Source of the DNA: Bacteroidales bacterium
Lineage (GTDB): Bacteria; Bacteroidota; Bacteroidia; Bacteroidales; JAQXIO01
DNA length: 64,000 bases
NCBI GenBank assembly: GCA_029007825.1
Contig: JAQXIO010000062.1
Location: 1,252 to 65,251, forward strand
Direction of reading: 5' to 3'
Under the pieces are notes generated by a model. That model was not told the DNA's origin and made no database searches. It worked only from the letters and a program-made list of their open reading frames with translations. Shown here in pieces: positions 1 through 64,000 of the stretch; the first letter of the stretch is position 1, and every line of letters begins with the position of its first letter. The position numbers and the translations under genes were made by a program.

Positions 1-215
1 TTCTTATATTCGGCGATTATCCCGTAGCCAAATAATGATGAGAGATAGAACGTATAGAGTGCTATAAAGGGTGAGAATATAGCTAAAAGGTTTTTTTCTT
101 TCCGCTTTTCTTTTTTTGAAAAGAAGTAAAATATGATGCCTCCGATTATTGCTACGGGGGTGCAGAGGATAAATATGATTACAAGTTGTAGCAGAACTGC
201 GAATGCTAATCCCAT
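1..215 (-). CDS. partial membrane protein of unknown function (N-terminal part; continues past the left window edge)
   Basis: A minus-strand ATG at 213-215 opens a frame reading MGLAFAVLLQLVIIFILCTPVAIIGGIIFYFF..., with hydrophobic helices and no stop before position 1. It is missing from the ORF track because it is truncated. Confidence 0.35.
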   Translation of the reverse strand, partial: MGLAFAVLLQLVIIFILCTPVAIIGGIIFYFFSKKEKRKEKNLLAIFSPFIALYTFYLSSLFGYGIIAEYK

Positions 216-338
216 TTTATTTTATTTGATCGAAATGTTGTTGTCTGATTTTCATTTCAGGTATTCATCGTATTTTTTGCTGAAATGTTTTCCGAAATTA
301 TCAATAGTATGTTATGTCGTTGAATCTCCTAATTATTC

Positions 339-1270
339 TTAGAGGCTTTTATTTATTATTGTAAGGTTTTTCCCGAAATATACAGATAGGACCCTGCCTT
401 GCAGCTGGTCTCTCTGTATAGTGCCGAAGATGCGGCTGTCGGGGGCATTGTCGCGGTTGTCTCCTAATAAATAATAGGAGTTTTCAGGAATAGGAATGTT
501 TTTAAATGCTTCGTCATTCTGAAAGGGCGGAGTTTTACATCTTAAAATCTTATATTTAAATCCATTCGGGAGGATTTCGTTCAGTTCTTTCATTTCATAT
601 CCTTCATTCGTGAATGTGGATATGATTTTGTGGCGTGATTTTTTATTTTTGAACTTAACCAATCTGTTTTCTATGCTTAGCGTGTCTTTTGGCATTCCAA
701 CTATCCGGCAAGCATATTTTTCTCCGTTGGTTGTGAAGATTATTACCATATCTCCATAGTCCGGTTTCTGGAAATGATAAAAACCATAGTCGATCAGAAT
801 GTAGTCGCCTATACGAGTATTCGGGAGTCCGGACCATGAGCTTACCTGGGCTATGTTGTAGCGTGAGTGCTCTCCAATGTTTTCAGAGGCAGGGCGGATA
901 AAAATATACCAAGCTGCTATTATGATTGCGTAGACGTACCATTTGTTATAGTTTTTATCTGGTATTGTTTATTGCGGCGTGCTGCCAGAATGGCGTCGAC
1001 AATGCTCCATGTAAAGAGTATGCCCAGTAGTATCAATGAAATAGTGTATGTCCAAAAATAGGCTTTGATTCCGAGTAGGTTGACTCCGACCGAATAGGTT
1101 AGTAATCCCAAAGAAAAGATTAGGGCTTTTTTGATTTGTCCGTTGTAGAGTTGCCCTAATCCGGGAACTAATATTGCAAGTACGAATGCCAGTACTGTTT
1201 CTCTTGGCGTGTATTTGATTATATCTTCGATTTCTTTTTCGTCGATGATTTCCATATCACTGTTTTCCAT
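339..1270 (-). pseudogene. S26 signal peptidase I-like gene split into two frames (N-terminal multi-TM part 920-1270; peptidase part open 339-968)
   Basis: The downstream frame carries SPase I boxes: VSSWSGLPNT (compare SGSMEPTL), YACRIVGMPKDT (compare KRxxGLPGD) and GDNRDNAPDSRIFG. This frame is open from 968 but has no ATG/GTG/TTG before 749. The upstream ORF (PGLGQLYNGQ, 3 TM helices) overlaps it in another frame. One extra A in the A5 run (coding strand; 952-956 on plus) would fuse the two. Confidence 0.5.
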
Positions 1271-1349
1271 AAATTGAGTGTCTTAGTCTTGAATTGATAT
1301 TGCTCTACTGGTTTTTGACCAGAATATATTTGAGTAGGGCAGTTTGTGT

Positions 1350-2117
1350 TTATATCCGAAGAAAATCCAAAATTTTAAATATTTGTTCTACTTTTATCAT
1401 TTTTACATCACCGTTTTTTTCATCTATTTGGAATGTTATCATTCTGACCCCGTATTTTCTTATAAGGTATTCATTAGTTTTGAATTTATATTTTAATAGA
1501 AATTTATTTCCTTCAAAGTTTTCAATAAAGGATTCAAAGCAACATCTGTCTTTTTGTGTTGTGATATTTTGTATTTTCCACAGGGTGTTGTTTTCGACAA
1601 AATATCTATCTAATACGATTGTTTTTGTTTCGTTTGTTTGGATATTTTTAATAATTAGTTTGTCGGAATCATGTGAAGATCCTGTTTTAAGAATCAAAAA
1701 TTTGCCCAACTTTACGATTTGTTCGTCTTTTTCCCATTCACGCCCATTGTAGGTACCGCCTTCAAAATCGATTGTATCTCCGCTGGCATTGATATATGTG
1801 TAATTGATAAAAAAATCATAAGAGCGAAGATCTACAAAATAAGAGGAGTTGCAGAGCAGTTTTCCTCCAATTTTTTGTTCAATTACGGTCGTTTCAAATT
1901 TTGGTTCATATGTGTTGGAGTTTGGGATCGCTCGGATTCCAAGAGTAATCATTCCAAGTGTGCATAATATGAAGAGGAGGAGTCCGATGTTTTTAAGTGT
2001 CTTTCCTTTTTTCTTTAAATGCTTGTAAAGTAAAAAGAACAAAAAGGGAGGGATTGAAAGAATAATTATGCCCGTTAAAATTAAGAATCCGATGTAAATG
2101 TATATAGTTGCGTCCAT
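1350..2117 (-). CDS. hypothetical membrane-anchored protein
   Basis: 255-aa ORF with two N-terminal TM helices in a visibly AT-rich context. I recognise no family motif. Confidence 0.5.
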   Translation of the reverse strand: MDATIYIYIGFLILTGIIILSIPPFLFFLLYKHLKKKGKTLKNIGLLLFILCTLGMITLGIRAIPNSNTYEPKFETTVIEQKIGGKLLCNSSYFVDLRSYDFFINYTYINASGDTIDFEGGTYNGREWEKDEQIVKLGKFLILKTGSSHDSDKLIIKNIQTNETKTIVLDRYFVENNTLWKIQNITTQKDRCCFESFIENFEGNKFLLKYKFKTNEYLIRKYGVRMITFQIDEKNGDVKMIKVEQIFKILDFLRI

Positions 2118-2421
2118 GTTTTATTTTAGGCAATCGTTAAGCTGATACTTAAGATGTACAGATTATATTTCGAGCTGTAAATTTTTTTCTGGGGAGTTTC
2201 TCAACTATCAGTTTTTATTTCAAAAAAGAAGAGTAAAAACAGCAAAGAGAATAGTATATTTTTCATAGTTTTTTTGTTTAACCAAAGGAGGTTATGCTAT
2301 TTTCTGACGATATATTGTGCCTATTTGTCTTTTGTTTTCATGGCGGATTTAAAATTATTTAAATTTCTTATAAATGCAAATATCAGCCATCTGTAAAGAA
2401 ACAAATGGCTGATATTATGTG

Positions 2422-2494
2422 AGCGGCAAGCGAGACTCGAACTCGTGACCCTCAGCTTGGGAAGCTGATGCTCTACCAACTGAGCTACTGCCGC
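2422..2494 (-). tRNA. tRNA-Gly (anticodon CCC)
   Basis: The reverse complement folds as a cloverleaf: GCGGCAG/TA/GCTC-AGTTGGTA-GAGC/A/TCAGC-TTCCCAA-GCTGA/GGGTC/ACGAG-TTCGAGT-CTCGC/TTGCCGC/T. The anticodon loop is TTCCCAA. U73 with the C2-G71 and G3-C70 pairs fits Gly identity. No CCA is encoded. Confidence 0.85.
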
Positions 2495-2503
2495 ATTGCG
2501 GTG

Positions 2504-2534
2504 CAAATGTACGCATTTGTCGTTATTGTGCAAA
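2504..2534 (-). promoter_or_regulatory. Bacteroides-type promoter for tRNA-Gly (TTTG-N19-TACATTTG)
   Basis: The minus strand reads TTTG (2534-2531), a 19-nt spacer, then TACATTTG (2511-2504), 9 nt upstream of the mature tRNA 5' end. Confidence 0.55.
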
Positions 2535-2821
2535 TTTTCTTTTGTGAAAAATACAGGGGGATTACAGGTTTCCGGGTGTTTGCGGGGGATGGTATTTTTC
2601 CGGTATTTAGCTGACGGGGTATCGGGGTTTTACTGAAGGGTTATTCTGGAGTGGCGCTTTGAGGGAAGGTTCTGACCGTGTGATGGTGTCGTTTTTGTTT
2701 TGTTTATATAATGTTGTTAGATTGGGAGCCGGAGTGTTTGTGTGTGTACGAGTTGAGGTCTTAATTTATCTGTTGTAGTGGGGAGGGGATGAGTGTGTGT
2801 TAGAAGAGGGGGCCGGTTGGT

Positions 2822-3421
2822 TTATTTAAAGCAGTTGTAGTCTCCTTTATCGGCGAAGCGGATCATTTCTTTGTCGCCTTTGCTGTCGCCGTAGGCTATG
2901 AGGGTGTATTCGCCGCGTTGAGGGAATGCTTGTAGTATGCGGTTTACTTTTTCTTGTCCATAACAGTTTTTTGTCCGGAATTTTCCGGTGAGCTTTCCGT
3001 TTTTGTCTACTTCGAGTTGGGTGGCGAGAATATTTTTGATGCCTATGCTTTGTGCCCATGGCTTTATCCAGTTTTGGGGGGAGGCGCTGACGATTGCTAT
3101 GGTTGCGTTTTGTTGTTGGTATTTCCGTATGGTTTCTATTGCGGCGGGACGTACCATGGTGTCTATTTTTCCGGTAAAGTTTTTTCCCCATTCGTCGAAT
3201 CGGGCGAGACTTATGCCTTTGTAGAGGTGTGTAAAGAGTATTTGTTTTGCTTTCCAGTTGGGGATGAGTTTCAGTTTTAGGGCTATGAGTACGGGGAATA
3301 TAAAAAGGATGGCGAATGCGGCACGGAGGTTTCCTTTGCTGAAGCGGATAAATTCGGGCAGGGTGTCTTTTGTCGTGATTGTGCCGTCGAAGTCGAAAAC
3401 GACTATTGTTTTTTTCTTCAT
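2822..3421 (-). CDS. HAD-IB family hydrolase (phosphoserine-phosphatase-like)
   Basis: N-terminal FDFDGTIT (HAD motif I) and C-terminal GDSKGD (motif IV). 199 aa. Confidence 0.8.
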   Translation of the reverse strand: MKKKTIVVFDFDGTITTKDTLPEFIRFSKGNLRAAFAILFIFPVLIALKLKLIPNWKAKQILFTHLYKGISLARFDEWGKNFTGKIDTMVRPAAIETIRKYQQQNATIAIVSASPQNWIKPWAQSIGIKNILATQLEVDKNGKLTGKFRTKNCYGQEKVNRILQAFPQRGEYTLIAYGDSKGDKEMIRFADKGDYNCFK

Positions 3422-3839
3422 TTCGTTTTAACGGAAGGGGTTATTTATGCGGAGCCGTTGTCTGGTGTCCGTTTTTTGTTTTACAAATATATGCTTTTTT
3501 ATTTGTCCGGAGATTCTTCCGGTGTTGTTACTAATAGAAGAAACCAACCCTGCGTTTTATTTAAAAGAGATTATGCGTTGCAGTTTTTTAATTTGTTTAC
3601 GTATTTAAGGAATTATTTTACGAAAACCGGTATTGTACAGCCGAATTTTTCTGGTGCGACTACATCTTTTCGAGGGGATATGTGTTTATATAATACATCT
3701 GTCGTATTTATTTGCGCAGACCGTATGTGGGAGGGTCGGTATTTTTTATGTGGCGGAAAATGTTCCTGTATTTGCGGTTCCTGCGGATTGATTATTGAGA
3801 TAAACATACATTTATTGATTAATTAAAACAGAAAAGAAA

Positions 3840-4403
3840 ATGAAGAAGATTGTATTATTGTTACTGGTTATGGTTGCTGCGTTTTCAGTAAATGCTCAAC
3901 AGTCAAAAATTGCCCAGGAGAAGCCTAACTTGCGCCGGGTTTATGTGGGTGGCGCTTTTTCTTTGTGGCATGATAAGGATATAGACCGGACAACATTCCA
4001 GATTGCGCCGGAAGTGGGTTACAATTTCAATGAGAAATGGGCTTTGGGTGTTTCGATCGGTTACGGCCATTATAAGACTGGTGACGAGAAGGCGAATGCT
4101 TTCGGTCTGACGCCTTATGTTCGTTTTACTTATTTCCGTACGGGTATGGTACGTCTTTTTGCTGACGGTAATATCGGCTTTTCTACTTATAAGGTAAAGG
4201 GTGCCGATGCTACGAACGGTTTTCTGATCGGTATACGTCCGGGTATTGCCGTGGATTTGACGAAAAACCTGTATATTCTTGCGAGATACGGTTTTCTGGG
4301 TTATTGCGACGATTATGCTATGCTGGGAGGGAGCACCCAGAGTATCGGAGGGTTGAATTTCGATATGACAACTCTTAATTTTGGTATTAACTATCAGTTT
4401 TGA
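3840..4403 (+). CDS. small outer-membrane beta-barrel protein
   Basis: Signal peptide MKKIVLLLLVMVAAFSVNAQ, alternating amphipathic strands rich in G/Y, and a C-terminal ...NYQF aromatic terminus. Confidence 0.75.
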   Translation: MKKIVLLLLVMVAAFSVNAQQSKIAQEKPNLRRVYVGGAFSLWHDKDIDRTTFQIAPEVGYNFNEKWALGVSIGYGHYKTGDEKANAFGLTPYVRFTYFRTGMVRLFADGNIGFSTYKVKGADATNGFLIGIRPGIAVDLTKNLYILARYGFLGYCDDYAMLGGSTQSIGGLNFDMTTLNFGINYQF

Positions 4404-4430
4404 TTTAACGGTATCGTTACCGATATGGGG

Positions 4431-4461
4431 GGCCTGCCTTTTATAGGGGCAGGCTTTTTTG
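4431..4461 (+). terminator. rho-independent terminator
   Basis: GCCTGCC (4432-4438) pairs with GGCAGGC (4448-4454), followed by T6. Confidence 0.6.
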
Positions 4462-4623
4462 TATTTGTCAAAGATGGATTTGAATTGATGATGGTTGTGG
4501 GGCTTTCTATTTTGACCGCGGGGCTGTGAAGTTAAAAAAAGAGGAAGTTTTTGTGATTTGCAGAATAATAATTTTCTTTGTGTAGAGAGTATTATGGAGT
4601 CAGAATTTAAAAGGGTAGCAGTT

Positions 4624-4998
4624 ATGAAGAAATATGTTTCAACGAATCATGCTCCGGCGGCGGTTGGACCTTACAGCCAAGCTGTGAAGTGGGGCGATGT
4701 TCTTTATTTGTCGGGACAAATCGGTATCGATCCGGCTACGCAGCAGCTTGAGGAGGGTTTAGAGGCTCAGACCAAGCGTTGTTTTACCAATGTAAAGGCT
4801 ATTTTATCGGGGGAGGGATATAGTTTTGCGGATATCGTAAAGGTGACGGTTTATCTTACGGATATGGATGATTTTATTCTTGTTAACGAGTTGTATGCTT
4901 CTTTTCTGGAATCTCCTTTTCCTGCGCGTTCGTGCGTAGCGGTTTCGGCTTTGCCTAAGGGTGCTTCGGTAGAGATTGAAGTAATCGCTGCAAAATGA
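4624..4998 (+). CDS. ridA: RidA/YjgF family reactive-intermediate deaminase
   Basis: APAAVGPYSQAV...LYLSGQIGIDP...VKVTVYLTDM...RSCVAVSALPKGASVEIE is a typical YjgF/RidA sequence. The start is placed at the internal MKKYVS because the family is ~125 aa. Confidence 0.85.
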   Translation: MKKYVSTNHAPAAVGPYSQAVKWGDVLYLSGQIGIDPATQQLEEGLEAQTKRCFTNVKAILSGEGYSFADIVKVTVYLTDMDDFILVNELYASFLESPFPARSCVAVSALPKGASVEIEVIAAK

Positions 4999-6182
4999 GA
5001 CAATACAGGTATGCTCCAATGACGAGCCGGAAGCGTTCGGGGCTTCTCTTGATCGTTTTATCGGCGGCTCTTCTTGCCGTGTACGTGGGGATTCCGTGTT
5101 ATGTGCGGATGGCATTGCTTTACTGGTATCCGAATATCGATGATATGAGTATTTTCCCGTCGCGGCGTGTTTCTGCGGGGATACCACAGCCATGGCCTAC
5201 CGATCCGGAAGCGCCTTTTACTACTATACCGGATAAGTACAGGGGGGATTTCGAGAAGTACAAGACGGTTGCTTTTGTGGTGGTACGGGATAGTGCTCTT
5301 TTATTTGAGGGGTATTGGAATGCGTACAGTGATACGTCGTATTCGAATACTTTTTCTATGTCGAAGAGTGTTGTTTCGTTGTTGACGGGTTGTGCGCTGG
5401 AGGATGGTTTTATAAGGAGCCTTGACCAACCGGTGCGCGATTTTATACCTGAGTATCCGGAGAGTAACCGGTTTTCTCCGCTTACTTTACGGCATTTGCT
5501 GACGATGAGTGCGGGGATCGATTATGACGAGAGTTATGCTTCGCTTTTTTCAAAAACGACGGAGGTTTATTACGGTGACGATTTGTTGGCGTCTGCTTTG
5601 AATATGCCGCAGGCGGAGGAACCGGGAAGGTGTTTCAAATACCAGAGCGGTGCGACGTTGTTGCTTTCGATTGCGTTGTCGCGTGCGGTGGGTATGCCAG
5701 TATCGGAGTATTTTTCAGAAAAGATATGGGCGCCTATCGGGGCTGAGCACGATGCGTACTGGAGCTTGGATCGTGATAACGGTTATGAGAAGGCGTATTG
5801 TTGTATTTATTCGAATGCGCGGGATTACGCGCGTTTGGGGCAGTTGCTTCTGAACAGGGGGCGATGGGGGGATCGCCAGTTGGTGCCGGAGGATTATATT
5901 GATGAGATGACAACTCCGGACAAGGGATTGGTGCAGTGGTTCGACGAGAGGCCTAACCGGGTGTATGGTTATCAGTTGTGGCTGACTTCTTTCCGGGGAC
6001 ACCGGGTTTTTATGTTTCAGGGGATTATGGGACAGTATATTTTAGCTGTGCCTGACCTGAACGCTGTTATCGTCCGGTTGGGTGAGGCGAACGATAAGGA
6101 GTATACGCCGGATCATTTTCATACGGATGTGTTGACGTGGCTGGGTGCCGGATTCGATATTATCGAGGGGAACGACGAGTGA
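4995..6182 (+). CDS. serine hydrolase, beta-lactamase/transpeptidase-like family
   Basis: S-x-x-K motif (FSMSKSV), an N-terminal TM anchor, and an ATGA overlap with the ridA stop. Confidence 0.8.
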   Translation: MRQYRYAPMTSRKRSGLLLIVLSAALLAVYVGIPCYVRMALLYWYPNIDDMSIFPSRRVSAGIPQPWPTDPEAPFTTIPDKYRGDFEKYKTVAFVVVRDSALLFEGYWNAYSDTSYSNTFSMSKSVVSLLTGCALEDGFIRSLDQPVRDFIPEYPESNRFSPLTLRHLLTMSAGIDYDESYASLFSKTTEVYYGDDLLASALNMPQAEEPGRCFKYQSGATLLLSIALSRAVGMPVSEYFSEKIWAPIGAEHDAYWSLDRDNGYEKAYCCIYSNARDYARLGQLLLNRGRWGDRQLVPEDYIDEMTTPDKGLVQWFDERPNRVYGYQLWLTSFRGHRVFMFQGIMGQYILAVPDLNAVIVRLGEANDKEYTPDHFHTDVLTWLGAGFDIIEGNDE

Positions 6183-6211
6183 TTTACCGTATTTTATCTC
6201 ATTAGCCGGGA

Positions 6212-6991
6212 ATGAAAAGGGGAGAGGGTTTTGCGGAGGTTAAGGTTTTGCTGGATTCGATGGCTGAGCGCTTTAATTGTCCTGCGTTTGCCGAGTCTGA
6301 CCCTGTGTGTTTTCCCCGGCGTTACCATTTGAAACAGGATATTGAGGTTTCCGCTTTCCTGACGGCTGTTATTTCGTGGGGGAAGCGGAGTATTATATTG
6401 AGTTCTGCGCGTAAGATGCATGACCTGATGGGTGCTTCGCCTTATGATTTTATTATGGGGCGTGGGTATGAGCGGTTGGGGTGCGCGAATATTCACCGTA
6501 CTTTTTTTGAGGATGACATGGCTTTTATCTGCCGTGGGTTGCATGCTGTTTACAGTCGTTTCGATTCGTGTGAAAGTGTGTTTGCCGACCTGGAGTTTAC
6601 TCCTGACCGATTGTGGTGGGGGATTGTGCGGTTGCGGTCGTATATCGAGGATGCGAACGGTGTGCGGGGTTCTAAATGTTTGCGGCATATCTCCAATCCG
6701 GAGCGGTTTTCGGCGTGTAAGCGGTTGCATCTTGCATTGCGTTGGTTGGTGCGTAGGGATGGTATTGTGGACCTGGGAATCTGGCGGGGTTTGTCTCCAT
6801 CGGAGCTAAAGATTCCGTTGGATGTGCATGTGGGAAGTACGGCGCGCCGATTGGGTTTATTGGAGAGGAAGCAGAACGACCGGAGGGCTGTCGACGAACT
6901 GACGGAGGTGTTGCGGTCTTTTTGTCCGGAGGATCCTATCCGTTATGATTTTGCGTTGTTCGGAATCGGGGAGGGGAAAATTGAGCTGTGA
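6212..6991 (+). CDS. TIGR02757/DUF2400-like family protein
   Basis: Recognised by overall resemblance only (FPRRY..., VSAFLTAVISWGKR, C-terminal DFALFGIGEG). Its last 14 codons and stop lie inside the direct repeat at 6945-6995. Confidence 0.55.
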   Translation: MKRGEGFAEVKVLLDSMAERFNCPAFAESDPVCFPRRYHLKQDIEVSAFLTAVISWGKRSIILSSARKMHDLMGASPYDFIMGRGYERLGCANIHRTFFEDDMAFICRGLHAVYSRFDSCESVFADLEFTPDRLWWGIVRLRSYIEDANGVRGSKCLRHISNPERFSACKRLHLALRWLVRRDGIVDLGIWRGLSPSELKIPLDVHVGSTARRLGLLERKQNDRRAVDELTEVLRSFCPEDPIRYDFALFGIGEGKIEL

Positions 6992-6995
6992 GTTT
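6945..6995 (+). repeat. direct repeat, left copy (3' end of the TIGR02757-like gene)
   Basis: atgattttgcgttgttcggaatcggggaggggaaaattgagctgtgagttt matches 14307-14357 at 48 of 51 positions. Confidence 0.9.
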
Positions 6996-7809
6996 ATCAA
7001 GATTTTTCAGAAGATAATAAAAAGGTTTTGTTTCGGGTTTTCCCGGAGTTTTATTGATTTCAACGGTGGTCTCTTTCGGGATTCAAGGTTCCACCGGATA
7101 TGATGCATCTGCAAGTGCAGCTTATCAATGGCTATATTAGCGAAATTCTATCAGGGATAAGTCTGTGGCCTTTTCTGTGCGGGTGCCAAATTCTCAATTG
7201 TCGAATTATAAATACAGAACTTTGTTTTCAGGGCGTGAGGCTTCTATTTGTGCCATAAAGTATGATCGATATTTTTCGGACATAGGGGTTAGGTGCAAAA
7301 GATGAATGTATATCGATTTCATTGCTATAGAGGGTGCAAAGTTCTCAGTTATCTCTTTTTTCAAATCGTGTAAGGATGAATATCCGTATTTTATTGCTTG
7401 ATGTTGTTGCCGTGAGGTGTCGACATTGCCGGGATGGCCGGAGTTCAAACACATTGCAGGATATGTATATGCTCTATAGATAACAGTTCATGTTCGGGAA
7501 CTATGGTCTGGGGGCATTTTGTTGAAGTTACGACATTTTCAGTTGTGAGTGTATGAAAATAGTACTCGGCCGGTAAAGATGAGAATGGTATATAGAAAAT
7601 GTCAAAAAACAATATTTTGGACGAGCGCTGTTCTGTAATTTTTTTGTTTATCATCAACGATGCTCTATGTATGAAGCTGTTTTGACAATATTTTGCTCTG
7701 TATTTGCTTTCTTTTTTGGTGTGTCAAAATAGTACATTTGGATCGAAATTTTCGTTGCAAACCGGCAGCGTGTTGAATGCTAACTCCAAAATTTTAATAA
7801 TCAATATTT

Positions 7810-10683
7810 ATGAGAAAGAAACTACTATTCATCGGATTTGCTTTATCTGTCATTTTTAATAGTGAGGCGTCGCCGACCGTTGCTGACCACTCTTCTTTAA
7901 TCTTTAAGGATAAGGTATTCAATGATTATTTGTCTTCCTGGATTGCAAATGAAGGGGGTACCCAGCGGCGTCATGTTCCGCATACGATGTCTGCAATGTT
8001 CGTACAACAAAATGGTCTTGTGGCAACGATTTGCGGATGGGATGAAGGGGGAACGAACGTTGCCGTATATAATAAAGGTGAAATTATCAGTGTTCCGGAG
8101 GGTTCCGGAACCGGAGGTTGGGGGCGTATGTCGGGATGTGCTGTCGTATTGGACGAGGAGTATACTTATCAATTGCTTACACAGCATGGTTGCGACTCTC
8201 CTAATCCCAATCCCAATGGGAACGGATTGCCACAGTATCCAATCTGTGACGATGAAGTGCTGTGGCATACAATAAGACGGTATGATATCCAAACGGGAAA
8301 GTCAGCTCCGTTTTCATCGGGCTACGGCTATAAGGGAGATATGTTGTTAGTTGCGGAGGAGTCTGCGCGTGAGATGGTGGGCTTGGCTATTACATCGAAG
8401 GAGTTGTATGTTGCCGTAGCCGGAAAGGAATCGGGCATGCCCGATTCGATAAAGGTTTACAGTAAATTGACGATGAGCAGTAAGCCAGTTCGCGCATTTG
8501 AGATTGCGGGCGGGGTAGGCTATTTGAGCGCGGATGCAAAGAGAGGATTGTGGATGCGCCAAAATAATAAGATCGTTCGTTTATCGCAGATCGACGGTAC
8601 TCCGATGGGACAGGAGATCGTTATACCGGAAGGAGTTGTGACGCAATCGTTCAATGTCGATCTGGAAGGAGAACGTTTGTTGCTGGCTAATAGCGGCCGG
8701 GATTTGAACGTTCTTATTTACGGTAATATCTATAGTGTACCTGAACTTAGCGGGACTTTCGGAGTTAAAGGCGGTTATCTCTCTACGGAAGGCGGTTATA
8801 AGAAGGGTGCGGCCGGGCCACTGCGTTTCTGTGGTCCTCAGGGTGCCGGGGTTGACGGGAGCGGCAATATTTATGTTTGCAATACTTTCGTAGGCGGCAA
8901 CGGTGCGGTACTTGAAGCGTACACTCCGGAAAAAGAGCTGTTGTGGAAAACGGAAGGATTGGTCTTTACTGCGGTAGCGGACTTTGACCGGTCAGATGCA
9001 GAGACGGCTTATATTCCTGATAAACTTTTCAAAATCGATATGAGGAAAGCGGGTCATCGGGTGGATGAGCTAATCGCTTATACTGTCGATCCTTTTACAT
9101 ATCCGGACGATGAAAGGACTCCTGGACACTCATTTATAACATCAACCTTTAAAAGAACGATCAACGGACAAAGTTTTCTTTTTGTTTCTGACATGTACGG
9201 AGGAATTCTTGAGGGGTATCGTTATACGGAAGAGGACGGTTATATCGGGATTCCTTTTTTGCAAGTGAGCAATGGGGGCAGTAGCGGAGTTATTCGTATG
9301 TGGATAGACGATAATGCTAACGGACAAAAGGAAGATGACGAGTGGCGTGAAATTGCAGAGACTAATGGATACAGTATGTCCTTTTTCCCGGACAAACAGG
9401 GAAATATCTGGCGAGGAAGCCGGGAACAAGGCTTTACTTTGTGGAAGGTCGGAGGGAATAATTCTCTCGGGATTCCCCAATATGCGGAGGGTGTTCATTA
9501 TGCTCTACCCAAAGGAACGAATGGTGTAAAACGTATCTATTATCTACCGGAGAGGGATGAGCTTTTCCTGGCCGGCTTTTCACAAGAGAAGCCCGATTCT
9601 GGAGATACGTGGTGGGCTTTGGGCTCGACTGTAGCCAAGTATACCAAGGCGATGGAACGTATAGAAAAAGGAGAGGATGTTTCGACATGGGAACCGGATC
9701 TGCTTCTTTATATTCCTTTCGAGGCCAATGATGAAACCGGTATAGATGCCAAAGCGATGGCGGTGGAAGATAATCTGATATTTTTTTCAATGGCCAGAAA
9801 TGGGGCTATTACGGTTTATAATACCGAGAGCGGGGAGTTTTTAGGAACACTCAGTCCCGGTGATGAGTTGGGAAGGCAGAGCGGATGGTCGGATTTTAAT
9901 TATTGCATCAATGCAAAAAAGAATGAGGACGGTTCTTACTTTGTATTCAATGAAGAGAACGGTTTTGCAAAAGTCGTTCTATACGATCTTTACGGCTTTT
10001 CGACGGAAAAGAGGCTTCAGGGCGATTTGAAGCCAACTGAATTTTCTTTTGTGGATGCAGAAGGAGGGTCGTATTCTATAGATGCGTTGCCTGTTGATAA
10101 ACCGATTTATCCAGTTATAGGGGTACTGAACAGATGGAAAGGTGATGTAACGCAATACAATCGTTTACTGGAGGCGCGGTGCATTGCCGAATTTCGTTTG
10201 GTCGATAGAGAGACGGGTGAAGAGCTTTACCGATCGTATTCGGAAGCTTATAAGCAAGATATAGCCCCATCGGAGGAAATTGACAGAAAAGCCCAAGAAC
10301 CATTTACTCTTTCATCAGGTGGCAATTATATTTTAGTTGCTGATGTAAATTATGGACCGACTGGAAAAGATATGAATATGAATAACAACGTTTTGGAGGT
10401 GGAGCTCGGTGCGTCTACCGCTATAGAGCAAACGGATTCTTCATTGTCTTTGCAGCTTTATCCGAATCCTACTTCGGGCCATTTGGTAATACAAGGGGCT
10501 TCTGTCCGGCCGAATTCTCAGATTAAAATATCGAGTCTGGACGGTACATTATTATTATCTCAAGTCATTGCGACAGAAGGATGCGTTAGCCTCGATGTTT
10601 CTTTTTTGCCACAGGGTATTTATCTTTTGCAGATTTTTGCAGATTCGAGGTTTGTACAGTGGCAAAAGCTTATCATTCAATAA
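7810..10683 (+). CDS. large secreted protein of unknown function with T9SS C-terminal sorting domain
   Basis: 957 aa with a signal peptide and one NHL-like segment (GPQGAGVDGSGNIYVCNTF). The C-terminus, LYPNPTSGHLVIQG...GIYLLQI...KLIIQ, is a typical type-A T9SS CTD. Confidence 0.8.
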   Translation: MRKKLLFIGFALSVIFNSEASPTVADHSSLIFKDKVFNDYLSSWIANEGGTQRRHVPHTMSAMFVQQNGLVATICGWDEGGTNVAVYNKGEIISVPEGSGTGGWGRMSGCAVVLDEEYTYQLLTQHGCDSPNPNPNGNGLPQYPICDDEVLWHTIRRYDIQTGKSAPFSSGYGYKGDMLLVAEESAREMVGLAITSKELYVAVAGKESGMPDSIKVYSKLTMSSKPVRAFEIAGGVGYLSADAKRGLWMRQNNKIVRLSQIDGTPMGQEIVIPEGVVTQSFNVDLEGERLLLANSGRDLNVLIYGNIYSVPELSGTFGVKGGYLSTEGGYKKGAAGPLRFCGPQGAGVDGSGNIYVCNTFVGGNGAVLEAYTPEKELLWKTEGLVFTAVADFDRSDAETAYIPDKLFKIDMRKAGHRVDELIAYTVDPFTYPDDERTPGHSFITSTFKRTINGQSFLFVSDMYGGILEGYRYTEEDGYIGIPFLQVSNGGSSGVIRMWIDDNANGQKEDDEWREIAETNGYSMSFFPDKQGNIWRGSREQGFTLWKVGGNNSLGIPQYAEGVHYALPKGTNGVKRIYYLPERDELFLAGFSQEKPDSGDTWWALGSTVAKYTKAMERIEKGEDVSTWEPDLLLYIPFEANDETGIDAKAMAVEDNLIFFSMARNGAITVYNTESGEFLGTLSPGDELGRQSGWSDFNYCINAKKNEDGSYFVFNEENGFAKVVLYDLYGFSTEKRLQGDLKPTEFSFVDAEGGSYSIDALPVDKPIYPVIGVLNRWKGDVTQYNRLLEARCIAEFRLVDRETGEELYRSYSEAYKQDIAPSEEIDRKAQEPFTLSSGGNYILVADVNYGPTGKDMNMNNNVLEVELGASTAIEQTDSSLSLQLYPNPTSGHLVIQGASVRPNSQIKISSLDGTLLLSQVIATEGCVSLDVSFLPQGIYLLQIFADSRFVQWQKLIIQ

Positions 10684-10732
10684 TTAATGCGCAATTGAAT
10701 TCTGTTTTTATTATAAACCAAATTAGTATACT

Positions 10733-13700
10733 ATGAAAAATGTTGTTTTTAGCCACGTACTGAGGGGATTGATGCTCTTTATTGCATTAAGTGGCTTTAT
10801 GAGCTTGTCTGCTCAATTAAGTAAAACCGTAGTTTCGGAGAAAGGAAAGTTGAAAGAGGCTTTGGAGCTTTCCTTGTCGGAAGGCGAAACACTGGATCAG
10901 ATTACGGAACTTACGATTACCGGAGAGTTGGACGGGCGCGATAGTTATAGCGACACTGAGGAGCTTCTGCCGGATTATACAAAAGATTTCGAAACTGTTC
11001 GATTATTGTTGATAAATTTGGAAAGGCTCGATCTATCCGGGGTAACTGCAATTTATGATGGTGAAAACAATCTTGCAGGTATCCCGTGGAGAGCTTTTTC
11101 TTATTTGAAAAAAGATCAGACGAAGCCGAACGAAAAGCTCAAAACCGTGGTATTGCCAACGACTATCCAGAAGTTGGGCGGTGATGCTTTCTGGGATTGC
11201 CGGGCTTTGGAGGAAATCAATTTTCCTGCAACATTGACCGATGTACCTCAGGGTTGTTTTACTAATTGTTACAGTTTGAAAAGTTTCAATGTCGATCCGG
11301 AGAATGCGAGATTTGCTTCTGAAAACGGGGTTTTGTACAGTAAGGATATGAAGGCGTTGTATGCTTTGCCATATGCTTGGGCTGAAACGGAATATAATAT
11401 GCCGGCTACTATCGAAAAAATCGAATGGGAGAGAGCTTTGGTTTCATCCAATGTTAAACATATCGGTTTATCGGCTTCAGTTTCTATTAATGACGATAAG
11501 CGTATTTTTCAGTATTTGGAAGGTTCCGATAATCTTGAATCGATTACGGTTCCGGAAGAGAATGTGAATTTTCGTTCAATAGACGGCGTTCTTTTCAATG
11601 CCGATATGACGGAGTTGTTGTTTTATCCGGCGGCAAAAGCCGATCGTTATTATTGTGTGCCTGAGGGTATTATTAATTTGGGTGGGGCTGCTTTTGCAAA
11701 TTCGAAAAATCTATTGATGGTGGATTTGCCTTCGACGTATGTTCAAAATAAGACTTCATGGCAGGATGAAAGACAATTTTTCAATTCCAGTATCGAATCG
11801 ATTACGCTTCCGAAATCTCTTCAGAATATGAACTGGGGATTTCTTCGCGGTTGCAAGAATCTAAAACAGGTTATTTGTTTAGGAGATGTTCCTGTAAATG
11901 CGTCTCCTAATGTGCGCGAGGTATTTTGGGACAGTAAGATTGGGCGAATAGTTGTTCCGGTAGGTTCTCTCGAAGCGTATGAAACGGCTTGGGAGGCAGG
12001 TTCGGATGCTCCTACGGCGAATAAATTCGTAGAGGCAACGATTGTAGATTCTCCTAATGGAGAGTTAGCTTCGATTTTAGGAGAATCGGCGGCTTCAATA
12101 GAGGAATTACTCATTACGGGTGATATGATTGCTGCTGATTATTTTTTCATGCGGGATGGAATGACGGCATTGAAAAAAGTCGATTTGTATGCTGCAAGAA
12201 CCCTTGCTTCACAGATTACTACGACGAACGGCGATCAACCGCAAACGGAAAGTTATGATGGGGATGCCATACCTCAGGGTGCTTTTAATAAGAACGGTTC
12301 TATTGAGTCTGTCGTATTGCCGATGACAACAAAAGTTATTCAGTGGAATACTTTTGATGAGATGGCTAAATTATCAAGTGTTTCGATGTCTGTTTATGTA
12401 AATGGAAATATCAACCCATCAGCATTTGTCGGCTCTCTTCAGTTAAAGGAAATTATTTTAGACTCACGAAATCTTTCTTTACTTGTGGATAATGGGGTTT
12501 TGTATTCAAAGAATAAGGAGACCTTGTATATTTATCCACCGGCTAAGGAGGAGGAGTCTTACACGATGCTTCCGGAGACAAAGGTGTTAAGGGAGAATGC
12601 TATCAGGGATGCTGCGGCTTTGAAGAGTATAACTTTTTCTCCTGTTTTAGAAAAGATCGAGAATAGATCTCTTGCTAATATGGATGGAATCGTTAGATTG
12701 GATTTGCCGTCAACAGTTTCAGATATCGCTATTTGGGGAATAGAACTGATGAATTTGGCAGAAATAAATATCGAAGAGGGCGGAGTTTTTAAATCTGTTG
12801 AGGGGGTATTGTATACTGCAAACGGTAAAGAGCTTGTGAAGTATCCGAGGGCTAAGACTGATAAACACTTTGTTTTTCCCGATGGACTTGAAAGGCTTCG
12901 TCGGGAGTCAGCTGGACGGACTCTTTATTTGGAGTCGGTTATTGTTCCAGAAGGTGTAACTTTCATGGACGAGGCGATCTTTATAGCATCGACTTCATTG
13001 AAGAGTATTATTCTTCCTTCTACCTTGGATACGGCTCTTTGGGGACTTTGCCGCGAATCAAGAAAGTTGGAGCAATTGATTATTAAGGCAGAAAAAGCAC
13101 CGGTGTCTAAAACACATTCCAATGAGTTGTTCTGGGATACTCCTAATACAGCGTGGTTAGGGGTATCAAGCCAAACTGCCGTGGAGAATTATAAGAAAAC
13201 GGAAGATGAAAACGATATAGCGTATGATCCTGATAACAAAGGTTGGACATTCTGGTTGCGGGAGAATCGGCAACCGATCATTTACCATACCGTGACGGTT
13301 GAGAATGCGTCTTCTCCTTATCCGCTTGCGAATGAGAAAGTGAAAGTTCCTATCTATGCTCCTTTACAAAATGAAAATGGAGAATATTTCTCTATGTGGG
13401 ACGCTGATGCCGATATCGTTATCCGCGACAAGGCGGCAAATGAAACTTATTTTCAAATGCCGAACAGGGATGCAGTCGTAAAGGCGATCTATAAGAAAGG
13501 ATATAATATTGTTGTTGAGAATGGAACGGCTGTAAAAGAGATTGCAACTGAGGGTGAGTCAATTTCTATCGAGGCCGGAACGGTAGCCGGACAACAATTT
13601 TATCGTTGGGAAGCAGATGGGGTTACTTTTGCAGATCCGTATGCAGCAAAAACAACGTTTACTATGATTGCTTCAGACGTTACGATCAAAGCTGTGTTTA

Positions 13701-14155
13701 AAACGCCTTATGGTATTATGGTAGAAGGTGGTGTAGCTTATAAGTCTCAAGCTGTTGAAGGGCAAGTCGTAGAGATTAGCGCCGATGAGCCTGAAGTGGG
13801 TTATGTGTTTGATAAATGGGAATCTGAAGATGTCGTTTTTGCCGATGCAACGAATCCTGAAACATCGTTTACTATGGTGGGTAAAGACGTTTCTATCGTT
13901 GCTAAATTCAAAAGAGACGATACGGCGATTGACGATGTTGACGGTGCATCAGTAAATCTTTATCCTAATCCTGCTTCGGATTATATTATTGTCACGGGGT
14001 TGGTAGAGGGGCAGCCTTATGCTATCTACAACAATGCGGGCGTATTGTGCATACAGGGTACGATTACGGGAGCGCCTATAGATGTTCAAATATTACCTGC
14101 GGGTTCAGAATATATTTTCGTTAGTGGTGTGAAGGTACTTCAATTCATGAAGTAG
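10733..14155 (+). CDS. BspA-type leucine-rich-repeat surface protein with Listeria-Bacteroides repeats and T9SS C-terminal sorting domain
   Basis: 1140 aa with a signal peptide. It has many ~23-25-aa LRR units of the BspA kind (IP..AF..C..L..I.LP..L..I). The C-terminus is LYPNPASDYIIVTGL.... Confidence 0.85.
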   Translation: MKNVVFSHVLRGLMLFIALSGFMSLSAQLSKTVVSEKGKLKEALELSLSEGETLDQITELTITGELDGRDSYSDTEELLPDYTKDFETVRLLLINLERLDLSGVTAIYDGENNLAGIPWRAFSYLKKDQTKPNEKLKTVVLPTTIQKLGGDAFWDCRALEEINFPATLTDVPQGCFTNCYSLKSFNVDPENARFASENGVLYSKDMKALYALPYAWAETEYNMPATIEKIEWERALVSSNVKHIGLSASVSINDDKRIFQYLEGSDNLESITVPEENVNFRSIDGVLFNADMTELLFYPAAKADRYYCVPEGIINLGGAAFANSKNLLMVDLPSTYVQNKTSWQDERQFFNSSIESITLPKSLQNMNWGFLRGCKNLKQVICLGDVPVNASPNVREVFWDSKIGRIVVPVGSLEAYETAWEAGSDAPTANKFVEATIVDSPNGELASILGESAASIEELLITGDMIAADYFFMRDGMTALKKVDLYAARTLASQITTTNGDQPQTESYDGDAIPQGAFNKNGSIESVVLPMTTKVIQWNTFDEMAKLSSVSMSVYVNGNINPSAFVGSLQLKEIILDSRNLSLLVDNGVLYSKNKETLYIYPPAKEEESYTMLPETKVLRENAIRDAAALKSITFSPVLEKIENRSLANMDGIVRLDLPSTVSDIAIWGIELMNLAEINIEEGGVFKSVEGVLYTANGKELVKYPRAKTDKHFVFPDGLERLRRESAGRTLYLESVIVPEGVTFMDEAIFIASTSLKSIILPSTLDTALWGLCRESRKLEQLIIKAEKAPVSKTHSNELFWDTPNTAWLGVSSQTAVENYKKTEDENDIAYDPDNKGWTFWLRENRQPIIYHTVTVENASSPYPLANEKVKVPIYAPLQNENGEYFSMWDADADIVIRDKAANETYFQMPNRDAVVKAIYKKGYNIVVENGTAVKEIATEGESISIEAGTVAGQQFYRWEADGVTFADPYAAKTTFTMIASDVTIKAVFKTPYGIMVEGGVAYKSQAVEGQVVEISADEPEVGYVFDKWESEDVVFADATNPETSFTMVGKDVSIVAKFKRDDTAIDDVDGASVNLYPNPASDYIIVTGLVEGQPYAIYNNAGVLCIQGTITGAPIDVQILPAGSEYIFVSGVKVLQFMK
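13283..13918 (+). repeat. three tandem ~70-aa protein repeats (Listeria-Bacteroides / InlB B-repeat-like) inside the LRR protein
   Basis: The units start YHTVTVEN..., YNIVVENG... and YGIMVEGG.... Each ends in the pattern F..W......FAD....T.FTM....V.I.A.FK. Confidence 0.6.
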
Positions 14156-14184
14156 ATTTTTTATTTTTAGTTAGTTGTGTATGT

Positions 14185-14225
14185 AAATCCGCTTGAAGTG
14201 TTTATACTCTTCAAGCGGATTTTTT
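14185..14225 (+). terminator. rho-independent terminator
   Basis: 14-bp perfect stem, aaatccgcttgaag / cttcaagcggattt, followed by a T-run. It sits 30 nt after the LRR gene stop. Confidence 0.85.
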
Positions 14226-14306
14226 CATTTTTTAGTATGAACCAGGTCGTGGATTGCGAACGGTAAGTCGTTTTAGTAGTCAGTATGGTCATGTTGTGTT
14301 TGTTCC

Positions 14307-14357
14307 ATGATTTTGCGTTGTTCGGAATCGGGATGGGGAAAATAGAGCTGTGAGTTT
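14307..14357 (+). repeat. direct repeat, right copy (orphan duplicate of the TIGR02757-like gene 3' end)
   Basis: atgattttgcgttgttcggaatcgggatggggaaaatagagctgtgagttt would encode [14 protein letters not shown]. Similarity stops sharply on both sides. Confidence 0.9.
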
Positions 14358-14537
14358 GGTGGGTGGCGAACGGATGCGAACAGCGGTTTGCGGGAGGTTG
14401 TTCCGGTTTTTAATGGTTGTTTGTGCGATTTGGCGTGTAAATATCCTTCGGGTCAGAAGATTATTTGTTATTTTTGCACATTATTTTGCAGCGGGCTTGC
14501 GCTGTGTTTGTACGGTAATGATCTAACGATATATAGA

Positions 14538-17156
14538 ATGAAGATTGCGAGTAAATATAATCCTGCCGAGGTAGAGGGCAAGTGGTATCAGTATTGGTTG
14601 GATAACGGTTTTTTCAAATCGAAGCCTGACGGTCGTGAGCCGTACACAATCGTTATTCCGCCTCCTAATGTGACGGGTGTATTGCATATGGGGCATATGC
14701 TTAACAATACGATTCAGGATATTTTAGTGCGTCGTGCACGTATGCAGGGAAAGAATGCCTGCTGGGTGCCGGGTACGGATCATGCTTCGATTGCTACGGA
14801 GGCTAAGGTTGTGAACCGACTGGCTCAAAAGGGTATCAAGAAGGCCGATCTGACACGTGAAGAATTTATGGAACATGCGTGGGAGTGGAAGGAGGAGCAC
14901 GGTGGTATTATATTGAGGCAGCTTCGTAAGCTGGGTGCTTCATGTGACTGGGACCGTACCGCTTTTACTATGGATGAGCTGCGATCGGAGAGTGTTATCA
15001 AGGTTTTTGTTGATTTGTTCAATAAGGGGCTTATTTACCGCGGGGTGCGTATGGTAAACTGGGATCCGAAGGCTTTGACGGCATTGTCGGATGAGGAGGT
15101 TATCTATAAAGAGGAGCATAGCAAGTTGTTTTACCTGCGTTATAAGATCGAAGGTGAGGATGGTTATGCGATCGTGGCTACGACGCGTCCGGAGACGATT
15201 ATGGGGGATACGGCTATGTGTATCAATCCGAACGATCCGAAGAACCAGCATTTGAAGGGTAAGAGGGTTATCGTTCCGCTTGTGGGATGGGTGATTCCGG
15301 TTATAGAGGACGATTATGTGGATATCGAGTTCGGTACGGGTTGCCTGAAGGTTACGCCTGCCCATGATGTAAACGACTATATGCTGGGTGAGAAGTATCA
15401 TTTGCCGAGTATCGATATTTTCAATGATAACGGTACGATCAGCGAGGCTGCGGGTTTGTACGTGGGTATGGACCGTTTCGATGTGCGTAAACAGATCGAG
15501 GGTGATTTGAAGGAGGCCGGTCTTTTGGAGAAGGTCGAGGCTTATGAGAATAAGGTGGGTTACTCGGAACGTACGAATGTGCCTATCGAGCCGAAGTTGT
15601 CTATGCAGTGGTTCCTGAAGATGGAGCATTTGGCTGAGATTGCTTTGGAGCCGGTGATGAAGGATGAGCTTAAGTTTTATCCGCATAAGTTCAAGAATAC
15701 GTACCGTCACTGGATGGAGAATATCAAGGATTGGTGTATCAGCCGCCAGCTTTGGTGGGGACACCGTATTCCTGCTTATTTCCTGCCGGAGGGCGGTTAT
15801 GTGGTAGCGGAGACGCCGGAGACGGCTCTGGTGCTGGCGAAGGAGAAAACGGGTAATGCTGCTTTGACGATGGCTGATTTGCGTCAGGACGAGGATGTAT
15901 TGGATACGTGGTTTTCTTCGTGGTTGTGGCCTATTTCGTTGTTTAACGGTATCAATGAGCCGGATAATGAGGAGATCAGTTATTATTATCCGACAAACGA
16001 TTTGGTGACGGGACCGGATATTATTTTCTTCTGGGTGGCGCGTATGATTATGGCGGGTTATGAATTCAGGGGTGAGATGCCGTTCCGGAACGTTTATTTT
16101 ACAGGTATTGTGCGTGATAAGTTAGGGCGTAAGATGTCCAAGTCGTTAGGTAATTCTCCCGATCCGCTGAATTTGATCGAGCAGTATGGTGCGGACGGTG
16201 TCCGTATGGGTATTATGATGGCTGCTCCGGCGGGTAACGATGTGCTTTTCGACGATGCGCTCTGTGAACAGGGTCGTAATTTCAATAATAAGATATGGAA
16301 TGCTTTCCGTCTTGTAAAGGGCTGGGAGGTGAGCGAAGATATTGCGCAGCCGGAGGCGTCGGCTTTGGCTGTGAAGTGGTTCGATGCGCAGTTGTGCAAG
16401 ACGGTTGCGGAGGTGGACGATCTTTTCAGCAAATACCGTCTGAGCGAGGCTATGATGGCTATCTACAAACTTTTCTGGGATGAGTTTTCGTCGTGGTATT
16501 TAGAGTTGGTGAAGCCGGCTTACCAACAGCCTATCGATGCGGTAACGTATCGTGCTACTTTAGGTTATTTCGATGCTTTGCTCAGGTTGCTGCATCCGTT
16601 TATGCCGTTTATTACGGAGGAGTTGTGGCAGGATTTGGAGGAACGTAAACCGGGCGAGAGTATTATGATTGCGCGGATGCCTGAGGCTAAGGCTGCCGAT
16701 TCCCGGCTTTTATCTGATTTTGAACGGGTGAAAGAGGTAATTGCGGGAGTGCGTTCGGTACGTTTGCAAAAGAATATCCCAAATAAAGAGTCTCTCGATC
16801 TTGAGGTGTTCGGTGCGCATGACAGGGCGTTTGACGGGGTGATCGGGAAGATGTGTAATTTGTCTTCTATCAAGAGCGTAACGGAGAAGAGTGCGGGTGC
16901 GGTTTCTTTCCTTGTGGGGACAACGGAGTATGCTGTTCCTATGAGCGGAAATATCGATGTGGAGGAGGAGTTGAAAAAGTTGCGTGACGAGTTGGCTTAT
17001 CAACAGGGTTTTCTGCAATCGGTATTAAAGAAGTTGAGTAATGAGGCGTTTGTGAATAAGGCTCCGGCGAAGGTTATCGATATGGAGCGCAAGAAGCAGG
17101 CTGATGCGGAGAGTAAGATCAGATCGCTCGAGGAGGCTATTGCGTCTCTTTCTTAA
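14538..17156 (+). CDS. valS: valine--tRNA ligase
   Basis: HMGH and KMSKS class-I signatures, an N-terminus [20 protein letters not shown], and a C-terminal coiled coil. The start is placed at ATG 14538 rather than the TTG of the ORF track. Confidence 0.95.
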
Positions 17157-17439
17157 TGAGGGGCATTATATGAACAAATATCCGGAGGCCGGATAATTGC
17201 CGGTGTTGTTCCGGTGTATATAGGCAGTGAAAACAGAAGAGGTTGCGGGATTCCGGCAGCCTTTTCCGTTTTATCGGTAGTTATGCTACTGTGTTTTTGG
17301 GGAAACGGTGGGGGGCCGTTGCCGCCCGATTCGCTGTTTTTTAATAGAGTATCCCGCTTTGTGTATCGAGGGATTATGGTATTTATGTGCGGGATAAATC
17401 GGGGCTTGGGGCTATGGTTCGTTTTCTTTCAATAGCAGT

Positions 17440-17598
17440 TTGCAGTCTGTTGATTTCCGCAAGCCCTTTGGGGCTTCCAATGAGGGGATAGCCGGGGTTG
17501 GCGGTGCGTGTGTGGTCGTCGAGTATTTTCAGGCGTATTATCGGGCTTTCTCCTACTGAGTATATGGGTCATTACCGGAGAATCGAGGCTAAAGAGTA
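17440..17598 (+). pseudogene. possible remnant of an AraC-family regulator (C-terminal HTH fragment only)
   Basis: One frame ends ...SSSIFRRIIGLSPTEYMGHYRRIEAKE*, which resembles the AraC C-terminal pattern F.r.Fk...G.sP.eYr. An in-frame stop lies just upstream and the possible continuation is in another frame. Confidence 0.3.
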
Positions 17599-17846
17599 GT
17601 TTTTTGACCATTTCTGTTTTTGATCGAAGGGATAAAAAAGGGGGGGGGAGAAAGCGTTTTTGCGTTTTTTTTTAAGTATAAGTGTGTTTTTCGATTCATT
17701 ATGGCTGGGGTAAATATCTTTTGAGAATTTGTGTTAATATTTTGATATATAAGGGTGTAATTAGGTGGGGAGCAGGTGTATTGCGGACGGAGTGGTGCCA
17801 GTTGTAAAAAAGAAAAGGGAAGAGTTTTGTAAAAAATGGGTCTCTA

Positions 17847-17878
17847 TTTGATCAGATGAAAAAAAAATTCTACCTTTG
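17847..17878 (+). promoter_or_regulatory. Bacteroides-type promoter (TTTG-N20-TACCTTTG) with an A9 run in the spacer
   Basis: TTTG at 17847-17850 and TACCTTTG at 17871-17878, 33 nt upstream of ATG 17911. The spacer contains A9 (17859-17867). Confidence 0.55.
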
Positions 17879-17910
17879 GAGCCGTAAAAACAACGATAAG
17901 TTGAAAATGT

Positions 17911-27102: not shown

Positions 27103-27771
27103 ATGAGTGAGTTGTTAAAGCAAATAGCTACTTGTATCGAATTCGGCAAGGTTAACCAGGCTTCTCCTTATCCTCCACAAATGCGTGGACAAGAGGGTGC
27201 CGACGAGTTGACGAGAAAAGCCCTGGAAGAGGGTATTGCTCCCGCACAGATTCTGGAGGAGGGATTGGTTTCGGCTATGGCAGTAGTTGGTCAGAAATTC
27301 TCCGAGAATAAGATTTTCGTTCCGCAGATGTTACTTTCTGCAAAGGCTATGAATGCTGCGATGGTGCATTTAAAGAAGTTTTTCAGCAGCGGCGAGGTTA
27401 CAAAGAAGGGTACGGTTATTATGGGTACTGTTATGGGAGACTTGCATGATATAGGGAAGAACTTGTGTGCTATGATGATCGAGGGCTCGGGATATGAGGT
27501 TATCGATCTCGGTGTGGATGTGAAGCCGGAACAGTTTGCAGAGAAATTAAAGGAGCATCCGGGTGCGTGTATCGGGGTTTCTGCGTTGCTAACGACTACT
27601 ATGGTTAATATCGAACTGGTGGTGAAGGCGGTAAGGGCGGTTGATCCTGCGTGCAAGGTAATTGTGGGCGGGGCGCCTCTTAATACTGATTTTGCTAAAA
27701 AGGTGGGTGCTGATTTTTACGGCAGGGATCCACAGGCGGATATCGATTATCTTCATTCTCTCAGTGCATAA
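27103..27771 (+). CDS. corrinoid (cobalamin-binding) protein of a methyltransferase system
   Basis: N-terminal helical cap plus a Rossmann B12-binding domain with the D-x-H-x-x-G motif (GDLHDIGKN). Confidence 0.9.
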   Translation: MSELLKQIATCIEFGKVNQASPYPPQMRGQEGADELTRKALEEGIAPAQILEEGLVSAMAVVGQKFSENKIFVPQMLLSAKAMNAAMVHLKKFFSSGEVTKKGTVIMGTVMGDLHDIGKNLCAMMIEGSGYEVIDLGVDVKPEQFAEKLKEHPGACIGVSALLTTTMVNIELVVKAVRAVDPACKVIVGGAPLNTDFAKKVGADFYGRDPQADIDYLHSLSA

Positions 27772-27783
27772 ACAGCGTTAAAT

Positions 27784-29046
27784 ATGAATTCAAAACAGAA
27801 TCTGGCAGAAGTACTGAATCATCGTCAGGGAGCAAAGATTCCTATCGATTTCGGAGGTTCTTCCGTTACGGGGGTACATGTTTTTACGGTTGAAAAGTTA
27901 CGGGCTTATTACGGTTTGCCGTGGAGGCCTGTAAGGGTGATCGAGCCTTACCAGATGTTGGGCGAGGTGGATAGCGAACTGGTCGATGCCGTGGGTATCG
28001 ATGTGTTGCCTATGATGGGGAGGAGCACTATTCTCGGTACGGTAAACGAGGGTTGGCGGGAGTTCAAGACTTTCTGGGGACAGACGGTGCTTGTTTCGGC
28101 TGATTTCGGCCCTAAGTACGATGATAACGGTGATTTGCTGTCTTATCCGGAGGGTGATATTTCGGTAGAGCCTTCGGCCAGAATGCCTAAAAGCGGTTAT
28201 TTTTTCGATGCAATCGAGCGTGAGACTCCTCCTTTCGACGATTCGAATCCGAATGTGGAAGACAATCTGGAGGAGTTCGGTGCGATTTCGGATCAGGATC
28301 TTGCCCATTTCAAGTCGCTGGCGGATGGTCTCCGGGGCAGTGGAAAGGGGGTGCTGGGCAGTTTCGGCGGAACGGCGTTAGGCGATATCGCTTTAGTGCC
28401 GGGAATGAGCCTGAAGCATCCGAAGGGTATCCGGGGAATTGCCGAATGGTATATGTCCACTCTTACGAGGTCCGATTATATTATGGAGCTGTTTGAGCGC
28501 CAGACGGATATTGCTATCGAGAATCTTAAAAAGATTCATAGTGTTGTCGGTGATGTCGCGGATGCGGCTTTTACCTGTGGAACGGATTTCGGAACGCAGA
28601 ATTCTCTATTTTGCGATGCGGATACATTCAGTTTCCTTTATAAGCCGTATTATAAAAAGGTTAATGACTGGATTCATTCCAATACGAATTGGAAGACTTT
28701 CAAGCATAGTTGCGGCGCTGTATTTCCGTTGATTGCCGAGTTTATCGATGCGGGTTTCGATATTGTAAATCCGGTGCAGATCAATGCGGACGGTATGGAT
28801 CCGAAAAAGTTGAAGGAGACGTATGGTGACCGTATTACTTTCTGGGGCGGGGGTATCGATACGCAGAAGATTTTGCCTTACGGCACTCCGGAGGAGGTGC
28901 GTGAGCATGTTTTGCGACAATGTGAGATTTTCGGTAAGAACGGAGGTTTCGTATTCAATGCGGTGCATAATGTTCAAGCGAATGTCCCGATAGAGAATTT
29001 CGGTGCTGCGCTGGAGGCTGTGAAGGAGTTTAACGGCGAGAAGTAA
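27784..29046 (+). CDS. uroporphyrinogen-decarboxylase-family (MtaA/CmuA-like) methyltransferase
   Basis: 420 aa with the URO-D fold pattern, an H-x-C-G putative Zn site (KHSCGAV) and a C-terminal GGFVFNAVHNVQ. Confidence 0.8.
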   Translation: MNSKQNLAEVLNHRQGAKIPIDFGGSSVTGVHVFTVEKLRAYYGLPWRPVRVIEPYQMLGEVDSELVDAVGIDVLPMMGRSTILGTVNEGWREFKTFWGQTVLVSADFGPKYDDNGDLLSYPEGDISVEPSARMPKSGYFFDAIERETPPFDDSNPNVEDNLEEFGAISDQDLAHFKSLADGLRGSGKGVLGSFGGTALGDIALVPGMSLKHPKGIRGIAEWYMSTLTRSDYIMELFERQTDIAIENLKKIHSVVGDVADAAFTCGTDFGTQNSLFCDADTFSFLYKPYYKKVNDWIHSNTNWKTFKHSCGAVFPLIAEFIDAGFDIVNPVQINADGMDPKKLKETYGDRITFWGGGIDTQKILPYGTPEEVREHVLRQCEIFGKNGGFVFNAVHNVQANVPIENFGAALEAVKEFNGEK

Positions 29047-29255
29047 TTTCTATTGTTTGTAGATCGTCGTCGTGGTTTTCTGAGGGCGGGGGTCTAAGAA
29101 TTGATTTTAATTTTTTCTCTGTGCCTGTTTCGTTTGCAATGGTTTTAACGGAAAAGGTATTTGAGACAGGGTTTAGCGATATAGGGGATTTTAAAGCGGG
29201 TTGCTTTGAATATGGTATAAGGATTCGGAAGCAGCGATTCCCCGCATAACGGATA

Positions 29256-29289
29256 AAATAAGCGGCAATAAAAATATTGCCGCTTATTT
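29256..29289. terminator. bidirectional hairpin between convergent genes
   Basis: aaataagcggcaata / tattgccgcttattt, a 15-bp stem flanked by A/T runs. Confidence 0.65.
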
Positions 29290-29292
29290 ATT

Positions 29293-32200
29293 TTAATGAT
29301 TTTGTTTCGAGAGGTATTTGCTGATGAGTGCTCTGAGTTTCAGGCTGTCGACGGGTTTGGTTACATAGTCGTTGCAGCCTGCATCGTACATTCGTTTTAT
29401 ATCTGAATCGAATGTGAATGCGGAGATTACAATGATCGGAACGTCGGGGGAGAGCATACGAATCTGCTGAGTTGCTTCGAAGCCGTCCATTTCGGGCATT
29501 TTTACGTCCATCAGTATGATGTCGGGCTTGTGTTTCTCATACATCGATACAGCTTCTACTCCGTCGTGTGCATGCAGCAGACGGTAGTATTTTTTCAATA
29601 TTACTTCGAGCAACATATAGTTGTATTGGGTATCTTCAGCGATAAGTATCAACGGTTTTTCCGATTGTATTCCGATTTGTTCTGCCTTGTGCCTGATTTC
29701 GGGAAGTTCGGTTTGTTCTTGTTTCTGTATGGAACCGGAACGGGAGAGCATGGTTAACGGTAAAGTGAACCAGAATGTGCTGCCTTTTCCTTCTTCGGAT
29801 TCTACTCCTGTTTTACCACCGAAGCGTTCTATTATTGTCTGACAGATGGAGAGTCCCAAACCGGAGCCTTGCATAAAGCTGTTCAGTTTAATAAAGGGTT
29901 CGAATATGGTGGCGAGCTTATTTTTCGGTATTCCGCATCCGGTGTCGCTGATGAAGAAGCGGATGTCGTTTTCCTGTAACTGGTAGCCGTATTTGATGAA
30001 TCCTTCATCGGTAAATTTGGCGGCGTTGGAGAGGTAGTTGTATATTACTTGGCTTAACCTGTTTTTATCGATCTTCAATGTGCAGGATTGCTCCGGATCA
30101 TGAACGAACTGTAGTTTTACCTGCTTTTTCACATGGAGTGTATCGTCTGTTTCAAATCCGGCGAGGAAGTTGTTTAGGTCAACTTCATCATCGGCAAATT
30201 CGAGGACTCCGGTTTCTATCTTGGAGAGATCCATGATGTCGTTGATGAGGCCGAGCAGGAGCTCGTTATTGGAGGCGATGATTTCACCGTATTTATGCCG
30301 TTCGTCAGCATCTTCGGTTGCTGCCAGTATATTGGAGAAGCCTAATATGGTATTGAGTGGCGTACGTATCTCATGTGACATGTTAACGATGAAGGCGGAT
30401 TTGAGCTTGTCAGATTCTTCGGCTTTGGCTCTCGCTTTTATCAAGCTTTCTTCGACTTTCTTGAGGTTGTCTATATCTATGGTCATCCCAACTATTTCGA
30501 CCTGATTGTTTTGCGGATCGAAGGTTTTAAGTGTTGCATGGTATTTCAGCCAGTGCCATTGTTCGCCGTTCCATACTCTTATGGATTTGACGAATGAGTC
30601 GGCTTTTCCGATGGTCGCTTCATCGAGGAAGTTAATCATGTCTACCCTGTCTTCGGGGTGTACATATTGGTATATGCCTTTTACCTGACTCATGTCGCGG
30701 GTAGTTTCACATAGGTTACGGAACCACTGGTCGGTTGCGAATCCTTTTTTTGTAATCGGATTCCATTGTGAGACTCCTACGTTTGCAATGTCGGATGTGT
30801 ATGTGAAGAGGGATTCTATTTCCGCTACTTTTTGCTGTGAACGTACCAGATGGGTGTTGTCTACCCAAATCATCATGTATCCTGATACGGTGTTCAGATC
30901 ACTTTTGAGAACTTTCACGTGTACGGTAAAGTAGTGTACGGATGTGTGTTCTGTGGTTAATGATGAAAATTTGTTCCATTTGGATGGATGCAACTGGAAT
31001 TCAAAGGATATTTCTTCGCCCCGATTTAGTTTTTCCATTGCGTCTTGGGGCATGGATTGGAACTGAAAGATGGATTTTCCCAAGAGTTTTCCTTTGTCGT
31101 GTACTCCGGCAAGCCTTAAAAAGACTTCATTCACGTCGCTGAGTATTGCATCTTTGTTAAATAGGCATACTCCTAACGACATGTTTTTATAGAGGTAGCC
31201 GAATTTAAGATCGCTCTCTTGTTTCAGTATTTCGTTGCGGAAGTGTTTTGTTCCCATACTCAGCACCTGTACGATGGATTGCATATAGAGCAGGTCTTGT
31301 TCACTCCATGTGCGGGTCTCACGTATGCAGTCGACGGTAATAAAGCCCCATAATTTTTTTTCTACGAGCATCGGGATGAAGAGCAGCGATTTTATGTCGT
31401 GCATTTTCAGGATTTCGAGCTCGGACGAGGGGAGTCCGTCTTTTATGTTTTCCCAGTTGTCGATGGCCAGTAGTTCATTGCTCTGAAGTTTCTGGTAGAG
31501 CCAAGTGAGTTCGTAGATGGGGATATCCTGTAAATTTTCTATTTGAGGTTGTGCGTATTCGGAAGTGACTTCGTAGGTACAACTGCAACTCATTAAGGAG
31601 AAGTTGAGCTCGAAGATGCGACATTGATCGGCGTTAAATTGTGCCAATATATTGTGAAGAACGGTTTCGGTGGCTTTTTTCTCAGTGTCTTCCTGTAAAA
31701 ACGACCAGAGTGCGTCCGAAAGGTTTTTCTGACTGTCAAGCGAGGATGCTATTTCTTCTTTGGATTTGCTCAGGGCTTTCCGTAACTTTTTCGACCGGGA
31801 CAGGAAGAGTAGGGAAGATATCAATGCTATAGTGATAATGGCAATTATCGTTATTACTATAAGTATGAGCGATTTATATTGTTCTATAAAGCTTAGCGGC
31901 TTATTGTAGATGACGGCGTCTTTCGGTATGAGGTTCATATTGATGTTGAACCGTTGCATGGATGGCCAGTTGAGGTAGTAACGGTCGTCGGGATTGTTTT
32001 TTGCCGGTATCTGTGTTACGGGGGTTCCTTCCAGAACTTTGACGGCCATGGGCACCAGTTCTTTTCCGTAGCTTTGTACGGAGGCATAAAAGCCTCCGAT
32101 GAAGAGTTTTTCGGGTATGCCCCAATCGCATAGTATAAATATGGGATTTTGTGCCGTAAAATCGATACGTTTATGTAGCCATTCGTATGAGTCGCTATGG

Positions 32201-32949
32201 TTTTGGGCGTCGTTGATCCACGAGGACATCAGAATAGCTGATTTTTCAGGTATGTTTTTCAATCCGATGTATAGGGAGTCGGTTGTTATGAAGCGTCCGT
32301 CGAGGTAGGTGAATTTCGTATTGGGAAAATTTGTTTCTGCTGTCCGGCGAATCAGAATATTGGAATATATGCTGAAGAACCTGTTGTCGGTAATAACGGT
32401 AACGGATTCCATATCGGGGAGCATTTGCTGCATCAGCTCGATATTTTTTTTGATTTCCATTTTTTCAAGAATGCCCGAGGCGTTGTAGTTTTTTATTATG
32501 TCTTCCGTTTTGGTGAAGTCATCGAAGGTCAGTTTGTCTTTATTTAAGAACTGGTCGAGGGTAATGCTGTAATCTTTTATTCCACAGAGTAGTACCGGAA
32601 CATTTCCGAGTTGTCCGTTGTAGACTTTCCGATATGCCATCCATGCCTCGTCTGATATGATTACGACGAGTTTCGGAGGTGTGGGCATGTTTCTTTTAAG
32701 GATGAGTTCCATCGATTCTTCCCATATTTTAGGGGAAGAGAATCGGTCACTGTTGAGGTAATCGGTAGTTACACTAATCGAGCAACCACTATTTTTCAGT
32801 TCTTCCTTGAAGCTGTTTTCAACGCTTTTGCTCCATGGATGATTTACGCTGTATGAACTGATAATCAATACAAATTCGGTATTGTCGTAGGCTAGTATGG
32901 CGGACAATCCGGTTGCCCAAAAAATCAAAAAAGCTAAAAATCTTCGCAT
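29293..32949 (-). CDS. hybrid sensor histidine kinase/response regulator with periplasmic substrate-binding-like domain
   Basis: The domain order is signal/TM, a periplasmic ABC-substrate-binding-like domain, TM, GAF/PAS region, HisKA (SHEIRTPLN), HATPase (GSGLGLSI) and REC (DVKMPEMDG). The start is placed at MRRFLAFLIF. Confidence 0.9.
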   Translation of the reverse strand: MRRFLAFLIFWATGLSAILAYDNTEFVLIISSYSVNHPWSKSVENSFKEELKNSGCSISVTTDYLNSDRFSSPKIWEESMELILKRNMPTPPKLVVIISDEAWMAYRKVYNGQLGNVPVLLCGIKDYSITLDQFLNKDKLTFDDFTKTEDIIKNYNASGILEKMEIKKNIELMQQMLPDMESVTVITDNRFFSIYSNILIRRTAETNFPNTKFTYLDGRFITTDSLYIGLKNIPEKSAILMSSWINDAQNHSDSYEWLHKRIDFTAQNPIFILCDWGIPEKLFIGGFYASVQSYGKELVPMAVKVLEGTPVTQIPAKNNPDDRYYLNWPSMQRFNINMNLIPKDAVIYNKPLSFIEQYKSLILIVITIIAIITIALISSLLFLSRSKKLRKALSKSKEEIASSLDSQKNLSDALWSFLQEDTEKKATETVLHNILAQFNADQCRIFELNFSLMSCSCTYEVTSEYAQPQIENLQDIPIYELTWLYQKLQSNELLAIDNWENIKDGLPSSELEILKMHDIKSLLFIPMLVEKKLWGFITVDCIRETRTWSEQDLLYMQSIVQVLSMGTKHFRNEILKQESDLKFGYLYKNMSLGVCLFNKDAILSDVNEVFLRLAGVHDKGKLLGKSIFQFQSMPQDAMEKLNRGEEISFEFQLHPSKWNKFSSLTTEHTSVHYFTVHVKVLKSDLNTVSGYMMIWVDNTHLVRSQQKVAEIESLFTYTSDIANVGVSQWNPITKKGFATDQWFRNLCETTRDMSQVKGIYQYVHPEDRVDMINFLDEATIGKADSFVKSIRVWNGEQWHWLKYHATLKTFDPQNNQVEIVGMTIDIDNLKKVEESLIKARAKAEESDKLKSAFIVNMSHEIRTPLNTILGFSNILAATEDADERHKYGEIIASNNELLLGLINDIMDLSKIETGVLEFADDEVDLNNFLAGFETDDTLHVKKQVKLQFVHDPEQSCTLKIDKNRLSQVIYNYLSNAAKFTDEGFIKYGYQLQENDIRFFISDTGCGIPKNKLATIFEPFIKLNSFMQGSGLGLSICQTIIERFGGKTGVESEEGKGSTFWFTLPLTMLSRSGSIQKQEQTELPEIRHKAEQIGIQSEKPLILIAEDTQYNYMLLEVILKKYYRLLHAHDGVEAVSMYEKHKPDIILMDVKMPEMDGFEATQQIRMLSPDVPIIVISAFTFDSDIKRMYDAGCNDYVTKPVDSLKLRALISKYLSKQNH

Positions 32950-33216
32950 CGTTTGTTTTTTACACTGACTAATATAACAAATAGGAGGTGATAATGTTTT
33001 GGTATTGTCCTGGTATTTGTTCATAAAGTACGATTCTAAGATAGATATTTTTATCAAATAAAGGGAGTTTCTTTTTCTTTTTTATCAGAAAGGGGGACAA
33101 AATGGGGTGTGAGGGTGTGTTTTTTGTTGAATGTTGCCGTATGGGGAGCGGAGCTTTTTTTACTTTATACAAAAGGTATTGTATGTGAAATGTTTCCGCG
33201 TTTTCAAGGGATGGTG

Positions 33217-33251
33217 TAAAAAAAGCCGGTTTTCAAAAAACCGGCTTTTTT
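33217..33251 (-). terminator. rho-independent terminator of mdh (symmetric)
   Basis: aaaaagccggtttt / aaaaccggcttttt. Confidence 0.75.
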
Positions 33252-33266
33252 AAGTGCATTTATTTA

Positions 33267-34208
33267 TTAAAGCACATTGATTTCTTTCAATACTGCATTT
33301 GTTTTGCGAACTGCTTCGGCACTTTTTTCGAACAGTGCTTTTTCTTCTGCGTCGAGTTTGAAGTCTACGATTGCTTCGCATCCGTTTTTACCAATTACTA
33401 CGGGTACACCGATACAGATGTCTTTTTGTCCGTATTCTCCGTCGAGGTATACGCAGCATGGGAGTACTTTTTTCTGATTCTTGATGATTGATTCAACGAG
33501 GTATGCTCCTGCTGCTCCGGGTGCATACCAAGCAGATGTTCCAAGCATTTTTGTCAGTGTTGCGCCTCCTACCATTGTGTCGGCAACAACTTTATCAAGT
33601 GTTGCGTTGTCTAAGAAGTTTGAAACGGGAACTCCTTTGTATGTTGCGAGACGTTTCAACGGAATCATGGTGGTGTCACCGTGTCCTCCGATTACAACGC
33701 CTTCTACTTCGTTGGCATTTGCATCGAGTGCCATGCTTAAATAGCATTTAAAGCGTGCACTGTCTAATGCCCCTCCCATACCGATCACGCGGTTTTTGGG
33801 AAGTCCCGTAGCTTTAAGTGCGAGGTAGGTCATTGTGTCCATGGGGTTCGAAATAACCACGATAATGGCATTGGGTGAGTATTTCAGAATGTTTTCGGCT
33901 ACGCTTTTAACGATGCCTGCATTAACGCCGATGAGTTCTTCGCGTGTCATGCCCGGTTTACGTGGGATGCCGGAGGTGATTACTACCACATCCGAATTTG
34001 CAGTTTGAGCATAGTCATTCGTGCAGCCTTTTATTTTAGAGTCGAATCCTAAAAGTCCGGCGGTCTGCATCATATCTAAAGCTTTGCCTTCAGAAATACC
34101 TTCTTTGATATCCAATAATACTATTTCATTGGCTACTTCATTGAAAGTTAGCACATTAGCACATGTGGCGCCTACATTTCCGGCACCTACAACAGTTACT
34201 TTTGACAT
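33267..34208 (-). CDS. mdh: malate dehydrogenase (LDH-like type)
   Basis: MSKVTVVGAGNVGATCA Rossmann motif, GIPRKPGMTREEL and GGHGDTM. Confidence 0.93.
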   Translation of the reverse strand: MSKVTVVGAGNVGATCANVLTFNEVANEIVLLDIKEGISEGKALDMMQTAGLLGFDSKIKGCTNDYAQTANSDVVVITSGIPRKPGMTREELIGVNAGIVKSVAENILKYSPNAIIVVISNPMDTMTYLALKATGLPKNRVIGMGGALDSARFKCYLSMALDANANEVEGVVIGGHGDTTMIPLKRLATYKGVPVSNFLDNATLDKVVADTMVGGATLTKMLGTSAWYAPGAAGAYLVESIIKNQKKVLPCCVYLDGEYGQKDICIGVPVVIGKNGCEAIVDFKLDAEEKALFEKSAEAVRKTNAVLKEINVL

Positions 34209-34407
34209 ACCTAATTAATTTTATATTTATCGTTACAAATGTACGATTCGCAAATTAATACCGAAAGTGTTTCCTGTGTATTTTCATCCACTGAAATATT
34301 AAAATTCACAAAAAAGTTTCAGGGAAACAGGTTTTTTCTCTCTTCTAATGTTGATAAACCGATGAAAGCACTATTTTTGTGCATTAAATTATTTCAGTAC
34401 GCAAATT

Positions 34408-35289
34408 ATGCCTTCAAATAAGATTAAGTGGCTGGTGGCCGCAGTGGTTATTCTTCTGGTAGTGGGACTGGTTGCAGGGTATTTTATCTGGCACCAGCAG
34501 CAACAGATGTCTGTATTGGTGGAGCAGTTTAATATCGAGAAGGAGGAGCTGGCCGACGAGTATAACGAGTTGTCTTTACAGTATGAGGGTTATAAGTTCA
34601 GCGTGGGCAACGATTCGCTGGTTTCTCTGTTAGAGAACGAGCAGGTGAAGGTGCAGCGGTTGCTGGAGGAGCTCCGTACAGTAAAGGCTACGAATGCTAA
34701 GCGTGTAGGGGAGTTGAAAAAGGAGTTGGATTTGTTGCGTAAGATTATGCGTGATTATGTGCGGCAGATCGATTCGTTGAATACGGAGAATTCACAACTT
34801 AAAGAGGAGAATAAGAAGGTTAACAAGCGTTATCAGCAGGTGGCTGCTACGGTTTCACAATTGTCGAAAGAGAAGGAGAAGCTTACCGAGCGTGTGACGC
34901 TGGCATCGAAACTGGAGACGACGGGGATTCAGGTTGTGCCGCTGAACAGCCGTGGTAAGGCTACGAAGCGTATAGGAAAGGCCGAACAGCTTGCGATTTC
35001 TTTCCATATAGTAAAGAATATTACTGCTCCTGTTGGGGAGAAGACGGTTTATGTGCGTATCATGAAGCCGGATGACGATGTGTTGATGAAGAGCCGGGGG
35101 GATTTATTCACGTATGAGGGTAAATCAATCAATTATTCCTGTAAGCGGACGATCGAGTATGAGGGTGAAGAGGTTCCGGTTACGCTTTACTGGAATATCG
35201 AGGAGTATCTTTCTCCAGGTGATTACCGTATCTATATTTTTGCCGATGGCTTTATGATCGGTGAGAAGGCTTTTACATTAAGTAAATAA
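34408..35289 (+). CDS. membrane-anchored coiled-coil protein of unknown function
   Basis: N-terminal TM helix, about 150 aa of heptad-like coiled coil, and a C-terminal beta-rich domain. Confidence 0.6.
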   Translation: MPSNKIKWLVAAVVILLVVGLVAGYFIWHQQQQMSVLVEQFNIEKEELADEYNELSLQYEGYKFSVGNDSLVSLLENEQVKVQRLLEELRTVKATNAKRVGELKKELDLLRKIMRDYVRQIDSLNTENSQLKEENKKVNKRYQQVAATVSQLSKEKEKLTERVTLASKLETTGIQVVPLNSRGKATKRIGKAEQLAISFHIVKNITAPVGEKTVYVRIMKPDDDVLMKSRGDLFTYEGKSINYSCKRTIEYEGEEVPVTLYWNIEEYLSPGDYRIYIFADGFMIGEKAFTLSK

Positions 35290-35630
35290 TTGACTGAGGT
35301 TTCAGTGTAAGTGATAGCTTTTTTACGGACCGGAGAGTGTTTATCCGGGAAAATGATAAAATAAGTGGGATTCCGATTGCTTTTTCAGGTGATCGGAGTT
35401 TTTTTATTTTAGGGGGATAAACCGGGGCGGTTGTTTTTGCGTTTATTATTCTTGCCGGGGGACTGGGTGTAAGATGTGGATTTACGATGGGATGTTGTTT
35501 ACGTGTAGATCGCTCTGGGGTGTAACGGAAGACTGAAATGTTTTACTGGTTTTGTTTTCTGGGAAGTTCGAAAAAACTGCCGGAGGATTTCCGGAAGTAA
35601 AATGCTATATTTGCGCGAATATCAAAAGTT

Positions 35631-36566
35631 GTGAATACAAAGGTCAAGGGATATATTTTAGGCTCTATCGCTGCTGCTACTTACGGGATGAACCCTTTGT
35701 TCGCTCTTCCGTTGTATAAGGCTGGGATGGATCCGAGTTCGGTTCTTTTTTTCAGATACCTGTTCGCCCTTCCGATACTGGGTATTATGATTAAGGCAAG
35801 GGGGAGGAGTTTCAGGCTGAGGCGGAAAGAGGTATTTCCATTGATTATTATGGGGTTGCTGGTGGCTCTTTCTTCTCTTACCTTGTTCGAGAGCTACAAT
35901 TATATGGATGCGGGTATTGCTTCGACGTTATTATTTGTTTATCCGATTATCGTGGCTCTGATTATGGCGCTTGTTTTTAAGGAGAAGCTGACCATACAGA
36001 CTATCCTCTGTATTTTATTGGCGCTGGGTGGTATCGGATTGCTGTATAAAAGCGGTGACGGTACAACGCTTAACCTGACGGGGACAGGTTTGGTTCTGGT
36101 TTCTGCTCTTTCGTACGCTATTTATATCGTGGGTATCAATCAGTCTGTATTGAAAAATATAGCGACTCTTACACTGACTTTCTATGTTTTGCTTTTCGGC
36201 TTGGCTTTGTTTCTGGTACGGGTGGATTTCGGCAAGGGGTTGCATATTGCGGACGAGTGGTATCTTTGGGGTAATTTGCTTGCTTTGGCTATTTTCCCTA
36301 CGGTTATATCGTTTTTGTGCACTACGAGTGCCATTCAATATATCGGTTCGACACCTACTGCTATTCTCGGGGCTTTAGAGCCTGTAACGGCTGTTTTCTT
36401 CGGGGTGACTCTTTTCGGAGAGGCTTTAACGCTGAGGGTGTGTTGCGGGATATTATTGATTATCGGTGCCGTAACGTTTATTATTGCGGGGGGGAACATC
36501 ACTACTTACCTGATTCGTTTCAGGAAACTTTTTCCAAGACTTCCGATCAAAAAGAAAAAGGGTTGA
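35631..36566 (+). CDS. DMT/EamA-family permease
   Basis: 10 TM helices in two EamA-like halves. GTG start. Confidence 0.85.
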   Translation: MNTKVKGYILGSIAAATYGMNPLFALPLYKAGMDPSSVLFFRYLFALPILGIMIKARGRSFRLRRKEVFPLIIMGLLVALSSLTLFESYNYMDAGIASTLLFVYPIIVALIMALVFKEKLTIQTILCILLALGGIGLLYKSGDGTTLNLTGTGLVLVSALSYAIYIVGINQSVLKNIATLTLTFYVLLFGLALFLVRVDFGKGLHIADEWYLWGNLLALAIFPTVISFLCTTSAIQYIGSTPTAILGALEPVTAVFFGVTLFGEALTLRVCCGILLIIGAVTFIIAGGNITTYLIRFRKLFPRLPIKKKKG

Positions 36567-36776
36567 GTTCTATTCGGGTGCGTTGGTTTTTTCTGTCTGT
36601 TTTTTATTAAGATTATCGAACTGAATTCCTCATGACAAGTGCTTTCGGAAAGAGGTAGTATGGGTGAAAAGAGTGTTTCTCCCGATTTATAGTGAAAGGG
36701 TAAGGTTTACTGTTATCAGGTAAAAGGGGCTTTTGCTGTGGTACTTTTCTTGTTCATATTTTTCGATGGAGGGGCA

Positions 36777-36812
36777 TAAAAAAACATCCTATTTTTATAG
36801 GATGTTTTTTAT
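36777..36812. terminator. bidirectional terminator hairpin
   Basis: aaaaaacatcctat / ataggatgtttttt. Confidence 0.75.
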
Positions 36813-36831
36813 TTGTGTTACCGCAAAGGGA

Positions 36832-38163
36832 TTATAGGTAATAACCGTCGCGGTATTTGTAGCTTAATTTTGAATTGGCCTGATCGTCGTTTACGAATGT
36901 CTGTGATTTCGGATCCCAATTCAGGGTGCGTTGCAGGTCGTCTGCAATGTTTCCGATGTTACACATCGTGCATGAGCTGTGGCCGATTTCTACCGGTACA
37001 TTTGGATCTACGTGTTTACGTACTGCATCGATAAATGCAACATGGTGCGCCGTTCCTGTTTCGTAAGAACCTTCTTTTGCAGCTTCGTCTTCTTTCGGGG
37101 GAAGGAGGCTATCGTCAGAGGCTGAGAAGTGTTCGCGTTGTACACGTAACCAGCTTCCGTCTTTTCCGTAGAATTTAACTCCTTTATCCCATTCTTCTGC
37201 GAATTGTTGTTCGTACAAGGGTACTCCGTTGTCGTAGATGTATGTCATACAGGTAGCTCCGTCAACGCCTTTGGGGATTACTTTAACCGGTCCGCTTCCG
37301 TCTTTGTTAAGTGCCCATTGAACGATGTCGAACATGTGTGCTCCCCAGTCAGTCGTGAAGCCGCCACCCATTTCCTTATACCAGCGCCATGCGCCCCAGA
37401 ATTGTTCGTCCTGTACGGGGTCGAGCGAGATAGGCGGGTTGAGTTCTTTGTTGTAGTGTATGGATGTAGGAAGCGGTCCTAACCATTTGTCCCAGTTCAA
37501 ACCTGCGGGGCATTGTTCTGCGGGCAGATCGTAAGGTTTGGGAGGTGCTCCTACGTAGGCCTGTATTTTTTCCAGTTCGCCCAGACGTCCTTCCTGAATC
37601 ATTTTTACTGCATGCTGGAAGTTTTTATCGGAGCGTTGCTGGCTACCAACCTGTAAGATTCTGTCGTTCTGACGAACGGCTTTGATCAGTTGTTGTCCTT
37701 CATAAACGGTGAAGGTAAGAGGTTTTTCGAGATAGACGTCTTTCCCTGCTTTACAAGCGGCTACGGCTATGAGGGCGTGCCAGTGGTCGGGTGTGGCGAT
37801 AACAACGGCGTCGATATCGTCGCGACCGAGCAGGTCTTCGTAGTTTTCGTACACTTTAACGTCTGATGTTTCCTGCTTTGCTGCGTAGAAATCTTTAACG
37901 ATTTTTTCGAAGCGTGCGCGTTTTACATCGTAAACGTCGGCTCCGGCAACGACTTTAACTCCCGGGATTGCTATAAATCCGCTGAGAAGATATTTTGCTT
38001 GTTGCCCTAAACCGATAAAGCCTAACTGGATGTCGTCGTTAGGCGAAGTTTTCTTTCCTGCACAACTCAGCAGAGTCATTCCAGGAAGGAAAGTCAAACC
38101 GGCTGCAGCTCCTGCCATCGATGTGCGGAGGAATGCACGGCGTGAGATTCTTGATGCTGACAT
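36832..38163 (-). CDS. Gfo/Idh/MocA-family oxidoreductase with twin-arginine signal
   Basis: Tat motif SRRAFLRTSMAGAAAG, then the Rossmann segment GFIGLGQQ. Typical periplasmic Bacteroidota oxidoreductase architecture. Confidence 0.9.
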   Translation of the reverse strand: MSASRISRRAFLRTSMAGAAAGLTFLPGMTLLSCAGKKTSPNDDIQLGFIGLGQQAKYLLSGFIAIPGVKVVAGADVYDVKRARFEKIVKDFYAAKQETSDVKVYENYEDLLGRDDIDAVVIATPDHWHALIAVAACKAGKDVYLEKPLTFTVYEGQQLIKAVRQNDRILQVGSQQRSDKNFQHAVKMIQEGRLGELEKIQAYVGAPPKPYDLPAEQCPAGLNWDKWLGPLPTSIHYNKELNPPISLDPVQDEQFWGAWRWYKEMGGGFTTDWGAHMFDIVQWALNKDGSGPVKVIPKGVDGATCMTYIYDNGVPLYEQQFAEEWDKGVKFYGKDGSWLRVQREHFSASDDSLLPPKEDEAAKEGSYETGTAHHVAFIDAVRKHVDPNVPVEIGHSSCTMCNIGNIADDLQRTLNWDPKSQTFVNDDQANSKLSYKYRDGYYL

Positions 38164-38359
38164 AGTTTAATTGTAATTAGTTCTGGTGTTATTTTATAAT
38201 TATAATAGATACAAAGATAGAAAGAAACATGTTAATATAGCTATATTGACCTGTAAAATATATGATAATCAAATAATATCTGCATAAGATTGTATTTTGT
38301 TTCGTCCAAATAATTACCTTTGTATCTATAATAATCCAAAATTTAAATACTGATTTACT

Positions 38360-39235
38360 ATGCAAAACAGACGCGAATTCCTCAAAAATGCATCTTTGTT
38401 GCTTGCAGGGGGGCTTTTGGCTAACAACTTTTCATCATGTACACAAAACGCAGGGGCTTCTAAAAACATGGGGCTTCAGTTATATTCTTTAAGAGATTAT
38501 GTAAAAGATAATGGCATCCAGAAGACTTTGGAGCTTGTTTCGAAGATGGGGTATAAGAACCTTGAGGCTGCAAGTTACGACAATGGTAAATTGTATGGCA
38601 TAGCTCCCAAAGAGCTGAAGAAGATGTGCGAAGACCTCGGCTTGAGAATGACGAGTTCACATACGGGCCAGGCTTTTACCAAAGAGAAAGAGGGTGAAGT
38701 TATGGCTTGGTGGGATAAGGCTATCGAGGCTCACAATGAATTAGGTGTTAAATATATTGTTCAGCCGTGGTTGCCTGTTAACGACCAGACTACATTGGAT
38801 GAAATAAAGATGTATTGCGATTATTTCAATACGGTGGGCTACAAGACTGCTGCCGCAAGTATCGCATTCGGATATCATAACCATGATTTCGAATTCCGTA
38901 AGATCGACGATCAGATTATTTATGACTATATGCTGAAGAACGTAAGTCCTAATCATGTATTTTTCGAAGCTGACGTTTACTGGATCATGAAGGGTGGTTA
39001 CAATCCGGTGGATTACATGAAGAATTATGCAGACCAGATCAAAGTATTGCACATTAAAGATGAAAAAGAGATCGGAGCAAGCGGCGAAATGGATTTTCAA
39101 CCTATCTTCGAACAGGCTAAGGCTAACAATATCAAGGACTGGTATGTAGAGGTAGAACGTTATACGAACAACAATCCGGAAGAGAGCGTTCAGCAGAGTT
39201 TCGATTTTCTGAACAATGCTTCTTACGTATATTGA
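38360..39235 (+). CDS. sugar-phosphate isomerase/epimerase (xylose-isomerase-like TIM barrel) with Tat-like signal
   Basis: NRREFLKNASLLLAGG signal and TIM-barrel family resemblance (LQLYSLRD..., HNHDFEF, HIKD). Confidence 0.8.
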   Translation: MQNRREFLKNASLLLAGGLLANNFSSCTQNAGASKNMGLQLYSLRDYVKDNGIQKTLELVSKMGYKNLEAASYDNGKLYGIAPKELKKMCEDLGLRMTSSHTGQAFTKEKEGEVMAWWDKAIEAHNELGVKYIVQPWLPVNDQTTLDEIKMYCDYFNTVGYKTAAASIAFGYHNHDFEFRKIDDQIIYDYMLKNVSPNHVFFEADVYWIMKGGYNPVDYMKNYADQIKVLHIKDEKEIGASGEMDFQPIFEQAKANNIKDWYVEVERYTNNNPEESVQQSFDFLNNASYVY

Positions 39236-39261
39236 TTAGAAATCCTGATATAATCTAAATA

Positions 39262-39296
39262 AAAAAGCATCTGATAATTTCAGATGCTTTTTTATT
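39262..39296 (+). terminator. rho-independent terminator
   Basis: gcatctga / tcagatgc stem followed by a T-run. Confidence 0.75.
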
Positions 39297-39338
39297 TTTT
39301 GAATGTATGTAATCTAAAAATATTTGTACCTTTGCAGT

Positions 39339-39512
39339 GCATTGGTTCGCCGTTTATCCTCTATCAGGAAGGGCGATTAAAAGGGAACCGGGTGTGAATC
39401 CCGGACAGTCCCGCTGCTGTGAGTTTCGATAGCGTAATAAACAGATTCTTAGGCCACTGTGAAAACGGGAAGGCGTTTATTTACGGAAACGAGTCAGAAG
39501 ACCTGCCATGCA
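39339..39512 (+). promoter_or_regulatory. cobalamin (B12) riboswitch
   Basis: Conserved core AAGGGAACCGGGTGTGAATCCCGGACAGTCCCGCTGCTGT, then GCCACTG, GGGAAGGC and the B12 box AGTCAGAAGACCTGCC (39492-39507). A TACCTTTG -7 box lies at 39327-39334. Confidence 0.9.
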
Positions 39513-39622
39513 TATACTATCTGATGCTTTCGAGGAAAGAGCGAGGATTTCAAAAATTCCTGTTTTCTTCTTTATCGTTTTGCGGTTGGTAGTTGTGTTG
39601 AATAAGCATACACTTTAATTTT

Positions 39623-40666
39623 ATGCATATGAACAGATTTTTTACTTTTCTTTTTGCCTGTGCCGTTTTTTCTACGGTTTCATTGCAGGCTGAAACTTTG
39701 AATCCGAATTTCGAACTTCTGGATTTGTCGGATATGTTAACGGAGCCTGAGACTGCATGGACGGGCGATACTGTTAACGGAACGGAGGGTGTCAATGACT
39801 ACGGCGACCCTACTTATACGATTAGTTTTTCGGATGCTGTTTACAGTTTTAACAATAGTTATTCGAAAAGCCCTTACGGAAATTATTGGTCGGGTTTTGC
39901 GTATGCAAATACATCGGATGTTACTACTGCCAATTCGAGTAATGTAAGTGCTATTACGGGAAAGGGTTATGAGGATGGTATGGACGATATTTATGTGACT
40001 GCGTTCATTACGGATGCAAATCCTGCCGTTATCAAATTTTTTCCGGATGAGCAGTTCGAACAGTTGGGTATGTATGTGACGAATTCGACTTATGCGTATT
40101 TGTCCATGAAAAACGGGGATGCGTATGCCAAGAAGTTCGGCGGTGAGGACGGCAGCGATCCGGATTGGTTTAAACTGACGGCTATCGGCTGTAATCTTGC
40201 GGGAGATTCTCTTACGGAGACGTCTATTTATCTTGCAGATTTCCGGTCGGATAATCCTGCAGAAGATTATATCGTGAACGAGTGGAAGTGGTTCGACCTT
40301 TCTTCGTTAGGTTCAGTAGGATCGATTCGTTTTGCTTTATCATCAAGCGATAGCGGCGATTGGGGCATGAATACGCCTGCTTATTTCTGCCTGGACGGGT
40401 TGCGTGGAATAAACAGTGAGTATGTTTCTGTTGAAGATGGTATTGAAGATGGTGCCGGTAGGGCTTATTATGCCAACGGAACTTTGTATTTAGACGGTTT
40501 TGCCGGAGCGGTTGTGCGCGTTATCAATATGACGGGTGTTACTGTTTCAGAATGGAATGTGGAGAGCGATACGGAGGCTTTACCTGTAATTTTAGGCAGC
40601 GGAAATTATATTATCCAGTCTGTGAAGGATGGTGTTACCGGTACGCAAAAGATCAGTGTACGGTAA
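39623..40666 (+). CDS. secreted DUF4465-like protein, B12-riboswitch controlled
   Basis: Signal peptide. YWSGFAYANTSD, YVTNSTYAYLSMKNGDAYAKKF, DWFKLTAIG and GMNTPAYFCLDGL recall DUF4465 (from memory). The C-terminal ~70 aa look like a sorting or beta-sandwich domain. Confidence 0.6.
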   Translation: MHMNRFFTFLFACAVFSTVSLQAETLNPNFELLDLSDMLTEPETAWTGDTVNGTEGVNDYGDPTYTISFSDAVYSFNNSYSKSPYGNYWSGFAYANTSDVTTANSSNVSAITGKGYEDGMDDIYVTAFITDANPAVIKFFPDEQFEQLGMYVTNSTYAYLSMKNGDAYAKKFGGEDGSDPDWFKLTAIGCNLAGDSLTETSIYLADFRSDNPAEDYIVNEWKWFDLSSLGSVGSIRFALSSSDSGDWGMNTPAYFCLDGLRGINSEYVSVEDGIEDGAGRAYYANGTLYLDGFAGAVVRVINMTGVTVSEWNVESDTEALPVILGSGNYIIQSVKDGVTGTQKISVR

Positions 40667-40728
40667 TGTTTGTGTGAATCGGATTGCCGAAACGGTGGAT
40701 TCCAGGTGATTCGACGAAATATGATAAT

Positions 40729-40766
40729 AAGGAAGGTTGTTCTGAAAGAACAACCTTCCTTATTTT
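40729..40766. terminator. bidirectional terminator shared by the two convergent B12-regulated units
   Basis: aaggaaggttgttc-tgaa-agaacaaccttcctt, flanked by A/T runs. Confidence 0.8.
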
Positions 40767-40796
40767 GCTGGATATTGTATTTCTAAAATATATCTT

Positions 40797-41918
40797 TTAT
40801 TGTTGTTTTATTATTTTAAATACGGTATTGCCGAGCGGTGTTTCGATGAGCAGGGTGTATTGCCCTTCGGGTAGGTTTCCGGCGGGGATTGTGTTATTTC
40901 CTTCAATGAGGGGAAGGTTTATCAGGCAGGTTCCTACTATGCTGAATATGCGTGCGCGTCCGTCTGCTTGTGCGGCGATAAAGAGTTCGTCACAGAAGGG
41001 GTTCGGATAAACGGTCACTTGGTCTGTAGTTTCGCCTGATTCGATGTTAGTAAAACCGGGATGCAGGTCTTCTATTCCGGCAACTTCTGTGGATGTTTCT
41101 CCCATCCATCCGGCTTCCTGTACCGTTGCACTGTATATTTTAATGAAGTCGATGCCTTTGAGCTCAACAGGATTTCCATTTTTATCGACGGCCCATTCTA
41201 TTTTAAAATTGCTGAGGTCGCTGTTGTTGGGCTGGTTGTCTGCATATCCCCAAGCAAAGGGACGGAGTTCCCAGTTTTGTGCGGTTTCAGTGCCGATGTT
41301 CACGGCATTTCCCGGAATTTTGGTTCCTTCGAAGGTGAGAGTGTTTTCACTTATCCAAAGGGGATAATAGGATGCTTGTTTGTGGTAGTTGTTGCGGTGT
41401 ATATAGCCGGATGCTCCTTTATTGTCTTCCCATTTTACATCGCCGTCGGCAGGGGTGGGGCGGTAGTAGGTGATCTTATAATCTTTTACGGAGTTTGCGT
41501 ATTCGCTTCCTGCCAGTTCGTACCATGTGTCGTCGGGGATGCCGTTTCCGTTTTCGTCGTAGGCAATCATAACGATACCGGGTTCGCTGCTGGTTTGTCC
41601 TGCGTTTCCATATATTTTAAAGTCGTATTCTCCTTTTACATTCTGTATGGTGTGGTCGAATCCGACAACGATGTAGCCTCCGAATCCTCCCAGGGTCAGA
41701 AAGGATGATTTTTTACCGATGAGCTTGTTTTTCGCTTTTTGCAATACATCGTTACCAGTGTCTCCGTCGGTATAACAGGAGGTTACGGTGTTTATGAATT
41801 GCCCGGGGGCGGGGACGTATTCAAATACTTCGCTAATGTAAGGTGAAACGGTTTGAGCGGCGATGCTGGAACTTAATAATACCGCGAGGGCTAATGTTGC
41901 AGTGTATTTTTTATTCAT
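40797..41918 (-). CDS. cell-surface protein of the B12-regulated operon with T9SS C-terminal sorting domain
   Basis: Signal peptide. The C-terminus is VTVYPNPFCDELFIAAQ...GQYTLLIETPLGNTVFKIIKQQ. It is the last gene of the btuB operon. Confidence 0.7.
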   Translation of the reverse strand: MNKKYTATLALAVLLSSSIAAQTVSPYISEVFEYVPAPGQFINTVTSCYTDGDTGNDVLQKAKNKLIGKKSSFLTLGGFGGYIVVGFDHTIQNVKGEYDFKIYGNAGQTSSEPGIVMIAYDENGNGIPDDTWYELAGSEYANSVKDYKITYYRPTPADGDVKWEDNKGASGYIHRNNYHKQASYYPLWISENTLTFEGTKIPGNAVNIGTETAQNWELRPFAWGYADNQPNNSDLSNFKIEWAVDKNGNPVELKGIDFIKIYSATVQEAGWMGETSTEVAGIEDLHPGFTNIESGETTDQVTVYPNPFCDELFIAAQADGRARIFSIVGTCLINLPLIEGNNTIPAGNLPEGQYTLLIETPLGNTVFKIIKQQ

Positions 41919-41924
41919 ATCTGT

Positions 41925-43028
41925 TTAGTTTTGGTTTGTCGTTTCTGTCCGGTTAATACTTATTACGTGGTTGGGGTTGAGGCCGACGTCATCCAATCTG
42001 TATTTCATTTTACCTTCTTTGGAAAAGCATATCACATCACCGGTTACCATAAAGTCGTATGCGTCCGTAATGTAAACATCACCGGTGGCGGGGTTTACGG
42101 ATATGCCATAGGGGGTTGTGATTTGAGTGTCGTCGGTTATAAAGTTTTCGCGTTCAATTTGCCCGGTTTTTACGTTAAAGACTTTCAGCCAGTTTGTTTT
42201 TTCGGAGTAGTCGTAGTTGTAGAGGTAGGCATAATCGCCGGAGATATAGAAATTGAGAACTTCAAGGTCGTATGTTTCGATGAGTTGGTCTGTGCGGCTG
42301 TCGATGCGTTGGAGACAGTATTTTCCGATGCCGTAATCACCCCGCGAAGCGACGTAAACATCTCCGTATTGATCGGCTTCAATGGTGTAAGGGTTGATGC
42401 TTACTTTTATTTTCTTTATTTCCTTAAAGGTGGGTATGTCGATGACGGATACGGTGTTGTCGTAATCCGGATAGTCGAGTCCTCCGGAGTTGGAAACGTA
42501 GAGTTTGTTGTTTGCTACGCATATTCCGTCGGGGTTTCTTCCTACGGTAGTGATTCCGTCTTGTTCGAGGGTGGTCGTGTCGATGCGTATTACGGTGTTG
42601 TCGAAGCAGCAGACATAGGCTTTGTTTTTATCGAAGGCAATATAGCGTGGCTGGCGCGGAACACCTGTTTCGGAGACCATTGGTATGCGCCGGAGAGATT
42701 TTCCGGTCTGTGCATCTACTATTTCGATTTGGCTGGAGACGTTTACTACCAGATATATTTTTGAACCGTAAAGTTTTATATCGTTTGCTGTATCTCCTAA
42801 TCCTCGTCCGTTTTGTGTGGTGAAGTAGTCTTTATCGAGTGTTGAATCGGCAGCGGAGTAGTGGGCGAGGGTGCTGTTGTTCATATATGCAAGGCCTTCG
42901 CATAAGATGTAGAGTTCTGATGTTTCTACCGTCGGGAGTGGTGGATCGACATTGTTTTGCATATCATCGCATGAGAACGTTGTCAGTGTAATAGCGAACA
43001 GAATGGTGAGTCGGAATATTTTTTTCAT
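41925..43028 (-). CDS. BtuG-like surface lipoprotein (YVTN/YncE-type beta-propeller)
   Basis: Lipobox LTTFSC followed by acidic CDD (a surface-export-like signal). There are repeated blade motifs (IYLVVNVSSQIEIVD, AYVCCFDNTVIRID, LYVSNSGG...VSVIDI, VYVASRGD, VYITDAYDF). It lies immediately downstream of the TonB-dependent receptor, as btuG does in Bacteroides. Confidence 0.6.
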   Translation of the reverse strand: MKKIFRLTILFAITLTTFSCDDMQNNVDPPLPTVETSELYILCEGLAYMNNSTLAHYSAADSTLDKDYFTTQNGRGLGDTANDIKLYGSKIYLVVNVSSQIEIVDAQTGKSLRRIPMVSETGVPRQPRYIAFDKNKAYVCCFDNTVIRIDTTTLEQDGITTVGRNPDGICVANNKLYVSNSGGLDYPDYDNTVSVIDIPTFKEIKKIKVSINPYTIEADQYGDVYVASRGDYGIGKYCLQRIDSRTDQLIETYDLEVLNFYISGDYAYLYNYDYSEKTNWLKVFNVKTGQIERENFITDDTQITTPYGISVNPATGDVYITDAYDFMVTGDVICFSKEGKMKYRLDDVGLNPNHVISINRTETTNQN

Positions 43029-43039
43029 AACGGGTGTAT

Positions 43040-45067
43040 TTAATAGTTTACGCTTAATGTGATGCGGAAAGAGCGCCCGGGCATGGGGAAGTTCTTTACG
43101 ATTTCGTAATTTTTATTCAATATATTGAGTATTTCGAGATTTATTTTGGTTGTGTATTGACCAAAACGGAAGCTACGGTTTGCAGAGAGGCTGTGGTCTC
43201 TGTATCCGGGGAGGTAGTTTTCCATTATATTCTGATCTAAGGTGTAACGGCTTCCGGAAGCGAGAAACGAATAGTTGAAATTTATCCAAGGCATTTCGAG
43301 CACTGCGTTACCAGAACCGGATACGCGCGGAGTGTACGCAATCTGTTGTTTGTATGTTTCACTATTTTCCGTTATGTCGAGGGCTTGCTGGTAGGTAAAG
43401 TTCCCCGAAAGGCCGAGTGTGATTTTATCCGTCAGTTTGAATATCATTTCTCCTGTGACGTCGGCTCCTTTTATTGCTACTACTCCGATGTTGTACATGC
43501 TCCAGTTAAAAATATTTTTGCTGGGCTTGGCTACGATTTTATCAGTAATACGGTTGTAGTAGCCGTCTATTGTTGCCTTTATCCGGGGAAGCCATGCGGC
43601 TATACTTTTTGCATAAGTGATGCCTATGTTGTATTGTATTGCATTTTCCGGTTTCAGATCGGGGTTGCCTACTCTGGGATAGTAGAGGTCGTTGAAACTG
43701 GGGAGCCGGAAGATGTGTTTATAGAATGCACGTATGCGTAATTCTTCGTTCCGAATGGGCTTGAAGGAGAGACTGAGATAGGGCGATAGTTTCCGATGGT
43801 TTCCTGCGCATTTTCCTACTTTTGTGTCTTCGTTTATCAGTGTTGCAAGGATAGAGCCTGAAGCGGTGAGCCATTCGTTTGCGTATTTTGCGGCTAAAGC
43901 GGTAAGCCATGTATAGCGTGTCGGAAATGAAAAGTTGTAGTGGTCTGCGCTAAAGGTGTTAATCGCACCGTCGGTAGAAAGTGAGAGTGAGAAATCGGGA
44001 AGTACCCGATAGAGCAAGGATGCTGTCAGATAATATTCCTGCTGACGATAGTTGTTGTCTTTTGCATTTTCGGAGAGGGCGTCCGGATCGAGGTATCTCT
44101 GGTAGCTCCAATTGTATTTTCCTGCTACCTGAAATGCGAAGAGGGGGGAGAATTCTTTTTTATAGTTACTTTGTGCAAAGAAGTTCCTGTCCCATAAATG
44201 TTGCGTTGCGTAAGGGTTATAGTATATCGTTGCGCCGGGTAATCCCCGTGAAGACTGGTAGTAGTAGGCTTTTATGCGCCAAGAGTCCGATGGCGAGAAG
44301 CGTCCGTAGGCTCCTCCTTCAACGCGGAATGTTTTGACGTCGCTGTTGTTGCGTTTTTCACGTGAGGTGCTGTCTCCTTTGCCTCCGTAATAAAGCGTGT
44401 ATGGGTATTCTCCGTTTGATGACATCCATTCGGTATTGAGGGAGAGTGCCCAGCGGGAGCTGATTTTTTTTTCTATCAATAGGAATGGGTTGACAAATCC
44501 GAAGGAGCCTGCTTTTAGGGCGACTTTTGCGTTCCACGTTTTTCCGGGTTCAAACAGCGGGGTTACTGTTCTGATGTTGAGGACTCCTGCCGATGCGAAG
44601 AGCCGTGCGGGTTGAAAGATGTTGTCGCTTTGCCCGTTGTAGAGGGTGATGGCATCGACGTTTTCGATGGAGAAGCGGCTGATGTCTATTTGTCCTGTCT
44701 GGCAATCGGTGATGGCTATTCCGTCGTATCCTACGGCGGTATGGTTTGCTCCGAGGCTACGCAGGGATACGGTTTTCATTCCTCCTATGCCTCCGTAGTC
44801 TTTTACGGTTACACCGGAGAAGTGTTTTACCGCATCGGAGAGTTGAAGTGCGTTGAGTGAATGGAGGTCTTTGGAGTTCAGTATTTGTACGGGTGCGGAG
44901 GAGCGTACTTCGGGGGTATTGTAACGTTCGTTGACTACCACTTCGCCCAGTGAATAGGTTTTGGATGTGTCGGGTGCTTGGGCATAAAGGGGTAAGAGGA
45001 ATACGTTCCAGAGAAGTGTTCCCAGTATACAGAGTTTCTGATACTTTATGCGCAATGTGATATGCAC
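43040..45067 (-). CDS. btuB: TonB-dependent outer-membrane receptor, BtuB-like (B12-riboswitch controlled)
   Basis: Signal peptide, plug-domain motifs (VVVNERYN..., ALQLSDAVKHFSGVTVKDYGG), a 22-strand-type barrel and a terminal ...TLSVNY. A cobalamin riboswitch lies in the leader. Confidence 0.8.
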   Translation of the reverse strand: MHITLRIKYQKLCILGTLLWNVFLLPLYAQAPDTSKTYSLGEVVVNERYNTPEVRSSAPVQILNSKDLHSLNALQLSDAVKHFSGVTVKDYGGIGGMKTVSLRSLGANHTAVGYDGIAITDCQTGQIDISRFSIENVDAITLYNGQSDNIFQPARLFASAGVLNIRTVTPLFEPGKTWNAKVALKAGSFGFVNPFLLIEKKISSRWALSLNTEWMSSNGEYPYTLYYGGKGDSTSREKRNNSDVKTFRVEGGAYGRFSPSDSWRIKAYYYQSSRGLPGATIYYNPYATQHLWDRNFFAQSNYKKEFSPLFAFQVAGKYNWSYQRYLDPDALSENAKDNNYRQQEYYLTASLLYRVLPDFSLSLSTDGAINTFSADHYNFSFPTRYTWLTALAAKYANEWLTASGSILATLINEDTKVGKCAGNHRKLSPYLSLSFKPIRNEELRIRAFYKHIFRLPSFNDLYYPRVGNPDLKPENAIQYNIGITYAKSIAAWLPRIKATIDGYYNRITDKIVAKPSKNIFNWSMYNIGVVAIKGADVTGEMIFKLTDKITLGLSGNFTYQQALDITENSETYKQQIAYTPRVSGSGNAVLEMPWINFNYSFLASGSRYTLDQNIMENYLPGYRDHSLSANRSFRFGQYTTKINLEILNILNKNYEIVKNFPMPGRSFRITLSVNY

Positions 45068-45178
45068 TTTTTTATTTGTGTTTACGTACCGAATGAACTT
45101 TCAAACCGAATGAACCGAAGGGTAACGGTGTGTTACGACCTGATTCAAAGCTTGTTCCTCGAAAGCCTGAAATCCAAG

Positions 45179-45352
45179 TGCATGGCAGGTCTTCTGACTT
45201 ACTCCTGTTCCGGACTGCCTTCCCATCCGTTTCGGGACAGTGGCGGGGTAATGCCGGAACATGTGACGGAGATCACAGCAGCGGGACTGTTCAGGGTTCT
45301 CACCTGATTTCCTATTCTCCTGCCTTACAGAGTGCAAGGCAGAAACCAATGC
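45179..45352 (-). promoter_or_regulatory. cobalamin (B12) riboswitch
   Basis: The minus strand reads GCATTGGTT...GGAAATCAGGTGAGAACCCTGAACAGTCCCGCTGCTGTG...GCCACTG...GGGAAGGC...AGTCAGAAGACCTGCCATGCA. The B12 box is at 45184-45199. A TATCTTTG -7 box lies at 45357-45364 (minus strand). Confidence 0.9.
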
Positions 45353-45362
45353 GTTACAAAGA

Positions 45363-45410
45363 TAAAAAAAATCGGTGAGATTATTTCCCGGTATGGAAAA
45401 CAATCTCACC
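45363..45410 (-). terminator. rho-independent terminator of the pgi-HAD operon
   Basis: ggtgagatt / aatctcacc stem followed by T8 on the minus strand. The T-run runs directly into the riboswitch promoter -7 box. Confidence 0.7.
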
Positions 45411-45441
45411 AATTCGTATGCTCTTTCTTATAAAGGCAGTT

Positions 45442-46128
45442 TTAAGCGAAACGTTCAAGCAATTTGTCCCAATTGTCGGCTAATGCCTGCATGGAAGGAT
45501 ACAATATATCGGCTCCTGCATCGAGCAGTATTTTATCTTCCAACGCGCCTGTGTTTACTCCGATGGTAAATATTCCGGCTGCTTTTGCCGCTTCTATACC
45601 TAGCGGGGCATTTTCGACAACGAGGGCTTCTTCGGGATGGACCTGCCATTTTTTCAATCCCATAAGGTAAGGCTCGGGTTCAGGTTTACCGTATTTGACG
45701 TCGAAAGCCGAAACTATTTTGTCGGGATCCATAAGTCCTTCATAGTCGCGGGTGAGTTTCGTCAATAATTTTTTCTGTCCCGATCCTGTCACTACGGATG
45801 CGGATAGGCCGCTTTGCTTTACTTTCAGAAGTACGTTTTTTGCTCCGTCCATTACTTTCCCGTCGTTTAATTCGTGGAAGCGATCTGCTTTACGTGCATA
45901 GATCGTTTCTTTTTCCTCTTCGGTGGCGTTTCTTTTGAAATGGTGTTGGAAGAGGTAATCGACGGTAGTAGCTCCGGTACGTCCTTCGAGCATATAAAAA
46001 TCGCGTTCGCTACAGGGGATTCCGTAACTTTCTATTACTTCTTTCCATGCCTGAACGTGGTGGCGCATCGAGTCGTATAATACGCCATCCATATCGAAGA
46101 GTACTGCTTTCAGCTGCTTCCTGTCCAT
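45442..46128 (-). CDS. HAD-IA family hydrolase (beta-phosphoglucomutase-like)
   Basis: LFDMDGVLYDS motif I and the C-terminal part of the HAD fold. It overlaps the pgi stop by 1 nt. Confidence 0.8.
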   Translation of the reverse strand: MDRKQLKAVLFDMDGVLYDSMRHHVQAWKEVIESYGIPCSERDFYMLEGRTGATTVDYLFQHHFKRNATEEEKETIYARKADRFHELNDGKVMDGAKNVLLKVKQSGLSASVVTGSGQKKLLTKLTRDYEGLMDPDKIVSAFDVKYGKPEPEPYLMGLKKWQVHPEEALVVENAPLGIEAAKAAGIFTIGVNTGALEDKILLDAGADILYPSMQALADNWDKLLERFA

Positions 46129-47471
46129 TATAAACGAGCTCTGATGGCCTGGCTTTCTTTTTCGTATCCCGGTTTGTTGAGCAGTGCGAACATATTTTTC
46201 TTATATGCTTCCACTCCCGGTTGGTTGAAGGGGTTTACGCCCAGTAGGTAGCCGCTTATACCGCAAGCTTTTTCAAAGAAGTAGAGTAGTTGTCCGATAC
46301 AGAATTCCGAAAGTTCGGGGATTTGTACTTGTATGTTGGGTACTCCGCCGTCAACGTGTGCCAATTGTGTGCCGAGCTCAGCCATTTTATTCACTTCGTC
46401 GACGCGTTTCCCGGCGAGGAAGTTGAGTCCGTCGAGGTTGTCGCTGTCGGTGGGTACTTCTACTTTATATGTCGGTTTTTCTACAGAGAGGACGGTTTCG
46501 AATATGGAGCGTTCGCCTTCCTGTATCCATTGTCCCATAGAGTGCAGGTCGGTCGTGAAGTCAACGGCTGCATTGAAGATTCCTTTGTTTTCTTTTCCTT
46601 CGCTTTCTCCGTAGAGTTGTTTCCACCATTCGCCGATGAAGTGGAGCTTGGGGTTGAAGTTTGCGAGTATTTCGATTTTTTTGCCTGCTTTGTAGAGTTC
46701 GTTGCGTACTATTGCGTATTGTGCGGATATATTGCTTTCGAAGGGTACGTTTTCAGATGTTGCGGCTTCCATAGATACTGCTCCGGAGATGAGTTCGCGG
46801 ATGCTGATTCCGGCAACTGCGATGGGAAGAAGCCCTACTGGTGTGAGAACGGAGAAGCGTCCTCCTACGTTATCGGGAATTACGAATGTTTTATATCCTT
46901 CTTGTGTAGCGAGTGTACGGAGTGCTCCTTTTTCTGCGTCGGTCACTGCTACGATGCGTGTACGTGCTTCTTCTTTTCCTACGGCTGTTTCGAGCTGTTT
47001 TTTAAGGATGCGGAATGCGAGTGCGGGTTCGGTCGTGGTTCCCGATTTCGAGATGTTGATGATTCCGAATTGTTTTCCGTTGAGGAATGAGGTGAGCTCA
47101 AATAGGTAGTCTTCGCCGATGTTTTGTCCTGCATAGACGATTACGGGATTTTTACGGTCGCGCTGCAACCAGTCGAATGCGTTCGAGAGGGCATCGATGA
47201 CTGCTTTTGCCCCGAGGTAGCTTCCGCCGATACCGACTACTACCACTACTTCGCATTTGTTACGGAGTGTTTGGGCTGTTTGTTCGATTTCTTCGATTTG
47301 TTCAGCCGTGATGGAGGAGGGGAGTTGCAACCATCCGAGGAAGTCGTTTCCTTTTCCTGTTCCGTTGTGTAAGGCTTTAATGCATTCTATTGCTTTTTCT
47401 TTCTGTGCTTCTACCTGCGCCTTGGTGATTACGCCGTAGGCTTTTTCTACGTTGAGCTTGATTGTTTTCAT
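46128..47471 (-). CDS. pgi: glucose-6-phosphate isomerase
   Basis: 447 aa with [29 protein letters not shown] and ESEGK motifs. Confidence 0.93.
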
Positions 47472-47505
47472 CTTTGAGTTGCTTTATTTTATATAGTACT
47501 TTAGA

Positions 47506-48501
47506 CTAGTTGAATTTTTTTGTTAAATTGCGAATAATTGCCTGAGCCGATCTTTTTTCGTAAAGGATTTTGTAGATGGCTTCAACGATGGGCATGTCTG
47601 CCTGGTATGTTTCGTTGATTTCTTTTATACATTTCGTGCCGTAGTATCCTTCGGCTACCATTTCGAGTTCCATTAAGACGCTTTTTACGGAGTATCCTTT
47701 TCCGATCATGGTGCCGAACGTGTGGTTGCGGCTGAATTGTGAGTAGGCGGTTACGAGCAGGTCGCCCAAGTAGGCCGACCGGTCGATATCTCTTGAGATG
47801 GGTTGTGCTGTGTCGAGGAATCTCCGCATTTCGCGTATTGCGTTTGAAACGAGTACTGCCTGGAAGTTGTCTCCGTATTTGAGTCCGTGACATATTCCGG
47901 CGGCGATTGCGTATATATTTTTCAGTACTGCTCCGAGTTCAATACCTACAATGTCGTTGCTGACGGATGTCAGTACGAAGGGGGTGTTGAGCTGGGAGGC
48001 TATGATTTCCGCATTTTCTTCGTCACGACAGGCTACAGTGAGGTAGGAGAGGCGTTCAAGCGCTACTTCTTCGGCATGAGAGGGCCCTCCGATGACTGCA
48101 ATGTTTTCGGTGGGAACGTTGTATATCTGATTGAAGTATTCGGATATTACGAGGTTTTCTTCGGGTACGATTCCTTTGATTGCCGAGATCACAAATTTAT
48201 CGTTGAGCTTAACCGTCAGTTTTTTCAGATGTTCTTTGAAATAGGGAGACGGGGTTGCGAATATGAGCGTGTCGGAGTGTGATACTACTTCATCGAGGGA
48301 GGAGAAAAACCGGATGCGGCTGGTATCGAATGTTACACTGCTGAGATAGGCGGGGTTGTGACCGAGTGTCTTGAATTCTTCGATACGGTCTTCCCGGCGC
48401 ATGTACCAATTTATTTCTTTGCAGTTGCAAAGGACGATCTTGGCCAATGCGGTAGCCCAGCTTCCGCCACCGATAACCGCTACTTTTCCGGGTAATTCCA
48501 T
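47506..48501 (-). CDS. gpsA: NAD(P)H-dependent glycerol-3-phosphate dehydrogenase
   Basis: KVAVIGGGSWATALA Rossmann motif and a family-typical C-terminal half. The start is placed at MELPGK to avoid overlap with the lysS stop. Confidence 0.9.
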   Translation of the reverse strand: MELPGKVAVIGGGSWATALAKIVLCNCKEINWYMRREDRIEEFKTLGHNPAYLSSVTFDTSRIRFFSSLDEVVSHSDTLIFATPSPYFKEHLKKLTVKLNDKFVISAIKGIVPEENLVISEYFNQIYNVPTENIAVIGGPSHAEEVALERLSYLTVACRDEENAEIIASQLNTPFVLTSVSNDIVGIELGAVLKNIYAIAAGICHGLKYGDNFQAVLVSNAIREMRRFLDTAQPISRDIDRSAYLGDLLVTAYSQFSRNHTFGTMIGKGYSVKSVLMELEMVAEGYYGTKCIKEINETYQADMPIVEAIYKILYEKRSAQAIIRNLTKKFN

Positions 48502-48505
48502 CGTG

Positions 48506-50239
48506 TTAATTTTTAGCGGCTCCGGCAATCCATTTTTCCACTTCTTCTGCCGTGGGGTTTGCCAGTTCCAGTTTGTATTTTTTATTTATTTCGCAGAGTT
48601 CCTGTCTGATTTTATTTGCATTGCCTCCGTCGAGCATATCGACGGTAAGGTATCCGGCTTTCTGCAGGGGTGCTACCCAATCGCCGGGTATGCCGATTGC
48701 TTCATATTTTTCCTTTGCGTCGCGTTTTTGCGTTTTTTCGGGACGCATCTGCGGGAAGAAGAGAACTTCTTGTATGGTGGTTTGTCCTGTCAGTAGCATG
48801 ACGAGACGGTCCATACCAATACCCATTCCGGATGTAGGGGGCATTCCGTATTCGAGTGCCCGTAGGAAATCGTTGTCGATGTACATGGCCTCGTCGTCTC
48901 CTTTTTCAGAAAGGCGGAGTTGTTCTTCGAAGCGTTCGCGTTGGTCGATGGGGTCGTTTAGTTCGGAATATGCGTTTGCCAATTCTTTTCCGTTTACCAT
49001 GAGTTCGAAGCGTTCGGTAAGTTCGGGATTGGAACGGTGCCGTTTTGTCAGCGGGGACATTTCGATGGGGTAGTCGATGATGAATGTGGGTTGTATGTAG
49101 TTTCCTTCACATTTTTCACCGAATATTTCGTCGATGAGTTTTCCTTTACCCATCGTTTCGTCTTGTTCGACGCCCAGTTGTTTGCATACTTCACGCAGTT
49201 GCACTTCGTTCATTCCGGATATGTCGATGCCGGTATGTTCTTTAATGGCGTCTATCATTGTAACGCGCTTAAAGGGGGCTTTGAAACTTATGGTGTTTTC
49301 GCCTATCTTCACATCGGTCGTTCCTAATACCTGCATACAGATGTATTCGAGCATTTGCTCGGTAAATTTCATCATCCAGTTGTAGTCTTTGTAGGCTACA
49401 TAGATTTCCATGGCGGTGAACTCGGGATTGTGTGTCCTGTCCATTCCTTCATTCCTGAAGTTACGAGAGAATTCATAGACGCCTTCAAATCCTCCTACGA
49501 TGAGTCTTTTGAGGTAGAGCTCATTGGCAATACGGAGATAGAGGGGTATGTCGAGTGCGTTGTGGTGCGTGATGAACGGTCTTGCGGCTGCTCCACCGGG
49601 TATGGATTGCAATACGGGGGTATCTACTTCGAGGTATCCTTTTTCGTTGAAAAAGGTTCGCATTGCGTTAAAGATTTTCGTGCGTTTGACAAAGATGTCT
49701 TTTATTCCGTCGTTTACGACGAGATCGACGTAGCGCTGGCGGTAACGTAGTTCGGGGTCGTTGAATGCGTCGTAGGCTACGCCGTCTTTCATTTTTACAA
49801 CGGGCAGGGGACGCAACGATTTCGAGAGTACGGTCAGGGAGCGTGCGTGGATGGAAATTTCTCCTGTCTGGGTACGGAATACTTCGCCTTGTATGCCGAC
49901 ATAGTCGCCGATGTCGAGAAGTTTCTTAAATACTACGTTGTATAGGTCTTTGTTTTCGCCGGGACATAGGTCGTCACGGTTTACGTATATCTGTATTCTT
50001 CCTTCGGAATCCTGCAGTTCCAGGAATGAGGCTTTACCCATAATCCGGCGGCTCATGATTCTGCCTGCCACGGAGACTTTTCGCAGGGGTGCTTCGTCGT
50101 TAAAATCTTTTTTGATTTCCGCAGAAAATGCATCGGTGGGATATTCTGCTGCGGGATAGGGGTCTATTCCCAATCTTTTCAGTTCTTCCAAACTGTTACG
50201 GCGAATTATTTCCTGTTCGCTTAAGTCTAATAAGTTCAT
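48506..50239 (-). CDS. lysS: lysine--tRNA ligase (class II) with C-terminal extension
   Basis: OB-fold N-terminal domain, class II motifs ([16 protein letters not shown]), and a ~70-aa tail as commonly seen in Bacteroidota. Confidence 0.95.
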
Positions 50240-50280
50240 CCTTTGTCGTTATTGATTTTTTGACAACAAAGGTACAAATT

Positions 50281-50859
50281 TCATTCTAAAGTGCAAGAAT
50301 CCTTCCAAAACTGATATACTCCCGCAGGAAGAAAAAAACGCAGGTCTTTTCCCTGACTGAGTGCGTCACGGAGCATAGTGGAGGATATTTCGACGAGGGG
50401 TGCGCCGACGTACCGGACGTTATCGGGCAGTGCGGTGTTATCGGGGACGGGATGTTCTTTTCTCGGGTATATGATAAGTCCGAATTCTTTTATGATGTCT
50501 GCGGCGGATTTCCAGCGAGGGAACGACTGCCAGTTGTCGGAACCGATGATGAGGGTAAAGTCTCTTTCCGGGTAGCGTTCTTTCAGGTTACGCAGCGTCC
50601 GGATGGTATAGGTGGGTTTCGGCATGGAAAATTCAAAATCGGAGACTTTGAATTTCGGATAGCCGTTTATCGCTATTCTTACCATTTCGAGGCGCAGCGA
50701 ATCATCGATCAGCATGGCGGGGTCTTTCATCGGGTTGTGGGGTGTCACTACAAACCAGATTTCTTCGAGCTCGGTATATTCGCAGAGGTAGTTCGCAAGG
50801 GCCAGGTGGCCGATGTGTACGGGATTGAACGAGCCTGAGAATATTCCGGTTTTTATCAT
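50281..50859 (-). CDS. nadD: nicotinate-nucleotide adenylyltransferase
   Basis: GIFSGSFNPVHIGHL (H-x-G-H) and an ISST-type motif (EISSTMLR). Confidence 0.9.
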   Translation of the reverse strand: MIKTGIFSGSFNPVHIGHLALANYLCEYTELEEIWFVVTPHNPMKDPAMLIDDSLRLEMVRIAINGYPKFKVSDFEFSMPKPTYTIRTLRNLKERYPERDFTLIIGSDNWQSFPRWKSAADIIKEFGLIIYPRKEHPVPDNTALPDNVRYVGAPLVEISSTMLRDALSQGKDLRFFLPAGVYQFWKDSCTLE

Positions 50860-51425
50860 GCGATGCCTAAGAATTTTTTGATGGTTTCGAGTGCTTCACG
50901 GCGGGCTGTTTCGAGGTCGTCGTTGATGATGACTTTGTCGAACCGGGGTGCGAAGGAGAGTTCGAATCCTGCTTTTTCCAGACGTTTTTCGATTACTTCG
51001 GGCGTGTCGGTTCCGCGTCCTTCGAGACGCCGGCGCAGTTCTTCAATTCCGGGGGGCTGGATAAAGACGGAGAGGGCTCTGCCGTCGTAGTGTCGTTTGA
51101 TGTTGCAGCCTCCTACGACATCGACATCAAGTATGACGTTTTCTCCTTTTTCGAGGCGGTTATCGACTTCTTTTTTCAGTGTTCCGTAAAAGCGTCCGGG
51201 GTATACTTCTTCGTATTCGAGAAACTCTCCGCCGGCTATGCCTTTCCTGAATTCTTCGGGGGTAAGGAAATAGTATTCGACCCCGTTCTTTTCTTTCCCG
51301 CGGGGAGGACGGCTCGTAGCGGATACCGAGAATTTCAGGTTGAGGTTCTGTGTCAGCAAGTAGTTGACGATGGTCGATTTTCCGGAACCGGAGGGGGCGG
51401 AAAATATGATGAGTTTTCCTTTCAT
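50856..51425 (-). CDS. gmk: guanylate kinase
   Basis: P-loop SAPSGSGKST and SATSRPPR.GE..G.EY. Confidence 0.93.
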   Translation of the reverse strand: MKGKLIIFSAPSGSGKSTIVNYLLTQNLNLKFSVSATSRPPRGKEKNGVEYYFLTPEEFRKGIAGGEFLEYEEVYPGRFYGTLKKEVDNRLEKGENVILDVDVVGGCNIKRHYDGRALSVFIQPPGIEELRRRLEGRGTDTPEVIEKRLEKAGFELSFAPRFDKVIINDDLETARREALETIKKFLGIA

Positions 51426-51430
51426 GGGTA

Positions 51431-52303
51431 TTACAGGACGTTGAGGATTTGTTCTTTGATTTGCTCGAGGTTGTCTTTCATCAATACTACTATTTTCTGT
51501 AGTTCGACGTGGTTCGATTTGGAGCCGAGCGTATTGATTTCGCGTCCGATTTCCTGCGTTATGAAGCCTAATTTCTTACCTTGTCCATTGCCTTTTTGTA
51601 ATGTTTCGAGGAAGTAATGGAGGTGGTTTTTCAAGCGGCTTTTTTCTTCGTTTATGTCGAGTTTTTCGATATAATAAATCATTTCTTGTTCGAAGCGGTT
51701 TTTGTCGTAGTCGGTTTGGCTGACTGCTGCGAGCGCTTCTTCTATCCGACCTTTTATCTTGTCTATGCGTTCCGTTTCATATTGGGCTACTTGTTCCAGC
51801 AGTTCTCCTATGGCGGCAATGCGTTTTGTCAGGAAACTTTCGAGCATTTTTCCTTCTTGTTTGCGAAAGGCTTGCAGATGGTCGATGGCTTCGCCGATTC
51901 CTTTTTTTATGTCGTTCCATTCTTCATCGCCGAGTTCGGCTATTTCGGTCTTTACTGCGTCCGGAAGTCTGAGCAGTACAGAGAACCAGTCGGGGGGAGT
52001 CTCTACTCCCAGTGTGCCGGAAAGCGTTTCTATTTGTTGCTTGTATGCCAGAATAACGGGTTGATTGAGTGTGGTAGGTGCTATGGCGCCTGTATTTTCC
52101 ACAAAGATGGAGAGGTCGATTTTTCCACGTTCAAGTTGTTGCCCGAGCATGCTTCTGATATCCATTTCTTTTTCCCGCAGGTAAGAGGGTATGCGGGCGG
52201 ACAGGTCCATTTGTTTACTGTTGAGGGATTTAATTTCAATCGTAATTTTTTTTGTAGGGAGTTCGACGATTGCTTTGCCGAATCCTGTCATTGATTGTAT
52301 CAT
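51431..52303 (-). CDS. yicC: YicC/YloC-family stress-induced protein
   Basis: N-terminal MIQSMTGFGKA and a C-terminal EIGREINTLGSKSN motif. The start is placed at the conserved MIQSMTGFG. Confidence 0.85.
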   Translation of the reverse strand: MIQSMTGFGKAIVELPTKKITIEIKSLNSKQMDLSARIPSYLREKEMDIRSMLGQQLERGKIDLSIFVENTGAIAPTTLNQPVILAYKQQIETLSGTLGVETPPDWFSVLLRLPDAVKTEIAELGDEEWNDIKKGIGEAIDHLQAFRKQEGKMLESFLTKRIAAIGELLEQVAQYETERIDKIKGRIEEALAAVSQTDYDKNRFEQEMIYYIEKLDINEEKSRLKNHLHYFLETLQKGNGQGKKLGFITQEIGREINTLGSKSNHVELQKIVVLMKDNLEQIKEQILNVL

Positions 52304-52401
52304 GGCTTCCGTTCTTTTTGACAGCAAAGTTACTTTTTTATTCCTAAGTGCCGAAAGTCTCTCTCTAAAATTGTACATTTGCAGAATTAATAGATGGAAA
52401 G

Positions 52402-53103
52402 ATGGCTTGTATTTTACATATAGAGACTTCTACGACGGTTTGTTCGGTGGCTTTATCGCTGGACGGTAACCTGCTGTTCGATCGGGTGCACAGGGAGGGG
52501 CCTTCGCATGCTGCGGTTCTTGCTCCTTTTGTCGAAGAGGGGCTGGCTTATCTTCGTTCCGAGGGGCTTCATTTGGATGCGGTTGCGGTGAGCAGCGGCC
52601 CGGGTTCTTATACGGGGCTGCGCATCGGCGTTTCGACTGCAAAGGGGCTTTGTTATGCACTGGATGTTCCTTTGATAGCAATCGGTACGCTCGAGGTCAT
52701 GGCGTCACAAGCCGTGGATGCGGGCTTGTGCGGAGAGGGGGATTTGCTTTGCCCTATGATCGATGCGCGCCGTATGGAGGTTTATGCTGCGGTGTACGAT
52801 ACGAAGCTGCAACCGGTACGGATTACTCAGGCGGATATCGTAGACGAAGCGACTTATCTTCCTTATTTAGAAGGGGGACGAGTGTTGTTTTTCGGTAACG
52901 GTGCTCCAAAGTGCCGGACGTCTATCGGGCATGCTCATGCTGTCTTTGCAGAGGGTATAGAGCCTTTGGCGTCTTCTATGATTGCACTTGCAGAGAGGGC
53001 GTGGATGGAGAAGAGATTTGAAGATGTGGCTTATTTCGAGCCTTTTTATTTAAAGGAGTTCGTTGCCACGCAGGCTAAGAATAAAGTATTAACACCGCAA
53101 TAG
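52402..53103 (+). CDS. tsaB: tRNA t6A biosynthesis protein TsaB
   Basis: ILHIETSTTVCSVAL and GPGSYTGLRIGVSTAKGL. Confidence 0.85.
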   Translation: MACILHIETSTTVCSVALSLDGNLLFDRVHREGPSHAAVLAPFVEEGLAYLRSEGLHLDAVAVSSGPGSYTGLRIGVSTAKGLCYALDVPLIAIGTLEVMASQAVDAGLCGEGDLLCPMIDARRMEVYAAVYDTKLQPVRITQADIVDEATYLPYLEGGRVLFFGNGAPKCRTSIGHAHAVFAEGIEPLASSMIALAERAWMEKRFEDVAYFEPFYLKEFVATQAKNKVLTPQ

Positions 53104-53113
53104 AATATTTGCA

Positions 53114-53707
53114 ATGCAATACAACACACAAGAAAAGAGGCTTCGCTTGCCGGAGTACGGAAGGATTATCCAGGATATGGTAGATTACTGTAAGACGGTG
53201 CCGGAAAGGGACGAACGGCAGCGTTGCGCAGCTACGATTATCAATATTATGGGGAATATGTTTCCTCACCTCAGGGATATAAACGATTTCAAACATATTC
53301 TTTGGGATCATCTGGCAATTATGGCCGATTTTGAATTGGATATAGATTATCCTTACGAGATATTGAAGAAGGAGAATCTTTATGCAAAGCCGGAGCGTTT
53401 GCCGTACGATTCGGGTAAATCGCGTTTTAAGCATTATGGTAAGTATGTAGAGGAGATGATCCGGGTGGCTTCGCATATGGAAGAGGGTGAGGAGCGCGAT
53501 GCGCTTGTTTCGATGCTTGCGAATCATATGAAGAAGCTTTTTCTGAACTGGAACAAGGAGTATGTAGACGATAAAAAGATTCTGGACGATTTGGCGGAAT
53601 TATCTAACGGTGCTATCGTATTGACCGAGGATCAGATCAAGCTGCGCGAGTCAAAGGATATACTTGGCAAGAAGCGTCCGGCGAATAATAACCGGAAGCA
53701 GAAATAA
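53114..53707 (+). CDS. DUF4290-like protein
   Basis: YNTQEKRLRLPEYGRIIQDMV start and a position directly upstream of murA, as in many Bacteroidota. Family recalled from memory. Confidence 0.6.
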   Translation: MQYNTQEKRLRLPEYGRIIQDMVDYCKTVPERDERQRCAATIINIMGNMFPHLRDINDFKHILWDHLAIMADFELDIDYPYEILKKENLYAKPERLPYDSGKSRFKHYGKYVEEMIRVASHMEEGEERDALVSMLANHMKKLFLNWNKEYVDDKKILDDLAELSNGAIVLTEDQIKLRESKDILGKKRPANNNRKQK

Positions 53708-53718
53708 ACGAAGGGATT

Positions 53719-55023
53719 ATGGCATCTTTTTTAATCGAGGGCGGATATAAACTGAACGGTGAGATTACACCGCAGGGTGCTAAAAACGAGGCGCTCCAGA
53801 TTATCTGTGCCACTATGCTGACACAGGAGACGGTGACTGTACACAATGTGCCGGATATTCTGGATGTCAATAATCTTATTCAGCTTTTACGTGAAATGGG
53901 CGTAAAGGTGGAGCGTATCGCTCCGAACAGTTATACGTTCAAAGCGGGGCAGATTGACCTGGATTATTTAGAGACGGAGGCTTATTTTAACAAGAGTGCG
54001 TCTTTGCGGGGATCGGTAATGCTTGTGGGGCCGTTGTTGGCGCGTTACGGTAAGGCGTTGATGCCGAAGCCTGGCGGCGATAAGATCGGGCGCCGGCGTC
54101 TGGACACTCATTTTGTAGGTATTCAGCGGTTGGGTGCCGAGTTCGAATACGATGCGGTTTGCCAGGTGTACAGGATTTCGGCCAAGCAGATGCGGGGTAC
54201 TTATATGCTGCTGGACGAGGCTTCTGTTACGGGAACGGCGAATATCGTGATGGCGGCTGTTCTTGCGAAAGGTGTTACGACGATTTACAATGCTGCCTGT
54301 GAACCTTATCTGCAACAGTTGTGCAAGATGTTGGTTTCTATGGGTGCGCGTATTTCGGGTATCGGTTCAAATCTGCTTACTATCGAAGGGGTGGATTGCC
54401 TCGGGGGATGTGAGCATACATTGCTGCCTGATATGATCGAGATCGGGAGTTTTATCGGTCTTGCAGCCATGACTGCTTCGGATATAACCATAAAGCATGC
54501 GTCTCTTCCCAATTTGGGCCTTATTCCGGAGGCTTTCCGCCGTCTAGGAATTTGCATCGAAGAGCGGGGCGATGATCTTCATATTCCTTCGCAGGAGCAT
54601 TATGAGATCGATACGTTTATGGACGGTTCGATTATGACGATTGCGGATGCTCCGTGGCCGGGACTGACTCCTGACCTTTTGAGTGTCTTTCTTGTCGTGG
54701 CTACGCAGGCGAAGGGGAGCGTGCTGATTCACCAGAAGATGTTCGAGAGCCGTCTTTTCTTTGTTGATAAGCTGATCGATATGGGTGCACAGATTATTCT
54801 TTGCGACCCGCACAGGGCTACGGTGATCGGTCTCGACCGCCGTTATCCGTTACGGGCTTCTACGATGGTTTCTCCCGATATCCGCGCCGGTATCGCGTTG
54901 CTTATCGCGGCAATGAGCGCCGAGGGTGCCAGTTGTATACAGAATATCGATCAGATCGACAGGGGGTATGACAATATCGACCGCCGTCTGAATCAATTGG
55001 GTGCCAGAATTTCCAGATTATGA
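53719..55023 (+). CDS. murA: UDP-N-acetylglucosamine 1-carboxyvinyltransferase
   Basis: 434 aa with the EPSP/MurA fold pattern (GAKNEALQI, PGGDKIGRRRLDTH, ...). Confidence 0.95.
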   Translation: MASFLIEGGYKLNGEITPQGAKNEALQIICATMLTQETVTVHNVPDILDVNNLIQLLREMGVKVERIAPNSYTFKAGQIDLDYLETEAYFNKSASLRGSVMLVGPLLARYGKALMPKPGGDKIGRRRLDTHFVGIQRLGAEFEYDAVCQVYRISAKQMRGTYMLLDEASVTGTANIVMAAVLAKGVTTIYNAACEPYLQQLCKMLVSMGARISGIGSNLLTIEGVDCLGGCEHTLLPDMIEIGSFIGLAAMTASDITIKHASLPNLGLIPEAFRRLGICIEERGDDLHIPSQEHYEIDTFMDGSIMTIADAPWPGLTPDLLSVFLVVATQAKGSVLIHQKMFESRLFFVDKLIDMGAQIILCDPHRATVIGLDRRYPLRASTMVSPDIRAGIALLIAAMSAEGASCIQNIDQIDRGYDNIDRRLNQLGARISRL

Positions 55024-55538
55024 TTACAGAGGACGAATTGCTGAAGGTAGGTTACTTGGTGAAGCCGCATGGTGTCAAAGGCGAGGTTTCCGCCCGTATC
55101 GAACAGGATGTGTTCGAAAACGAGACGCCTTATCTGGTTTGCGACATCGAGGGGATTTACGTACCTTTTTTCATGGAGTCGTTCCGTTACAAGGGGGCAG
55201 AGTCTGCTCTGATAAAGTTCGAGGGGGTGAATAGCGAGCCTGCAGCAAAGAGATTTTCGGGAAAGACGTTGTTTTTTCCGCGCAAGTATTTGCCGGCTGA
55301 ATACTCGGAGCCTTTAACGTGGGACGATTATATCGGTTATATCGTCGAAGATGTGCATCAGGGTGTGCTCGGGAACTTAGTTTCGGTGGATGATTCTACA
55401 CTGAACCTGTTGTTGACGGTGGCTACGCCCCAAGGAGAAATACTCATTCCGGGGGCAGATGATTTTTTTGTCGATACGGATGATGAGGAACGCAAGATTA
55501 TCCTGACGCTGCCCGATGGGTTGCTGGATTTAAATTAG
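55020..55538 (+). CDS. rimM: ribosome maturation factor RimM
   Basis: KVGYLVKPHGVKGEV N-terminal barrel and a PRC-barrel C-terminal half. It overlaps murA by 4 nt. Confidence 0.85.
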   Translation: MITEDELLKVGYLVKPHGVKGEVSARIEQDVFENETPYLVCDIEGIYVPFFMESFRYKGAESALIKFEGVNSEPAAKRFSGKTLFFPRKYLPAEYSEPLTWDDYIGYIVEDVHQGVLGNLVSVDDSTLNLLLTVATPQGEILIPGADDFFVDTDDEERKIILTLPDGLLDLN

Positions 55539-55575
55539 GTTTGTATGCGGAAACGAACAATCTGAGAAGCGAGCA

Positions 55576-56430
55576 ATGAGAAAAGGAAGAGAGGGGTTCT
55601 CTTTTTGGAAGAGAATCCGATTTAAATATAAGATATCGGTATTTAACGAAAATACGCTGGAGGAGGTCTGGGGGCTACGCTTGTCGAAGTTGTCGGCTTT
55701 TATCCTGCTGTTCGTGTTTTCGTTATTTCTCGTTATCGTTACTTCCATTATTATTATAAAAACACCTATCCGTAATTATCTGCCGGGTTACCTGAACAGT
55801 GAGTTGCGGGAAAATATTATCCATAATGCTTTGATGCTGGATTCGCTCGAACAGGTGGCTGCCAGCCAGACAAATTACCTGAACCATATAGGTGCCGTAT
55901 TGCGGGGAGATATCAATATCGATTCCATCCGTCCGGTAGATTCGTTGGTTTGGTTAGAGTTCGATGCTATCCAGAAAAGTGAACGAGAGTCGCTTTTCGT
56001 AAAGAATTTCGAAGAGGAGGAGCGTTATAATCTTTCCGTTTTTCCGTCGGTGGCTCCTGCGGATAACGATTTGCTGCTTTTTTTCGTGAAGCCGGTGAAG
56101 GGAAATGTGGATTCGACACAGGTGAGCGGTTATGGTATAGATATTGCAGTTACATCCGAACAGCCTGTGGTTGCTTCGCAGGAAGGGACTGTGGTGTATG
56201 TGGGGTATGACGTGAATCGTAAATATGTGATGCAGATACAACATGAACTGGGTTTTTCGACTTTGTACACATTGCTTTCGTCTCCGTTGAAAAAGACGGG
56301 TGACCGGGTGGAAACGGGAGAGGCGATTGCGCTGATGCGAGGAGGTACGGAGAAGGTGCCTGTGGTTTTGCATTTCGAGATGTGGCAGAACGGGAATGCC
56401 CTTAATCCTGCCGCTTATATTGTCTTTTAA
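55576..56430 (+). CDS. M23-family peptidoglycan metalloendopeptidase
   Basis: N-terminal TM helix. LytM-type core GYGIDIAV...G.VVYVG...FSTLY..L......GD.V..GE.IA......HFEMW.NG...NP. Confidence 0.8.
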   Translation: MRKGREGFSFWKRIRFKYKISVFNENTLEEVWGLRLSKLSAFILLFVFSLFLVIVTSIIIIKTPIRNYLPGYLNSELRENIIHNALMLDSLEQVAASQTNYLNHIGAVLRGDINIDSIRPVDSLVWLEFDAIQKSERESLFVKNFEEEERYNLSVFPSVAPADNDLLLFFVKPVKGNVDSTQVSGYGIDIAVTSEQPVVASQEGTVVYVGYDVNRKYVMQIQHELGFSTLYTLLSSPLKKTGDRVETGEAIALMRGGTEKVPVVLHFEMWQNGNALNPAAYIVF

Positions 56431-56435
56431 GGGAT

Positions 56436-57587
56436 ATGAGAAAGAAACAGTTAGCTATATTAGGTTCGACCGGCTCGATAGGAACACAAACTTTAGAGGT
56501 AGTAAAGAGCAATCCCGACCATTTTGAGATCTATGCGCTGACAGCTAATAATAATTCGGACCTGCTGATCGAGCAGGCTCGTACTTTTTTACCTGAGGTG
56601 GTGGTTATCGCCAACGAGATGAAATATCCGGAGGTGAAAGAGGCTTTGGAGGATCTGCCTATCAAGGTATGGGCGGGTTCAGAGGCTATCGTGCAGGTGG
56701 TACAATTGCCGGATGTGGATATGGTTGTAACGGCAATGGTGGGGTATTCGGGTCTGAAGCCTACGATTGCTGCCATAAAGGCAGGAAAGGCTATTGCTTT
56801 AGCAAATAAGGAGACGTTGGTTGTTGCCGGGGAGCTTATTACGCGTTTAGCTATAGAGAATAAGGTGGCTGTTTTGCCTGTGGATTCGGAACATTCTGCG
56901 ATATTCCAATGTATTGTTGGGGAGAGTGCCGAATCGGTGGAAAAATTGATTCTAACCGCTTCGGGCGGGCCTTTCCGTACTTTTACGCCTGAGCAGCTGA
57001 AGTCGGTTACTTCGCGTCAGGCTCTATGCCATCCGAACTGGAAGATGGGGGCGAAGGTGACAATCGATTCGGCTTCACTGATGAATAAGGGCTTCGAGAT
57101 GATCGAGGCGAAGTGGCTTTTCGATATGGCACCGGAAAAGATCGAGGTGGTGGTGCATCCGCAATCGGTGATTCATTCGATGGTACAGTTCCGGGATGGT
57201 TCGGTAAAGGCTCAGTTGGGTTTGCCGGATATGAAGTTACCGATTCAGTATGCCTTGGCTTTTCCCGAGAGATTAAAAACGGTTTCGCCGCGGCTCGATT
57301 TCCGTATTTGTAATCAACTGACGTTTGAAGAACCCGACAAGGATCGTTTCCCGAACCTTGCTCTGGCTTACGAATCGATTTACAGGGGAGGGAATATGCC
57401 TTGTATTTTAAACGCGGCTAATGAGGTGGTTGTTGCCGCTTTTTTACGTGACAAGATTTCTTTTCTCGATATGAGTAAGGTGATTGAGGCTACTTTGCCG
57501 AGGATTTCGTTTATTCACCAGCCAACATACGACGATTATGTCGCTACGGATGTGGAGGCGCGTAATGTTGCATTATCATTTATATAG
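56436..57587 (+). CDS. dxr: 1-deoxy-D-xylulose-5-phosphate reductoisomerase
   Basis: LAILGSTGSIGTQTL, LANKETLV, DSEHSAIFQC and NWKMGAKVTIDSA. Confidence 0.95.
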   Translation: MRKKQLAILGSTGSIGTQTLEVVKSNPDHFEIYALTANNNSDLLIEQARTFLPEVVVIANEMKYPEVKEALEDLPIKVWAGSEAIVQVVQLPDVDMVVTAMVGYSGLKPTIAAIKAGKAIALANKETLVVAGELITRLAIENKVAVLPVDSEHSAIFQCIVGESAESVEKLILTASGGPFRTFTPEQLKSVTSRQALCHPNWKMGAKVTIDSASLMNKGFEMIEAKWLFDMAPEKIEVVVHPQSVIHSMVQFRDGSVKAQLGLPDMKLPIQYALAFPERLKTVSPRLDFRICNQLTFEEPDKDRFPNLALAYESIYRGGNMPCILNAANEVVVAAFLRDKISFLDMSKVIEATLPRISFIHQPTYDDYVATDVEARNVALSFI

Positions 57588-57609
57588 AAAATAAAAAAAG
57601 AGAAACAAT

Positions 57610-64000: not shown

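Follow-up and report, generated by a model that had tools for sequence, protein, structure and literature searches.

The name "insertion with long target duplication" was reportedly used by Nobusato et al. in 2000 (Gene 259:99). Furuta et al. described in 2010 gene units of <20 kb that carry no mobile-element genes and are bounded by target duplications of >30 bp (PMC2853133). Among them were 46-bp repeats that overlapped a gene 3′ end (15 bp of HI0105) and showed identities of 45/46, 45/46, and 44/46 (PMC2853133). Insertion of this kind has been systematically documented for restriction-modification (RM) cargo only, and the authors invoke RM DNA breakage (PMC2853133). Another recognized class is the CIME (cis-mobilizable element), an element derived from an ICE or IME that has lost the integration and transfer genes and retains attL and attR (PMC5704250). 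The block described here resembles the units of Furuta et al. in three ways. First, it is present in one and absent from the other of two close relatives whose flanks align at 95.2 to 95.7%. Second, it is bounded by a direct repeat of >30 bp (51 nt) that is single copy in the relative, the identities being 47/51, 46/51, and 48/51. Third, the insert is <20 kb (7,311 bp) and has no mobile-element genes. Unlike those units, it carries two T9SS surface-protein genes and no RM gene, and its host is an uncultured Bacteroidales. It is also like a CIME in that it lies between direct repeats, the putative att sites, at the 3′ end of a protein gene and has no integration or transfer genes. However, it shows no residual ICE/IME homology, and no cognate element occupies the same site in relatives (80 genomes).

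The window, the whole stretch of DNA that was analyzed, consisted of 64,000 nt from a Bacteroidales bacterium (GTDB JAQXIO01; GCA_029007825.1, contig JAQXIO010000062.1, positions 1,252 to 65,251, forward strand). The target is an intact DUF2400/TIGR02757 gene encoding 259 aa (6212 to 6991, plus strand), identified by PF09674 (E value, 7e-70) and TIGR02757 (189.6 bits; cutoff, 139.2). Its final 47 nt fall within the left repeat copy, R1 (6945 to 6995, plus strand), whose 51 nt contain 14 codons, the stop codon, and GTTT. The right copy, R2 (14307 to 14357, plus strand), is non-coding, a relic of the 3′ end of DUF2400. Between the two lies the block (6996 to 14306; 7,311 bp). The first-pass annotation had claimed a 51-nt repeat, identical at 48 of 51 positions, that duplicates the 3′ end of this gene, with an abrupt loss of similarity flanking both copies. 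Both claims were confirmed. The repeat search and alignment found the 51-nt direct repeat in two copies that are 94% identical; a 49-nt repeat pattern with up to 3 mismatches matched only R1 and R2 in the 64-kb window and nothing in 100 shuffles; and in a three-way alignment the similarity broke off sharply at both edges of both copies. The C-terminal tail encoded by R1 is DFALFGIGEGKIEL followed by the stop codon, and that of R2, also 14 residues, differs from it. This tail of DUF2400 within the repeat (GKIEL, the stop codon, and 4 non-coding nt) is lineage specific and fast evolving, a different tail being present in 80/80 relatives. The exact 23-mer of the repeat core had no viral match in the genome, metagenome, and viral collections scanned. 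Its only matches elsewhere, in two Chryseobacterium DUF2400 genes (44% aa identity), were set aside as a conserved YDFALFGIG motif that coincidentally uses the same codons.

An empty site, in which the DUF2400 gene is followed by valS with a single repeat copy, had been predicted and was found at 95.2 to 95.7% nucleotide identity. In Logan contig L163 (sample SRR26188688), from a relative with about 95.6% DNA identity, a lone repeat copy links DUF2400 to valS and the block is missing. By blastn, L163 positions 1 to 4305 align to window positions 2682 to 6995 (95.67%) and L163 positions 4255 to 5178 align to window positions 14307 to 15230 (95.24%), and the overlap of the two segments is precisely the 51-nt repeat. 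The L163 DUF2400 orthologue (P0121) is likewise 259 aa long. On the right, the native DUF2400-valS intergenic region (14358 to 14537, plus strand) was left undisturbed by the insertion; 177 nt of it match, at 93.8% identity, L163 positions 4309 to 4485, which lie directly 3′ of the single repeat copy there. The right host flank is valS, encoding valine--tRNA ligase (14538 to 17156, plus strand; PRK05729, 1132 bits). This gene had been thought to begin right after the second repeat copy, but tblastn with relatives placed its start 180 nt downstream. L163 joins DUF2400 to valS through a single repeat copy, which makes the block a genuine insertion polymorphism with the repeat at its borders; with one empty-site relative, this means either insertion here or precise loss in L163.

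Since the window and L163 both come from metagenome assemblies, an artefact was considered, in the form of a chimeric assembly that produced the duplicate in the window or of an L163 assembly that jumped from one repeat copy to the other. The L163 copy looks like the left part of R1 joined to the right part of R2 at the three variable positions, and a path switch within the repeat could yield the same. Nevertheless, we regard an artefact as extremely improbable. Three positions distinguish the two copies in the window, and the longest run that they share, 26 nt, is shorter than common assembly k-mers. Both flanks are collinear with L163, and the divergence is even right up to the junction. The L163 repeat has private substitutions, at positions 26, 36, and 42. 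Finally, the homologues of cargo gene 1 included no protein or fragment from the L163 sample, and among ~15 billion proteins neither cargo protein had a match or cluster mate of at least 90% identity. Therefore, the L163 relative truly lacks the block.

The differences among the three repeat copies bear on how the duplication arose. The single L163 copy matches R1 at 47/51 positions and R2 at 46/51. R1 and R2 share a perfect run of 26 nt; a change specific to R2 lies at repeat positions 27 and 28, and one specific to R1 lies at position 38. One crossover at positions 29 to 37 fits these data, R1 then consisting of host sequence on the left and element sequence on the right and R2 of element sequence on the left and host sequence on the right. 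Such a crossover would be expected of a CIME-like, att-flanked element, in which an attP mimicking the DUF2400 3′ end was integrated by a tyrosine or serine recombinase, generating attL (R1) and attR (R2), and the recombinase and mobility genes either were lost afterward or never belonged to the element and act in trans from another part of the genome. We consider this reading, the main rival, possible but doubtful. The order of the differences, which is the one predicted by a single crossover at 29 to 37, counts against a duplication of the target; the chance of this order is 1/2.

The same differences also fit one exchange of another kind. In a Campbell-type single crossover mediated by RecA, a circle with the cassette would earlier have captured ~51 nt of a DUF2400 3′ end, that of this lineage or of a sister one, and would then have recombined with the chromosomal copy. 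The structure of the locus is that of an insertion-duplication by a single crossover, the 26-nt perfect run is present in both copies, and site-specific features would be unnecessary. However, this route needs an earlier, unobserved capture of the DUF2400 end between the arms on a circle, and a 51-nt stretch that is 94% identical offers RecA a very poor substrate. Moreover, no such circle or plasmid was found in the collections searched, and the divergence from L163 is uniform to the junction, with no imported homologous tract seen beside it. We hold a Campbell-type event to be improbable.

The block is made up of two arms and a self-contained cassette. The left arm (6996 to 7635) is a non-coding stretch of 640 nt with a GC content of 0.39; it had no homologue in any fetched sequence, and blastn against the window and all loci returned only the self-match. 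The cassette upstream region (7636 to 7809, plus strand), probably a promoter or leader, is partly conserved in L164, a sequence carrying a second copy of the cassette: window positions 7636 to 7716 align locally with L164 positions 2037 to 2117 and include the conserved block CTGTTTTGACA.T.TTTTGCTC. The first-pass annotation had noted a gene-poor stretch of about 0.8 kb, two large T9SS-sorted genes, and a strong terminator, and all three are present. Positions 6996 to 7809 contained no credible ORF and no Rfam match beyond a sub-threshold chance one, and six-frame translations of 6992 to 7812 had no Pfam match and no recombinase remnant. A hairpin at 7030 to 7049 was tried as a "replacement terminator" for DUF2400 and rejected, as it was no better than shuffles.

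Cargo gene 1 (7810 to 10683, plus strand) encodes a secreted protein of 957 aa with a signal peptide. According to an AlphaFold model its body consists of tandem beta-propellers, and by profiles the C terminus is a sorting domain of T9SS type A (Por_Secre_tail, PF18962/TIGR04183, residues 883 to 957). The model is all-beta with a mean pLDDT of 87.6, and in fold it best matches tandem beta-propellers such as the ectodomain of BT4673 (3va6/3ott). The product is 85% identical in amino acids to P0127 of L164. Cargo gene 2 (10733 to 14155, plus strand) encodes 1140 aa with BspA-type LRR (LRR_5; E value, 4e-38) and InlB B-repeat (Flg_new_2; E value, 5e-25) domains by profile searches. Its T9SS C-terminal domain has the motif LYPNPASD and matches the C-terminal domains of cargo gene 1 and of PDB 7pzj. 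The intrinsic terminator of the cassette follows (14185 to 14232, plus strand) and consists of the hairpin AATCCGCTTGAAG...CTTCAAGCGGATT and a T-run. The hairpin has a dG of -22.7 kcal/mol (z = -7.98), none of 200 shuffles folded equally well, and it is conserved in L164. The right arm (14239 to 14306) is 68 nt long, and its only blastn match was to itself.

The cassette (window positions 7636 to 14238) is 80.1% identical in nucleotides to L164 positions 2037 to 8631. In L164 it is located between an unrelated T9SS gene and pnp, with no mobility genes and with neither the 640-nt nor the 68-nt arm, and the homology between the window and L164 stops at 14238, just past the terminator. The L164 copy is flanked by a direct repeat composed of a gene 3′ end plus terminator. 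The GC3 values are 0.43 and 0.38 for the two cassette genes in the window, compared to 0.50 to 0.59 for the core genes of the window, 0.52 to 0.73 for valS of the nearest relatives, and 0.29 for pnp of L164. Because the cassette is 80% identical at an unrelated locus in an organism of much lower GC, and because its GC3 is below that of the host core, it was horizontally acquired from a compositionally distant, low-GC donor. The cassette was not found in GTDB genomes, plasmids, or phages. As the arms are missing beside the cassette in L164, they resemble flanking chromosomal DNA of a donor more than ends that an element must have.

These features bear on the CIME-like reading in both directions. 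In its favor, the orphan 640 nt lie at the gene-proximal end, which is the usual position of an integrase, and the low GC3 of the cargo is typical of mobile elements as well. Against it, the arms have no homologue among the sequences fetched, no plasmid or phage match was found, and L164 has the cassette without arms or mobility genes. An attP identical at 48/51 positions to a lineage-specific tail, combined with low-GC cargo from a distant source, would also require extra steps.

Mobility features were searched for directly. Neither the block nor any ORF of at least 150 aa across the 64-kb window, the visible part of the genome, matched a recombinase (Phage_integrase, Resolvase, or transposase), and the block contained no tRNA. 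ORF profiles, six-frame translation, and the tRNA scan are in agreement with the earlier statement that the block has no integrase, transposase, or tRNA. The terminal inverted repeats of the block scored at the null level, and no direct repeats were found at the cassette edges. In the reconstructed "attP" region there were no repeated 10- to 12-mers that could be arm-type repeats, and 9-mers were at or below shuffle counts. Within the repeat, no inverted-repeat core (arms of 6 to 12 nt, spacer of 4 to 10 nt) was detected beyond the level of shuffles. The block had no match in the plasmid and phage collections. The target itself was surveyed in GTDB species genomes (80 DUF2400 loci and 80 valS loci). 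None of the 80 related DUF2400 loci had a second copy of the gene 3′ end within 10 kb by blastn-short or peptide motif, and no integrase was present downstream of DUF2400 among the 25 most frequent of the 50 matched neighbor families at 40 of these loci. No publication was found that describes TIGR02757/DUF2400 as a target of integration, nor any that cites the sample accessions.

These results divide the evidence on an att-flanked origin. A repeat of tens of base pairs at a gene 3′ end, a restored gene, and a precise empty site are the textbook footprint of such an element, and a direct repeat at a gene 3′ end, being the classic footprint of a tyrosine integrase too, weighs against a target duplication. 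However, there is no recombinase or remnant of one in any frame of the block or in the 64-kb window, neither arm-type nor terminal inverted repeats nor an inverted-repeat core were detected, and the target is not used by any element in 80 related genomes. The proposal in the first-pass annotation, an integration that brought in a replacement 3′ end and left attL/attR-like repeats, is thus supported in part: it stands as regards a real, repeat-bounded insertion with an empty site, whereas the integrase or its remnant, arm repeats, core inverted repeat, and reuse of the target (80 genomes) that would go with it are all absent. A trans-acting recombinase may lie beyond the visible 64 kb, which also counts against a target duplication. 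The fallback proposal, that the cargo was moved by a mechanism not encoded locally, is fully compatible with the findings. A broader version, which we think unlikely, is that T9SS adhesin gene pairs of Bacteroidales form a family of recombinase-free cassettes, this block among them, that pass from genome to genome, are placed at a gene 3′ end by a host or trans recombinase, and use the cassette-borne copy of that end as a minimal attP; on this view the L164 repeat would be another product of the process and not a leftover of gene turnover.

Other known systems are similar in part. As in tyrosine-recombinase islands, prophages, and ICEs, the 3′ end is duplicated, the gene is intact, a relic remains at the far end, and a relative has the empty site. 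Unlike islands, prophages, ICEs, and IMEs of the tyrosine- or serine-recombinase type, the block has no integrase, excisionase, element gene, or att substructure. IMEX/dif modules, which use the host XerC/XerD, resemble it as recombinase-free cargo between short direct repeats. A dif-like site consists of two ~11-bp inverted arms around a 6-bp spacer. In contrast to these modules, the repeat contains no dif-like palindrome, either by eye or in the scan for inverted arms against shuffles, and the site is a gene 3′ end rather than the terminus. GC skew is strongly positive throughout the site with no sign change, and the insertion site is therefore not at the replication terminus. Transposons and insertion sequences differ from the block as well, which has no TIR and no transposase and shows a duplication of 51 nt compared to 2 to 14 bp.

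The block is a strain-variable, horizontally acquired islet, a fairly ordinary one, without insertion machinery of its own. As to how it came in, our tentative preference is a single event of insertion with long target duplication that needed no recombinase. In this account, a foreign fragment with the self-contained two-gene T9SS cassette, including 640 and 68 nt of donor flank, would have entered the boundary between DUF2400 and valS. The two joints to the chromosome would lie 51 nt from each other, the outcome of a staggered break or of two offset illegitimate joints, with subsequent fill-in. The 51 nt comprising 14 codons, the stop codon, and 4 nt of DUF2400 would thereby have been duplicated on either side of the insert. 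R1 would keep DUF2400 whole, and R2 would remain as a dead relic, with the native terminator/promoter region of valS spared. The insertion would be harmless to both neighbors because R1 preserves DUF2400 and R2 leaves the region upstream of valS intact. The cassette would be expressed from its own signals, and the strain would gain two surface (adhesin-like) proteins. RecA could precisely delete the block again by means of the 51-nt repeats, with their 26-nt perfect run. That the target is the source of both copies of the repeat is inferred, as is the mechanism of break and repair; derivation of both from the recipient is the simplest account because the tail is lineage specific and the cargo comes from a distant donor.

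The locus is a clean record of an uncultured Bacteroidales lineage gaining surface-protein genes, with both the filled and the empty allele in hand, evidence of a compositionally distant donor of the cargo, and no mobility gene in the insert. If the insertion was indeed independent of a recombinase, the class with long target duplications extends beyond RM cargo and into Bacteroidales, and foreign DNA would then seem to have a general way of settling at gene ends without harm. Should the repeats instead be relics of att sites, the block is another decayed island. On either reading, strains differ in their T9SS-secreted (adhesin-like) surface proteins of the beta-propeller and LRR types.

Several other candidates were examined and set aside. 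The idea of a tRNA-Thr island at 18.5 to 24 kb of the window was dropped, as no direct repeat of the tRNA 3′ end was found. The GTDB species genomes were too distant and therefore unusable as empty sites: the closest DUF2400 was 63% and the closest valS 84% identical in amino acids, and the two genes were never adjacent. In L165 and L166, whose valS products are 92 to 93% identical in amino acids over the N-terminal 290 residues, DUF2400 was not upstream of valS either. The sole DUF2400-like match in any valS locus was in L118, a gene of 38% identity that is encoded on the other strand, some 8 kb upstream of valS.

The two copies of the 51-nt direct repeat, R1 (6945-6995) and R2 (14307-14357), were confirmed at the positions and with the identity (48/51) given in the first-pass annotation, and the abrupt loss of similarity claimed there was seen at both edges of each copy in a three-way alignment with a close relative. 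A search with the 49-nt core pattern, allowing up to three mismatches, returned two sites in the window, R1 and R2, compared to none in 100 dinucleotide-preserving shuffles. R1 is the 3′ end of a 259-amino-acid ORF (6212-6991) that matches Pfam and NCBIfam profiles as a clear DUF2400/TIGR02757 protein and is still full-length beside the insert. R2 is noncoding and lies 80 nt past the terminator of the upstream gene; valS does not begin right after it, as had been thought, and the true start is at 14538, 180 nt beyond R2. R2 is a nonfunctional relic; it has the E-to-M amino acid change and lies behind a terminator. The C-terminal tail of DUF2400 after the YDFALFGIG motif was different in 80 of 80 relatives, and therefore the last ∼25 nt of the repeat, including the 4 noncoding nucleotides, are lineage specific. 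In the genome, metagenome, and viral collections scanned, an exact 23-mer of the repeat core occurred elsewhere solely in two Chryseobacterium DUF2400 genes, a link that was rejected as a codon coincidence in this conserved motif. At the DNA level, the exact match to these two sequences (L161 and L162) extends over 28 nt (6944-6971) between genes whose proteins are 44% identical; chance identity of codons is the best explanation, which means that short exact-match scans can mislead.

The first-pass annotation predicted an empty site in which DUF2400 is followed directly by valS with a single repeat copy, and such a site was found. GTDB species-level relatives were useless for this purpose. The best DUF2400 outside the window lineage was only 63 to 67% identical, and at none of the 160 loci (DUF2400 and valS) from GTDB species genomes were the two genes neighbors. 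The DUF2400 protein and the neighboring beta-lactamase-fold protein had one cluster mate each at a threshold of at least 90% identity, both on L163, a 5,178-bp Logan contig from sample SRR26188688. Positions 1 to 4305 of L163 align with window 2682-6995 (95.67% identity) and positions 4255 to 5178 with window 14307-15230 (95.24%), and the 51 nt that both alignments share (L163 4255-4305) are exactly the repeat. The order on L163 is an intact DUF2400 gene (P0121, 259 amino acids), a single repeat copy (E), the native intergenic region, and valS; the 7,311 bp at 6996-14306 are missing. SRR26188688 yielded no near relative of either cargo protein, which makes a collapsed repeat in the assembly unlikely, and we consider an assembly artifact of any kind very improbable. 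Among ∼15 billion proteins clustered at 90% identity, each cargo protein is a singleton, and the best match to the product of the first cargo gene, an 85% homologue, came from another sample. These data firmly establish the block as a real insertion, variable between strains and flanked by a 51-nt duplication. The polarity (gain by the window lineage or precise loss by L163) rests on one relative, and the repeats could allow precise loss of the block via homologous recombination. Under either polarity, the duplication must have arisen through an insertion. Judged by the N-terminal part of valS, the closest metagenomic relatives (L165 and L166; 92 to 93% amino acid identity) lack an upstream DUF2400, so the adjacency of the two genes is private to the window/L163 lineage. 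In neither contig was valS called as one full-length gene (L165 10001-11413, a called gene of 470 amino acids only; L166 720-3342, two adjacent ORFs), probably because of assembly frameshifts.

The block opens with a gene-poor stretch (6996-7809) that has no credible ORF, no Pfam match in six frames, and no Rfam family. The first cargo gene (7810-10683; 957 amino acids) encodes a signal peptide and a T9SS type-A C-terminal domain, and the AlphaFold model of its product has an all-beta body (mean pLDDT, 87.6) with tandem beta-propellers as the best structural matches. The second (10733-14155; 1,140 amino acids) encodes a BspA-type LRR protein with InlB B-repeats and a T9SS C-terminal domain, followed by a very stable terminator hairpin at ∼14185-14232 (−22.7 kcal/mol; z = −8). 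The expected phenotype is two added T9SS-secreted, probably cell-surface proteins of predicted binding type. A tRNA search of the block found none, and recombinase or transposase domains were found neither in the block nor in any ORF of at least 150 amino acids in the 64-kb window. A six-frame search of 6992-7812 likewise found no recombinase remnant. The earlier claim that the block lacks a recombinase is thus upheld, and the insert is firmly shown to encode nothing able to move it.

The cargo is firmly shown to be foreign. The single close homologue of the 957-amino-acid protein (P0127; 85% amino acid identity) sits on L164, an 11-kb ENA contig of another organism, where window 7792-14225 matches positions 2185 to 8621 at 80.1% nucleotide identity. 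Sensitive local alignment widened the match to window 7636-14238 and L164 2037-8631, an extent that takes in both the regulatory region upstream and the terminator. There, the cassette lies between another T9SS gene upstream and pnp on the opposite strand downstream, and DUF2400, valS, and mobility genes were not found around it. The L164 organism is compositionally distant from the window host, with a GC3 of 0.29 for pnp compared to 0.50 to 0.59 for window core genes and 0.52 to 0.73 for valS of the nearest relatives of the window; the cassette genes have 0.43 and 0.38. As the 80%-identical 6.6-kb surface-protein cassette occurs in genomes this different, is absent from the 95.6% relative, and has deviant GC3, it is best explained as a horizontal acquisition from a low-GC Bacteroidales lineage. 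The cassette has an upstream region of its own, in which an 80-nt stretch is conserved with L164, as well as a strong terminator, and it is therefore transcriptionally self-contained. More distant homologues show that a pair of beta-propeller and LRR proteins, each with a C-terminal sorting domain, is a recurrent Bacteroidales unit, sometimes fused as one 1,600-amino-acid protein.

Some further observations concern this family. First, the beta-propeller body (homologues P0131 to P0200) represents a widespread, unannotated Bacteroidales family; versions of ∼740 amino acids without the sorting domain occur in Parabacteroides and Alistipes, and those of ∼1,600 amino acids, fused to LRR_5, Flg_new_2, and the sorting domain, correspond to both cargo genes as a single protein. 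Second, a direct repeat of ∼120 to 140 nt, made up of the final ∼44 nt of the LRR gene and its terminator hairpin, flanks the cassette in L164 (1911-2052 and 8511-8631). The upstream copy is a relic 30 nt past the stop codon of an unrelated gene, and the repeat is probably a turnover scar in a tandem array of such cassettes, a role in recombination being the alternative. Third, a DUF4465/DUF5074/TonB-dependent receptor cluster in the window (39623-45067), with its own C-terminal-sorting-domain protein, recurs on a metagenome contig (L167 1-5319) adjoining a distant cassette homologue, which hints at a functional association of these surface systems.

How the block was inserted is less clear. 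The first-pass annotation took it for an attL/attR-like insertion; the true empty site bears out the insertion, and the att/recombinase part is unproven, with every att-specific feature tested missing. There were no terminal inverted repeats, no direct repeats at the cassette edges, no excess of repeated 9- to 12-mers in the reconstructed "attP" region (right arm, repeat, and left arm), no inverted-repeat core inside the 51-nt repeat above shuffles, and no similarity of the block to plasmid or phage records. The DUF2400 3′ end recurred within 10 kb in 0 of 80 related genomes, and integrase was absent from the 25 most frequent families of DUF2400 downstream neighbors in 40 of them. Beyond the cassette, the block has a left arm of 640 nt (6996-7635) and a right arm of 68 nt (14239-14306), which had no homologues in any sequence reached and do not travel with the cassette in L164. 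We tentatively favor a single insertion event, independent of any recombinase, that duplicated 51 nt of the recipient's own target, because all att-specific features are lacking, the repeat extends over a gene tail private to this lineage while the cargo came from a distant donor, the cassette occurs elsewhere without the arms, and the footprint matches a class already known as "insertion with long target duplication." This class, whose original report is that of Nobusato et al. (2000), cited by Furuta et al., comprises units of <20 kb with repeats of >30 bp that are single copy in a relative and no mobile-element genes, and published examples include 46-bp repeats overlapping the 3′ end of a gene (Furuta et al. 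2010, PMC2853133). Their repeat/target identities are like those of the window repeat. The neat outcome is explained by survivorship: every insertion with such a duplication keeps the upstream gene whole, and in this case the 180-nt region upstream of valS, which is 93.8% identical to L163, is spared as well.

The main rival, a decayed or trans-mobilized att-flanked element in the sense of a cis-mobilizable element (PMC5704250), is a real but lesser possibility. Integrases classically leave repeats at gene 3′ ends, the visible part of the genome is limited to 64 kb, and the orphan arm of 640 nt occupies the place expected for an integrase gene; on present evidence, such an origin is somewhat less likely than recombinase-independent long target duplication. 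A Campbell-type RecA crossover with a circle carrying a captured DUF2400 end would require extra unobserved steps and is unlikely, and we likewise give little credence to the idea that recombinase-free adhesin cassettes form a family whose members are inserted at gene ends in trans. The case is neat and well bounded, yet it is a single one from an uncultured lineage.

Within the repeat, E is identical to R1 at 47 of 51 positions and to R2 at 46 of 51. At positions 26, 36, and 42, E has T, G, and T where both window copies have G, A, and C, which is ordinary lineage divergence; overall, the window and L163 differ by 2 to 6% in coding DNA and by 10% in the intergenic DNA to the right of R2. R1 and R2 disagree at three positions, and at these E resembles R1 on the left (27-28; GA in R1 and E, AT in R2) and R2 on the right (38; A in R2 and E, T in R1). 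This pattern fits a single crossover between positions 29 and 37, through integration or excision, and it also fits an ancestral E with one later change per copy or, less plausibly, an assembly path switch. With two informative events only, the order of the differences favors a crossover at most twofold.

Two other features of the window were apparent. First, in 1-kb steps, GC skew over 1-24000 is strong and positive throughout (about +0.14 to +0.38), and probably so over the whole window, an unusually high strand asymmetry with the same sign across the insertion. Second, an AT-rich stretch at 18465-24340 (GC, 0.28 to 0.39), which begins directly after tRNA-Thr(CGT) (18391-18464), looks like another foreign island. 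Its GC3 is 0.20 to 0.39 in all ORFs but one, compared to 0.50 to 0.59 for core genes, and its ORFs have no Pfam matches save a small T9SS C-terminal-domain protein (21793-22728). No integrase was found, nor did the 3′ end of the tRNA recur as a direct repeat. Window 22824-24340 corresponds to positions 318 to 2496 of L169, a second Logan contig of the L163 relative (94 to 96% identical), which has ∼1.4 kb of extra DNA with two additional ORFs of ∼197 amino acids. By size and position only, these look like tandem paralogues of window 23717-24274, and the difference would be one of copy number in a tandem family of putative paralogues.
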